Shown: piece after piece, positions 1 through 64,000 of the stretch
Layout: the number at the start of each line of letters is the position of its first letter
Numbering within the stretch: the stretch's first letter is position 1
DNA from: an uncultured Gammaproteobacteria bacterium
Lineage (GTDB): Bacteria; Pseudomonadota; Gammaproteobacteria; CAWCPV01
Assembly: GCA_963797555.1 (NCBI GenBank)
Contig: CAWCPV010000014.1
Span: forward strand, 192,001 to 256,000
Direction: 5' to 3'
Length of the DNA: 64,000 nucleotides
Program-made: the position numbers and the translations under genes
Notes under the pieces: generated by a model
The model's database searches: none
What the model was told of the DNA's origin: nothing
The model's input: the letters and a program-made list of their open reading frames with translations, nothing else

Positions 1-4
1 CGCT

Positions 5-538
5 GTGAAGCCTCAGCTTCCCGGCCCTCTGGACTCGGTGCTGCGCGAGCTGCCTGGCATCAAGGTGAGGCAGCAGGGCGAGCGCCGCCTGCGTGTCGAC
101 GTGGGCGCCGACGTGTTGCCGGCCCTGTTGGAGCTGCTCAAGGGGCGGGCGGGCTATCTGCACCTGTCCGCGATCTCTTGCGTCGACTGGCCGGAAACCG
201 GCGAGTTCGGGCTGGTCTACCACCTGTGGTCCTATGAGACCAAGATGCTGCTCTCGGCGCATGTCCGCATCCCCACGGATCCGGGGCGCTACGTGTCCGT
301 GTACGACATCTTCACGCCAGCGGCCTTCTTCGAGCGCGACATCCACGAGATGTTCGGGGTTTACTTCGAGGGCGCGCCGGACATGAGCAAGTTCATCCTC
401 ACTGAGTGGCACGGTCCGCCGCCCATGCGTAAGTCGTTTTCCTCCATCGGCTACGTCGAGGATACCTTCGCGTGGCGCGATTACGCTCCCGATTGGCTGC
501 GCGAGATCCAGGCAAAGGGTGGAGGCGTGGTGTTGTGA
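5..538 (+). CDS. NuoC-like / MbxK-type complex I-related subunit (may be 5'-truncated by window edge)
   Basis: LSAISCVDW, FGLVYHL and FERDIHEMFGVYFEG motifs of the complex I 30 kDa subunit family. Confidence 0.85.
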   Translation: MKPQLPGPLDSVLRELPGIKVRQQGERRLRVDVGADVLPALLELLKGRAGYLHLSAISCVDWPETGEFGLVYHLWSYETKMLLSAHVRIPTDPGRYVSVYDIFTPAAFFERDIHEMFGVYFEGAPDMSKFILTEWHGPPPMRKSFSSIGYVEDTFAWRDYAPDWLREIQAKGGGVVL

Positions 539-1677
539 GGCCAGAGAACTATCAGCCGGTCCACCACCCGCCGAGCCATGAGTATGAGCTGTACTTCGGT
601 CCCAACCATCCGGGGATCGAGGGTAACTACGCCCTCAGGGTTCTGCTGAACGGCGATTCCGTGTTGGGCGTACGCGCGGACGGCGGCTACCTGCACCGCG
701 GCTTCGAGAAGCTCATGGAGGAGCGGCTGTGGATCCAGAACGTGGCCCTGGTGCCGCGCATCTGCGTTCCCGATCCGGTACCCATGGAGGAGACTTACGC
801 GCGGGGGGTAGAGACCCTCGGGGGGCTGGAGGTGCCGCAGCGTGCTCAGTGGATCCGCGTGATGCTGATCGAGATGTCGCGCATCTGTGCCCACCTGTTC
901 ACTTTCGGCGGGCACGCGGCGACCATGGGCCTCTACAGCAACATGTTCTGGGGCGTCGCCGACCGGGACCGCCTTCTGGACCTGTTCGAGGAGGTCACCG
1001 GAGGGCGCATCTATCACATGTTCATCACCCCCGGCGGGGTCCGCCGAGACCTCCCGGATGGGTTGCTGGGCCGCCTCTCGGGCGTGCTCGACTATATCCA
1101 GTCGCGCCTGCCCGAGTTCGACGACCTGTTCTTCGAGAACGCCGTATTCGTCAACCGCTCCAGCGGGGTCGGCCGCATGACCCAGGAGCAGGCCCTGTCC
1201 TGGGGGGTGACCGGGCCCAACCTCCGCGCCTGCGGGCTTCCTTTCGACGTGCGCCGTGACGACCCCTACCTGGTCTATGACCAGATCGAGTTCGATATTC
1301 CCGTCGAGGACGACGGCGACGCGCTGGCCCGCGCCAAGGTGCGTCGCTCGGAGGTGATCCAGTCCATACGCATCCTGCGCCAAGTGATCGAGCGGTTGCC
1401 TCGCGTGAGCGGGCCCATCCGGTGTCCGCTGCCCAACCCTCTGGCCTGGAACATTCCGGCCGGCGACGCCTACGTACGCGCCGAGTCGTCCAAGGGTGAG
1501 CTGTGCTACTATCTGGTCTCCACCGGTACCACGCGGCCGTGGCGCGTACACGTGCGCGGGCCGTCTTGCATGCATGCCGTGCAGGTCCTGGAGCGGCTCT
1601 GCGTCGGCGCCCGCTTGGAGGACGTGGCCCAGATCATGTTCTCCCTGGACGCCTGTCCCCCCGAGGTCGACCGCTAG
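535..1677 (+). CDS. NuoD-like / MbxL(MbsL)-type large subunit lacking NiFe CxxC pairs
   Basis: FGPNHP, GYLHRGFEKLME, RICVPD and C-terminal DACPPEVDR; GTG start overlaps upstream stop (GTGA). Confidence 0.85.
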   Translation: MRPENYQPVHHPPSHEYELYFGPNHPGIEGNYALRVLLNGDSVLGVRADGGYLHRGFEKLMEERLWIQNVALVPRICVPDPVPMEETYARGVETLGGLEVPQRAQWIRVMLIEMSRICAHLFTFGGHAATMGLYSNMFWGVADRDRLLDLFEEVTGGRIYHMFITPGGVRRDLPDGLLGRLSGVLDYIQSRLPEFDDLFFENAVFVNRSSGVGRMTQEQALSWGVTGPNLRACGLPFDVRRDDPYLVYDQIEFDIPVEDDGDALARAKVRRSEVIQSIRILRQVIERLPRVSGPIRCPLPNPLAWNIPAGDAYVRAESSKGELCYYLVSTGTTRPWRVHVRGPSCMHAVQVLERLCVGARLEDVAQIMFSLDACPPEVDR

Positions 1678-3506
1678 TGGCCGAGATCAAGCAACGGTAC
1701 AAGGGGAGCATGCTGCGCCCGCTCAAGGCCCTGTCCTTCCTGGGGCGCGAGCCGGTCACGCTGCCATTCGCGCCACGCGAGGCGGCGCCGGTGTACCGAG
1801 GTCTCCACCTGAACGACTGGAAGCTGTGCATCGGGTGCGGGACATGCGCCAGCATTTGCGACAACCGGGCGATCCACATGGTGCACATCCCGGACCTGCC
1901 CGCCGACCCCTTGGAGGGCGTCAAGCCTCGCCGGCCCGCCATCGATTACGGGCGCTGCTGCTGGTGTGCCCTGTGTGTGGACGTTTGTCCCACCGGGTCA
2001 ATCTCTCTGTCGAGGGAGTACATCCACATCAGCCAGAACCTCGACACCTTCTTCATCCTTCCTGACGAGAAGGGCATTCACGGCTACGGCTTTCCGAAAG
2101 GCTGGGCCAAGTCGCAAGACTCCGACCTGCTGGACCTCGACCGCCAGCGTATGCCGCAGCTCGATCCCGAGGCGCGTCTGGAGTCGATGGCGGAGATCGT
2201 GCAGGGCTTCGATGCCCAGACCGCGCTGCTCGAGGCCTCCCGCTGCATCCAGTGCGGGATGTGCCACGATGCGTGTCCGACGCACATGAACGCCCCCGAA
2301 TACATTCGCGCCATCTGGAGCGGGGATGCCGAGGAGGCCGTGCGCCAGATTTACCATACCATGCCGTTTGGGCACGTGTGCGGGCGGGTCTGCACCCACC
2401 GCTGCGAGACCGCCTGCTCCATGGGCAAGCGCGGCGAACCCATCGCCATTCGGTGGCTGAAGCGCTTCGCCATGGACAGCGTGGCCCACGGGCGCGTGAA
2501 GGAGTTGGTCCAGGAGGGCAAGAGCACCGCCCTGGGCGGGCGCAAGATCGCCATGGTGGGTGCCGGCCCGGCCAGCCTGACGGCGGCCTTCGATCTGGCC
2601 CGGCTCGGGCACCAGGTGACGGTATTCGAAGGGCAAGCGGAGCCGGGGGGGATGGTCCGTTACGGCATCCCCGAGTACCGCATGCCGCGAGCGCGCCTCG
2701 ACGACGATGTCGACGTCATCCGCGCCATGAAGGTCGATATTCGTTGCAATACCTGGGTTGGCAAGGATATCAGCATGGACCAGTTGGAGCAGGACTGGGA
2801 TGCCGTGCTGCTGGCCACCGGCCTCCATCTGGGCCGATCGACGCGCGTCCCGGGGTCCGACCACCCGAGGGTGCTGCGCGCGGTGGATCTGCTGCGGGCG
2901 ATGTGGGAAGGGAAAGATGTGGAGGCGGCGGAGCGGATTGTGGTGATCGGCGGCGGAAACGTCGCCATGGACATCGGCCGCAGCATGGCGCGTCTGCAGA
3001 AGCGCCGCTATGGCAAGGTGGACGTGACCCTGACCTGTCTAGAGTCCAGAGAGCAGATGCTGGCCGACCCCGAGGAGATCCGCGAGGCCGAAGAGGAGGG
3101 GCTGCGCGTCTTCCCGGCACGCGGACCCGAATACTGCCTCGTCGAGAGGGATACTCTCAAAGGGCTTCACACGGTGCGCTGCACCTCCATCTTCGATGAG
3201 CAGGGTCGTTTCCATCCCCTCTACGACGAGAGCGACGAAGAGTTCTACGCGGCGGACGCCGTCATCGAGGCCATCGGGCAGGCCGCCAGCCTGGAGTTCT
3301 TGGGGCAAGCGTTGACCGAGCGTTTGGATTGGGGGCGGGCGCGGCCGAAAGTGGATGCCGACGGTCGGACCTCGGTGCCGTGGCTGTGGGCCGCGGGCGA
3401 CTTGGTCGAAGGTCCCGACGTGGTGCACGCCGTGGCGGCCGGCCACCGCGCCGCGCGCAGCATTCACGCGTACCTGACCGCCGAGCTCGTGGAGCAGGCG
3501 GCATGA
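1677..3506 (+). CDS. NuoI-like 2x[4Fe-4S] domain fused to GltD/SudA-like FAD/NAD(P)H oxidoreductase
   Basis: CIGCGTCASIC and CCWCALCVDVCP ferredoxin motifs, then RCIQCGMCHDACP, GRVC, GAGPASL, GGGNVAMD. Confidence 0.85.
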   Translation: MAEIKQRYKGSMLRPLKALSFLGREPVTLPFAPREAAPVYRGLHLNDWKLCIGCGTCASICDNRAIHMVHIPDLPADPLEGVKPRRPAIDYGRCCWCALCVDVCPTGSISLSREYIHISQNLDTFFILPDEKGIHGYGFPKGWAKSQDSDLLDLDRQRMPQLDPEARLESMAEIVQGFDAQTALLEASRCIQCGMCHDACPTHMNAPEYIRAIWSGDAEEAVRQIYHTMPFGHVCGRVCTHRCETACSMGKRGEPIAIRWLKRFAMDSVAHGRVKELVQEGKSTALGGRKIAMVGAGPASLTAAFDLARLGHQVTVFEGQAEPGGMVRYGIPEYRMPRARLDDDVDVIRAMKVDIRCNTWVGKDISMDQLEQDWDAVLLATGLHLGRSTRVPGSDHPRVLRAVDLLRAMWEGKDVEAAERIVVIGGGNVAMDIGRSMARLQKRRYGKVDVTLTCLESREQMLADPEEIREAEEEGLRVFPARGPEYCLVERDTLKGLHTVRCTSIFDEQGRFHPLYDESDEEFYAADAVIEAIGQAASLEFLGQALTERLDWGRARPKVDADGRTSVPWLWAAGDLVEGPDVVHAVAAGHRAARSIHAYLTAELVEQAA

Positions 3507-4027
3507 CGGACCAGCACGACAAGCTTGAGCCGGAGGGTGGTAGCGGCTACCATCGGCTCAAGGAGAAGCAGTCTCTGGGGGAGATCCTGGAGACCGCTAT
3601 GTCCTTCGAGCGCACGGCACGCGACTTCTACACCGCCCTGATGGACCGGGTGAGCAAGCCCACGCGCTCGCTCGTCGAAGAGCTTGCCCAGGAGGAGGTG
3701 CGTCACTACGAGCTGTTCAAGGAGCTGGCGCAGCGGCCCGACGTGAAGGAGTGCATCAGCGAAGAGATCCGGACGCCGCCCAGCGACCACCGTTTTTCGG
3801 ACTACATCCAGATCCCGCGTCTCGATGAGTTCCCCGACGAGCAGAGTATCCTGCAGTATGCCCTGGGGCGCGAGCAGGCGGCCATGGAGCAATACAGCAC
3901 GCTGGCCGCGGATACGCCCCCGGGGTCCATGCAGGACCTGTTCCGTTTCCTGGCCCAGGAGGAGTTGAGGCACAAGGGGGAGCTGGAGAAGCGTTACTAC
4001 GAGCTGGTGTACAGCACCAGCGTGTGA
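3503..4027 (+). CDS. rubrerythrin/ferritin-like di-iron protein
   Basis: two LAQEExRH-type ExxH motifs; ATGA overlap with upstream gene. Confidence 0.8.
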   Translation: MTDQHDKLEPEGGSGYHRLKEKQSLGEILETAMSFERTARDFYTALMDRVSKPTRSLVEELAQEEVRHYELFKELAQRPDVKECISEEIRTPPSDHRFSDYIQIPRLDEFPDEQSILQYALGREQAAMEQYSTLAADTPPGSMQDLFRFLAQEELRHKGELEKRYYELVYSTSV

Positions 4028-4162
4028 TGCCTGATCGGGACGCATTCTGGCGGTGGCGAGCGGCTGGCGACGAATAGCCGGTGATTGTGCGCCGAGCCGC
4101 GGTTTCGAATCACGAATCACGGCCCACGAGTCATACATAATGTAGGGACTGGAGGAGAGTTT

Positions 4163-5212
4163 ATGAGCAATGTCCTAGCGCTGCTCGGGGATGAGGCGGA
4201 AGCGCTGTTGACCTATCGCTGCAAGGGAATCCCCAAAGAGATGCTGCACCTGCCGGGTCCGGACTTCGTGGATCGCGTGGTGGCGAGCACCGACCGCGGC
4301 CCGGCGGTCATGCGCAGCCTCCAGACGCTGATGAGCCACGGCCGCCTGGCTGGGACCGGCTACCTGTCCATCCTGCCGGTAGACCAGGGGGTGGAGCACT
4401 CCGCCGGAGCCTCCTTCGCCCCCAATCCGCTCTACTTCGACCCGGAGAATATCGTCAAGCTCGCCATCGAGGGCGGCTGTAATGCCGTCGCTTCCACCCT
4501 GGGGGTGCTGGGGGCGGTCGCGCGCAAGTATGCGCACAAGATTCCCTTTCTGATGAAGATCAACCACAACGAGCACCTGAGCTACCCGAACCTGTACGAT
4601 CAGACGCTGTTCGCCAGCGTGCAGCAGGCTTTCGAGATGGGGGCGGTCGCGGTGGGCGCCACCATCTACTTCGGCTCGGAGGAGTCGCGGCGCCAAATTC
4701 AAGAGGTGAGCGAGGCATTCGCCCTGGCCCACGAGCTGGGACTGGCGACGGTGCTGTGGGCGTACCTGCGCAATGCCGCCTTCACACACGACGGGGTCGA
4801 CTACCATGCGTCCGCCGACCTCACCGGCCAGGCCAACCACTTGGCGGTGACCATCCAGGCGGACATCGTCAAACAGAAACAGGCCGTCAACAACGGCGGC
4901 TACACGGCTATCAAGTTCGGGCATACCAACCCGAAGGTCTACAGTGAGCTGACCAGCGAGCATCCCATCGACTGGGTGCGGTACCAAGTGGCCAACTGCT
5001 ACATGGGCCGGGCTGGTCTCATCAACTCCGGTGGGCCCGCCGGCAAGGATGACTTGCACCAGGCGGTGCGCACGGCGGTCATCAACAAGCGCGCCGGGGG
5101 CATGGGGGTCATCTCGGGGCGCAAGGCATTCCAGCGCCCCATGGCCGAGGGGGTGGCGCTGATGAACGCTATCCAGGACGTATATCTCTCCCCTCAAGTC
5201 AGCGTCGCTTAG
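4163..5212 (+). CDS. fbaB: class I fructose-bisphosphate aldolase
   Basis: [39 protein letters not shown]; GGAGGAG RBS. Confidence 0.93.
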
Positions 5213-5215
5213 CCG

Positions 5216-6373
5216 TTGGGTCACTCTGTTGTGCCGAAAGAGGCGCCGCCGCCACGCGTCATCGGTGTCCTGACCGCCGGAGGGGACTGCCAGGGCCTGA
5301 ACGCCGCCATCCGCGGGGTGGCGAAGGCGGCCATCAGCACCTATGGGATGGAGGTCATCGGGTTCCACGACGGCTTCCGCGGCCTGGTCGAGAACCGCTT
5401 CGAGCGCCTGAGCGATGCACGCGTCTCGGGCATCCTGACGCTCGGCGGCACCATCCTCGGGACGAGCCGGGACAAGCCCCACAAGATGCCCGTGGGCGGT
5501 GCGACGGTGGATATGACCGCTCAGGCGGTGGAGAACTATCAGCGGCTGCACCTGGATGCACTGGTCTGCATAGGCGGCGGCGGGACCCAGAAGAACGCCC
5601 TGCGTCTGATGCGCAAGAGCAACCTTCGGGTCATCACCCTCCCCAAGACCATCGACAACGACGTGCCGGGGACGGACGTGTGCTTCGGCTACGATACTGC
5701 GGTGCAGATCGCCACCGAGGCCATCGACCGGCTGCATTCGACGGCTTCGAGTCACAGCCGCGTGATGTTGGTGGAGATCATGGGACATAATACGGGCTGG
5801 CTCACCGCAGCGGCGGGTCTGGCTGGGGGGGCGGACGTGGTGATCATCCCGGAGATCCCCTATCAGTTGGACAAGATGGCTCAGGCCCTGGTCGAGCGCC
5901 ACCGGCGCGGCAAGCGCTTCTCCATCGTGGCCGTGGCCGAGGGTGCGGTTTCGGTGGAGGAGCACGAGCGCCTCACCAATGAGCGGCGCGGCAAGAAGCA
6001 GACGAAGGCCGAGGCGGAAGAGGATTCGGCGGATGGCAACAACGAAAATGTGTCCGGGAGTGGCGAGCGGGCGGCTGCGATCCTCCTCCGACGCCTGCCC
6101 GAGCTGACCGGCCTGGAGACGCGGCTGACCTCGCTGGGTCACGTGATGCGCGGCGGCACGCCGTCCGCCACTGACCGCATCCTGGCGACCCAGTTGGGAA
6201 GCAAGGCCGTGGAGCTGCTGGCCGAGGATGTGTCCGGGGTCATGGTCGCGGTGCGGGGTCGACGCTTGGAGCCGGTGCCGCTGGAGGAGGTTGCGGGTCA
6301 GCGCCAAAGCGTGCCGTTGGAGCATCCCCTGCTACGGAGCTTGCGTATGCTGAACATCTCCCTTGGCGCTTGA
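5216..6373 (+). CDS. pfkA: 6-phosphofructokinase (PfkA family)
   Basis: [39 protein letters not shown]. Confidence 0.9.
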
Positions 6374-6416
6374 CGCCTCTGGGGCCGAGACGAACGATCG
6401 AAGGAGGACGAGAGCG

Positions 6417-8889
6417 ATGAGCGAATTCAAGTATGTACGGCGTTTCGCCGAGCTGGGAATCGGAAACGTCCCGCTGGTGGGCGGCAAGAACGCGTCCCTC
6501 GGAGAAATGTACCGCGAGCTGTCATCCCAGGGTGTGAAGGTGCCCAACGGCTTTGCGACCACGGCCGCGGCCTTCCGCTATTACCTGGAGCACAATGGGC
6601 TCAAGGAACGCATCGGCGATGCGCTGGCGAAGCTGGATCCGAACGACGTCGACGCCCTGGCGCATACCGGAGCCGAGATCCGTAGCTGGATCATCGACGC
6701 CAGCCTGCCGGACGACCTCGCCGACGAGATCAAGGTGGCCTACGAGGAGCTGAGTCGTGAATCCGGGCCAAACACCGGACGTAGCCGTCCGCAGCTCCGC
6801 GACCGCCGAGGACCTGCCGGACGCCTCCTTCGCGGGCCAGCAAGAGACCTACCTGAACGTCAAGGGCGTGGACAACCTGCTGCGCACCTGCAAGCGCGTG
6901 CTCGCCTCGCTGTTCACCGACCGCGCTATCCATTATCGGGTGGACAAGGGCTTCGACCACATGAGCATCGCGCTGTCCATCGGGGTGCAGAAGATGGTGC
7001 GCTCCGACAAAGGGGCCTCGGGGGTGATTTTCACCCTGGATACCGAGTCCGGGTTCCGGGACGCGGTGTTCATCACCGGCGCCTATGGGCTGGGCGAGAA
7101 CGTGGTGCAAGGCGCGGTCAACCCCGACGAGTTCTACGTGCACAAGCCCACCCTGGAGAAGGGCTTCCGCCCCATCATCAAGCGTCACATGGGTGAAAAG
7201 GCGATCAAGATGATTTACGCCAGGGACCCGGTGACGGGGCAGGCCACGAGCAACGTGCACGTGCGCAAGGAAGAGCGGCAGCGCTTCTGCATCAGCGACG
7301 ACGACGTGCTGCAGCTCGCGCGCTACGCCGTCGTCATCGAGAAGCACTACAGCAAGAAGGCGAAGCAGCCCCGCCCGATGGACATCGAGTGGGCCAAGGA
7401 CGGGATCTCGGGCGAGCTGTTCATCGTGCAGGCGCGACCCGAGACCGTGCATTCTCTGAGGAAAGGCGCTTTCCACGACGTTTTCACCTTGGAGCAGCGC
7501 GGCAAGGTGCTGGCCCAGGGCAAGAGCGTGGGCGGCAAGATTGCAGTCGGCCGTGCCCGCGTCATCCTGGAAGCCGAGCACATGAACGAGCTCAAGCCGG
7601 GGGAGGTGCTGGTCACGGATATGACCGACCCGGACTGGGAGCCCATCATGAAGATCGCGAGCGCCATCGTCACCAACCGTGGCGGGCGCACGTGTCACGC
7701 GGCCATCATCTCGCGCGAGCTCGGCATCCCCGCGGTGGTCGGATCGGGCGATGCCACGCAAGTCCTGCACAGCGGTCAGGAGGTGACGGTCTCCTGCGCC
7801 GAAGGGGACGCCGGCTACATCTACGAGGGGGCGCTGCCGTTCCGTAAGGAAAGCATCGACATGGCCTCTCTGGGCACGCCCAAGACCAAGATCATGCTGA
7901 ACGTGGGCAGCCCCGAGCAGGCATTCGAGTTCGCCAACCTGCCATCGGCCGGGGTGGGGCTGGCGCGGCTCGAGTTCATCATCATGAACAGCATCGGCAT
8001 CCACCCCAAGGCGCTGCTCGACTATTTCTCCATGGAGCCGACGCTGCGCCACAAGATCGACAGCATGATCGCGGGTTATCCCAGCCCTAAGGATTACTAC
8101 ATTCAAAAGCTCGCGGAAGGCATCGGCACCATCGGGGCGGCGTTCTATCCCAAGCCCGTGATCGTGCGCCTGAGCGACTTCAAGTCCAACGAGTACGCTC
8201 AGCTCTTGGGCGGCGAGCACTTCGAGCCGAAAGAGGAGAACCCGATGATCGGGTTCCGCGGGGCCTTCCGCTATCCGTCCAAGCAATTCGTGGACTGCTT
8301 CGCGTTGGAGTGTGCGGCCATGAAGAAGGTGCGGGACGAGATGGGGCTCACCAACGTCGAGGTCATGATCCCCTTCGTGCGCACCATCGACGAGTTGAGC
8401 AAGGTGCTGAGCATCATGGCCAAGAACGGCCTGCGTCGTGGCGAGAACGGCCTGCGCGTGATCCTGATGTGCGAGATCCCGGCCAACGCGTTGTTGGCGG
8501 ACGAGTTCCTCAAGCACTGCGACGGGTTCTCCATCGGCTCCAACGACCTCACGCAGTGCACCTTGGGCGCGGACCGCGACTCCGGCATCCTCACCGGGCT
8601 GGACGAGCGCAACCCGGCGGTGCTCAAGCTGATGGACATGGCCATCAGTGCCTGCAACAAGCACGGCAAATACGTGGGCATCTGCGGCCAGGCGCCGTCC
8701 GATTTCCCCGAGATCACCAGTTGGCTGGTGGACAGGGGTATCCAGTCGATCTCTTTGAACCCGGACAGCGTGCTCACCATGACCGAGGTGGTGCTGGACA
8801 TGGAGCAGCAGAAGGCCGAGATCGAGTCCGGCAAGAAGGGGGCGGCCCGGGCCACGGCGCGGAAGGCCCAGCAGCGGATAGCGGTCTAA
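6417..8889 (+). CDS. ppsA: phosphoenolpyruvate synthase (apparent frameshift near 6760-6775)
   Basis: N-terminal [11 protein letters not shown] in one frame continues as [45 protein letters not shown] in the next frame. Confidence 0.9.
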
Positions 8890-9005
8890 GGGTCCGAAGT
8901 CGGCGGCGCCACTGCCGACAACAGGGATGGGTCCGCGAGGCGCCGCGAGTGCCCCGCGGACCGCGACGGGATGGAACCCGCAGTCCAGCAGTGAGGAGGA
9001 ACAGG

Positions 9006-10641
9006 ATGAACGGCAAGCCGAGCGATATGACGCGCCCGGTGGACCTCAGCCATGAGGAGCGCACCGGGCCGTTCCGTACCCACCGTCCCATCTACGTCGA
9101 CCAGCTTCCGCCCTGCAACAACGCGTGCCCCGCGGGAGAGAACATCCAGGCTTGGCTGGCCTATGCCCAGGAGGGCCGCTTCCAGGACGCCTGGCAGGTC
9201 CTGATCCAGGACAACCCCATGCCCGCGGTGCACGGGCGGGTCTGTTACCACCCGTGCGAGGATAGCTGCAACCGCGGCGTTCTGGACACCTCGGTGAGCA
9301 TCCATGCGGTGGAGCGGTTTCTAGGCGAATCGAGCGATCGCCGAAGGGTGGAAGCCTGTCTGGGAGGCGCGTCCGAGCGGCAAGCGGGTGCTCATCGTGG
9401 GGGCCGGGCCCTCCGGCATATCCGCGGCCTATCATCTCATCCGCCTGGGGCATTCGGTGGAGGTCCACGACGCGGGGCCGCTCGCCGGCGGCATGATGCA
9501 TTTCGGCATTCCCGCCTATCGGCTGCCCCGGGACATGCTCGAAGCCGAGATCCATCGCATCGAGGACATGGGTGCCCGCTTGGTGATGAATCACCAGGTG
9601 GAGGACCTGTTGGCGGAGAAGGAGGCGGGCGGCTTCGACGCGGTGTTCATCGCAATCGGTGCCCACATCAGCAAGCGCACCGCGATCCCCGCCCGCGATG
9701 CCGGGAAGATGCTGGATGCGGTGACCTTCCTCCAAGACGTAGAGACCGGACAGGCGCCCAAGCTGGGGCGCCGTGTCGCGATCTACGGGGGCGGCAACAC
9801 GGCCATGGACGCCGCGCGCACTGCCAAGCGGCTGGGGGCGGAAGAAGCCCTGATCATCTATCGGCGCGACCGCGCCCATATGCCGGCCCATGAGTTCGAG
9901 GCCGATGAGGCCATGGAGGAAGGAGTCAAGATCCACTGGCTGCGCACCATCAAGCAGATCGACGAGACCCATTTCACGGTCGAAGTTATGGAGCTGGACG
10001 ACCAGGGCTATCCCCAGCCCACGGGCACGCTGGAGACCCTGGAGGCCGACTCCCTCATCATGGCCCTGGGCCAGGACGTGGATACCGGGTTCATGAAGCG
10101 CGTCCCCGGCGTGGAGTTCAAGAAGGACGGCACCGTCATCGTGGACGACAACATGATGACCGGCCACCCGGGACTTTTCGCGGGCGGGGACATGGTGCCC
10201 AGCCAGCGCACCGTCACGGTGGCGGTGGGCCACGGCAAGAAAGCGGCGCGCCACATCGATGCCTACCTGCGCGGTACCAAGTACCTCAAGCGGCCCAAGC
10301 ACGACTTGGCCTCTTTCGACAAGCTGCACGTCTGGTTCTATACCGACGCGCCGCGTCGGCCGCAAGCGCAACTGGAGGTCACTCGCCGCACCGCAGGATT
10401 CGAGGAGGTGATGGCGGGCCTGAGCGAGAAGGAGGCCCACTACGAGGCGCGCCGCTGCCTGTCCTGCGGCAACTGCTTCGAGTGCGACGGCTGCTACGGC
10501 GCATGTCCGGAGGACGCCATCGTCAAGCTGGGCACGGGCAAGCGCTACCGCTACGACTACAGCCTATGCACCGGCTGCGCTATCTGTTTCAACCAGTGTC
10601 CCTGCCACGCCATCGAAATGATTCCCGAGCCCGCCGCATGA
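9006..10641 (+). CDS. GltD-like FAD/NAD(P)-binding Fe-S oxidoreductase, PFOR-associated (apparent frameshift near 9330-9380)
   Basis: PPCNNACPAGENIQ and GRVCYHPCE, then GAGPSG, GGGNTAMD and C-terminal CLSCGNCFECDGC/CTGCAIC. Confidence 0.85.
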
Positions 10642-10648
10642 GGCTGCC

Positions 10649-14263
<3,615 letters not shown>

Positions 14264-14320
14264 GCCCCAGGGCGGAGCTTCGCATGGACCGAGTCAGGAC
14301 GCAGAACGAGAGGTAGCCAA

Positions 14321-15325
14321 ATGGACCTGCGCACCAGCTACATGGGCTTGAACCTGCAGCATCCCGTGGTGGTGTCCGCTTCGCCGCTGTCCGCGAAGCT
14401 CGAGAACATCAAGCAGATGGAGGATGCCGGCGCGGCCGCGGTGGTGATGTTCTCCCTGTTCGAGGAGCAGATTCAGCACGAGCAGGAGGCATTCGAGCAC
14501 CTGACCTCCTATGGCTCGGAGTTCTACGCCGAATCCCTCGGCTACTTCCCCAAGGTCGAGGATTACACCGTGGGTCCCGAGCAGTATCTCGATCTGCTGC
14601 GGCGCGCCTCCGAGAGCGTGAGCATCCCCGTCATCGGGAGCCTGAACGGCATCACCAACCGCGGCTGGGTGGACTATGCGCGCCAGATGGCGGAGGCCGG
14701 GGCGCAGGGAATCGAGCTCAACGTCTACTACATCCCGGCGGACTTGGACGAATCGGGCCGCGACGTGGAGGGCCGTTACCTGGACATCGTGCGCGCCGTC
14801 AGGAGCGCCGTGTCGGTGCCCGTAGCCATGAAGCTCAGCCCCTTCTTCAGCGCCACCGGAAACATGGCCCGGCAGCTCGATGAAGCCGGCGCCGACGCAC
14901 TGGTTCTGTTCAACCGCTTCTACCAGCCCGACTTCGATCTGGACGAGCTGGAAGTGGCGTCGACGCTGGAGTTGAGCACCCCTGCCGAGATCCGACTGCC
15001 GCTGCTCTGGATCGCCATCCTTTACGGGCGCGTGAGCTGCTCGCTGGCGGCCACCACCGGCGTCCACACTCCGGCCGAGGTGATCAAGTACCTGATGGCC
15101 GGCGCAGATGCGGTGATGACCACGTCCGCGCTGCTCAAGAACGGCATCGGTCACCTCACCAAGCTGGTGGACGGCCTGAAGGAGTGGATGGACCGCCGGG
15201 GCTACGTGTCGGTCCAGCAGATGAAAGGCTCCATGAGCCAGCAGAACGTCGGCGACCCGACCGCGTTCGAACGGGCCAACTACATCAAGATCCTGGAGAG
15301 CTACAAGAGCCCGTACATGGCGTAG
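14321..15325 (+). CDS. dihydroorotate dehydrogenase-like flavoprotein
   Basis: DLRTSYMGLNLQHPVVVSASPL, MKLSPFF, LFNRFYQPD, ERANY. Confidence 0.88.
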   Translation: MDLRTSYMGLNLQHPVVVSASPLSAKLENIKQMEDAGAAAVVMFSLFEEQIQHEQEAFEHLTSYGSEFYAESLGYFPKVEDYTVGPEQYLDLLRRASESVSIPVIGSLNGITNRGWVDYARQMAEAGAQGIELNVYYIPADLDESGRDVEGRYLDIVRAVRSAVSVPVAMKLSPFFSATGNMARQLDEAGADALVLFNRFYQPDFDLDELEVASTLELSTPAEIRLPLLWIAILYGRVSCSLAATTGVHTPAEVIKYLMAGADAVMTTSALLKNGIGHLTKLVDGLKEWMDRRGYVSVQQMKGSMSQQNVGDPTAFERANYIKILESYKSPYMA

Positions 15326-15544
15326 CACGGCGGGACGGCGGAGGACGGCGTATCGGCGGCAGATGCTGGTCCGGAGCCAGTGGTTAGGAATCAGCGGTTC
15401 GCGGGTTGGATCCTGTCGCTAGCTTCATAAAATACAGTAACTTATCAAACCATTCCCCGGCATCGCCCGGCAAGCGTCACGGTCAAGAAAAGACGTCCCG
15501 CCGGCAACCGGCTTGGGGCGGCAGTATACCATCGCACCGTGTTG

Positions 15545-15576
15545 TTCCGGACTCCGTTTCGCTTCATCCCGACTAC
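15545..15576 (-). repeat. GTAG-family REP-like palindrome
   Basis: minus strand GTAGTCGGGATGAAGCGAAACGGAGTCCGGAA: GTAG followed by an imperfect hairpin. Confidence 0.45.
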
Positions 15577-15699
15577 GCTCACTTGCAGGCGAACTCCGGC
15601 TCCGCTTCTTCTCCTGCCCATCGTCCAGCGCCGCCTTTTGCGGCAGCCCATCGAGGTGCTGGTCGAGATTCTCCTTGGTGCGCAGCAGCGCCAAGATGC

Positions 15700-15900
15700 G
15701 GTTGTCACAGTGGAAAGGGAATGGTCGCTGCGTCCGCTACCAACCGGCGGAGGGCGTGGACGCTGATGTAGTCGCCGAAGACCGCGCGGGCATTCTTGTC
15801 GATCAGTTCGGTCGGCGCCCGTGAAGCCGGTGAAGACGCGTTCGGCAGCGCGTCGAATGTGGCGTGCGAAGCTGTTGAAAGAGTCGTGGTCGTTGCGGCG
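15700..15900 (-). pseudogene. hsdR: degenerate fragment of type I restriction enzyme R subunit
   Basis: stitching frames gives [38 protein letters not shown], matching the HsdR helicase segment FxGFTGTP...TRAVFGDYI. Confidence 0.65.
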
Positions 15901-16071
15901 CGCCCAACCCCCTGCGCAGGGGATCGCGCCCGCGGGTTCCTTCGGCGGACTGTCCGCGAGGCGGGAATACTGCCCGGAAACGCTGCGGGATGGGGAGAAC
16001 CGCCTTGAGCGCAAAATCACGGGCTGCGTGCGGGCACGGGGAATTGCGCCGTCCCCTGGGTCGGCATGAAC

Positions 16072-16728
16072 TCACCTAGTCGGGAGGGCGGTTTGCGCGT
16101 CCCCAGTGAGACGGACAAGATCCTCACGAATCTTTTCCAACTCGTCACGAAGCTTGGCCGAGGCGCCAGTGAGCACGTCTGTCCTGGTCTCGTCCGCACA
16201 GCGTTTCAGTTCCCCAGCGATCTCTTTGAGCGTCTGGCTTATCTTGCGTGCCTCGACCCATGCCCTTTCAATCCCCCGCTCAATGAACTCTCGAAACAGC
16301 ACCAGCTCGTCATCATTGAGCTGGAGAAGCTGCTCCGTATGCTGGCCGGCAGCGTCACGGGGTTGCACCTCGAACCCCTCGAACCAGAGGTGCGAGGCCA
16401 TCACATGATGGCACGGATTGGGAATGAATATGCCCCGCTCGCCCTCTACTTTGCTGGGCCAATAGTCCGTCTTGCGGGAGTTGCAGTTGCCGCAAGCGTA
16501 GAAAAGGTTGGAGTAATTCGTCGTTAACTCGGGGAACTTCGCCGTTGGCTTGTAGTGGTCCACGCCAAAGGTGCCGCCGAGGCCGTCAGGAAGGCGGCAA
16601 TAGACGCACTTTCGGTCGAACTCATCGCGGAGGTACGGCTTGTATGATTTGTACGACCTGTACTTCTTCGGGTTCAGCCGTCTGACATGCTTCCATTTCG
16701 GATAGCGAAACGGCGTGGGCTGCTTCAC
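16072..16728 (-). CDS. HNH endonuclease
   Basis: CVYC...VDHYKP...NLFYACGNCNSRK. Confidence 0.85.
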   Translation of the reverse strand: MKQPTPFRYPKWKHVRRLNPKKYRSYKSYKPYLRDEFDRKCVYCRLPDGLGGTFGVDHYKPTAKFPELTTNYSNLFYACGNCNSRKTDYWPSKVEGERGIFIPNPCHHVMASHLWFEGFEVQPRDAAGQHTEQLLQLNDDELVLFREFIERGIERAWVEARKISQTLKEIAGELKRCADETRTDVLTGASAKLRDELEKIREDLVRLTGDAQTALPTR

Positions 16729-17234
16729 TTAAGGTCTAGCTCGTCCCTGACCTTCTGGTGCCGCTTGGCTGCCTGGTCGAGCCGTTCAGCGACCTCACCC
16801 AGGGCGGTCCATTGGTCCTCGGTCACTGGCGGCAACAATTTCCGAAGTCGCTCGCTCAAAATCGCCAGCCGCGCCTCATGCTCGGTGGATGCTCCCTGCA
16901 CGTACATCCTCGCCAGCAGCCGCACTCGCGCAGTGGCGCACCGTTCGGCTTCGTTATCCCCGAGTGGCTCTCGTACCTCATCCGCTGGCTGTTGCGGCGA
17001 GGACGTTAACGCTCCCTCGAACTCTGCTTCGACAGATGTTGTCTCAATGCGGATGGAAGACAATCGACGCAATACGTCCAGAAAGTCGGCGACACGCGTT
17101 GAAGTGCGTTCCTGTGCCAGATCCGCACTCGGTTGTCTCGTTTCGCCGTCGCTCCCCTTGAAGGCGTAGAACAGCGTCTGGTCGGGTTCCAAAGAGTTTG
17201 GCTGCCAACTGTAGGCTAGGGTGTAGGAGGCCAT
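16725..17234 (-). CDS. hypothetical protein
   Basis: ORF packed between the TIGR04255-like and HNH genes; 4-nt overlap with HNH. Confidence 0.65.
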   Translation of the reverse strand: MASYTLAYSWQPNSLEPDQTLFYAFKGSDGETRQPSADLAQERTSTRVADFLDVLRRLSSIRIETTSVEAEFEGALTSSPQQPADEVREPLGDNEAERCATARVRLLARMYVQGASTEHEARLAILSERLRKLLPPVTEDQWTALGEVAERLDQAAKRHQKVRDELDLK

Positions 17235-17241
17235 CTCTGCT

Positions 17242-17985
17242 CTACCGCTTCTTCATGGCTTTGCCCAGGTATGCCAGCGCTTTGTCGCCAATGGCCCAAC
17301 GGAACAACTTGAAATTCTGCGCGTTAAAGGCGACGAGAAAGTTCTCGAGTTCCTTAACAGCTACTTCCTCCCGATAGAAATCGAAGTCAAGGATATAGGA
17401 CCGGTTATCTTCGAGCCCATCCTCAAGACCGTGCCGGAAGTTGTACTGACCGTCAGTGGTCGCCCCGCTGATGTTCTGCCAATATTTCGCCGGGTTTCCC
17501 AACACGTTGTCCGTGAGAGGTTTGATGATGTCGTCCCGCAACCAGCCGGATGGGTCACCCTTGACGGGAATGACATTTACATACCGAAGCCCAACTCGCG
17601 TGAAAAAGTCGGAATCAATAATTTCAGCAGCCTGCTGCACCACCCACGCAAGACGCTTCAAGAAATCCTCGAAGTTCTCGTAGGCCTGTGTCTCCAGCGC
17701 GAACGCCGACGACCGGAGAGACACCGTCCAATCCCGCTTCAGCGACCGAAAAATGTACCGAGCTTCGGAATCGCGGCCCCCGGAGGGATGGAGACTGATG
17801 TCCGCAGCGCGCTCGTAGTGAGGGTATAACTTCCGCAGTGCCTTCTGGAAGGCAGGCGGGCATTCCTGTTCAAGTTCAAGTAGGGTGGGAAACCGCAGTT
17901 CACAAACGGTAAGGCGAATGAAGTTGCGTTCAAACTCCACGCGCTCGACATCGGGCACATTCAGATATCCGTCAGGTCGAGTCAC
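17242..17985 (-). CDS. TIGR04255-like protein
   Basis: VCELRF near N-terminus, TRVGLRYVN, YILDFDFY; GGAGAGG RBS. Confidence 0.7.
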   Translation of the reverse strand: MTRPDGYLNVPDVERVEFERNFIRLTVCELRFPTLLELEQECPPAFQKALRKLYPHYERAADISLHPSGGRDSEARYIFRSLKRDWTVSLRSSAFALETQAYENFEDFLKRLAWVVQQAAEIIDSDFFTRVGLRYVNVIPVKGDPSGWLRDDIIKPLTDNVLGNPAKYWQNISGATTDGQYNFRHGLEDGLEDNRSYILDFDFYREEVAVKELENFLVAFNAQNFKLFRWAIGDKALAYLGKAMKKR

Positions 17986-19419
17986 CGCATGGTCCTCTCC
18001 GATTGCACCACACCCTCCAGGCGGAGGTGATGCTCACGTCACCTGGCAAGGTTACTGGGCACTCTTCTCACAAATCGCTAGTGTTGTCAACGACCCTTTC
18101 AGCCCTTTCAGGACAGCCATCCCCTTTTTAGCCACGATTGGCCCCACTGCTCCTGGATGGAGTCGACGCCGGGGTCTCAGGTCACACAGCTTGACATGCT
18201 TGCTGAACGCCCTGCGTTACTCGCCGGCGCCATCATCCTGCTTGCTGTGAGGCCGCTGATGGACGCTCGATCACCTGTGACGGCTTCACCTGCTAGTCCA
18301 CGGTGGCCTTCGTGGTGCGCTTGAACTGGACTGGGACAAGCCACTGCTGGGCGGCCACGAGATCGTCCTCAGAGAGGGTTGTCTTGTTCTTGAGTGTGTG
18401 ACCGGCAGTCTCGGTCGCAGTAACCCGAGTGATGCCACGCGCAGCTCAAAGCGACGCCGATATGGGCTCCTCCATCGGACACCAGCGAAAGAGGAACTCC
18501 CAGTCGCCCAAGCATCGGGATCGTAGGAAGGACAGGAAATTCGAGAACACTATCCTCGCAGGAGCGTACTGCCTCGGCACCGATCGGTCAAGTTTTTTGC
18601 GTTGACAGCCTTTTTGGGGTGGTGGGGCCGGCGGGCGACGATCCAGGGAAGTCGCGAAGCGCTGAGCCGAGGAGCCTGTGGTAGCCATACGAGACCAAGT
18701 GCGGGGTCCGTCGACGTTCCGCTACTATGGCGGGCCGTCGGCCAACCGGGGGTTTGTAAACGGTGCTGGATTCTCGCCGGGGGGGCCGACGGACCTCCGA
18801 CCGCCAACCGCGACGGGCCGCCCCCGGCGCTACCTCGACGGCCTGCTGCTCAAGCGGGTCCAGGACCGGGAGGGTTTCAAGACCCGAAACCGCCTGAACC
18901 TCGGGTCCTCAAAGGTCTGTGACCGGCCGGTGGCGGGCCGTCGGGGTGGGTGGGCAGGGGACCTGTCCTTCCCTGGGGCACGCACCCCGGTCACTGGCTC
19001 CGCCCGCCCCCCGAGGTCTGGCTGGGCGCCGCCGTGGCCCCCCTCGCACAGGTGGCCGGGGCGCACCGCCATCCGAGGTGCCGCAGGTGATATTGTCCCT
19101 TCCAATCGCGAGCTCGTCACGGCACAGGCCTTCGCTCTCTGGGCTTCTGAACACATTGCGCGCCCTGCGTTCCCCAGCACAATGGCGCCCAGACGCCGAC
19201 CTTGAGGTCGACTTCACCAGGCGCGTCCGTCCTCACCTCGCCGGGTTGCCGACGGGTACCAAACAGGCGTGGCCATGCTGCCGACGACGGCCGCCGGCGC
19301 GTCAATGGGTGCGACCCGCGCCCCTGCGGCGTCCACGCGCTCATCGCCGATGCCCGATTGTCGCCCCGCGGCGCTTCAGGTAGCTTGTCAACTCTGACTC
19401 GGATGTACGGAGGTCCGGC

Positions 19420-20139
19420 GTGACCGCGACCATGCTCGATGAGTACAAGGAGCGCCTTCTGGCCAAGCTGGAGGCGGCCGCTGAGGCCGGTCTCACCCTG
19501 AGCGGGCTGGGTATCAAGGGGGCCGCCAAGACCGGCAAGCTCTTGAGGCAAGCGCTCGGCGAGCTGCAGCGTGAGGGTCGGGTCGGCAACCTCGGGCTCC
19601 TCACACAGCCACGGTACGTGCTGCAGCGCTTCTACCGGCCCTTGGACCTCGCTTACGAGCACGTGCAGGCGAAGGCCGTTCCGGGCAAGCCGCATCTCTA
19701 TACCAGGAGTGAGCTGGAGAAGGGGCTGAAGGGGCCGATGAAGGGAAAACTGGACGAGGCCATGGACCTTCTGGTGAAGGAAAGGGCACTGTTGCGTCTG
19801 AAACGAGGTAACGTGAGCCTCTATCTCCATGCTGCGTCGTTGGCGGGCCTGGTGCCCGCATCCGTGCGGCCTGTCGGGCCAGGCATAGACCGCGATCGGC
19901 TGCGCGAGGCTTACCGCCAAGCGGTGCGGGCCTCAGGCTTTTCCGACGTGCTGGTCGAGGAGGTGCAGCGGCGTCTGGACAGCTCCCTCGAGGATCTGAA
20001 GGCGCTGTTGATCGCAGAATGCCGCGCCGGGCGAGCGGTACCGAGCCTGGGGGATTGGTCGCTGTCCTCGGAGGCGGCGCGGACCGCGGCCATCGATATC
20101 AACGGCCGGCCGCACCTGCGCATCCGCCTCCTGGACTGA
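19420..20139 (+). CDS. hypothetical protein, probably tandem winged-helix domains
   Basis: GGAGG RBS; repeated helix-helix-beta patterns; first gene of a tight three-gene operon. Confidence 0.6.
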   Translation: MTATMLDEYKERLLAKLEAAAEAGLTLSGLGIKGAAKTGKLLRQALGELQREGRVGNLGLLTQPRYVLQRFYRPLDLAYEHVQAKAVPGKPHLYTRSELEKGLKGPMKGKLDEAMDLLVKERALLRLKRGNVSLYLHAASLAGLVPASVRPVGPGIDRDRLREAYRQAVRASGFSDVLVEEVQRRLDSSLEDLKALLIAECRAGRAVPSLGDWSLSSEAARTAAIDINGRPHLRIRLLD

Positions 20140-20142
20140 AAC

Positions 20143-22212
20143 ATGTCAACGGCGCACGGCGCTCCGCTGCTGAATCCGTTCGACGAAGACATCGTCTACG
20201 AGCCGCGCTGCATCGAGCCGCCGGTTCCTGGCCTGAACGATGCCCCGTTCGGCGCCGTACTGGAGGAGCTTGCCCGCCTCGACGGTGAGCCGGTCTACCG
20301 CGCCGCCAAGGCCAGTCACTCGCTGCTGGTCACCTCGCCGCAGGCGGGCTACGGCAAGTCGCACCTGATAGGGCGTCTGTTCCAAGCGCTGACGGGCCGG
20401 GCCACCTGCGTCTATGTGCGCCCCTTCGAAGACCCTGCCAGTTGCTGGAAGTCCATTTTGGAGCGGCTGGTCCATGAGCTGGATTACACCGAGCGCGGAG
20501 CAGGACAGCCGGAGCCGCGGCACGAGATCACCCAACTGGATGCTTTGGCCCATGGCGTGCTGTCCCATCTGGCGGCCGACCTGTTGGCAAGCGGTGTCCT
20601 GCGCAGTCGGCGCCAGGAGTCTGCTGAGATCGTACGGATGCTGCGGGAACGGCCCCTGGAGAAATACACCCCGACCCTGCTGTCGGGCTGGACGCGCCAA
20701 CTGCAGGCGCTGTTCCGTCGGCCCGAGTTCGCGCCGGTTGTCGTCAGGCGGATGAGGGCTCTCGGCGTGGAACTTCAGGCGGCGCCGGCCAACTGGCTGC
20801 GCGTCCTGTTCAGCTACTTCCAGTGCGGCGACGAGCTGCTGCGCGAGGGGTGTCTCGATTGGCTGATGGGCGACAGCATCGACGAAGCGCTTTCGGACCG
20901 GATCGGCCTCACCGCGAGGGACCTGCCCAAGGCGGAGCTATCGGCAAGCGAAGCCAACGAGCTGTGCAAAAATCGCATCCTCGACTTGTGCCGGCTGGCC
21001 GGCTTCTACCGGCCCTTCCTGTTCTGTTTCGACCAGACCGAGAATTACGGGAAAGACCCGGCGCTCGCGCGCGCCCTTGGGGCGGTCACCCAGGTGGTTA
21101 CCGACGAGGCTCGCAATCAGCTCACCTTGATCACGGCCAACCTGGACTCTTGGGAGCAGCGCATCCGCCCTCATTGGGAGGAGGCGCAGCTCCATCGCCT
21201 GGGACGAGTCGCGCACCAACTGCAGGGTCTGACCTCGGGGCAAGGTGAGCACTTGGTGCGCCAGCGCCTGCAGGCGTGGCAGATCCCCCCGGAGCGGATT
21301 CTCGTCTTTCTCGAGAGCGGCCGGCGCCTGGGATCGATGTTCTCCGACGCGCCGCAGATGGGTGTGCGCTCTTTCCTGCAGCGATGCTACCAAGAGTGGC
21401 AGGAGTTCCAGCGGCTGCCCGCCGTAACGCCGGCGTCGCTTGCGGAGCTGTTCAAGCAATATTGTGACGAGGTAGCGAGCCAGCCGGGGCGCTTGGTGTT
21501 CGACCGGGATGCTCTGTTCTGGCTGGTGACGGAAGTGGCACGGGGGCTTCCCGGCGTGGAGGTGGACCGGGTGCAGGGACGCAGCGGCCATGCCGTTCCC
21601 AGGTGGTCCCACGAGGGCCGTCAGATCCTGTTCGACTTCGAGGGCGGCTCCCACTGGAGGCGCTGGCAGTCCATCGCCCGACGCACCGGCGAATACTGCA
21701 GCAAGCATCCGGGGAGCAAAGTGGTCTACTTTCGGACGCCGGAACTCCGGTCTATCCCCGGCCGCTGGCAGGTCGCGCCTGAGGTCGAGGACGCCAAGCG
21801 GCGCCACCTCCACATCGAGACGCTAGACCTGAGCCGGGTCACCGAGCTGTACGCCGCTCGCGAGCTGTACGCGGACGCGATCCAGGGTGACATCAGCTTC
21901 TGCGCCGAGGCGGTATTGGGGTTCCTGCGGGAACGGCTGCAGCCGTGGTGGGAGCGCGTGTTGCGAGGGCTGCCCCAGGAGTCCGGGGTGCCCGCGGTCA
22001 CACCGGCCGCAGACTCCGGTGAGCTGCTCGGTGCGGTGCGAGCTGCCGTGCAGCGCGGCAAATTCCTCAGCCTGGACGAGCTTCTGACCAGCCTGCCCTC
22101 CGAAACGAGCCGCGAGGCCGTTCTGGAGGCGTGCGGGAGAGTGCGGGAGATCCGCGTCCACGCCAGTCCCACCATGACGGTCCTGCAGTGGCAGTCCGGC
22201 GCATCACCGTGA
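20143..22212 (+). CDS. P-loop/AAA-type ATPase with long C-terminal region
   Basis: Walker A SPQAGYGKSH, Walker B FLFCFDQTE. Confidence 0.8.
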   Translation: MSTAHGAPLLNPFDEDIVYEPRCIEPPVPGLNDAPFGAVLEELARLDGEPVYRAAKASHSLLVTSPQAGYGKSHLIGRLFQALTGRATCVYVRPFEDPASCWKSILERLVHELDYTERGAGQPEPRHEITQLDALAHGVLSHLAADLLASGVLRSRRQESAEIVRMLRERPLEKYTPTLLSGWTRQLQALFRRPEFAPVVVRRMRALGVELQAAPANWLRVLFSYFQCGDELLREGCLDWLMGDSIDEALSDRIGLTARDLPKAELSASEANELCKNRILDLCRLAGFYRPFLFCFDQTENYGKDPALARALGAVTQVVTDEARNQLTLITANLDSWEQRIRPHWEEAQLHRLGRVAHQLQGLTSGQGEHLVRQRLQAWQIPPERILVFLESGRRLGSMFSDAPQMGVRSFLQRCYQEWQEFQRLPAVTPASLAELFKQYCDEVASQPGRLVFDRDALFWLVTEVARGLPGVEVDRVQGRSGHAVPRWSHEGRQILFDFEGGSHWRRWQSIARRTGEYCSKHPGSKVVYFRTPELRSIPGRWQVAPEVEDAKRRHLHIETLDLSRVTELYAARELYADAIQGDISFCAEAVLGFLRERLQPWWERVLRGLPQESGVPAVTPAADSGELLGAVRAAVQRGKFLSLDELLTSLPSETSREAVLEACGRVREIRVHASPTMTVLQWQSGASP

Positions 22213-24053
22213 GTCAGCTCAAATGCGCTTGCCTGGACGAGGGCTGGCGCACGGCCTGGCTGCGAGGCGAGACCCCGCCTACCCGGTCCTTTGCTGCGAA
22301 CGGGGCTCGGGCGGTGCACGGGACGCTGTTCCACAAGCTGGCGGAGGACTTCGCCGCCTGGCTGAGCGGCGGACGATCGGTGCGTCGCGCCGCCAAGCTC
22401 GAGAGTGCGGAGGATCTGTGGGGTGAGCTGTACGAGAGATTCGCCGCCGCGCGGCTGGGCAGCCTGGCCGGGTCGGGAAAATTGGAGTCGGCACACCACC
22501 TCAGCCGCTGCCTCAAGGTATTCTGCCAGAGGCTGGAGGAGTTGCGCCGCCGCACCCAGGGCTTCGTCACCTGGCAGGACGTCTACCTGGACAAGGAATA
22601 TCCGCTGCACGACGTGCCGATCGCCGTGGGCGCCGGAGACACGCTGCGGGTCTCGGGCCAAGTCGACGCCCTGCGAAGCCATCCGACGTTCGGTGTAGAG
22701 GTGGTGGACTACAAGCTCTCCCACGGGGCCCAGGCCAAGCACGACCTGGTGCAGCTCGCGGTCTACGCTCGGCTGCTGGCCGTCACCAAACCGGGGCTGC
22801 GCTTCACCGGCAGCCTGGAGTATTACGAGCCTGAGCTGCGAGAGCTTCAGGTGGCGGCCGGGGATCTGGAGGGGATCTTCGACGAGCTGGTGCGACCGCT
22901 GCTGCCGGAGCTGGCGGGCGCGGGCGGACGCGGCCGTCCACGTCCGAAAGCGGCGCCGAGCACTTCGCCTCCGGGCGAGACGCAGCCGCCAATGCCGCCG
23001 CCGGACCTTTCGGGAGCCATCCGCGAGTGCTTCGCCTCCTTCAACCTCCAAGTGGAGGTGCTGGACCGGTGCGAGGCGCCGCAGCTCGTGCGTTATCGGG
23101 TACTGCCCGCCGCCGGCGTCAAGGTCGTGTCGCTGGTGAACCGCGCCCAGGACCTGCAGGTGGCCCTGTCGCTGGTACAGCCGCCGATGATCGAGCCAGC
23201 TCAGGGGTACGTGAGCATCAACGTCCCCAGGGAGCGGCCGGACACAGTTCTGTGGCGCAACGTGATGCATCGCGCGGCAGACCGGCTGGCCGCCAGCGCG
23301 GTGGCCTTCCCGGTCGGCGTCGGGGCGGACGGCAACGTCCTGGTCGCGGACTTCGCGGACCCGAACATGGCCCATGCCCTGGTCGGCGGCGCCTCGGGCA
23401 GCGGCAAGAGCGAGCTGCTCAAATCCGTCGCCGCCGCTCTGATGGTGCGGAACAGTCCCGAGACCCTGCGCGTCACCATCATCGACCCGAAGGCCCTCAC
23501 CTTCGGTGCCCTGTCGGGCGCGCCGCACCTGAGCGGCCCGGGGATCACGGACCGCAAGGAGGCGGTCGCCTGCCTGGAGCGACTGGTAGGCGACATGGAC
23601 CGGCGGTACCGGCAGCTCGCCGCAGAGGGCTACGAGAGCCTGAGTCAGCGCCATGCCGCAGGACGGCGCGGCATGCCCTTCCACGTCGTGATCTTCGACG
23701 AGTTCGCGGACCTCGTCCTGGCCGGCAGGAAGGAGAAACAAACCTTCGAGGCCCTCGTGGCGCGGCTGGCAGGCAAGGGCCGCGCAGCGGGGATACATCT
23801 GGTGTTGGCGACCCAACGGCCAGACCGTAACATCGTCACCGGGCCCATCAAGGCGAACCTCCCGCTCAAGGTCTGTCTGCGCGTGACCAGCGCCACGAAC
23901 TCGCAGATTGTCCTGGACCAGGGCGGCGCAGAAGCCCTCCTGGGCCGGGGTGACCTGCTCTGCGATCGCGGCCAGGGCGTAGAGCGGGCGCAAGCCCCCC
24001 TGGTGACGCCGGAAGACCTCGGCGGGCTCGCGCGAAAGGGCGTGCTGGGTTGA
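22188..24053 (+). CDS. PD-(D/E)XK (RecB-like) nuclease fused to a soluble FtsK/SpoIIIE motor (start 22188 or 22209)
   Basis: HGTLFH, SGQVDAL, VVDYKL, QLAVYA nuclease motifs; GGASGSGKS, VIFDEFAD, GRAAGIHLVLATQRP, GAEALLGRGDLL. Confidence 0.85.
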   Translation: MAVRRITVSQLKCACLDEGWRTAWLRGETPPTRSFAANGARAVHGTLFHKLAEDFAAWLSGGRSVRRAAKLESAEDLWGELYERFAAARLGSLAGSGKLESAHHLSRCLKVFCQRLEELRRRTQGFVTWQDVYLDKEYPLHDVPIAVGAGDTLRVSGQVDALRSHPTFGVEVVDYKLSHGAQAKHDLVQLAVYARLLAVTKPGLRFTGSLEYYEPELRELQVAAGDLEGIFDELVRPLLPELAGAGGRGRPRPKAAPSTSPPGETQPPMPPPDLSGAIRECFASFNLQVEVLDRCEAPQLVRYRVLPAAGVKVVSLVNRAQDLQVALSLVQPPMIEPAQGYVSINVPRERPDTVLWRNVMHRAADRLAASAVAFPVGVGADGNVLVADFADPNMAHALVGGASGSGKSELLKSVAAALMVRNSPETLRVTIIDPKALTFGALSGAPHLSGPGITDRKEAVACLERLVGDMDRRYRQLAAEGYESLSQRHAAGRRGMPFHVVIFDEFADLVLAGRKEKQTFEALVARLAGKGRAAGIHLVLATQRPDRNIVTGPIKANLPLKVCLRVTSATNSQIVLDQGGAEALLGRGDLLCDRGQGVERAQAPLVTPEDLGGLARKGVLG

Positions 24054-24182
24054 GTGACCCGTCGCGGGCGTGCCCGACGCGGGAGTACTGAGCCATCGCG
24101 GCGGCCGGACCCGGCAGTCGTGCGGCCCCGTGCTGCGACAGGTCGCGGAGTTCGACCGATACGGGGGAGCAGAGGTCCGCTC

Positions 24183-24899
24183 ATGAGTCGTCGTAGAGCG
24201 GAGAGCGGCATGAAGGCGTTTCTCGGCGTTGTGGTAGCCATAACTGCATCGCTGTGGTGGCGGATTACACGCAGCGTCGATGCGTCAATCGGGCGTATGC
24301 GCGAGCCCGAAGCGCGGCTACGGCAAGCGGTCGAGGAGCCAGGCGGGGACTTCGCCGCGCTGATCGAGGCTACGGATGCTTGGGCTCGCGCCCACGGGTT
24401 GACGAAGGACGAGGTGCTGGAGTTCTTCAGCCTGTCGGCGGGGAATCCCCTCCGGGTCTGTCCCTGGCGCGATGACGCTGCCGGCACGTTCCTCGCCCTC
24501 TACTACGCCAGGATCCCGCTCAGAGGGCGGACGGTTCAACGGTCGCTGCGGGACCTGGTGACGCTTTACGGGGAAGAGCGGAGCGTTACGACCTCCGACA
24601 GCAGGGATGGCGTTCTCCTGCCGCGGGCTGAGGGCGCTTACGCCCAGGCATTTCCAGGCGCCGGCCTCGATGCGCTTTATGCCGAGCACCAGACGGCGTG
24701 CCGGCTCCTGGAGGAGAAGACGGACGCTCGTGCCCAGCCCCTACGAGCCGACACGCGCGACATCATGCTGCGGGCCATTCGGCGTCAGTTGGACCATGTC
24801 ACGTCCTTGCCGCTCTGGTATCTACGGGGGGCATACTGGTACCTGGTGCGGCGCCGGCTGTTGGCCGGAAAGCCTCTGAGATCGCAGGGTCTCCTATGA
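24183..24899 (+). CDS. hypothetical membrane-anchored protein
   Basis: ORF with N-terminal hydrophobic segment; start uncertain. Confidence 0.5.
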   Translation: MSRRRAESGMKAFLGVVVAITASLWWRITRSVDASIGRMREPEARLRQAVEEPGGDFAALIEATDAWARAHGLTKDEVLEFFSLSAGNPLRVCPWRDDAAGTFLALYYARIPLRGRTVQRSLRDLVTLYGEERSVTTSDSRDGVLLPRAEGAYAQAFPGAGLDALYAEHQTACRLLEEKTDARAQPLRADTRDIMLRAIRRQLDHVTSLPLWYLRGAYWYLVRRRLLAGKPLRSQGLL

Positions 24900-25149
24900 G
24901 CCCAAACCGCGGACGGGCCCCACGGGAGCATTCGGTGCACGGTGTCACGGAGCCGTTTTTGCGATACCAAGTGCGGGCGGCGGCCCCCACAGTTCGGCAA
25001 TGGGTGCTCAACTTACAGGCGGGAGTCCTGGTTGAATGTTCGTGAGAGAGCGGCGAATGTGCTGCCGCTTCGTTGGCTCACGGTGCAATGGCGCCTGTAA
25101 GCGCGATCACAGTATGAGCCGTGGGCTGTTCCGGCGGCTCATTTGACCT

Positions 25150-26190
25150 GTGGGGGGCGACGCGTTGTCGAGAAAGACCATCGTCATCGCCCACCGGGGC
25201 GCCAGCGGCTATCTGCCGGAGCACACACTGGCTTCGTATGCGGTTGCCATCCTGCAGGGCGCGGACTACGTGGAGCCCGACCTGGTGATCACCCGGGACG
25301 GGCAACTCATCGCACGCCACGACAACATCCTCAACCTGACCACCGACGTGGGGTCTCGGCCGGAGTTCGCCGCGCGCCGCACCAGCAAGCTCGTCGATGG
25401 GACAGCCGCGACCGGCTGGTTCAGCGAGGACTTCACTCTGGAGGAGATCAAGAGGGTGCGGGCCGTGGAGCGCATTCCCGACCTACGGCCCGCCAACAGC
25501 CGTTTCGACGGCCAGTTCGAGGTGCCGACCCTGCAGGAGGTCATCGACTTGGTGAAGGCTATGGAACGAGTCACCGGGCGCGCGATAGGCATCTACCCGG
25601 AGACCAAGCACCCGACCTACTTCGAGCGCATCGGCCTGCCGCTGGAGGAGCGTTTGGTTGGCATCCTACACGCCAACGGCTATGCGGGGCGCCAAGCCCG
25701 AGTCTTCATTCAGTCCTTCGAGGTCGGCAACCTCAGGCGCCTGCGGGCGCTGACCGACCTGCCGCTCATCCAGCTCCTCGCCAGGGACGGCCGGCCCTAC
25801 GACATGGAGGCGGCCGGCGGCACCGGCGGGTACCAGCAGATGGCGACTGCCCGCGGTCTAGCGGAGATCGCGGCCTACGCGGACGGCGTCGGTCCCGACA
25901 AGCGTCTGATCATTCCCCTCGACGCGGACGGCAACGTGGATGCGGGCCGCACCACCGCGTTCGTGGCAGACGCACACGGCGTGGGCTTGCAGGTCCATCC
26001 CTACACCTTCCGCGCCGAAAACGTCTTCCTGCCCAGGAGCTTGCGGCGTGGGGCAGGCGCCCCGAGCGACCTCGGCAATCTGCCGCGCGAGCTGGACGCC
26101 TTCCTCGGCGCGGGAATCGACGGGTTCTTCGTAGACCAGCCCGACATCGGCGTCCGGGTTCGGGACCGGTTCGTTGCCGGCGGCTTCTAG
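25150..26190 (+). CDS. glpQ: glycerophosphodiester phosphodiesterase
   Basis: IAHRGASGYLPEHT, EPDLV, IYPETKHP, QSFE, VHPYTFR. Confidence 0.9.
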   Translation: MGGDALSRKTIVIAHRGASGYLPEHTLASYAVAILQGADYVEPDLVITRDGQLIARHDNILNLTTDVGSRPEFAARRTSKLVDGTAATGWFSEDFTLEEIKRVRAVERIPDLRPANSRFDGQFEVPTLQEVIDLVKAMERVTGRAIGIYPETKHPTYFERIGLPLEERLVGILHANGYAGRQARVFIQSFEVGNLRRLRALTDLPLIQLLARDGRPYDMEAAGGTGGYQQMATARGLAEIAAYADGVGPDKRLIIPLDADGNVDAGRTTAFVADAHGVGLQVHPYTFRAENVFLPRSLRRGAGAPSDLGNLPRELDAFLGAGIDGFFVDQPDIGVRVRDRFVAGGF

Positions 26191-26313
26191 ACCGCCCGGC
26201 GCGCCAGGCGTATGTTTGGGGCGGCTCCCGGCGCGGCGGGAGCCAGGATCAGGTCTGCCGTTTCAGGCCCGCGCGTTCCATAACAGCCTCAGAGCCCGGA
26301 GCGAGCGCCTTCT

Positions 26314-27657
26314 ATGGCTGACATCCTCGTCGTGGGGGCCGGGATCTCCGGCCTCGCCACTGCCTTATTCCTGCGGGAGCAGCGGCACCAGGTGCGGGTT
26401 CTGGAGCGAGCCGACCGTGTGGGCGGCACCATCCGCAGCCTTGCGGACAGCGGCTTCCTCGTGGATGCGGGGCCAAACTCGACACTGGACCGCGGGGCAG
26501 CGCTGGCCTCTCTGGTCGCCGCCCTCGGGCTGCAGGGGGAAGTTCTGGAGGCCAACCCGGCGGCGAAGCGGCGCTACGTGGCGAAGAATGGACGGCCGGT
26601 GGCCATGCCGGCAGGCGCGGTCGATTTTCTGAAAACGCCGTTGTTCAGTGTGGCGGGCAAGCTGCGCCTTCTGCTCGAGCCCTTCGCGCGCCGCTCCCGC
26701 CGAGAGGAGTCCATCGCCCAGTTCGTCAGGCGCCGGCTGGGCCGCGAGTTCCTGGACTGGGCCATCGACCCCTTCGTCTCGGGGGTGTATGCCGGCGACC
26801 CGGAGCGCCTGTCCGTGCGCGCGGCGACAGCGAAGATATACGCCTTGGAGTCGAAGTACGGCTCCTTGTTCATCGGCAGTCTCATGCGCCGGTTGAAAGG
26901 CAGGCCCACCGGTCCAGCGCCAAAGGGGCGGCTGATCTCGTTTTCGCGCGGCATGCATGCGTTGCCCCAGGCGTTGGCCGAGTCTCTGGGAGACGCGGTA
27001 ACGGCGGGAGCGGACGTGACCAGCATCTGTCGCCGAGCAGACGGGCGCTGGGAGGCGGTGAGTGCCGGCCCGCCCTATGCCGCGGATAGGCTGGTGTTGT
27101 GCGTGCCGGCCTACGTCTGCGCCGATCTGCTGCGCCCCTCGAACGCTGCTGCGGCGGATGCCTTGGCTGCCATCCCCTACGCGGCGATCGCCTCGGTGGC
27201 GCTCGGGTTCCGCCGCGCCAACGTCCAGCACCCGCTGGACGGGTTCGGAATGCTCATCCCGCACCGGGTCGGGATCGAGACGCTGGGGGTCCTGTTCTCC
27301 TCCACCCTGTTTCCCGGCCGTGCCCCGGGCGGGCACGTCCTGCTCACCGCCTTCCTGGGCGGGGCGCGGAACCCGGGGGTGGCCGACCGCGATGAGGGGA
27401 GCTTGGTCGCCCGAGTGGTGGAGGACCTCACGCCGTTCCTCGGCCTCCGCGGCCAGGCGGTCTTCCAGCACGTGACCCGCTGGCCCCGCGCAATCCCACA
27501 GTACAACCTCGGCCACCTGGACCGGCTGCAGCGCATCGACGCCGCGTTGGAGCAGTTGCCCGGTCTTTATCTGCGCGCCAACTGGAGGGACGGCACCTCG
27601 CTCGCGGACTGTGTCGCGAACGCCAGGGCTCTGGCCGAGCGCATCGGATCGGCTTGA
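26314..27657 (+). CDS. hemG: protoporphyrinogen oxidase (HemY-type)
   Basis: GAGISGL, DAGPNS, PFVSGVYAGD, WPRAIPQY. Confidence 0.88.
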   Translation: MADILVVGAGISGLATALFLREQRHQVRVLERADRVGGTIRSLADSGFLVDAGPNSTLDRGAALASLVAALGLQGEVLEANPAAKRRYVAKNGRPVAMPAGAVDFLKTPLFSVAGKLRLLLEPFARRSRREESIAQFVRRRLGREFLDWAIDPFVSGVYAGDPERLSVRAATAKIYALESKYGSLFIGSLMRRLKGRPTGPAPKGRLISFSRGMHALPQALAESLGDAVTAGADVTSICRRADGRWEAVSAGPPYAADRLVLCVPAYVCADLLRPSNAAAADALAAIPYAAIASVALGFRRANVQHPLDGFGMLIPHRVGIETLGVLFSSTLFPGRAPGGHVLLTAFLGGARNPGVADRDEGSLVARVVEDLTPFLGLRGQAVFQHVTRWPRAIPQYNLGHLDRLQRIDAALEQLPGLYLRANWRDGTSLADCVANARALAERIGSA

Positions 27658-27702
27658 GACGGAAGACGGCCGCCGCCGCAGACCGCTACGCGGGAGAGTG
27701 CC

Positions 27703-28023
27703 ATGAGCAAGGTCGCCAACCTGCTCGAAAATGTGCCCAGGGGGCTTCCTGAAGAGGTTTTCGGCGTGCTCGCCCAGGGACCGGGGACCCGCATCGAGCG
27801 TATCGTGTCCCACGGGCATGCGTCGCCGCCGGGCTTCTGGCACGACCAGGAGACCCGCGAGTGGGTGATGGTCGTGCAGGGCAGGGCAGTCCTGGAGTTC
27901 GATCCCGGCGAGCGCATCGAGATGCGCCCTGGGGACTGGATGGATATACCGGCGCACCGGCGTCACCGGGTCGCCTGGACGACCCCAGACGAGCCCACGG
28001 TGTGGGTCGCCGTGCACTATTGA
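27703..28023 (+). CDS. cupin domain protein
   Basis: IERIVSHG, EWVMVVQG, IPAHRRHRV. Confidence 0.85.
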   Translation: MSKVANLLENVPRGLPEEVFGVLAQGPGTRIERIVSHGHASPPGFWHDQETREWVMVVQGRAVLEFDPGERIEMRPGDWMDIPAHRRHRVAWTTPDEPTVWVAVHY

Positions 28024-28074
28024 AGGTATTGAAGGGAGCGGTTCGCGGCCGGCGCTGGCGGAAATCGCGGCCGG

Positions 28075-28383
28075 CTACGCCCGGCCGACGTTGGTATCGT
28101 GTGGGGAGTGGTAGTAATCGCTATCCTCGGCGAAGCGCTTGGCCTCTTCCACGAGTTTGCGCAACCGTTGCTCCGCAGTGATCACCTCGCCGCAGGACTC
28201 GCAGAACGGGTCCCCGCACGGCTGCCGCGAGTAGAGCCAGAATTGCACCGCGCCGGCCAGCAGCCCGGAGGCGACGTCCCATGCGTCCGCCTCTTTGTCC
28301 TCTTCGAGGAGACGGTTGCCCAGCTCGACGGCGCGTTGGGCAGCCTGGTCGAATGGAGTGAGGTCTTGGTCCCGGGAGGCCAT
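28075..28383 (-). CDS. conserved-looking hypothetical protein with CxDPxCxxC motif
   Basis: ORF with QPCGDPFCESC. Confidence 0.65.
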   Translation of the reverse strand: MASRDQDLTPFDQAAQRAVELGNRLLEEDKEADAWDVASGLLAGAVQFWLYSRQPCGDPFCESCGEVITAEQRLRKLVEEAKRFAEDSDYYHSPHDTNVGRA

Positions 28384-28563
28384 CGGTTTTTCCCACGAGG
28401 CCGCGCGATTGCGGCGGATTTTCTACATTGTACTGCGCTGTCCACCTGAGCCCAACTACGGCGTGTATGGATTACCCGAGAGCGTGTGAACGAAGCTGCT
28501 GCGCAAGCTCTGAGGGACGCAACGGCCGCGCGGCTGGCAGAGTCGTTGCAGCCGTGAAGCTCG

Positions 28564-28878
28564 CTAAAAGATGGCTCCCAAGGTCGCGCCGACGACCCGG
28601 AACGGGAATGCGATGACGGCGCCTCCCAGGTTCACGGCGCTCCCTACGATCCCGGTCGGGCGATCCTCTTGGGTCGTGGTGGTCACGGTGGTCTCGCGCT
28701 GGGCCGGAGCTGCGCCCTGGTAGCCCGACTCCGCGCCATCGGGGACAGCGGCCGCTGGCTGGGTGACCGTTTCTGTCTTTACCACGGTCGTGGAGGTGCC
28801 GGCGCAGCCGAGCAGCCCGGCGAGCAACATGGTGGTGATGAACGCTGAACCGGCAAGTTTTCTTATAGACGCACGCAT
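28564..28878 (-). CDS. putative lipoprotein
   Basis: signal peptide with LLGC lipobox; GAGGAG RBS. Confidence 0.55.
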   Translation of the reverse strand: MRASIRKLAGSAFITTMLLAGLLGCAGTSTTVVKTETVTQPAAAVPDGAESGYQGAAPAQRETTVTTTTQEDRPTGIVGSAVNLGGAVIAFPFRVVGATLGAIF

Positions 28879-29263
28879 AATCTTCTCCTCGGAGGCTGTC
28901 CCCTCCGGCGTGACCGTGAGCCGCCTGGCCGTGGCCAGATGGCGGACCCTCGTTGCGAATGACTCGCAGTGCCGGCTCAAGTATAGCTCAGCCTCGGGGG
29001 GGTAGACGGCCAACCGAAGGGGGCGGCTTCGACGCCGTGAGGGAGTACGCGCCGATCAGGGGACAACTGCAGCGCAGGTCGAGGGGCTGGAGGCGGAGGT
29101 TTTCCTGTCCTTTGACCCCACGCTTTCTGCTGAAGGTTTATCGGGGAATACACCAGTGCCTAAAGGCTCGCGATCGCGGGCCGGCTGGCCGCAGTTCGGC
29201 GCTGACCTTGGCAAGTCACGCGGCGAGCGGCATCATTGACGCTGGCGGATGGGGGAAGGGGTG

Positions 29264-31638
29264 ATGGACCGGCAAGGGCGCAAGCGCGCAAGAGTATTCC
29301 TGAGCTACAGCCACAAGGACGAGAAGCCCTACCTCGAAGAGACTCCGGCCCTATCTCAAGTCGCTCGCCGACCGCGGAATCATCGACCTCTGGAGTGATC
29401 ATCGGATCGCCCCGAGCGAGCGCTGGCACGATGAGATCCAGTCCGCCATCGAGTCGGCGGCGGTCGCGGTGCTCCTCGTCTCGCAGGATTTTCTCGCCTC
29501 CGACTACATCCGTCAGTACGAGGTGCCGCCGCTCCTGCGGGCGCGGGAGCAGGAGGGTGTCCCGGTCGCCTGCCTGTTCGTCAAGCCCTCCCTGGTGAAA
29601 CATGAGGGCATGGTCTTCCACGCGGGTTCTGGGGGAAAGGCGGTCAGGCTCACGGAGTATCAGGGCCTGAACAGCCCCGACCGGCCGCTCTCGGGAATGG
29701 ATGACAACGAGCGGGCGAAGGCTTACGTGGCGGCGGCGGAGTGGATCGGCAAGCTGGTTGCGCAGCCCGCCCCGCAGGCCGAGTTCCGGCAGCCGCCCCC
29801 GGAGGAGCGGCGGGATCTCCAGGTTCGCCTGGAAGTGAGGCGCGGCTATCTGGAAAGGCTCTACTTCTGCGCCGGAGCCAAGATCACCGAGTACCGCTCA
29901 CCTTGGCCGCCCCTTCGGGATCGGCTCGTCGAGTGGGCAAACCGCGGTCCCCATGCCTTGCGAACGGGCCTGACGGAGGCGCTGTTCCAGGGACTGTTCG
30001 GCGACGATCGAGGCGCCGAGACGGTTCTGTCGGCAACCTTCGAGTCCGGCCCGGGCCTCGTGCCGCGCCCGATCCTGCATCCGGTCAGGGTGCGCATCGC
30101 GACCGACGAGCCGGCGCTGAATATCCCTGCCGTGGCACCACACCGCGTGGGCGGGCGAACGGCTCTGGAACAGTGCCGGGTGGACCTTCGAGCTGACGGC
30201 GTCCGGCCCGGAGGCGGAAGCCACCGGGCCTTCGGATGTCTTGCTCAAGGCGCCGTGCCCGGTGCTGCTCGTGGCTTTGAGCGCCGGGAACGAAGGCGCG
30301 CCTGCTCTGGATACTCACTTCCGGGCCGTAGAAGAGATCCTGCATCGGGCCTGGCCGGCTTACACCGAGCCGCCGCGCGTGGCCCGCGACGCCCGGACGG
30401 TCGAGCACGCCTTCCGCGAGCGAAGGCCACGCATTGTCTGCTGCTTCGGCGAGCATCTCGATCTGGACGGGCGGGCGCTCGCCGAGCTGCTGCGCGTGTC
30501 CTGGGGCGCGCAGCCGCCCCAGATTCTCCTTCTCAGCCTGGTGGGAGACCGTCTGAGCCAGGCGGCCGAGGCTCTGGCCGGGCTGCATCCGGAGGTTCCG
30601 CTGATTGCCCTGCAGTGCTCACCGGATGCGGCCGAGCTGCAGGCCTCGGCCCTGGACTGGCTGCACACGCTGCTGGAGGGCGGAGAGGACGCCGACCCGG
30701 TCTGCGCCTTGCACGAGTTCGGCGTCGAGCGGGCGGTGGTGTGGGGCGCTTACGGGCGCTGGCGCACCCGCACCGCCGGCGAACCGCCACGGGAGAAGCT
30801 CGCCCACTTGCTCCTCGACCGAAGGCTGCAGCGCGCGATGGTTCGCAGCGCTCTCGACGAGCTGGTGCACGAGGGCGACCGGCGCCTGTGCTGTCTGCTC
30901 GGCTACGGCGCCGAGGGAAACCTGGTCGACCGTCTGGGGGCGCAGCTCTTCGAGCACCTGCGTCGCACCGCCCAGGACGTGGCCCACGTCAGCCGGCTCA
31001 CGCTGAGCCTGCCCGAGGGGAAGCAGTTCGATGCCGGCACCGTGGAGGCTCAGGTGCGCCGGGATCTCGGCCTCGGCCCCCGCACCTCTCTGGGGGAAGC
31101 CCTGCGCGACCGGCGGCCCCGCATCCCCCACGGCAAGCGGCCCGTGTTGCTCCTCGACTGGGGGGTGCGCGGCGATGCCCGAGGTGCACTCGCGACGGGG
31201 GGCGTCACGGCATGGCTCGAGTTCTGCGCCGGTCCGTTGTGCGCCGAGTGCCCTCCGGATTTGCGGCTGCTGTCGTTGCTGTCCATCGAAAGCGCCAGCG
31301 AGAAACATGACCTCATCAAGGCCCTGGTCAACGGACTGCGGGGCGAGCCGCGCTTCCGGGACCGGGCGTTTCGTGTGGAGCTGCTCGAGCCCTTGGACCG
31401 GGTGTGGCCCAACGATCTCGCCGATTTTCTCGACGGTCGCGGCAACTCCTCCTGTCCGGACGATCTGCTCTCGGTCATGCCCGACCTCATCGTCGGCGAC
31501 ACTGGCGGCCACTTCGAGCGGACCCTGGCGCGCATCGAGGAGGCGGAGCGGCGAGGCTGGTACGATCTGTACGACGCGCTCCGCGGGCGGGAGCCGGTCC
31601 CGGCGAAGGTTACTGTCCAGGAAGAGGGCACGCTCTGA
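29264..31638 (+). CDS. TIR + CHAT-like + inactive STAND (iSTAND) protein of a ternary conflict system (apparent frameshifts near 29340 and 30125)
   Basis: VFLSYSHKDE / LWSDHRI / LLVSQDFLASDYI TIR; RVRIATDEPAL-PW CHAT-like segment; LLDRRLQR...LCCLLGYG iSTAND-like C-terminus. Confidence 0.7.
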
Positions 31639-31676
31639 TCGGGGTCTGGAAAGGTTAGCCAACGAGAGAGGGCGAG

Positions 31677-32633
31677 ATGGCAGATTTTCACTTGGTGCGT
31701 CGCGACGTGGATCCCATGCGCCACGATTCCGCGGCGGCCCGCTCCAGGCTCGGCGCGCGCGTGCTGCCGAAGGCCGTCACCGATTTCGGCGCCTCGGCCC
31801 CCTATTTCCAGCTCGACCTCGGGCTGGAGACGGCCATCAACATGGCGCTCGCGGTGGGGGCGCCGCTGCTACTCACCGGCGAGCCCGGCACCGGGAAGAC
31901 CCAGGTCGCCTTCTTTCTCGGCTGGTACTTCGACATCCGGGTGTTCGCGTACCAGGTGCGTTCCACCTCGACCTCCGAAGATCTCAAGTACGACTTCGAC
32001 GCCGTGGGCTACCTGCGCGCTTTCCAGCACCCCTCGTCCGAAGAGCGGCGGCGAGAGCGGCACGAGTTCCTCGCCGAGAAGGCGCTTTGGAATGCCTACC
32101 GGTGCCAGAGTGACGCGGTGCTGCTCATCGACGAGATCGACAAGGCGCCGCGGGATTTCCCCAATGACCTGCTACAGGAGCTGGACCAGCACCGTTTCAA
32201 GCACCCGTTCAAAGAGGAGTATGTCGAGCCGGCCAGCGGCCGCCCTCCGGTGGTGGTCATCACCAGCAACGCCGAGCGGCGCCTCCCGGACGCCTTCCTG
32301 CGCCGCTGCATCGTGCACCACATCGAGCTGACGGAGGAATTGGTCGAGCGGGCCGTGCAGGCGAGGATGGGTGCGAAGGACAAGGACTTTCCCGTCGATC
32401 TCGACGAGGACGTCCGGCGCGAAGCTCTCGGACGGTTCTGGGAGCTGCGGGACCCGGCCCACAACCTCCAGAAACGACCGTCCACGGGCGAGCTCCTGGT
32501 CTGGCTGACCATCCTGAGCGCCCGCAGTGTCACTGCGGAGGAGCTGCGGGGCAAGGCGCTCGCGCACCTGCCCGGGATCGAGGCCCTGGTCAAGGACCGC
32601 GACGACCTGAGGCAGCTCCGCAGCCCGGCGTGA
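31677..32633 (+). CDS. MoxR family AAA+ ATPase
   Basis: LLLTGEPGTGKT, LLIDEIDKAPRDFPNDLL, ITSNAERRLPDAFLRRC. Confidence 0.9.
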   Translation: MADFHLVRRDVDPMRHDSAAARSRLGARVLPKAVTDFGASAPYFQLDLGLETAINMALAVGAPLLLTGEPGTGKTQVAFFLGWYFDIRVFAYQVRSTSTSEDLKYDFDAVGYLRAFQHPSSEERRRERHEFLAEKALWNAYRCQSDAVLLIDEIDKAPRDFPNDLLQELDQHRFKHPFKEEYVEPASGRPPVVVITSNAERRLPDAFLRRCIVHHIELTEELVERAVQARMGAKDKDFPVDLDEDVRREALGRFWELRDPAHNLQKRPSTGELLVWLTILSARSVTAEELRGKALAHLPGIEALVKDRDDLRQLRSPA

Positions 32634-34842
32634 GCCAGCGCCAGGCCATGCCTGGAACGCGGAAGGCCACGGCAGTTTCTGCCCACGAGTCCGGGTCCGC
32701 CCTCGCGGGCCTCGCCTCGCTCCCCGCCGACCTGGATGTCCTCCTGCACGCCCTGCGCGTCGAAAACATCCCGGTCGGCATCGGCGAGCTGACTTGGCTC
32801 AATCACGCCTTCTCCCTCGGCCCTAGCCTGGACCGCGAGCAGCTCCGGGCTTTGCTGGCGTGCGCTCTGGTCAAGGACCCGCTCCGACGCCCCGACTTCG
32901 ATGCTCTGTTCGACGACTGGTACCCGGAGATCCAGACCGGGCGCCCTGCGGCGGAGGAGGAACAGCTGGCGCAGGCAGGTGCACCCCCCGCGGGCAGCAA
33001 GGAAACGCAGGGCGGGGTCCGAGGCGGCCCCCCCGACGAGAAGGCTCCAACGGCACAGCAACCGCCGGAGTCGTGGCCCAGGCGGCTCGCCGCCGTCCTG
33101 TGGCGGCTGGCGGAGCTGGCCGGGGCGACCGCCGGCGCCACGCTGGCGCGAATCAGAAGCCTGGCGAGGCGCCGGGTGTTCTGGCTGAGCTTGGTTCTGA
33201 TGATCGAGCTGGTGGCCGCCGGTGTGTACCACTACCACTGCCCGAGCAGGCCCGGCCCCGTGACCCGCCCGCCGCAGCAAGAGCGCAAGCAGGGTCCGGC
33301 GCCAGCGCAAGGGCTTCGCACGGTGCGCGCCGCGCCGCCCCCTGGCGCAAAGCCCTTCGCGCCGGTGGACTCCGGTGCGCGCTGGGCCGGAGCCGGTCTG
33401 GGTCTGCTCGCCTTGACCCTGGCCGCCATTGCCGGTGGGCGCTACCGCCGCCAGCGGGCGTTGCCGGCGCCGGTCCCGGCGGTCGGGGGGCCGGCCTGGC
33501 TGCCGCGGCTGCCGCCGGAGGCGAGCGGACCCGAGCTGCTGGATGCGGAGCAGCTCCGCACCCTGGTCTGGGGGATCGGCCGCTTCGTGTCCGAGGACCT
33601 CACGGACCAGATCGATCCCGAGCGGACGGTCGCCGCGACCGCACGGGCGGGAGGGATGCCGGAGCTGCGTTATCGGCGAGCGGTCTATCCACGGGAGGTC
33701 TGGCTGTGGCAGGACCAGTCGGTCGAGGACCCGGGCGTCGAGCGGCTCGCCGACGAAGTGGAGGTCAGCCTGGAGCGGGCGGGATTGCCGGTGCGCCGGG
33801 GTTGGTTCGCCGACCTCCCGGAGGTGGTGCGCTGCGAGGAGCGGCGAGGAGCGGGCGGGCCGGCCGGTTTGGCCGCCGGCCATGCGGGTCGAGATTCTGG
33901 ACTGGCTGGCGCGGGCAGAGGCCCCGGGCGGGAGCGTGCCGGTGGCGGCGCAGAGCCTGCTCGGCCGGGCGCTCGCCTTCTGGCGGGGGCGCTGCCGGGA
34001 GGAGCGGTCGCGTCGGGAGAGGGCCGAGAGCCGGCTCCACCCCTTCCAGGGCACCGCGGCGGAGCAGCGGCTGCGCCTGGAAGAGGCGCTGCTCGATTTG
34101 TGGGCGCGTCCCGCCGAGGCCGCCATGGCGCTGTACGGGCTGTTCCGGGGCGCCTTCAGTGACGAGGTGGAGGCGCGCCTCGCCACCTATGCTCCACGGG
34201 ACTGGGGCCCGCGTCGGGGCCGGGTGCGGCTGCCCTGGCGCTGGTCGAGCCAGCCGGAGAAGGTCCGCTGGCTGTACGGGAAGATGGGCCTGGGTGGGGA
34301 GGGAGTCCTGGCGCAGCGCGGCGGCCTGCGCCCCTCGGCCACGCTGGGGGCGGCGCTGGGGCTGTGCCTCGGGCTCGTGGCGGCGGCCGGCACGGTCGCC
34401 CTGCGCCCGCCCGGCCTCGAGGAGTGGACCGACCCCGAGAGCGGCATTGCCTTCCTGCGCATCCCCGGCGGTCGCTTTCTGATGGGCTCGCCCGGGACCG
34501 CACTCCGAGGCCGACCCAGACGAGCGGCCACAGCACGAAGTCAGGCTCGGTCCCTTCTGGATGGCCCGCACCGAGACCACCAACGCCCAGTACCGGCGTC
34601 TGCACCCTGAGCACGAAGGTGCAGACGAGTCGCCGGCGGTCGGCGTCACCTGGGCCGAAGCCAAAGCGTTTTGCGAGCGGTTCGGCTTCTACCTGCCCAC
34701 CGAGGCCCAGTGGGAAGACGCCGCCCGAGCGGGGACCACCACCCGCTGGTCCTTCGGAGACGACCCGGCCGACCTCGGGTCTTATGCGTGGTACAGCGAA
34801 AACTCCGGCTCGCGAACCCATCCGGTGGGCACGAAGGCGCCC
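32630..34842 (+). CDS. vWA/CoxE-like, membrane-spanning, FGE-sulfatase (CLec) domain protein; frameshifted and C-terminally truncated
   Basis: ALRVENIPVG...FDALFDDW, IDPERTVAATARAGG, TM helices, IPGGRFLMGSP, ETTNAQY, LPTEAQWE, HPVGTKAP; lacks the GLYDMxGNVWEW and RGGSW/GFRC end. Confidence 0.7.
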
Positions 34843-34999
34843 TCGAACAGATGGCGCGGCGTCTCGCCGGGATCAGACTACTGCCCCGGACGTGGCAGGC
34901 CGCCGAGTTCGTTGGAAACTGGGGTAACCCAGGACAACCGCAGCGCGGGGTACTGGAACGAAGGCGGCGCTCGCTGCGCGCCGCGGTGGAAGACAGCCT

Positions 35000-35355
35000 C
35001 GAATCTGGCTCCACAAGAGGAGCACGGACGACGCTACTCGGTGCGGGACCTCAAGGCCTTTCAGGTGGCGTTGCCGATCTATTGGGAGGCGAGCCAGGCG
35101 CTCGGGGAGGACCACGTGGCGACTCGTGCCCTGCGCCGCGTGCTCGAGCAGCTCGCCCGCGGGTGTCACCGCTTCGAGCGCACGCAGAAGGTCGAGGCTT
35201 ATGGTCAGGCCCGGGACGACGCCAGCCTGGCGGCCTGCGAGCTGCTGCTAACAGGGTCGCCCGTAGCCGAAAGCCTGATGGAGCGGGTCGAGCAAGAACT
35301 CATGCCGGCCTTCGCGGGCCTGATGCGGCGAGCCGACAGGCGCCGGGGTGTGTAG
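35000..35355 (+). CDS. four-helix-bundle (IVP/Avd-like) domain; true start uncertain
   Basis: VRDLKAFQVA...LEQLARGCHRFERTQKVEAYGQARDDA resembles the 23S-IVP four-helix-bundle pattern. Confidence 0.5.
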
Positions 35356-35364
35356 GCCTCCTCG

Positions 35365-35700
35365 ATGGGCGACGAGCGCCGCGCCCCGCTGTTCACCGAT
35401 GCCTTCGCGCTGTGCGAGTGGCTGCTCGGGCATCTGGATGAGGAGCCGGGGGTCCTAGCGCCGGCATTGTGCCGCAATGCCCTTTCGCTGCTGGAGGCGA
35501 TCACCTTGGCGCTCAAGGGACAGTTGCGCGAGGAGCGACTGATCGAGGCGGACGAGCGGCTGGTGGCCCTGCGGGTACAGTTGCGTCTGGCGGCCGGCAC
35601 CGGCCGGCTCAGCGAGCGCCAGGCCCTGTACGCGCTGGAGATCGCGGACCGCATCGGCCGGCAGGTGGGGGGTTGGCGCCGGGCGCTGGAGCGGGCATGA
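35365..35700 (+). CDS. avd: DGR accessory variability determinant (Avd-like)
   Basis: 111 aa helical protein ending IGRQVGGW, directly upstream of TR and RT. Confidence 0.8.
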   Translation: MGDERRAPLFTDAFALCEWLLGHLDEEPGVLAPALCRNALSLLEAITLALKGQLREERLIEADERLVALRVQLRLAAGTGRLSERQALYALEIADRIGRQVGGWRRALERA

Positions 35701-35732
35701 TTGGGGTGGGCAGGCCCGAACGATGCCCGAGC

Positions 35733-35861
35733 CAGGTGGACCGCGGGGGCTCCGCTTGGAACGACCCGAGGAATCTGCGCTCTGCGAACCGGGACAGGAA
35801 CGACCCCGAGAACCGGAACGACAACCAGGGGTTCCGTTGCGTGCGTGTTCCGGGCCGCCAA
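35733..35861 (+). ncRNA. DGR template repeat (TR)
   Basis: 129 nt, AAC-rich, between avd and RT; matches 37121-37249(-) except at 15 adenines. Confidence 0.95.
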
Positions 35862-36007
35862 CACACCGCCACTGGGCGCTGCGCAGGGCCTGCCTCGGCC
35901 GGGGTTGCGCCCCGGTATCCCGGGCCCGCCCGTTCTGGTAGGCCACCTGGCCGACGGTCCGGGCGGGCCGACCTGACCGGCAGTGTCGGACTGCCCCATT
36001 TTCTGCG

Positions 36008-37000
36008 GTGCGCAGGGTTCCCGCCGGCAGCTTCGACCGGCTGACCAGCCTCGAAGCGCTGTGGCGAGCCTTCCGAGCGTGCCGGCGCGGTAAGCGGCGC
36101 CAGCCGCGCATGGCTGAGTTCGATCTGGACGCCGACCGGCGTCTCTGCGCGCTGCAAAGGAATCTGGCTGCCGGGGTGTACCGACCGGACCCGTGGCGCC
36201 TGCGCATCGTGCACGACCCCAAGACCCGGCTGATCGCGGCCCCCTCCATCCGCGACCGCGTGGTCCACCGGGCGCTGCTCGACGAGATTGGTCCGTACTA
36301 CGAGCGCGGTTTCCTCGATCACTCCTATGCCTGGGGGACTGGCCGCGGTCCGCACCGGGCCGTGCTGCAGCTTCTCGCCTGGATGCGCCGCCACCGCTAT
36401 CGGCTGAGCCTGGACATGGCGCGTTACTTTCCGTCGATCGCCCATCCGGTCCTGAGCGCATTGCTGTTCCACAGGCTCGGGGATCCGAAGACACGCGCTT
36501 TGCTGCTCGGGCTGCTCGCCGCCGGGGGCACGGTGTACCGCACGGACCGGGCAGGGGAGGCGCTGGGCTTCGGCGGGTCGGCCTGGCCGGCCGATCGGGG
36601 TCTGGCGCTCGGCTCCTACCTCAGCCAGTGGTGCGGGAACTTCTACCTCGACGGCCTGGACCACTACGTGAAGCGTGAGCTGAAGGTGAAGGCCTACCTG
36701 CGCTACATGGACGATCTGGTGTTACTGGACGACGACCGAGCGAGACTGGAGGAAGTCCGAGCGGCGATCGGCGAATGGGTCGGGCGGGAGCGGGGGCTGG
36801 CGCTGAACCCCAAGCGCTGGGACGTGCTCCCGGCGCGGGAGCCGGTGGTGTTCCTCGGCTATCGGGTGAGCCCCGCGGGGGTCGCGCCGAGCCGCAAGCT
36901 GCGCCGGCGCATGGCTAGACGCCTGCGCCGAGCGGCGAGGCAGGGCACCGATGCGCTGGGGCGGACGCTGGCCTCCTACCAGGGGCTGTTGCTGTTCTGA
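36008..37000 (+). CDS. DGR reverse transcriptase
   Basis: PKTRLIAAPSIRDRVVH, LDMARYFPSI, GLALGSYLSQ (DGR-type GxxxSQ), YLRYMDD, FLGY. Confidence 0.95.
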   Translation: MRRVPAGSFDRLTSLEALWRAFRACRRGKRRQPRMAEFDLDADRRLCALQRNLAAGVYRPDPWRLRIVHDPKTRLIAAPSIRDRVVHRALLDEIGPYYERGFLDHSYAWGTGRGPHRAVLQLLAWMRRHRYRLSLDMARYFPSIAHPVLSALLFHRLGDPKTRALLLGLLAAGGTVYRTDRAGEALGFGGSAWPADRGLALGSYLSQWCGNFYLDGLDHYVKRELKVKAYLRYMDDLVLLDDDRARLEEVRAAIGEWVGRERGLALNPKRWDVLPAREPVVFLGYRVSPAGVAPSRKLRRRMARRLRRAARQGTDALGRTLASYQGLLLF

Positions 37001-37070
37001 ACGCGGTCGCCCGCGAGTGTCCACCTCGTGACACGCCGTGTCCTTTTGTCACTTCAGTGACAGGGGCGCA

Positions 37071-37093
37071 CGGGCGGCGCTTCGCGCCGCCCG
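37071..37093 (-). other. DGR target-recognition hairpin (10-bp stem, GAA loop on target strand)
   Basis: CGGGCGGCGC-TTC-GCGCCGCCCG perfect inverted repeat, starting 22 nt past the target stop codon. Confidence 0.8.
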
Positions 37094-37114
37094 AGAAAAC
37101 AAGGGGTCAAGCGG

Positions 37115-38156
37115 TCAAGACTGGCGGCCCGGAACACGCACGCAACGGAACCCCCGGTCGACGTACCGGTTCTCGGGGTCGACCCTGGCCCGGAGCGCAG
37201 AGCGCAGATACCTCGGGGCGTCCCAAGCGGAGCCCCCGCGGCCCACCCGACGAAGGCCGATGGCCGGCCCTGCCGGGTTGTCGGCTTGGCCGAATCCGTA
37301 TCTTCCGTAATAGTCCCAGCACCACTCCCACACGTTGCCCAGCATGTCGTACAGCCCCCAGGGGTTGGGCTCCTTTTCCGCTACCGGGTGGACTCTGCTG
37401 CCCGAATTACCCTCGAACCAGGCGTAGTCTCCCAGCTCGCGCTCGTCATCGCCGAAGAACCAGCGGGCGGTAGCCCCGGCCCGGACCGCGTACTCCCACT
37501 CCGCCTCGGTGGGCAGGCGGTAGCCGTTGGCGGTGCGGTCCCAGCGCCAGCGCGTGAGCACCTTACGGTAGCAGGGCCTGAGACCCAGCCGCTCGGAGAG
37601 GCGGTTGCAGAACCGCACGGCGTCGCCCCAGCTCACGTAGCTGGCGGGAAGCTCGCCGTCTTGCGGGTCGCTGTCCCACTCGGGCCGATTCTGCGGCCAT
37701 GACTTCCCGGTACAGCGCCCGGGTCACCGGCGTCTGGCCCATGAGGAAGCCGGCGACCCGGACCAGGTGCTGGGGCCGCTCGTCCTCGACTGCGGACTGG
37801 TCATCATCGGCGCTGCCCATCCGAAACTCGCCGGCCGGCAGCGCCACCATCGTCAGCAGCCCGGGGATGTCCTCCACCGCCGAGAAGGGGAGGGGCTGCG
37901 GAGGCGGCTCGGGGACGGGCTCGGGTACCGGTGCGACCACCGCCCGCCCGAGGAACGCGAGGGGTGCCGCCACGGCGAGGGCCGCGAACCCGAGCGCGAG
38001 CCCCGGAGCACCGCCCGGCTGAAAGAGGGCGAGCCAACCGGCGAGCGTTCCGAGGAGCGCCCCGACCGCGAGCCCCCAGAGGAAACCGACCTCTTCGAGC
38101 GCTCTCCACGCCTTACGGAGACGGGATGGCGCCGACGCTGCCAGGGTGCTTTTCAC
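37115..38156 (-). CDS. DGR target: membrane-anchored FGE-sulfatase/CLec protein (apparent frameshift near 37690)
   Basis: two TM helices, Pro-rich linker, LPAGEFRMGS, YRLPTEAEWEY, NPWGLYDMLGNVWEW, C-terminal VR. Confidence 0.9.
37121..37249 (-). repeat. DGR variable repeat (VR)
   Basis: encodes RVGRGGSAWDAPRYLRSALRARVDPENRYVDRGFRCVRVPGRQ; differs from TR only at TR adenines. Confidence 0.95.
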
Positions 38157-38215
38157 TTGCGGCTAGCAGATCCCAGCGACCGAAGTGTATCGAACCTTGT
38201 CTCCATTGGGCTGAG

Positions 38216-39059
38216 TCAGCCACTGCGGGCATGCTCATACTTCTTCAGCAGGTAGCGGGCGATCCCGGCGCCGGCCGCGTTGTGAGAGGCGAAGAACAGA
38301 TAGTAGATGGTCGCATTCCTGCGATTGCGCATCGGGATCGGTTCCGGCACCTCATTGAAGCCGGCCACCTCCTGCAGCCGCTTGCGGAAAGCACTGGCAA
38401 CCTGCCGGTTGCCGGCGGTCTTGATCAGCTCTTCCTCCCCGAACAGGGTTCTCTGGGGTGTATAGACGATGTTACGCCAGGAATCGTCGCCCCAGAATCG
38501 GGTCATCCGCTGCAGGTCCGCAGCATCTACGCCAGCCGGATTCAGCCACAAGGCATTCCGGTTGATATCCATGATCGGAAAGTTCAGGAACTAGCTCGAC
38601 GCTGCGCATCTTGGCGGCATGAGCGAGCACCTCCCAGCTCACGCTGAGGCCATAAGGATCGAGCAGGCACAGACCACGCTTGTAGTCCTCATATCTGACC
38701 TTGGGAAACACTTGGTCCAGCAGAACACGATTGCAGTCCCCCTCGTAGATGAACACCTCGGGGCGGTCCCCCACCAGCTCCCGAAGGTTCGCGATCTTGG
38801 CTCCGTCCAGGTCGATCAGATGCAGCTCCCGGAACGGAGGCTCCACGGCCAGGGCGTTCAGCGGACTACCCGGCACCAGTTCTCGCGTAGTCTTGGAGAG
38901 GTGGATGCCGGCCCCTGCGAAGGCGTCCACGTAGACATGCTGAAGCCGCGGCTGCCGCGCGAGAATCGTGGAATATGCCTTGGCATACTCGCTCACGATA
39001 GTCAGCTTGACCTCGGACCAGTAGTCGATCTCGTCGAACCGCAGAGGCGCGGAGCCCAT
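38216..39059 (-). CDS. tcmP: three-Cys-motif partner protein TcmP, SAM-methyltransferase-like (apparent frameshift near 38590)
   Basis: WSEVKL, YVDAFAGAG, GSPLNAL, GDCN, LLDPYG, YYLFFAS. Confidence 0.8.
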
Positions 39060-39148
39060 GCGTCTCCCTCCCGTTGGTTTCTTTCTGAGGCCGGGATTGA
39101 CTCCCGCACAGAAGGGTACTATACGGGAGTACAAAAGGAGAACAATGG

Positions 39149-39901
39149 ATGAGCGAGCGAAGCTCCATCGAGTGGACCGACGCCACCTGGAATCCCGTTC
39201 GGGGCTGCACCAAGATATCCCCCGGGTGCAAGCACTGTTACGCCGAGACCTTTGCCGACCGGTTCCGTGGTGTCCCGGGGCACCCGTTTGAGCAGGGCTT
39301 CGACCTCCGCCTGGTGCCCGAGGTACTCCATCTTCCGCTGAAGTGGAAGCGGGGACGCCTGATCTTCGTGAACAGCATGTCGGACCTGTTTCATGATCGC
39401 GTCCCGGACGACTACATCGGGCGAGTCTTTGGCGTTATGTGCGCGGCGCCGCAGCATCAGTTTCAGATTCTGACCAAGCGGGCCGAGCGGCTGGCCGCGT
39501 TTACCCGTACCGAAGCAGTGCCATCGAATGCTTGGATTGGCGTGAGCGTCGAGAACGCTGATTACAAGTGGCGCATCGCCTACCTTCGACAAGTCGACAC
39601 ACGGGTGCGTTTCTTGAGTATCGAGCCCTTGTTGGGCCCGGTCGGTGAACTGGATCTCGCTGGTATCGCCTGAGTAATCGTGGGCGGCGAGAGCGGCCGA
39701 CGCGCGCGGCCTGTCGAGGCGGAGTGGGTGCGGGACGTTAGGGAGCAGTGCTTAAACGCCGGTCTGCCGTTCTTTTTCAAGCAATGGGGTGGCCGACGCA
39801 AGGCGCGTGCCGGACGAGAGCTCGATGGTCGTACCTGGAACCAAATGCCCCTCGGCGTCCCCGTTCATCGTTCCTCAGCCCTCTTCGACTCGTGCAGCTA
39901 G
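39149..39901 (+). pseudogene. DUF5131 (phage Gp37/Gp68-like three-Cys protein) with in-frame TGA at 39671-39673
   Basis: IEWTDATWNPVRGCTKISPGCKHCYA, FVNSMSDLFH; [11 protein letters not shown] where the family has W; FFFKQWGG. Confidence 0.85.
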
Positions 39902-40166
39902 TCCCCCACCCACGAGATAAAATCGGGATGCTAAACTTATTTCTCAATAGGTTGAGGCAACCTGTTGAGGAGGATAGTGATGAAGAAGCGCTATATCGTG
40001 CAGTTGTCCGCCGAAGAGCGTGATCGGCTGGAAGGTTGGGTGAATCGGGGGCGGGAGGCGCCTATCTATAGAGCGACAATTACGTTGACCGGTTGGCGAC
40101 AACTACTTTGTCCGGTTGATCGGCCACACTGGCGGCGTTCTGACATCCGATGCTTCGGGGGGAGGG

Positions 40167-41696
40167 ATGGCCGTCACACCGCAACAGGTCAAGGTCTATA
40201 TGTCACAGAGAACCGCAGGTAAGAACCAAGTAACCGCCGCCGCCAAGGCGGGTTTCTCGGAGCGCACGGCGCGCCGTCTTGACGAGCGGGACGAGCGTCG
40301 AGCACCGCGGGGCGCGCGGCGGTATCGAACGCGCCGCGACCCCTTTGACACCGTGTGGGACAGCGAGCTGGTCCCACTGCTTGAGCACACCCCGGCACTG
40401 CACGCGCTGACGCTCTTGGAAGGGCTCCAGGAGCGCCATCCGGGCCAGTACCCGGACAAGCTATTGCGCACCTTGCAGCGCCGGGTGAAGGCCTGGCGGG
40501 CGGCGCATGGACCCGAGAAGGAGGTGATGTTCCCACAGCAGCAGGTCCCGGGACTGCGGGGTTTGTCGGATTTCACCGTGCTCAAGGACGTCACCGTCAC
40601 CATCGCCGGCGAGCCGCTCGCCCACCGCCTCTACCATTTCCGCCTGGCCTACAGCGGCTGGTGCACGGTGCGGGTGGTGCTGGGCGGGGAGAGCTTCACG
40701 GCGCTCGCCGAGGGGCTCAGCCAGGCGCTGCTGCGCCTGGGCGGTGCACCGGCCGAGCACCGCACTGACAGCCTCTCGGCGGCGTTCAAGAACCTCTCGG
40801 CTGAGGCCCAGCACGACCTTGCGGCGCGCTACGCGGCGCTCTGCGCCCATTATGGGATGAGGCCGACGCGCAACAACCCCGGGGCCTGCCACGAGAACGG
40901 CAGCATCGAGTCACCCCACGGGCATTTGAAGCGCCGTATCGTGCAGCGCCTTCTGGCCCGGGGCAGTGCCGAGTTCCCCTCGGTGGCGTCCTACCAGGAC
41001 TTTCTCGACACCGTCACCGCCGCCGTCAACCGGCGTAACGCCACCGCCATCGAGGCCGAGCGCCCCCATCTGCGGCCCCTGCCGGTGACCTTCGCGGCCG
41101 ACTACACCGAGCTGTGGGTGAAGGTCACCACCGCCAGCACCATCACCGTGCGCTTGGTGGTCTACTCGGTCCCCGCGCGGCTCATCGGCGAGCGCCTGCG
41201 GGTGCACCTCTATGACGCCCGCCTGGAGCTGTTCCTCGGCACCGAGGCCCTGCTCATCCTCCCGCGGGTCTACCCGGCCCCGGGCAAGCGCCGGGCGAGC
41301 CGCATCGACTATCGCCATCTCGTGGGATGGCTGGTGAAGAAGCCCCGCGCCTTCTATCGGCTCCAGTACCGCGACGCCCTGCTTCCGGATGCCACCTATC
41401 AGCGTATCTGGCAGCATCTGGACGCTACCCTTGCGCCCGCCGACGCCTGCAAGCGCATGGTCGGCGCACTCAAGCTCGCCGCCGAGCACGAGTGCCAGGA
41501 GGCCCTGGGGACCCACTGGCTGGCCGCCCTGGAGCGAGGCCTATCGCCCACGCTCAGCGCCCTGCAACAACGCTTCGCACCGCCAGCCCCCGCGACGCTC
41601 CCTCTCGGCGCCACTGCTCAGCACCCGCTGGCCGACTATGACGCGCTCCTGCCCGCCACCCACCGCAGTGCCGCCGAGGAGGTGTGCCATGGCTAA
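40167..41696 (+). CDS. istA: IS21 transposase
   Basis: LRTLQRRV, SDFT, HRTDSLSAA, HENGSIES, YSVP. Confidence 0.92.
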   Translation: MAVTPQQVKVYMSQRTAGKNQVTAAAKAGFSERTARRLDERDERRAPRGARRYRTRRDPFDTVWDSELVPLLEHTPALHALTLLEGLQERHPGQYPDKLLRTLQRRVKAWRAAHGPEKEVMFPQQQVPGLRGLSDFTVLKDVTVTIAGEPLAHRLYHFRLAYSGWCTVRVVLGGESFTALAEGLSQALLRLGGAPAEHRTDSLSAAFKNLSAEAQHDLAARYAALCAHYGMRPTRNNPGACHENGSIESPHGHLKRRIVQRLLARGSAEFPSVASYQDFLDTVTAAVNRRNATAIEAERPHLRPLPVTFAADYTELWVKVTTASTITVRLVVYSVPARLIGERLRVHLYDARLELFLGTEALLILPRVYPAPGKRRASRIDYRHLVGWLVKKPRAFYRLQYRDALLPDATYQRIWQHLDATLAPADACKRMVGALKLAAEHECQEALGTHWLAALERGLSPTLSALQQRFAPPAPATLPLGATAQHPLADYDALLPATHRSAAEEVCHG

Positions 41697-42453
41697 CGCC
41701 GCCACCTTGCCCCTGCTGCTCAGGGAGCTGCGCCTGCCGACCATGGCACGGCTGTATCAACCGCTGCAAACCCGGGCCCTCGAGCACCACTGGAGCCTCG
41801 CCGACTATCTCGCCGCGCTCTGCGAGCACGAGCTCGCCGAACGCGAGCGGCGGCGCCTGGAGCGCCACCTCAACGATGCCCGCCTGCCCGCGGGCAAGAC
41901 GCTCCAGCACTTCGACTTCACGGCCAGCGCCGGGCTGAACCGCCAGCAGATCGTGCAGCTCGCCGAGGATGCCACCTGGGTCGAGCGCACCGACAACCTC
42001 CTGCTCTTCGGGCCCTCCGGCGTCGGCAAAACCCATCTCGCCGCAGCCATTGGGCACGGGCTCATCAGCCAAGGGGTGCGGGTGCGTTTCGCCTCGGCAA
42101 CCAGCCTCGTCCAGGAGCTTCAAACCGCCAAACAGGCCCTCAGGCTCAGCGATGCGCTCGCCAAGCTCGACAAGTACCCGCTGCTCGTCCTCGATGACAT
42201 CGGCTACGTCAAGCGCACCGAGATGGAAAGCTCCGTGCTCTTCGAGCTCATCGCCCACCGCTACGAGAGCGGCAGTCTCCTGATCACCAGCAACCACCCC
42301 TTCAGCGAGTGGGATGCGATCTTCCCCGACAACATGATGGCCGTCGCCGCCATCGACCGGCTCGTCCACCATGCCCACATCATCGAGCTCAACGGGCAGA
42401 GCTACCGAAAGCGCCAAGCAACCCGCAACCAGGAGGTATCGAACAAGAGCTGA
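41689..42453 (+). CDS. istB: IS21 helper ATPase
   Basis: GPSGVGKTHLA, LLVLDDIGY, AIDRLVHH. Confidence 0.93.
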   Translation: MANAATLPLLLRELRLPTMARLYQPLQTRALEHHWSLADYLAALCEHELAERERRRLERHLNDARLPAGKTLQHFDFTASAGLNRQQIVQLAEDATWVERTDNLLLFGPSGVGKTHLAAAIGHGLISQGVRVRFASATSLVQELQTAKQALRLSDALAKLDKYPLLVLDDIGYVKRTEMESSVLFELIAHRYESGSLLITSNHPFSEWDAIFPDNMMAVAAIDRLVHHAHIIELNGQSYRKRQATRNQEVSNKS

Positions 42454-42716
42454 CGACAACTACCGCCTACACTACAGAGCGGCCATTCTAGTTGTCGTCA
42501 ACCGGACAGAGTAATTGACGTTCAGACACCTATCGCCGGCGACATGCGCAAGTCCTATGGTGGGTGGACGAAGGCGAACGCGGCAGCGGTCTGATAGACC
42601 GTGAAGCGGCCGAACGGGTGGGGTGTACCCGAGGAACGGTGGAACAGATTCGGGAACGGTGTGTCCGTGAAGGTTTGCAAGCGGCGCTTGAGCGGGGGAT
42701 CCTCTCGCGCCCGGAG

Positions 42717-42783
42717 GAAGCGCCCCGTGGGGACCCGCATGCGGGGTGCTGTGGGAGCCGGGGGGGCCTCCCGGCGACCCGAG
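42717..42783 (+). mobile_element. group II intron 3' end remnant (domains V-VI)
   Basis: GAAGCGCCCCGTGGGGACCCGCATGCGGGGTGCTGTGGGAGCCGGGGGGGCCTCCCGGCGACCCGA: DV-like hairpin plus DVI with bulged A. Confidence 0.65.
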
Positions 42784-42830
42784 CGGACCGCCCGTCATTC
42801 GACGATGCCCAGGAGCGAACCGGAAACCGT

Positions 42831-43256
42831 TCAGCTTGTTTCCTCGCACCGTGCCTTCAGCCCTGCGGCCTCAAGTGCAAGATATCTGCGTGTGAGGCTA
42901 GCTGCAAGCGTGCCAACAACTGACCCGAGGAGACCGCCAAAATTGACCTTTAGTGCGACCCTAGTTCCTTCGGCGGACGGTTCGATGGTGTGCTGCGCGG
43001 TAGCAACTAGCCCCGGACTGCGGGAAACCCAGGTAAAACCAACGTCTGGCTGCCATTCGGTAACCGTCCAAATAGCTGGCCGCAGCTTGGGCTGCTCAAT
43101 TCTGAGGCGGGATCCGACGCCCAACGGTACGACATCGAAGCGCTGAATTCGACGGACAGACGGGGTCCAATCTGCCCAGCGCTCGACATCAGCGAGAATC
43201 TGCCAAACATGGGCCGGGGTGGCGGCGATGGTGACGCTTGTGCTGAAAACGCGCAT
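42831..43256 (-). CDS. SRPBCC/polyketide cyclase family protein, cassette-like
   Basis: TSVTIAATPAHVWQILADVERWADWTP; ATG 4 nt after an attC-like site. Confidence 0.85.
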   Translation of the reverse strand: MRVFSTSVTIAATPAHVWQILADVERWADWTPSVRRIQRFDVVPLGVGSRLRIEQPKLRPAIWTVTEWQPDVGFTWVSRSPGLVATAQHTIEPSAEGTRVALKVNFGGLLGSVVGTLAASLTRRYLALEAAGLKARCEETS

Positions 43257-43260
43257 GGCG

Positions 43261-43341
43261 GTCTGACTATCAAGCTAACCGGAGACCGTGGCGGGACCGA
43301 CGGCCCGCCTACGGGCGTCCGTGTTGAGCGCCGAGTTAACG
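43261..43341 (-). other. degenerate integron attC-like site
   Basis: minus strand CGTTAAC-tcggcgcTCAAC...GTTAGC-ttgata-GTCAGAC with internal dyad. Confidence 0.55.
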
Positions 43342-43407
43342 TGAAATGCGCCGAAGGCGCCTCAAAGTCCCCCTCGCCCGTTGGCGGGAGAGCAACCGTG
43401 TTTGCTG

Positions 43408-44362
<955 letters not shown>

Positions 44363-44530
44363 GGCTCTGGCTCCCAACCTTGCAGATACGGGCTCACTGA
44401 CCCAGGCAACCGTTCGGGTTACTCAGAGATGATGGACCTGACGACCCAAGCTCTCCCACGGTGTTTCCCACCCAGGGCAAGGACGATCTGCCAGGTCCTG
44501 AACCTCTCTCACTTTAAATCTCCACTATCC
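44363..44530 (-). ncRNA. predicted bridge RNA of the IS110
   Basis: contains sequences matching the donor (ACGGTTGC, TGCAAG) and the target (CCTTGCCCT, GGGAGAG). Confidence 0.7.
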
Positions 44531-44634
44531 ATAAACATACAAGGGTTAGGGTGAGGGAAACCGGCCATGGCGTGACAAACGTTTTCATGTTCTGGGGCGG
44601 CGAAGCTCGCCAGGACCGGTTAGGCTACTCCTTT

Positions 44635-45100
44635 CTAGTACTTGAGGAGCACCGTGAACGTTATGTAGTGCGTCACCAACAGCGCAGGAACCCAGAATGC
44701 AGGTATCCAGTATGCGGGTCCCATAAACGCATGAGCTCCGTAGATTGTAGCTAGTACGATTGCCGCGACCAGATCGAGCGTTCCTTCGATGGCGAAGATC
44801 CACACCAGAAGTCGTGCAACTTTCCAATTCATCGCTACGGCCGGAATTGCAGCCAGGGCAAGCAGCGAAGCAAGCAGGTCACCGAATGCGGCGGGATATG
44901 CAAACATCGGTGGCATGCCCGCATATGTGGCTCCTCGTGCCAGGAACATCAGTCCCAAGTGTCGGAATGAATGCAGTAGAAGAATAGGAAGCAGTACGTC
45001 TCGAGGTTTCAGGTCCTGGAGTTTCGGTAGAGTATAGAGCTTGGCGGAAATCCAAAAGACCAGCGTACTAAAAAGCCATGGCGTTATAAACATCTCCCCG
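44635..45100 (-). pseudogene. membrane protein, cassette-like, 5' end displaced by the IS4 relic
   Basis: LLLHSFRHLGLMFL, PAAFGDLL, PAFWVPALLVTH; lower GC; GCCTAAC just after the stop. Confidence 0.6.
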
Positions 45101-45101
45101 T

Positions 45102-45700
45102 AGCTAGGGCTGCTGCCCCTCTGGACACAGCCCCAGGAAGCTGATTCAATGCCCCCATCGTTCACCAGGTGACGAGGGGGAGCAGATGGAGAAGGGGTTG
45201 CCGAGGTGGTTGGGTGGGCGCGTGCTGAGCGCGGGGGAGCTTGAGAGCATACGGCGGGAGGCTCGGCTGGCGGAGCCCCCAGTGCGAGCCGAGGTGGCGC
45301 GGCCCGCATCGCTCGGACCACACCCTGGCGGACATCGAGGTGAGCGCCGTGCTGGCCCGCGAGGTGGACCCGCCCCAGGGCGAGGAGCCCATCGAGTGGC
45401 TGCGCTCCTCACCAGCCTCCCCGTCGAGACCGCCGAGCAGGCCCTGGAGAAGCTGCAGTGGTACCTCTGCCGCTGGCAAATCGAGGTGTTCTTCAAGATC
45501 CTCAAAAGCGGCTGCCGCATCGAGAAGCTGCAGCTCGAGACCCTCGAACGCCTGGAGCCCGCGCTCGCCTTCTACCTTATCATCGCCTGGCGGGTGCTCT
45601 ACCTCACCCTGCTCGGGCGCGACTGCCCGCAGATGCCCTGCAACGTGGTGTTCGCCGAGGAGGAGTGGCGCGCGGTGTATATCGTCACCAAGCGCCAGCG
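45102..45700 (+). mobile_element. internally deleted IS4 (IS50/Tn5-like) transposase relic
   Basis: EPIEW-LLTSLPV, WYLCRWQIEVFFKILKSGCRIE, IIAWR. Confidence 0.75.
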
Positions 45701-45769
45701 AGTCTCGCTGGAAATCACGCTGCTGTCCCGCCCCGACCGCGAGGCACGTGGCAGAATAACTCCCTGAGG

Positions 45770-46144
45770 TAAGCCCCCGGCTTTGCCGGGGGACTCACCG
45801 AGGTTTGACCTATACGACGGTCGTCGTGAATCTCCAATCTCCGCCAAGAGAAGGGGATCCACGATGAAAGAGTACCAGAGTCTGAGCCACACGAAGTGGG
45901 ACTGTAAGTGCAGGAAAAAGCGGATCTTCGGGGCGCTGCGCCGCCATCTGGGACGGATCTTCCACGAGTTGGCGGGCCATAAGGAATCGAAGGTGGTTGA
46001 AGGGCTTACATCCGGAACCAAGAGCAAGAGGAGGAGCGCTACGATCAACTGACGCTGCGGACATAGGTCCAGCCGCCTTGGGCGGCTCCCGGTATTATGG
46101 CGCCTTTGAGGCGCTCACCCATAAGCCCCCGGCTTTGCCGGGGG
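45770..46144 (+). mobile_element. internally deleted IS200/IS605 (tnpA) relic with both end hairpins
   Basis: identical TAAGCCCCCGGCTTTGCCGGGGG at both ends; MKEYQSLSHTKWDCK...YIRNQE fragments. Confidence 0.8.
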
Positions 46145-46347
46145 TGAGTTAACAGTATGCATCGCACCATCCTCGCTCTGGAGGTTTCAGCACTCGCCGG
46201 GCATCGCGGCTTTGCGCGGGTCTCTCGTCTCCCGGTGGAGTGGCGCTGCGGGCTGGCGCCGGTCTGGAGGGAGCGTGCCGCGTGGGGGGCTTGCGCCACG
46301 GCCGCCATCCTGATCTCTGGTACATGCCGGTCGCCATCCGGCCAGCC

Positions 46348-47357
46348 ATGAAGCCGCTGTTTCACCCCGAACTGGTCAACGGGCCCTTTGGCGACCCGGT
46401 GCTCTATGTGGAGTGTCTGTTCCAGCACCGGGCACTGATGTTCGACCTGGGTGAGGTGCCGACGCTCGCCCCGCGCAAGATTTTGCGGGTGTCCGACGTG
46501 TTCGTGTCTCACACCCACATGGATCACTTCATGGGTTTCGACCGCCTGTTGCGCATCTGCCTGGGGCGGGACAAGACCCTCCGCTTGGTCGGCCCGCCAG
46601 GCTTCATCGACCAGGTGGAGCACAAGCTGGCGGCCTATACCTGGAACTTGGTGGAGAACTACGATGCGGCCTTCGTCGTCGAGGCGACCGAGGTCCACAC
46701 CGATGGCACTTCGGCCACGGCCCGGTTCCGCTGCCGGGCGGCGTTTCGGCGCGAGCCCGTAGGGGAGGGGACGCTTACCGGCGGGGAGTCCTGGACGAGA
46801 AAGCCTTCCGGGTCCGCACGGCCGTGCTGGACCACAAGATTCCGTGCCTCGCCTACACACTGGAGGAGAAGCTGCACGTCAACGTGTGGAAGAATCGCTT
46901 GGAGGAGATGGGGCTTTCGACCGGGCCGTGGCTCCAGGAGCTGAAACGCGCGGTGCTGGCCGGGGAGTCGGACGACACCGTCATCCGCGCTTGGTGGCGC
47001 GAGGCGAGTGGGGCGGTGGACGAGCGGCACCTCCGGTTGGGAGATCTCAGGGACGCGGTGCTGCGCCTCGGACCCGGTCAGAAGGTTACCTACGTGGTGG
47101 ACGCCGTGTTTCACGAAGACAATGCGCAGCAGATTCTGGATCTCGCCCGCGGCTCGGACATTCTCTATATCGAGGCGACGTTCTTGCAGGAAGATGCCCG
47201 TCGCGCCGCCGAGAAGTATCATCTGACGGCTCACCAGGCCGGGACCCTGGCCCGCTTGGCGGGCGTTGAACGGATGGTGCCGTTTCACTTTTCGGCCCGC
47301 TACAGCGACTCTGAGGACCGGTTGCGCGAGGAGGCGCAGCGGGCTTTTGCCGCCTGA
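46348..47357 (+). CDS. ribonuclease Z-like MBL-fold hydrolase (apparent frameshift near 46790)
   Basis: SHTHMDHFMG, LDHKIPC, IEATF, HLTA, PFHFSARY. Confidence 0.8.
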
Positions 47358-47445
47358 GCCGAGACGGCAGCCTGCGTAATCACGTCCTTCCCGGCGGCGC
47401 GAGCGGTCTGCGTACCGAACAGCGCCGGTGGGACGACCGTCTGGT

Positions 47446-48669
47446 CTAGTACGCTGTGTCGGGACCAAGCTTGCCGCGCGGGACCACGACGATCCCGCTC
47501 TCCGTGACGTGGTAGCGCGCACGGTCCCGATCGCGGTCGTAACCGATCGTGGCGCCGGACTCGATGCTGTTGAAGCGGTCGACGATCACGCGCTTCAGCC
47601 TCGATCCGCGTCCGATGTGCACATAGTCCATGACGATGCAGTCCTCCAGCTCGACATCCTCGTCCAGGAGCACCTCGCGGCGGATGACCGAGTTGTGGAC
47701 GCTCGCCCCGTTGACCACCGTGCCCGCCCCCAGAACGCTGTTCAGTACTGTGCCGCTGATGATCTTCAGGGTGGGGCCCTGGTAGTTGCTGGAGTATACA
47801 GGCCACTCGGGGTTGAAAGCGTCGAAGCGGGGCTTGAGGCCGAGGACGTCCTGGTGGGCCGCGTAGTAGGCGTCGATGGTCCCGACGTCGCGCCAGTACG
47901 GCGACTCCTCGTAGGGCTTGGTCCCCGCAATGGTGTTGGTGGAAAAGTCGTAAGCGTACACTCGATGACTCCCGGCCAGTCTGGGCAGAAGGTGGGTCCC
48001 GAAGTCGTGCTCGCCGCGTTCGTGGCCCGCCCGCAGGGCCTGTACCAGCAGGTCGGTGCTGAACAGGTAATTTCCCATCGAGGCATAGGCGCACTCCGGC
48101 CGCCCCGGCATGGAGGCCGGGCTCTCGGGCTTTTCCTGGAACTCCCGGATGCGGCCCTCGGCATCGGCGGCGATGATGCCGAAGGCACGCCCCTCCGAGA
48201 CGGGCACCGGCAGGGCCGCGACGGTGACGTCCGCCCGATGTTCCCGGTGGAAGGCAATCATCTGCCGGACGTCCATCCGGTAGATGTGGTCGGCCCCGAA
48301 CACCACGACCAAGTCCGGCGCATTGTCGATGAGGAGGTTGAGGTTCTGATACACGGCGTCAGCAGTGCCCTGGAACCAGCCCGCGCCGACGCGCATCTGG
48401 GGGGGTACGACCGTGACGAAGTGCCCGGGCGTGATTGGAGACCGCGACCAAGCGCGGCGCACATGCTCGATGAGCGACTGGGATTTGTACTGAACCAGCA
48501 AATAGATCCCATAGATCCCGGAGTTGAGCAGATTGCTCAGGACAAAATCGACGATGCGGTAGCGCCCGCCGAACGGCACCGACGGCTTGGACCGTTCCAG
48601 GGTCAGCGGATGCAGGCGTTTGCCTTCGCCGCCCGCCATGACGATGGCGAGAATCTTCGGACCAGCCAT
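47446..48669 (-). CDS. glgC: glucose-1-phosphate adenylyltransferase
   Basis: [48 protein letters not shown]. Confidence 0.95.
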
Positions 48670-48793
48670 GGATTGCTCCTTCTCTAGGTAGTTTCTTGCG
48701 GATTCTGGGTCGTCGCCGGCCCGGCGCACCGCGACACTGTAACGCGTTGGCGCGCACGGTTTCCACTGCCGCAGGCCCCGCCGCTCCCTGGGG

Positions 48794-50806
48794 CTAGACC
48801 CCGCCCAGGACACCCTTCAGGTTGGCCAAGTGGGCGCGGCCGCGGTCCATGCGTTCCTCGATCGAAGGCGGCGGGGCTCGACCCTCCCATTCCAGATCTT
48901 CGGGCAACAGCTCCGAGAGGAAGCGGCTTGGCTGGCACTCGACCCGGTCTCCCTGACGGCGACGCTGGGCCGCAACGCTGAAGGTCAGGCTGCGTCGTGC
49001 GCGGGTGACCCCCACGTACGCCAGGCGCCGCTCCTCTTCGATCTGGCCGTTCGCCACGCACTCGCGGTGGGGCAGCAACTCCTCCTCCATGCCCACCATG
49101 AACACGTGGGCGAATTCGAGCCCCTTGGCGGCGTGCAGCGTCATCAGGTGGACCCGGTCGGCGCTGTGCTCCTTCCCAGCGTGCTCCAGGATGTCCACCA
49201 GGGTCAGATGGGCCACCATCTCCGCCAGGGTGCGGCCGCGCAGGTCTTCCCCGGCCAGGCGCTGGAGCCAGGCGATCAGGTCATGGACGTTCTGCAGACG
49301 CCGCTCGGCCGTCTTCAGGTCGCTGCAGGTCTCGCTGAGCCAGGCTGGATAATCGATCTCCGCGACGAGCTGGCGCACCGCGGCGATGGGGTCGCCGCGC
49401 TGGGCACGGTCGCTCAGGTCCACCAGCCAGTGGGCAAAGTGGCGCAGCCTCTCCAGCGGGCGGCCCGTGAGGTGCTGCTCCAGACCCAGCTCGAAGCTCG
49501 CGGCGAATAGGCTCTTCTGGCGCCGCGCGGCGTAGGCGCCGAGCTTCTCGAGAGTGGCGGGACCCACCTCGCGGCGAGGGACAGTCACGGCTCGAAGGAA
49601 GGCGGCGTCGTCGTCTTGGTTCGCGAGCACGCGGAGGTAGGCCATGATGTCCTTCACCTCGGTGCGCTCGAAGAACGACGTTCCTCCGGTCAGCACGTAG
49701 GGGACGCGCTCCTCGCGCAGCACCCTCTCGAACACCCTGGCCTGATGATGGCTGCGGTAAAGAATGGCGTAGTCGCCGTGGTTGACGCGGTGGACAAGGC
49801 GGTGGCGCGCCAGCTCCGTGACCACACGCTCCGCCTCGTGCTGCTCGTCTCGGCAGGTCAACACGCGCAGCGGGTCTCCGGGCCCGAGGTCGCTCCACAG
49901 CCGTTTCTCGAACAGGTGGGAGTTGTTGGCGATGAGCCGGTTGGCGGCGCCGAGGATGCGCCCGGTGGAGCGGTAGTTCTGCTCCAGCTTGATGACCTTG
50001 AGGCGCGGGAAGTCGTCCTGCAATAGCTGCAGGTTCTCCGGGCGCGCGCCGCGCCACGCGTAGACCGACTGGTCGTCATCGCCGACCACGGAAAACGTCC
50101 CGCGACGCCCGGCCAACAGCTTCATGAGCTGGTACTGCGCCGCATTGGTGTCCTGGTACTCATCCACCAGCAGATAGCGGATGCGCTCCTCCCAGGTGAC
50201 CCGTACGTCGGGGCAATCACTGAGCAGTTGGACCGGCCGCAGGATCAGGTCATCGAAGTCCAACGCGTTGTAGGCCCGAAGCTGCCGATCGTAGAGCGCA
50301 TAAAGGCGCGCGGACCCCTCCTCGGCCTCCGTTTCCGCGCCGGCGGCGGCCTGCTCCGGCGTTAGCAGCGCGTTCTTCCACAAGGAGATGCGTGTCGCGA
50401 CTTGGTCGTGGGCGAGGTCTGGCGATTGCGCTCCGCGGCTCGTCAGGTCGCGCAGCAGGCCGGCCGAGTCTTGGGCGTCGAGGAGGGAGAAGCCGGGTTT
50501 GTAGCCGAGCCTCGCCTGCGCCTTGCGCAGGATGTCGAGTCCCAGGGCGTGAAACGTGCAGACCCTGAGCCCCCGAAGTTCCTGGCCCTGGAGTAGAGAG
50601 CCTACCCGCTGTTTCATTTCTCTGGCCGCCTTGTTGGTGAACGTGACCGCGGCGATGTTGCGCGCGGGGATGCGGTGCGCTCGGACCAGATGGGCGATCT
50701 TGCGGGTGATGACCCGGGTCTTGCCGCTGCCGGCACCGGCTAGCACCAGCAGGGGGCCATCCGTGTATTGCACGGCGACGAGCTGACGAGCGTTGAGATC
50801 CGACAC
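48794..50806 (-). CDS. rep: Rep/UvrD ATP-dependent DNA helicase
   Basis: [52 protein letters not shown]. Confidence 0.9.
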
Positions 50807-51222
50807 GGCGAGGCGGCGAGAGACAGGACCGCCGCATTGTATACCGCTTGCCAGAGGACCGGGAACCGCGTTTCGCGGGTCAGAATTGGCTCCACCGCCA
50901 GCCCGGGTCCGGCACTGAGTTGACTGTCCCCAGTGGTGCTTCACGCCCAAGACGCCGAGGGAGTCCGAACAGCCCCGGTTGCGATGTGTCGGCGACCACC
51001 ATTGCTAGCTGTCGGCGAACTCGTTGCAGCTCATCCAGAAAGCTTGGGGCGGCTGGAACGAAGGAGGGTTGCAAAGCTCGGCAAGATGTCGATAGGATGT
51101 TGCAGGCCAGCGACACGGGCACTTCGCACGACGGTGGCGAGGTCATTTCTCTTAGCCCAAGTCGCTCGCCCACTCTCAGGTCCACAACCAAAGCGTAAAG
51201 CGTGAGGAGAGGAGGAGTCCCC

Positions 51223-52579
51223 ATGACTACGACACGTCGCGATTTCATGAAGCTGAGTGGCGCCGCAGCGTTGGCTGCCGGCACTGGTGCAGGGTTGTCC
51301 GGTCTCGCCGGCGCGCAGTCGGGCGGCAAGGAGGCGGGCGGGGGAACAGGACCGCTGGCTTGGGTCCAGCACAAGGTCCCCTTGCCGAAAGCCAAGGGTC
51401 AGCGCGTGGTAGTGGTGGGTGGAGGCTGGTCCGGCCTCACCATTGCGAAGTACGTGCGGAAGGAAAACCCGGCCCTCGAACGTCGTGCTGGTGGAGAAGA
51501 ACCCCGTATTCCTGTCATGCCCGCTCACCAACATTTACGCGGTGGGCGCTCTGGACCTGGAGTTTCTGACCCAGAGCTACCTCGACCCGGCACGCAATAA
51601 TGGTTACATCTACCTGCAGGCGACGGTGGTGGGTGCCGATTTTGGCAGCCGCAAGCTGTACACCAGCCAAGGCGAACTCGATTATGACTACCTGTGCCTG
51701 TCGCCGGGTATCGACTACGACTACGCATCCCTCGGCGTCACCGAGCCGGCCGATGAGTTTTATCTGCGGCAGACGTATCCCGCGGGGTTCATGGCGGGCT
51801 CGGAGCACATCACCATCAAGCAGAAGCTCGGCAACTTCGACAAGGGGACCTTCCTTGTCACGGTGCCCACCGGAAATTACCGTTGCCTGCCCGGTCCATA
51901 CGAGCGCGCCTGTCTGATTGCCGACTACCTAAAGAAGGAGAAGATCAAAGGCAAGGTGGTGGTGGCCGACGCGAATCCCGACATCACCATCAAGAAAGAA
52001 GGGTTCCACGCGGCTTTCGACAAGCTGTACAAAGGGTATGTGGAGTACGTGCCGTCCTTCGAAATCAAGAGCGTGGACGTGCACGGCCGGAAGATCAAGT
52101 CCGACTTCAACGAGATGGCCTTCGATGACGCCACGATTTATCCACGGGTGCGCGGCTCCACGCTACTCGAAGCCTTGGGAGTGGTGAGCCCACAGAGCCC
52201 GCAAAAGGAGGCCAATATAGACCCGCTACAGTACAACGTCATCGGACAGGATCGGGTGTTCGCCGCCGGTGACGCCCGCCCGATGCCGTTCTCCAAGAGC
52301 GGCAATACGTCCAACTCGGAAGGCCATCACGTCGCGAAGGTGATCGTAGCCCGGGCAGAGGGCAAGGAGATCCCATGGCAGAGCCCGCACACAGTATGTT
52401 TCTCCGCAGTGGCATACAAGCCTCTCGAGGCCATCGGGGTGGATGCGCTTTATTCCTACAATCCCAAGGACAAATCCTTCGCATTTGCGCACGTCAAGCT
52501 CCAAGAAGAATGGAACAAGCAACTCGGCCAGACCGATCTGGAATGGGCTAAGGGCATGTTCCGCGACATGTTCACATGA
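51223..52579 (+). CDS. Tat-exported flavocytochrome c sulfide dehydrogenase flavoprotein (FccB/SoxF-like; apparent frameshift near 51478)
   Basis: TRRDFMK Tat signal, VVVGGGWSG, YRCLPGPYERA, AGDA, KSG. Confidence 0.8.
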
Positions 52580-52661
52580 GATCCGCGAGGCATGGTGGGG
52601 GGAGGTTCAGCCTGCCCCCTTCAAGAGTCGCCACCCAACCACAAAGCGCGAGGACTGTGCG

Positions 52662-53372
52662 ATGGAGAGGAGAACCTTCGTAAAGCTGTGTACCGGTGTG
52701 GCTGCTGCGCTGGCGGCGGATCCCGCGAGGCTGCTCGCCCAGGGATCTGGGGTGAAGCCTTACCAGCGCGTGAAGCTTGTGGATGGCTCAGGTAAGGCGC
52801 TTTCCCTCAAGACGCTAGACAAGGGCGTTAGCTACGTCTTCCTGTATCCGTATAAGGGGACGCCCTGCGTGCTGTTGAATCTGGGCAGCCCCCTGCAGGG
52901 TGGGGCGGAGCTCAAAACGGCGCAGGGGCAGACATACACTTGGCCGGGTGGAGCGGGGCCCGATAAGTCCGTGGTCGCCTATTCGAGCATCTGCACCCAC
53001 CAGCTTGCTTACCCGAACAAGACTCAGAGCTTCGTCAATTTTCAGAAGGGCAACAGCGCCATTGCCGGGAAGTCCGGCATGATCACTTGCTGTCTGCACA
53101 ACTCCGTGTTCGATCCGTCCACGGGGGGCAAGGTCGTGATGGGGCCAGCGCCGCAGCCGCTGCCAGCGATCATGCTGGACTACGATGCCAAGGAGGATGC
53201 AGCGTACGCCACGGGCGTCCTGGGAGGTGGCGAGCTGTTCCAGGACTTCTTCACCGCGTTCAAGAAGGATCTGCGCGAGCAATACGGACGCGGCGTGGCG
53301 GACGAAGAGGCTTCTGGCTCCGCAACCGTGGTGCCGCTGGCCGAATACACCGCTCAGCAAGTGCTGTGTTAA
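52662..53372 (+). CDS. Tat-exported Rieske [2Fe-2S] protein
   Basis: MERRTFVK, ICTHQ, CCLHNSVFDP, GPAPQPL. Confidence 0.85.
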   Translation: MERRTFVKLCTGVAAALAADPARLLAQGSGVKPYQRVKLVDGSGKALSLKTLDKGVSYVFLYPYKGTPCVLLNLGSPLQGGAELKTAQGQTYTWPGGAGPDKSVVAYSSICTHQLAYPNKTQSFVNFQKGNSAIAGKSGMITCCLHNSVFDPSTGGKVVMGPAPQPLPAIMLDYDAKEDAAYATGVLGGGELFQDFFTAFKKDLREQYGRGVADEEASGSATVVPLAEYTAQQVLC

Positions 53373-53717
53373 CGGCAGGCAGCCTCCGGTCGGAAAAACG
53401 ACGCCCTGTGGGAGCGGCTCCAGCCGTGTATGGTCTTGTTCACGGCCCGACAGCGAGGTCTTCCTGACAGGAGGAAGCGGGCAGCCCGATATTCCTCGTG
53501 CACAGACTCGTAGCACCGGCAGTTCTCGCATGGCGTAGCGGGCGCTGGCGGCGCGTTCGCTGCGCCGGCGTTGGCCTTGCTCCAAGTGGCCATCGGTTCA
53601 GGCGCAGTGGCCTCCGATCTTCCGCTGTCTCTGGCTGCGGAGTGCAGGGCCACGGCGGCCATGTTTCTGTGCGTCGTGTTAACCTTGTGCGGCTGATCCA
53701 AACCGGAGTCACCTCAG

Positions 53718-54788
53718 GTGCACGCCATCCCGGAGTTTCCGCGGACCGCCGTCACGCCGCGCACCGGCCCCATCGCCGTTTGGCTTCTGGTCTGTGCCGC
53801 CATGATCTTCTCCACGGTGGTGTTGGGCGGAGTGACCCGGCTCACCGGCTCGGGTCTGTCCATGGTGGAGTGGGACCCCATCTTCGGCGCGGTTCCGCCG
53901 CTCACGCAGGATGCCTGGCAGCAGACCTTCGACGAATACAAGGAATCGCCGGAGTACCGCCAGGTGAACTACCGCATGGACCTCGCAGGCTTCAAGCGCA
54001 TCTACTGGGTCGAATACGCCCACCGCGTGCTCGGGCGAACCATCGGGGTTGTTTTCCTGGTACCGCTGCTCGGCTTCATCGTCCTGCGGAAGGTGCCGCG
54101 AGAATTGGTGCCCAAGCTCTTCGGCATTTTCATCCTGGGCGGCCTGCAAGGCTTGCTCGGCTGGTACATGGTCAAGAGCGGGCTGGTGGGCAACCCGCAC
54201 GTCAGCCAGTACCGCCTGACCGCTCACCTGATGCTGGCCGTGCTCATCTATGGCTACATTCTCTGGGTTGCGCTCGAGCTGCTGTTCCCTCGGTATCAGG
54301 CGTCAGCGCCTGCACGCCGACTCAAGGCCCTTTCCTATTGGCTTCTGGCGCTGGTGCCTCTTACGATGACCTCCGGCGGCTTCGTGGCGGGTCTCAAAGC
54401 TGGACTCGCGTTCAACACCTTCCCTCTTATGGGTGGGCATTGGATCCCGGACGGGATCGGTGCGCTCGACCCCTGGTACCGCAACCTGTTCGAGAACATT
54501 ACCACGGTCCAGTTCGACCACAGGGTGCTCGCCATGATGACGCTGGCGTCGGTGTTCGCGCTCTGGACGACGGCGTTGCGCCAGGAGCGTTCCCCGGGCC
54601 TCCGCTGGGCGATTCCTGTCCTGCTGCTGATTGCGGTGCTGCAAGTGGCGCTGGGGATCTCTGCGCTGCTGCTCCATCTCCCGATGGTCCTGGCCTCGGC
54701 GCATCAGGCGGGCGCGCTCCTCCTGTTTACGGCGGTGCTGTTCGTCGCCCACCGCGCGAGAAGAAGCTCGGGCCAGCCGGCCTCCTGA
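53718..54788 (+). CDS. ctaA: heme A synthase (COX15/CtaA)
   Basis: GGVTRLTGSGLSMVEW, EYAHR, GWYMVKSGL, VSQYRLTAHL, QFDHR. Confidence 0.93.
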   Translation: MHAIPEFPRTAVTPRTGPIAVWLLVCAAMIFSTVVLGGVTRLTGSGLSMVEWDPIFGAVPPLTQDAWQQTFDEYKESPEYRQVNYRMDLAGFKRIYWVEYAHRVLGRTIGVVFLVPLLGFIVLRKVPRELVPKLFGIFILGGLQGLLGWYMVKSGLVGNPHVSQYRLTAHLMLAVLIYGYILWVALELLFPRYQASAPARRLKALSYWLLALVPLTMTSGGFVAGLKAGLAFNTFPLMGGHWIPDGIGALDPWYRNLFENITTVQFDHRVLAMMTLASVFALWTTALRQERSPGLRWAIPVLLLIAVLQVALGISALLLHLPMVLASAHQAGALLLFTAVLFVAHRARRSSGQPAS

Positions 54789-54998
54789 GAGCCACGCGTC
54801 CTACCGTGCCATCCATCTGCGGGAGGGCAGGGGAAGAGTATCGAGGTGGTGCGGGCGGGCCGGACTTTCGGTGCGTTCGGAGAAACGCGCCGAGCCTACA
54901 CGTCGCGGTGTCGCGCCTGGCCTGCGGCAGTGCGTCATGGCCCTGCGTAGTTCAGCCGAAAGAGATTCTTGGCATTAGCGATGGCTGCAGGAGCCGTT

Positions 54999-55265
54999 AT
55001 GGACTACTACGTGCCCTCTACCACTCTTGTGCAAAAAGTGGGCGAGGAGTGCGTCGTCCTGCATATGGAGAGTGGCAGGTACCTGAGTCTGGACGCGATC
55101 GGCACGCGCATGCTAGATCTGTTCTGCGAGCACGGCGAAGTAGAGACAATCGTATCCACTATGCTCCAGGAGTACGATGTGGCGGAGGAGCAGCTCAGGC
55201 GGGACTTGGAAGGCTTACTGGAAAAGCTGGTGCAGAATGGCCTCGTTCAGCGCATTCCGGAGTGA
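54999..55265 (+). CDS. PqqD-family RiPP recognition element
   Basis: VVLHMESGRYLSLDAIGTRM...EYDV...LVQNGL. Confidence 0.85.
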   Translation: MDYYVPSTTLVQKVGEECVVLHMESGRYLSLDAIGTRMLDLFCEHGEVETIVSTMLQEYDVAEEQLRRDLEGLLEKLVQNGLVQRIPE

Positions 55266-55350
55266 GGTGGGGCGTAGCGGAGCCCCACCAATAGCGGTGA
55301 CGCCCGCAGCAGAGTCGGGGGTCCCCCGTGTGCAGCGCGCTGTGAGCCCC

Positions 55351-56484
55351 ATGGATTTGTTGTGCCGTATTCTTCGCGGTGAGGATGCGGCTTGGCCAGG
55401 TCCCCCCGGCGCCAGCCCGTTTACTCATCGGTTTCTCGACGCCGCCACCTACCACGGAATCGGACCGCTCCTCTGCCGGAAAGCTTCCTCCGGGCTTGCT
55501 GGGCGGGACTGGCCCTCTGAGCTGTCGGAGGCCTGGGCTGGGGAGACACATCGCGAGGCAGCGGTCGAGCTGGTGCGTCAGCGAGAGCTGGTGGCAACCC
55601 TCGAGTCGTTGGCGGCGCAAGGCATTCAGCCGCTCCTGATGAAGGGGGCTGCCCTGGCGTACACTCACTATGAGTCGCCAGCGCTGCGACCCCGCTGTGA
55701 TACCGACGTTTTCGTGAGAGAGCGGGACGTCGATGCGATCGAGAAGGTCTTGACCACCCTCGGCTACGGACGTCCCAATGCGGTCAGCGGCAGCCTCGTC
55801 TGCTACCAGTGCGCGTACGTTAGACGGGACCGCCACGGCGTCCAACACGCATTGGATGTTCACTGGAGGATTAACAACGGTCAGCTGTTCGCCCGAGCCC
55901 TCAGCTATGAGGAAGCCGCTTGCCAGGCCGTCCCCGTCCCCCCCCTCGGACAACACGCGCGCGGATTAGCGCCCGTTCATGCCCTGTTCCTGGCATGCGT
56001 CCATCGAGCAGCGCACGAGCATGCGCCCTACTACATTGGCGACACGGCGCACTACGGCGGTGACCGGCTGATCTGGCTTTACGACATCCACCTTCTGCTC
56101 AGCCGCCTGTCCCGTGAAGAATTGGATGCATTCGTGGAGTTGGCCGCGTCCAGGCAAGTGAGAACAGTCTGCCTGGCTGCGTTGCGGAGGACTCAGGAAT
56201 GCTTTGGAACGGTGCTGCCTGATGACGTTGTGCAGGCGCTCTCAACGGGGGGGACGCCGGAGATGTCGGCGGTCTACGTCGAAGGCGGGCGCCTCCAGGC
56301 CGCATGGAGCGAGTTCAGGTCGCTACCGAGTGTTGGAAGCAGACTCCTGCTCCTGCGAGAGCATCTGTTTCCTCCCGCCGATTACATGCTTAAGAAATAT
56401 GGGCTTTCCAGTCGGGTTTGGTTGCCTGCGTTGTACGCGCACCGCGGCCTCCGGGGTGCTTGGAAGCTCTTGCACGGCCGCTGA
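55351..56484 (+). CDS. nucleotidyltransferase family protein
   Basis: LLMKGAALA, RPRCDTDVFV, LDVHW, LIWLYDI. Confidence 0.85.
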   Translation: MDLLCRILRGEDAAWPGPPGASPFTHRFLDAATYHGIGPLLCRKASSGLAGRDWPSELSEAWAGETHREAAVELVRQRELVATLESLAAQGIQPLLMKGAALAYTHYESPALRPRCDTDVFVRERDVDAIEKVLTTLGYGRPNAVSGSLVCYQCAYVRRDRHGVQHALDVHWRINNGQLFARALSYEEAACQAVPVPPLGQHARGLAPVHALFLACVHRAAHEHAPYYIGDTAHYGGDRLIWLYDIHLLLSRLSREELDAFVELAASRQVRTVCLAALRRTQECFGTVLPDDVVQALSTGGTPEMSAVYVEGGRLQAAWSEFRSLPSVGSRLLLLREHLFPPADYMLKKYGLSSRVWLPALYAHRGLRGAWKLLHGR

Positions 56485-56733
56485 TGGTTCGACGCACCGT
56501 TCCGCGGCGGGCTCGGCTGCTGCCGCGGCTGGCGAACGGGTATCCGGGCGCCAGGCGCTATTCGGGCCGTTCGACGGCGCTCGGCGCCGGGCTGGTCACG
56601 GACTTTAGCAACGGGGTATGGTGTTCGCGGCGTGGCACCCCTCACCCCGGGTTGGCGCGGGAAAGATTCTCTCAATTCCGCCCTCAAGATCGGGAAGGGG
56701 CTTGCCAGCGTCGGTTCTTGTTATTTCCCGACT

Positions 56734-57720
56734 TCACAGCGATGTCCAGGTCCGAGCGGCGGATTTCGTCGCCCCTCGGGATGACATGATGCGCAACCCC
56801 ACGCCGGTCAGCCGTTTCGCTACCCGCGTTACCTTCGACCACGCGGGAACGGCGGCCCGGAGCGTGGCCGAACGACTCCACCACTCTGGGTCCGTCTCGT
56901 AGCCCATCTCCTGCAGCAGGTCCCAGGCCGCCCCGTGAAAGGCGTAGCGGTCCAGCACGTCGAGGGAGTCCCGCCAGCCGCCCACAATGCCACGGCGGTA
57001 ATGCAGCGGGTGTGCCCGGATGCGAGGGTCCCCGGTCAGGCGCTCGCGCTGCAAGCGCGCGAAGTCGTGGTGTGCGACGACGGCTTCGACTCGGGCGGCG
57101 TCCATGCCGGACAGGTCGAGAAAACTGAACACACTGGCTAGAACCTCGGCGGGGTTGCGGCACAGCGCCTCATAGCGTACCTCGAGGTAGCGCCCCTGCA
57201 GGGTGCGGGCTGCGAGAGCCCCTCGCACGGTGCGTACCCAGAGCTGCGCCGCGTCATCGACCGTTATCCGTCCGAACCCCATTGGCTCCCCCGCCGCGAC
57301 CATCGATACCGCCACGTCGCGGCCGTCGCGGAGCAGGTGGATGAAGTGTGCGTCCGGCAGGAACGAGTCGATCAGTTGCACATGCTCGGAGTAGCCGGGC
57401 TGCTTGTCGAGCACGTGCGTCGCCTGCGGGTGCCGCTCCAGCACCCTCGAATAGACCTCCGAAACGAACCGGTCGAGAAAACGACGCAACTCCGCCTCAC
57501 TCCACACGCAGGGCAAGCCCTGGTGGAAGCCGCGGCCGGCCATCTCCTCCACCTCGAACCTCCAGGCTTTGATCCACGGAGCGACATAGCGATTGAATAG
57601 CGTTAGCTCCGCGGTGGTGGCCACCTGCGGGTGGCAACCGATCAGAATCTGCAGCCACGTGGTGCCGCTTCGGGGCGCGCCGATGAGGTAGACCGGCGTT
57701 GCGCGGGGTCCGGTTGTTAT
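56734..57720 (-). CDS. sulfotransferase (start apparently ATA at 57720)
   Basis: YLIGAPRSGTTWL PAPS loop upstream of the called ORF in the same frame; DKQP, RDGRDVAVS, VRYEAL, RRGIVGGW. Confidence 0.85.
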   Translation of the reverse strand: MTTGPRATPVYLIGAPRSGTTWLQILIGCHPQVATTAELTLFNRYVAPWIKAWRFEVEEMAGRGFHQGLPCVWSEAELRRFLDRFVSEVYSRVLERHPQATHVLDKQPGYSEHVQLIDSFLPDAHFIHLLRDGRDVAVSMVAAGEPMGFGRITVDDAAQLWVRTVRGALAARTLQGRYLEVRYEALCRNPAEVLASVFSFLDLSGMDAARVEAVVAHHDFARLQRERLTGDPRIRAHPLHYRRGIVGGWRDSLDVLDRYAFHGAAWDLLQEMGYETDPEWWSRSATLRAAVPAWSKVTRVAKRLTGVGLRIMSSRGATKSAARTWTSL

Positions 57721-58751
57721 CGTTCGTCCTGCCCTGTGAACCCTAGCGCTTCGGCTGCCGCCCCGTCGCTCGCACTGCTGCCCACCAGCGATAGGCTGCC
57801 GGACTGCCGGTTGCCGTGACCGTGTCTGCCCGGGCCGCCCAGGTCCACAAGGCGGGCCACCACGCCGCGGGGATCGGCAAGCAAGTCCGTCCCGAGCCGC
57901 ACGCGCAACGCCGGCCCGGCCGAGGCGAGGGCGGCGAGGGCGTTCAAGATGCGGCCACGCTGGCGCGGAAAGCGCGCCGATAGGTAAACGGGCGACGTTG
58001 CGTCAATCAAGCGTGCGAGGGCTTCGCCACCGGTGAGTCGCTCGGCGCGGCTGGCGCGAAGTCGGCGGTCGACCGACACGGCCCAGACCTGCGACACGCC
58101 AGCCATCGGTGTAAACCGCTCCGGCGCGTCACTGCGTCGCAACAGCCCCCGGGGAATGCCGTCGATGTGGACAGGCTGCACACGGGCCGCTGTGTGCGCA
58201 TCGAGGACGGCCTCGCCGGCGGTGCGCAGCAATACGTCGCGGCGAAACGGCGCCACGATCGGCTCGCCGCCGGCGCCCGGTCCGGCGACAATGCAGTCGT
58301 CGGAGAGGACGCGGCCGCCGGCACGCAACGCGGCCATCGCAACCGTCGACTTTCCAGCGCCAGTTTCGCCGAGGACGACGACGTGCTCACCGCCCACCGC
58401 GAACGCGGCGGCGTGCAGAACTACTAGCCCTTCGAGCGCAAGGGCATGGGCGATGGCGATCCTGAGCAGGGGCATGGTGCGCGCCAAGAGTTCTGGCGCC
58501 GCCACCGCAGGCGCTCGGACGCAGACCTCAGGGGCGTCCGTGAGGGCGACTGCGCCTCCACGCCAAGCGGCAACGTAGATGGGGCCGCGCCGCTGAATGG
58601 TCGGTAGCCGCGCGCGGGCGTTTTCCAAACATGGAGCGGGCAGCCGTTCGTCCAGATCGAGCACGACGCGTCTTGGCACGCCCCGCCACGGCCCCGCGAT
58701 GGTCTCGACGCCCAACTCGGCGAGAAGCGCTGCGCGCGCTTCCGTCGGCAC
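57717..58751 (-). CDS. HPr kinase-like P-loop kinase
   Basis: VLHAAA, GETGAGKST, LSDD. Confidence 0.8.
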   Translation of the reverse strand: MPTEARAALLAELGVETIAGPWRGVPRRVVLDLDERLPAPCLENARARLPTIQRRGPIYVAAWRGGAVALTDAPEVCVRAPAVAAPELLARTMPLLRIAIAHALALEGLVVLHAAAFAVGGEHVVVLGETGAGKSTVAMAALRAGGRVLSDDCIVAGPGAGGEPIVAPFRRDVLLRTAGEAVLDAHTAARVQPVHIDGIPRGLLRRSDAPERFTPMAGVSQVWAVSVDRRLRASRAERLTGGEALARLIDATSPVYLSARFPRQRGRILNALAALASAGPALRVRLGTDLLADPRGVVARLVDLGGPGRHGHGNRQSGSLSLVGSSASDGAAAEALGFTGQDER

Positions 58752-58905
58752 GGCGAGGTCTATGGAGACAGAAAAGGGAGGTATGCCGACCCGCTGCGCA
58801 GCCCATAGCGGGGAGGAGATCTGCCCCGCCGTCCTGCTGCCTGACCTCTCTCCCCGACCCAGTTCTTGCTCTCGGCTCAGTTTGCTGCTGCGGTCGCGTT
58901 GGCTT

Positions 58906-59640
58906 CTACGTCGGCGGCGAGTAGTGCTGGACGATCTCGACCCACGGATAGCAGATGGAGGCCCTCGCGCCGCCGGTCATGGCCTGGTCGCTCGAACGGA
59001 CCTGGATGCTGACAGTAAAATTATCCGTGCCGTTGGCGAGCTTCACTGTACCGTGATAAGCGGTGAAGGCGAGCACTGACTGCTTGTCGCTAGTTTGCCG
59101 AACGAGAAACGGCTGGACGGTCGTGCCGGGGCAGTTTACCGACTGCGCGCCCTGTGTCACCGTGCAAACCAAGGCATTGCCCTGCAGGACCGGGCCGGGG
59201 CCGGCTCCGCCGATGCCGGCCTGCACGTTCATGGTCAGGGTCACGTACTGGGCGCCAGGGACCGGAGTGAACGAGCCCGTGAAAAGCGTTGCCGGCGTGT
59301 AAGTGATTCCCGTAATGCAATTGGCCGTGCCCTGGAGGTTGAAACGGATGTTCTGCGCCCACTCCGAGGTTTGGAGACCAGAGTACTCGCAGTGTCCCGG
59401 GTAGGTGCAGTCGTCGAGCGCTGCCAGTGTAGTTGGCGCCCCGGCATTCGGCTGCGCGGTCGGCCCCGAACCCGCCTCGGTGAATATCGCGTCTCCATAG
59501 ATGTCGTACATCAACGTCGGCCCCGCGTCGCCGGCGTCTTGCGCCACCGGCGGGGGCTTGTGGTTCTGCTTGGCCAGAGCCACACCAGCTCCCGCAGCAC
59601 CGAGCACCGAGGATACCCCCAAGATCGCCCCTAATGTCAT
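58906..59640 (-). CDS. secreted Cys-containing, beta-rich hypothetical protein (start uncertain)
   Basis: signal-peptide-like MTLGAILGVSSVLGAAGAGVALA; six Cys. Confidence 0.65.
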   Translation of the reverse strand: MTLGAILGVSSVLGAAGAGVALAKQNHKPPPVAQDAGDAGPTLMYDIYGDAIFTEAGSGPTAQPNAGAPTTLAALDDCTYPGHCEYSGLQTSEWAQNIRFNLQGTANCITGITYTPATLFTGSFTPVPGAQYVTLTMNVQAGIGGAGPGPVLQGNALVCTVTQGAQSVNCPGTTVQPFLVRQTSDKQSVLAFTAYHGTVKLANGTDNFTVSIQVRSSDQAMTGGARASICYPWVEIVQHYSPPT

Positions 59641-59695
59641 GGCAGTTCTCGATATGGACACGGCTGGCCTCCTAAAGATTGCAGTTCGCGTTTTA

Positions 59696-59878
59696 TCACC
59701 CGGGCGGCTGAGCCTGGACTCCGTAGTTGTCCTGTTGAGTGCCATGCGACGAGCGCACGACTCGAATCAGTTCATGTACGGAAACTCGGGGCGACGTGTA
59801 CGGCTTCCGCTCGCGGCGTGACGGCTCAGACGCCTGCGTCTCCCTCGTCCACCCGTCCTCGTTCGATTTTTCGACCAC
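59696..59878 (-). CDS. lasso peptide precursor (predicted core SSHGTQQDNYGVQAQPPG)
   Basis: AAGGAG RBS, leader YTSPRV (YxxPxL-like), Asp at core position 8, directly downstream of the cyclase. Confidence 0.75.
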   Translation of the reverse strand: MVEKSNEDGWTRETQASEPSRRERKPYTSPRVSVHELIRVVRSSHGTQQDNYGVQAQPPG

Positions 59879-59891
59879 TGTGAGAACTCCT

Positions 59892-61730
59892 TCACGCAGC
59901 AGACTCCCGACGCTGCGAATTCCTGACGAACTCCTCGGCTACGAGAAGGCTGAGGATGTGATTTCTACCATCACCGCGCCCACTTTGCAATAGTTGGTCA
60001 AGACCGGCCGGATCGGCCACGCCGAGCGAGGCCAGTGCCCAGTCGCCAGCGCGTGCCGGAACGCGGCGCAGCAATGCGTCTATCTCGCGGTCGAACAAGG
60101 CATCGAAGACTGTCTTGTCGAGGCGGTCCCGCACCGCCGGAGGCACACTTTGGCCGGCGGCGAGGCGTTGCAAGTGGCGCCGCCGGCGCCCGTGGACGAA
60201 GGCGCGCGGGGGGCACGCGAAGCAGAACGTCATCAGGTCGAGGTCGAAGTAGGGGTACCGGAGCTCGATACCGAAGTGCCCCGCGTAGCGCTCGAGCGCG
60301 AGAGGCACCCCGCCCTGGTGGACGCGGAGATTCAGCAGCATCCTCTCCCGGTTCGTCTGGTACTCGTCCGTGGTCACCCCCAGCTCGCGACGGGCTCGGG
60401 CGTCGGCCAGGGCCTCGCGCCACGTAGCTGCGAGCCAGCCGGGGGGGAGATAGGGCACACGCCGCCGGAGCAATCGCCGGCGCCAGGCGCCGAGCCTGCG
60501 GCGCACGAGCAGCGCTCGCGATGCCGTCGGCGGCAGGCGCACCCGCAGGCAGTCGAGCGCGGCGCGCAGTACCCGGCCGGCGGCGACTTCCTCGTCGAGG
60601 TACTCGAACCCCCCGTCCAGCCACTCGTCGCCCCCGATGCCGAGCAGCAGAGTTGCACGCCCGTCGCGGCGGAGCGGCTGCGCCACCAGCTTGAGCTGGA
60701 ACAAGGTCGCTCCGGGCGCATAATCGCTGAGGCGGACCATCTCCTCGATGTGGTCGGCGAGGCGTGCCGCTGCGCCGTCGACAATCGTCCCGTCCGACTC
60801 TGTCCAGCGCAGGACCTCCTGCACAAGAGCCGTCTCGTCACAACGCTGGCCGGGGTAGCCAATGGTGTAAGGACGAACGGCATCGGCCCCGACCTCACCG
60901 CGCCTCGCGCGTGCGGCGAGCAGCCCCCAGAGGCAGCCAGAGTCGAGCCCGCCGCTCAGGGACAGCCCGCAAGGCCGGTCGGGCAGCGCCCGGCGGATGG
61001 CGACATCGAGACGCCCCCACAACTCCTCGGCGAGGGCACGGATGTCGTAGCGTCCCCCCGATGACGGCTCGGGCGGCTGCCAGTAAGCGACGCTCGACCG
61101 CCGCCAGCGGCCGGCAGAAACGTCCCGCGACCAGGCGTGGACGTGTCCGGGGAAGACCAGGAACACATCTCGGAATAGCGTACGTTGGTCGGGCGGCGCC
61201 AGCCGGGTCATCACGTGCACCAGCGCCTCGACATCCAGCTCGGGCGCGCGCCCGGCAGCAGCCAGCACCTGACGCGGCTCCGACGCCACAATCAAGTGTC
61301 CTCCATCAATGGCGAGGAACAGGGGACGCAACCCGACAACGTCCCGAGCCAGCAGGAGGCGCCCCGTCGCCCTTTCGACGACCAGAGCGGCGAACTCGCC
61401 ACGCAGCCGGGCGAAGGCAGCCTCGCCCCACGCCGCCACGCAGGAGGCCACGCACTCCGCCACGGTCGTGGCTGGGGCTAGGTCGGGGCCGAGCAGCGGC
61501 TGCAGCTCGCACCAGTTGCCGACCCAGCCGTGGACCGCCACGACGAGATTGGGCCGGACCGCTAGGGTCGCGTCGCCAGCGCCGGTCTGTACCGCGACCA
61601 CGGTACCGGCGCGCTCGTCTGCGTATTGGGAGACTTGCGTCCCGCGGTGCGATGCCGCCGCCACCGCGCGACGCGATGCGGCGATGGACCTGTCAAGACC
61701 GTCCCCGAAGACTGCTACAATTCCGCCCAT
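59892..61730 (-). CDS. lasso cyclase (asparagine synthetase-like)
   Basis: MGGI (no catalytic Cys), ARDVVGLRPLF, LSGGLDS, GIGGDE, RYPYFD. Confidence 0.85.
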   Translation of the reverse strand: MGGIVAVFGDGLDRSIAASRRAVAAASHRGTQVSQYADERAGTVVAVQTGAGDATLAVRPNLVVAVHGWVGNWCELQPLLGPDLAPATTVAECVASCVAAWGEAAFARLRGEFAALVVERATGRLLLARDVVGLRPLFLAIDGGHLIVASEPRQVLAAAGRAPELDVEALVHVMTRLAPPDQRTLFRDVFLVFPGHVHAWSRDVSAGRWRRSSVAYWQPPEPSSGGRYDIRALAEELWGRLDVAIRRALPDRPCGLSLSGGLDSGCLWGLLAARARRGEVGADAVRPYTIGYPGQRCDETALVQEVLRWTESDGTIVDGAAARLADHIEEMVRLSDYAPGATLFQLKLVAQPLRRDGRATLLLGIGGDEWLDGGFEYLDEEVAAGRVLRAALDCLRVRLPPTASRALLVRRRLGAWRRRLLRRRVPYLPPGWLAATWREALADARARRELGVTTDEYQTNRERMLLNLRVHQGGVPLALERYAGHFGIELRYPYFDLDLMTFCFACPPRAFVHGRRRRHLQRLAAGQSVPPAVRDRLDKTVFDALFDREIDALLRRVPARAGDWALASLGVADPAGLDQLLQSGRGDGRNHILSLLVAEEFVRNSQRRESAA

Positions 61731-61764
61731 GCGACGACAAGCGCTTTCCAACGAGGACGTATCA

Positions 61765-62260
61765 GTGGCGGTGAGGCCGGTCTCGGGCAGCGAGGCAGTG
61801 CGCCCACGACCCAACGGCGAGGCTGGGCTAGTTTACCAGATCATGCTGTTCGCGCACGCGCTGCGCTTGTGCTACCGGGCGCGTCGGTTGTGTTCAGAGC
61901 CGCTGAGCGAGGTTGTGCGTCGGCTGGCCGCCGTGCGTGGCCTTCCCCACAACATCCCGCCCCCGGAAGCCTGGCGCGCGGCGGCGCGAGCCTGTTACCG
62001 CATGAAGTGGTGGATGGGCGGGCTGGACTCGTGCCTCAGCCGCTCTTTGGTTGCTGGTGCCCTGGTCGCCGACCGGGCCGACGTGGTGGTTCACATCGGG
62101 TTCCGGAGCGTCAAGGGCTGGCCCCACGAAAGCGCAGACGGTCACGCCTGGCTCACGGTGTCGGGGGAGGCCGCCGGCCATCACGACCCCGAGAACGTCA
62201 TTGAGCAGTCCTACGTCAGGGTCTTCGATGTCCCACTCAGTCGAGGAAGGCTACCCATGA
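61765..62260 (+). CDS. lasso leader peptidase (B2, transglutaminase-like); end uncertain
   Basis: CLSRS...IGF...GHAWL. Confidence 0.8.
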
Positions 62261-62529
62261 GCCAGTTCGAGACGCTCGTCACGACCCTGCGAGGGGAACG
62301 CTATACGCTTACCAAGCTTGCTGACGCCACCGGGGTGTTGCTCAATGTGGATGCTCGGGTGGTTTACACGCTGAGCGAGACCGGTGTTTTCCTGGTGGAA
62401 GGCATCCTCGGCGGGGCGGCTACCACCGAGGAGCTTGTTGCGGCCCTCGTGACAGCGTTCGAGGTCGACGAACTGACGGCCACGAAGGACGTGACGCGTT
62501 TCCTCGAGGATCTCGGTGCCCGACTCTGA
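62257..62529 (+). CDS. second PqqD-family RRE (B1)
   Basis: GGAAGG RBS + ATG; GVLLNV..VYTLSETG...FEVD...DVTRFL. Confidence 0.8.
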   Translation: MSQFETLVTTLRGERYTLTKLADATGVLLNVDARVVYTLSETGVFLVEGILGGAATTEELVAALVTAFEVDELTATKDVTRFLEDLGARL

Positions 62530-62731
62530 GGTCGTGTCGTCCCGGTGACAGACTGCCGGACCTGACCCGACGCGCGCTTATCTGTCTGCGCTGCGGCCGG
62601 CGTTTGTGCCGCAGGGAGGCGCATGAGATGCCCCACAACGCCGGGATGTGCGAGCATGGCTAGGCTGAGGTACGAGCCTGGACCATGACAGCAGACGCTT
62701 CATGAACGGAATCCGGGTCCTCCGAGCCTTT

Positions 62732-64000
62732 CTACCCTTGCTCGCCGTGCTGACGGCGCAGCTCTCTAATTACGCGCCGTATGCCCTGCGCGACGTCCTT
62801 CCAGGCGCTATCCCGGTCGGGCCAGAGCCTGACCGCCTCGCCGTTTTTCGGCAGGGCCTGTAGCTTTGCGAACGGGGCAGTGGTCCAATCGCAGTCGCGG
62901 ACGATGACCGGAATGACGCGCGCTTCCCCGCCCTCGTGGCGTTCCATAGCCCGCATCATCTCCACGTCGTAGCAGTAGTCCGAGGAAAGAAAATCCGCAC
63001 TCACCAGCAGCAATATGATCTCGGCCCGCTCCAGATTCCCGTCTATCTGTCCTTTCCACTCGCCCCCCGAGCAGCCTGCGGTCGTGCCAGGCGGAGATGT
63101 CGCCCTGGCGCTGTAGCAGCTTCAGGTGAGTTTCGAGCTCGTCGCGCAGGGTTTCGTCCTTGTGAGAGTAAGAATAGAACAGCCTCAATGGCGGTGCCTC
63201 GCGTGCCGATGCGCGCTCGGGGCGCCGGGCGCCTTCGAGGTCGACCCCGTCCAGCAGCTCACGCACGTCCACCCCGATGACTTCATCATCCCCTATGACC
63301 TCAGGGAAGCTTGCTATTCCCTTGGCGTCCAAAGCGATCAGCTTCTTGTAGTCCACGCGCACGCTGGGATGGCCCGGCACCGGAACCTTTGCCGCCACGG
63401 CCAGCTTCGGGATGTCGGCATGGATGCGCTCGAAATCCGAGCGGATGACGGCCAGCAATCGGCGGCGCGCATCCGGATCGGGCCCGCCGATCCGGATGGT
63501 CACGGTGCGGTCCGAGCTATCGGCCTTCACCAACGCTAGGCAGCCCTCCCACTGCAGCACCACGCCGCTCCGCCATCGCGGCCGGTCGGTGCTGAGTACG
63601 TGCGTGCGCACGATGAAGCCTGGGAGCAGGCCTTCCGGGAGGATGTCGTAGTGGTACTCGAAATTGAGACAACGATAGGCGTCGAGGTCTTCGCCCACCT
63701 CCGGCTCCTCCTTTCCGAGCAGCTCCGGGATGAGGTAACGATGTTGCAAGTCGTCGGGATAGGCGAAGCAGAGCTTGAACTTGCGCATGAGCTCCAGCAG
63801 GAACCCGTGCTTTTCCGCGGGATAGTCCTGTGCTGGCAGCAGTCGGCCGAGGTCGCTCAACCGCAGCTCACCGTGCCGCTCGGCCACCAGTTCCGAGTTC
63901 AGCAGCCGGTAAATCCCGTCGGTGATCCAGCGCGGATTGAGCACGCTGGTATCCCTGAGCCGCGGATCGTCGCGGTAGTTCAGCGCGATCCCCAGGCAGT
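62732..64000 (-). CDS. COR domain + TIR domain protein (Roco-like), 5' part outside window; apparent frameshift near 63065
   Basis: VLNPRWITDGIY, LMRKFKLCF, YDILPEGL..FIVR, WRSGV; FYSYSHKDE, LLVSADFLSSDYC, PVIVRDCDW. Confidence 0.85.

Follow-up and report, generated by a model that had tools for sequence, protein, structure and literature searches.

To our knowledge, diversity-generating retroelements (DGRs) constitute the only system of targeted protein hypermutation known in prokaryotes. Tens of thousands of them have been catalogued, going by published summaries. The accessory gene avd is given as being carried by about 74% of DGRs, and its product, bAvd, is described as highly basic (PMC5758913). 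In phage DGRs, the reported hairpins have stems of 7-10 bp and are located 4-34 bp from the variable repeat (VR), according to the corresponding section of PMC3240598. Kaur et al. (2020; PMC7159879) also describe DGR-diversified FGS domains, in ternary conflict systems of the vWA-MoxR (VMAP) type. The “clade 5A” DGRs combine a MoxR-like ATPase, a long target devoid of domains, an HTH gene and a short second target composed only of a CLec domain (Doré et al., 2024; PMC10907252). The locus presented here is found within the window, i.e., the whole stretch of 64 kb of DNA from an uncultured gammaproteobacterium that was analysed, and is very probably a chromosomal DGR with a decayed upstream half, a past homing event and an apparently intact core.

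Mutagenic homing has happened here at least once, as can be read from the two repeats. The template repeat (TR; 35733..35861, + strand) has 129 nt, among them 26 adenines, and the variable repeat (VR2; 37121..37249, - strand) makes up the final 43 codons of the short target before its TGA stop. The original prediction of 15 mismatches over 129 nt, each at a TR adenine, holds in an ungapped comparison; with the VR reverse-complemented, 15 of the 26 TR adenines differ and none of the 103 other positions does (seven A to G, five A to T and three A to C). The probability that all 15 mismatches fall on A by chance is C(26,15)/C(129,15) = 5.2e-13, and an independent repeat search recovered the same pair (I1, 126 nt, 90%). 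The edges of homology are sharp, non-A mismatches starting at 35732 and 35862, while the mismatch at 35861, in a third codon position and right on the border, may be an IMH/IMH* difference rather than a trace of mutagenesis. All 14 internal differences change an amino acid. Read in the frame of the target, 25 of the 26 TR adenines occupy codon position 1 or 2, seven codons are of the AAY type, and a stop can be reached by mutation in none of the 18 A-bearing codons; on this codon map, the adenines permit about 10^14.7 protein variants. These A-only differences are the signature of mutagenic homing and uphold the earlier inference of past retrohoming, and the absence of any non-A difference (0/103) suggests that little time has elapsed since the last homing. 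The genome-wide TR search that had been proposed as a check revealed neither a remote VR, i.e., TR-like DNA elsewhere, nor a closer TR in the assembly (5.35 Mb, with a completeness of 84.6%).

Regarding the reverse transcriptase (RT), the gene (36008..37000, + strand) encodes 330 amino acids in an unbroken frame, and the predicted GxxxSQ and YMDD motifs can be found as LGSYLSQ at residues 201-207 and YMDD at residues 233-236. The best solved relative is 8ub7_A in the PDB (E 1.1e-38 over residues 9-326), an entry whose title names the RT of a DGR ribonucleoprotein and whose GSxxSQ and YMDD motifs align with those of the window RT. Among the other RTs of the PDB, the best group II intron RT reached 2e-18 and a “retron-type” RT 8.5e-12. 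The best named NCBIfam model is a group II intron RT/maturase (E 1.9e-29), far under its 300-bit cut-off, and PADLOC returned generic RT models only. In the RT phylogeny, also proposed beforehand, the window RT falls into a clade with the RTs of four relatives, designated L022 to L025, in a tree devoid of labelled retron or intron references; this placing hints at a DGR grouping. L017, which occupies the same place as L015, was left out of the tree; L015, L045 and L046 were dropped with HSPs of less than 200 amino acids, and for L016, L019 and L020 no HSP was obtained at 1e-5.

The avd gene (35365..35700, + strand; 111 amino acids) has the length expected of an avd and is sited, again as expected, between the target and the TR. 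Its predicted identity holds, with a Pfam bAvd match of E 2.7e-9 and 37.9 bits, about 2 bits under the 40-bit cut-off, and a match to NCBIfam DivGenRetAVD (E 9.1e-10) that is likewise below the cut-off of the model. The orthologues in L022 and L025, 62-67% identical, clear the Pfam cut-off with 46.8 and 45.3 bits, respectively, and the window protein aligns over its full length with those of three relatives. Neither phmmer nor a four-sequence Avd profile found a bAvd in the PDB by sequence. With 16 K/R versus 17 D/E residues, the window Avd is not basic. Between TR and RT lies a spacer of 146 nt (35862..36007, + strand), the core of which (35925-35967, with the CCCGCCCG...CGGGCGGG stem) is nearly invariant in an alignment of five loci, namely the window and L022, L023, L024 and L025. 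The stem is present in the MFE fold and, since it does not vary in sequence, provides no covariation evidence; the fold of TR plus spacer is no more stable than shuffles (z -1.0). Rfam gave no match at E<=1 in 34800-38400 and none at the gathering score in the whole 64-kb window, and a tRNA search of the window found none.

The short target runs opposite to the RT, in line with the predicted convergent arrangement. As for its description as an FGE/CLec protein, the VR at the C-terminal end and the two hydrophobic segments could be retained, but the gene is not one open frame. The C-terminal part (37115..37723, - strand) covers FGE/CLec profile positions 97-255 and ends in the VR, and the N-terminal part (37563..38156, - strand) comprises the hydrophobic segments, a Pro-rich linker and FGE profile positions 4-59. 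The C-terminal part matches Pfam FGE-sulfatase with E 8e-32, and the best solved relative of the target is the Treponema denticola variable protein 1, TvpA (PDB 2y3c, E 3.2e-35), on whose residues 259-291 the target residues 163-195 align. Both proteins have an FGE-type CLec fold with the VR at the extreme C-terminus. TvpA is a lipoprotein, whereas the window target has instead, N-terminal to the FGE domain, a pair of hydrophobic segments at about residues 23-47 and 48-78; by the positive-inside rule, these could even put the domain in the cytoplasm. As assembled, the two parts are in different frames, the shift lying between 37681 and 37698 at a site without a homopolymer. The target is colinear with its unbroken short counterparts in L022, L023 and L024, the break fits one extra base, and both halves keep a strong coding signal (GC3 0.8-0.94). 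Whether this one-base frameshift is a real mutation or an assembly error is a roughly even call.

On the strand of the target, 27 nt downstream of the VR, the intact hairpin that had been predicted was recovered (37071..37093, - strand), a GC-rich hairpin/cruciform with a 10-bp stem and a GAA loop. Its stem length was equalled in only 1 of 2000 shuffles, while the whole VR-flank fold is no more stable than shuffles (z -1.2), so that the local hairpin alone stands out. Stem length and distance are both inside the phage ranges given above, and the 4-nt GRNA loop consensus quoted for phage DGRs differs from the 3-nt G-N-A loop of the window lineage, which can be found at six of eight lineage VRs. 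Stems of 7-11 bp occur in seven of these eight VR flanks, all with different sequences. The spacer between VR and hairpin (37094..37120, - strand) holds two TTGACC repeats, the first of which contains the TGA stop of the target; for the window locus, two copies of TTGAY were reached in 1 of 2000 shuffles, and at least two are present in seven of the eight lineage VR flanks and absent after the TRs.

The upstream half of the locus has decayed in this genome. The element had been called complete; this could not be maintained, given the broken frame of the short target and, compared with the relatives, the loss of the VR end of the long target and of most of the HTH gene. An AAA_5-type, MoxR-like ATPase gene (31659..32633, + strand; Pfam AAA_5 E 5.1e-11) lies directly upstream of the long-target remnant and has syntenic counterparts in the AAA genes next to the L022, L023 and L025 long targets (50-65% identity), the one of L025 also matching AAA_5. 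The remnant of the long target, or target 1 (32690..~34855, + strand), was delimited by tblastn searches of the window with the intact L022, L024 and L025 long targets and extends over three frames, 32690-33841, 33846 to about 34556 and 34522 to about 34855, with about 165 codons lost at 33841/33846 and the last ~83 residues, including VR1, missing. Its FGE-sulfatase match is restricted to profile positions 74-174, and Pfam found nothing on the pieces upstream of that domain. No TR-like DNA that could be a remnant of VR1 was found in 34780-35010, where as high a score is reached by 211 of 300 shuffles; one frame bears a resemblance to “GYWNE”, which was treated as chance.

The HTH_17 partner gene is represented by its C-terminal four-helix-bundle domain only (34993..35355, + strand), which is fused in frame to the target-1 remnant in the ORF 34483-35355. 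The remnant corresponds to the C-terminal 118 residues (34993-35346) and shares 54-56% identity with the L022 protein (residues 78-195) and the L025 protein (residues 111-224). HTH_17 (PF12728) is found at the N-terminus in all three relatives scanned and not in the window piece, and an AF2 model of the L022 protein displays a wHTH at residues 1-40 and four helices at residues 88-187. As to a kinship of the C-terminal domain with Avd, BLASTP gave no alignment and hhalign a probability of 0.8%. Foldseek returned weak rows only (2gsc and 2rld; TMt 0.65-0.67), and VIA-align scored 2gsc with Z 13.5, 8ub7_B with Z 12.1 and 4dwl_A with Z 11.6, versus Z 14.0 for the unrelated bundle 1x8z. Since unrelated four-helix bundles score alike, the resemblance to Avd amounts to a shared fold only. 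PADLOC had no match for the AAA gene, avd, the ORF 30121-31638 or the long target of L025.

The closest relatives, whose RTs are 55-68% identical to that of the window, show what the locus would look like undamaged. They carry, in this order, an AAA ATPase, a VR1-bearing long target, the HTH gene, avd, TR and RT, and then a convergent short target with VR2; the AAA, long, HTH and avd genes are syntenic across the lineage. Two VRs are found in L022 (mismatches at TR A 16/17 and 16/18), L024 (14/14 and 21/21) and L025 (15/15 and 14/14), and one in L023 (16/16). In the intact L023, L024 and L025 long targets, FGE is the sole domain that Pfam finds, the intact proteins measuring 1152-1244 amino acids. 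From these relatives, the element can be inferred to belong to a MoxR-associated two-target lineage, and in its gene layout the window matches the “clade 5A” type as outlined in its source. The layout of the latter (e.g., Thiohalocapsa sp. PB-PSB1 DGR 8) is seen in L022, L024 and L025 and persists as remains in the window, where the MoxR-like AAA gene likewise immediately precedes a long target whose N-terminal part has no recognised domain. Multiple DGRs in one genome are described as typical of the clade, and five DGR-type RT loci can be found in this assembly. Unlike clade 5A members as described, the window has a long target without VR, an HTH gene without its HTH half and a single VR-bearing target; lacking the second VR that L022, L024 and L025 possess, it looks like a decayed derivative rather than a full member. 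DGR loci eroded beside transposons, as here, are mentioned in the same work, in which the gene layout is already in print (PMC10907252), and the window adds one more DGR of that sort.

With regard to the other described systems, the window shares with the Bordetella phage BPP-1 (mtd-avd-TR-brt) the order of Avd, TR and RT, mutagenesis of the A-to-N type, a VR placed at the 3' end of a CLec-fold gene and the GC-rich hairpin after the VR. In contrast to BPP-1, which resides in a phage and has its target upstream, the window element is chromosomal with a downstream, convergent target, which has an FGE-type CLec fold with a membrane anchor; furthermore, its Avd is not basic and its lineage has an extra HTH partner gene. 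The VMAP systems resemble it by an AAA/MoxR-type ATPase beside a long protein ending in a DGR-diversified FGS/FGE domain, but neither a vWA nor a VMAP domain was found by Pfam in the remnant pieces of the window or in the intact long targets of L023-L025. By homology to the Bordetella phage system, TR and the 146-nt spacer would be transcribed, and the RT together with Avd would copy TR into cDNA while misreading adenines. This cDNA would then take the place of the VR in which the short FGE/CLec-fold target ends; the GC-rich 3' end common to the repeats and the hairpin 27 nt downstream would presumably guide this homing step.

Public reads give a sparse view of the locus. Three soil-metagenome runs from one study contain 5-7% of the window's words, and no RNA run with the locus was found among the public runs searched. 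Exact read contigs (142-244 nt) cover 35300-35441, 35556-35706, 36844-37087 and 37182-37332 only, at very low depth. The last of these, a single low-depth contig of 151 nt, covers part of the VR and is identical to the window. No contig in the three runs covers 37531-37724, the region of the frameshift, and the remaining read pieces are less than 95% alike and belong to other FGE genes. Exact-pattern scans of metagenome contigs beside the frameshift and at the hairpin gave 0 matches each.

It is scarcely credible that the locus is no DGR at all and the repeat pair just a duplication that has diverged, with an unrelated RT of the retron or group II intron kind next to it. The NCBIfam match of the RT to group II introns, below its cut-off, and the generic PADLOC models would fit such a view, but the DGR RT 8ub7 beats the group II RTs by 20 orders of magnitude, 15 of 15 mismatches fall on A (P 5e-13), and Avd, the CLec target and the hairpin are all there. 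Moreover, the repeat pairs of the four closest RT relatives mismatch at TR A in the same way, with one or two exceptions per pair in L022 and none in the others. For a DGR, then, the alternatives concern its present state: judged by sequence, the core (avd, TR, spacer, RT, VR2 and hairpin) looks intact, and the element may be diversifying either a functional gene or a pseudogene, or may be idle.

A one-target DGR still at work, in which the frameshift is an assembly error, the short target is intact and still diversified, and only the upstream half is dead, has in our estimation somewhat less than an even chance. Both target halves are coding and colinear with intact orthologues, avd, RT, spacer and hairpin are intact beside a VR free of non-A differences, and ppsA in the window and a dnaE2-like gene carry single-base frameshifts as well. 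Yet other long frames, namely the uvrA region (1928 amino acids), dnaE (1190), carB (1076), secA (910) and PFOR (1213), as well as two aaRS-like frames (1021 and 848 amino acids), are unbroken, and assembly errors are thus not frequent everywhere; rpoB and rpoC, sought for the same survey, were not found in the 84.6%-complete assembly. The frameshift site is not a homopolymer, and of the genome's four further DGR-type RT genes, two are likewise out of frame. The neighbourhood further bears damage beyond a base-calling slip, including an in-frame TGA in a DUF5131 gene and the target-1 deletions, the damage to the long target and HTH gene being too large for base-calling errors. (Recoding of TGA, raised by the in-frame TGAs, was rejected, TGA being the commonest stop with 606 of 967 long ORFs.) It is more doubtful that the whole cassette is inactive, with the A-only pattern left over from the last homing before decay. 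Three components of the lineage are damaged, namely the long target, the HTH partner and the short-target frame, the locus adjoins broken mobile genes and an IS21, and the sole read-derived contig over the VR is without variation. However, the RT with its 330 amino acids, avd, TR, the spacer core and the hairpin are free of defects, non-A differences between TR and VR are absent, and a single low-depth contig cannot show invariance.

As a DGR with a decayed upstream half and an apparently intact core, the locus adds no new principle and is of modest comparative value. Together with its four relatives, it places full and eroded forms of the MoxR-associated two-target cassette side by side, and it illustrates that an avd-TR-RT core can outlast one target and the HTH partner. 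It also draws attention to conserved non-coding candidate signals at the target ends, i.e., the G-N-A triloop hairpins and the TTGAY repeats. While it can be hypothesized that the HTH_17 plus four-helix-bundle protein and the TTGAY arrays between VR and hairpin constitute a third, sequence-specific component marking or regulating target sites, we regard this as speculative and unlikely. If it were true, the window would be a natural loss-of-HTH variant, and its clean A-only VR would imply either an end of homing upon the breakage of the HTH gene or a partner that homing can do without and that acts in regulation. Should the HTH partner turn out to act in targeting or control, loci of this kind could serve as natural controls.

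The template repeat (TR; 35733-35861, +), 129 nt long with 26 adenines, and the variable repeat VR2 (37121-37249, -), compared with it as the reverse complement without gaps, differ at 15 of 129 nt. All 15 mismatches fall on TR adenines (A to G 7, A to T 5, A to C 3) and none of the 103 non-A positions differs, so that the adenine-only differences claimed in the original prediction are borne out base for base. Were 15 mismatches placed at random, all would fall on A with a probability of 5.2e-13. The pair was found independently by a repeat search of the window (64 kb, 66% G+C, no N), and its homology has abrupt limits, non-A mismatches setting in at 35732 and 35862. In the target frame, 25 of the 26 TR adenines occupy codon positions 1 or 2, seven codons are AAY, mutation cannot turn any of the 18 A-bearing codons into a stop, and the number of protein variants within reach is about 10^14.7. 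Since no non-A difference has accumulated, the last homing into VR2 is recent on the scale of neutral substitution, which does not imply present activity. A genome-wide search with the TR returned neither another TR copy nor a remote VR in the 5.35-Mb, 20-contig, 84.6%-complete assembly.

The reverse transcriptase (RT; 36008-37000, +; 330 aa) aligns over residues 9-326 with PDB 8ub7_A (E 1.1e-38), titled as a diversity-generating retroelement (DGR) ribonucleoprotein RT, as against 2e-18 for the best group II intron RT and 8.5e-12 for a retron-type RT in the same comparison; its motifs LGSYLSQ (residues 201-207) and YMDD (233-236) match the corresponding motifs of 8ub7_A in the alignment. The avd gene (35365-35700, +; 111 aa) matches Pfam bAvd with an E-value of 2.7e-9, but at 37.9 bits it lies below the cut-off of 40; its orthologues in the related loci L022 and L025, 62-67% identical, are both above it. 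With 16 K/R vs 17 D/E, this Avd is not basic, unlike the Bordetella Avd, which is described as highly basic in a passage of Wu et al. (2018; PMC5758913). In the short target, the C-terminal part matches the Pfam FGE-sulfatase domain (E 8e-32), and the closest protein of solved structure is Treponema denticola variable protein 1 (2y3c, E 3.2e-35), with whose C-terminal end the VR aligns. The locus is a true DGR and has undergone retrohoming, a claim borne out by the A-only TR/VR differences, the DGR-type RT, avd and the FGE target.

A scan of one genome per species recovered 25 loci with related RTs, the closest four being L022 (68% identity), L025 (64%; titled Planctomycetota), and L023 and L024 (both 55%). 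In L022, L024 and L025, each TR is accompanied by two VRs, one upstream and direct, the other downstream and convergent, with mismatches at TR adenines in 16/17 and 16/18, 14/14 and 21/21, and 15/15 and 14/14 cases, respectively; L023 has the downstream VR only (16/16). The common gene order in these relatives is an AAA_5 ATPase, a long target with VR1, an HTH_17 protein, avd, TR, RT and a convergent short FGE target with VR2, the positions of the long and short targets being exchanged in L025. The long target (1150-1250 aa) has as its sole Pfam domain a C-terminal FGE ending in VR1, and the HTH partner (190-230 aa) carries its HTH_17 domain at the N-terminus. In L023, the TR (4747-4873) is the in-frame 3' end of a long upstream FGE gene (1410-4976, +) and neither avd nor an HTH gene lies between TR and RT, an arrangement that looks like a recombination of VR1 by TR with about 1.1 kb deleted.

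Neither the predicted completeness of the DGR nor its possible continued activity is established; the short target is broken into two frames as assembled, and the long target and HTH partner are eroded. The AAA gene is kept (31659-32633, +). The long target remnant occupies three frames (32690-33841, 33846 to about 34556, and 34522 to about 34855, +); at 33841/33846 it lacks about 165 codons that L022 and L024 have, FGE homology ends at profile position 174, and the final ~83 residues have been lost along with VR1 and its hairpin, no TR-like DNA that could be a VR1 remnant being present in 34780-35010. Of the HTH partner, no more than the 118 C-terminal residues persist (34993-35346, +), fused in frame to the long-target remnant, and the HTH_17 half is absent from this piece. 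These deletions are too large for base-calling errors, and the upstream half of the cassette is therefore truly decayed.

An AF2 model of the L022 HTH protein, built from a 4-sequence alignment (mean pLDDT 78), predicts a winged HTH (1-40) and, as C-terminal domain, a four-helix bundle (88-187, pLDDT above 90). Fold searches with this model placed Avd (8ub7_B, Z 12.1; 4dwl_A, Z 11.6) together with 2gsc and 2rld among the top rows. That the partner is a second Avd is not demonstrated, as unrelated helix bundles score equally high and a profile comparison with the lineage Avd gave no match. An HTH-domain gene is mentioned in equivalent DGR loci by Doré et al. (2024; PMC10907252).

The short target is split over two ORFs in different frames, the N-terminal part (38156-37563, -) comprising two hydrophobic segments, a Pro-rich linker and FGE profile positions 4-59, and the C-terminal part (37723-37115, -) comprising positions 97-255 and the VR. 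A colinear alignment with intact orthologues across the junction places the shift between 37681 and 37698, where one extra base fits and the site is not a homopolymer. An error of assembly and a real mutation are about equally probable explanations. Single-base shifts also occur in ppsA in the same window and in a dnaE2-like gene of the genome, and L022, from a similar assembly, is likewise frameshifted in its long target, all of which favor an error; a real mutation is favored by six long frames unbroken elsewhere (1928, 1190, 1076, 910, 1021 and 848 aa), by an unbroken 1213-aa PFOR gene, by the concentration of breaks in accessory genes around the DGR (TcmP split; DUF5131 with an in-frame TGA) and by frameshifts in two of the genome's four other DGR-type RT genes. 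No public read spanned the site, nor did metagenome contigs yield an independent copy in two scans for exact patterns. Recoding of TGA is excluded, as 606 of 967 long ORFs end in TGA, more than in any other stop codon.

The ppsA gene, of PEP synthase/PPDK type (6354-8889, +), has its frameshift near 6760, with the N-terminal part in frame 6354-7196 and the remainder in 6754-8889. A second dnaE-like gene (contig C14, 279113-281666) is in two frames, split at profile position 335/336, and the main dnaE (C10, 110684-113752) is intact.

The best-supported non-coding feature of the element is a hairpin at 37071-37093 (-), 27 nt after the VR on the target strand, with a perfect 10-bp GC stem and a GAA loop; when the 100-nt flank was shuffled 2000 times, a stem as long arose just once. 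Stems of 7-11 bp, different in sequence in each case, follow seven of the eight VRs of the lineage (six with a G-N-A triloop, one with a GGCA tetraloop), the VR2 flank of L024 having none. In Bordetella phage, GC stems of 7-10 bp with 4-nt GRNA loops, 4-34 bp after the VR, are reported to be required for homing (Guo et al., 2011; PMC3240598). Between VR and hairpin, seven of the eight flanks contain two to four TTGAY repeats, mostly TTGACC (window 37094-37120; L022 3624-3667 and 6080-6110; L025 3636-3667 and 6080-6110; L024 3558-3591; L023 6104-6140), and the VR2 flank of L025 has one TTGAY; two copies were reached in 1 of 2000 shuffles of the window flank, and the repeats are absent after the lineage TRs. 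They might serve as an array to which the HTH partner binds, or provide stops in more than one frame. The TR-RT spacer (146 nt) has a core (35925-35967) with a CCCGCCCG...CGGGCGGG stem, nearly invariant across all five loci, which would fit a conserved RNA element that the RT-Avd complex requires; being invariant, the stem provides no covariation evidence. By homology with the Bordetella phage system, TR and spacer would be transcribed, adenines would be misread during cDNA synthesis from the TR, and the cDNA would replace the VR, guided by the GC-rich 3' end of the repeat, which is identical over 33 nt (35828-35860), and by the hairpin downstream.

Just beyond the DGR lie the TcmP/DUF5131 pair (38216-39901), with TcmP in two frames (38472-39134 and 38216-38572) and an in-frame TGA in DUF5131 at 39671-39673, the same frame running on to 39901; an IS21 element (40116-42453; istA 40116-41696, IstB domain in frame 41338-42453); and a Tn5-type transposase fragment (45108-45767). 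At 16001-18000, G+C falls to 0.575 vs about 0.66, and no high-GC3 ORF is listed. The assembly holds five DGR-type RT loci including this one, the others being C14:8037-8993, C6:61444-62352, C4:375330-376238 and C3:48588-49260, with A/T-biased repeat pairs of 11/11, 18/21, 18/19 and 7/7, respectively; the RT genes on C14 and C3 are frameshifted.

Two targets are reported in 13% of DGRs and avd in 74% (Wu et al., 2018). FGS-ended proteins of this sort have been assigned to MoxR-centered conflict systems (Kaur et al., 2020; PMC7159879), from which the present lineage differs in that no vWA or VMAP domain is detectable at the window locus or in the intact long targets of L023, L024 and L025. Judged by gene layout, the lineage corresponds to the "clade 5A" DGRs of Doré et al. 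(2024), who further report multiple DGRs within single genomes and the erosion of DGR loci beside transposons. The element is a DGR of an already described kind, here partly eroded.
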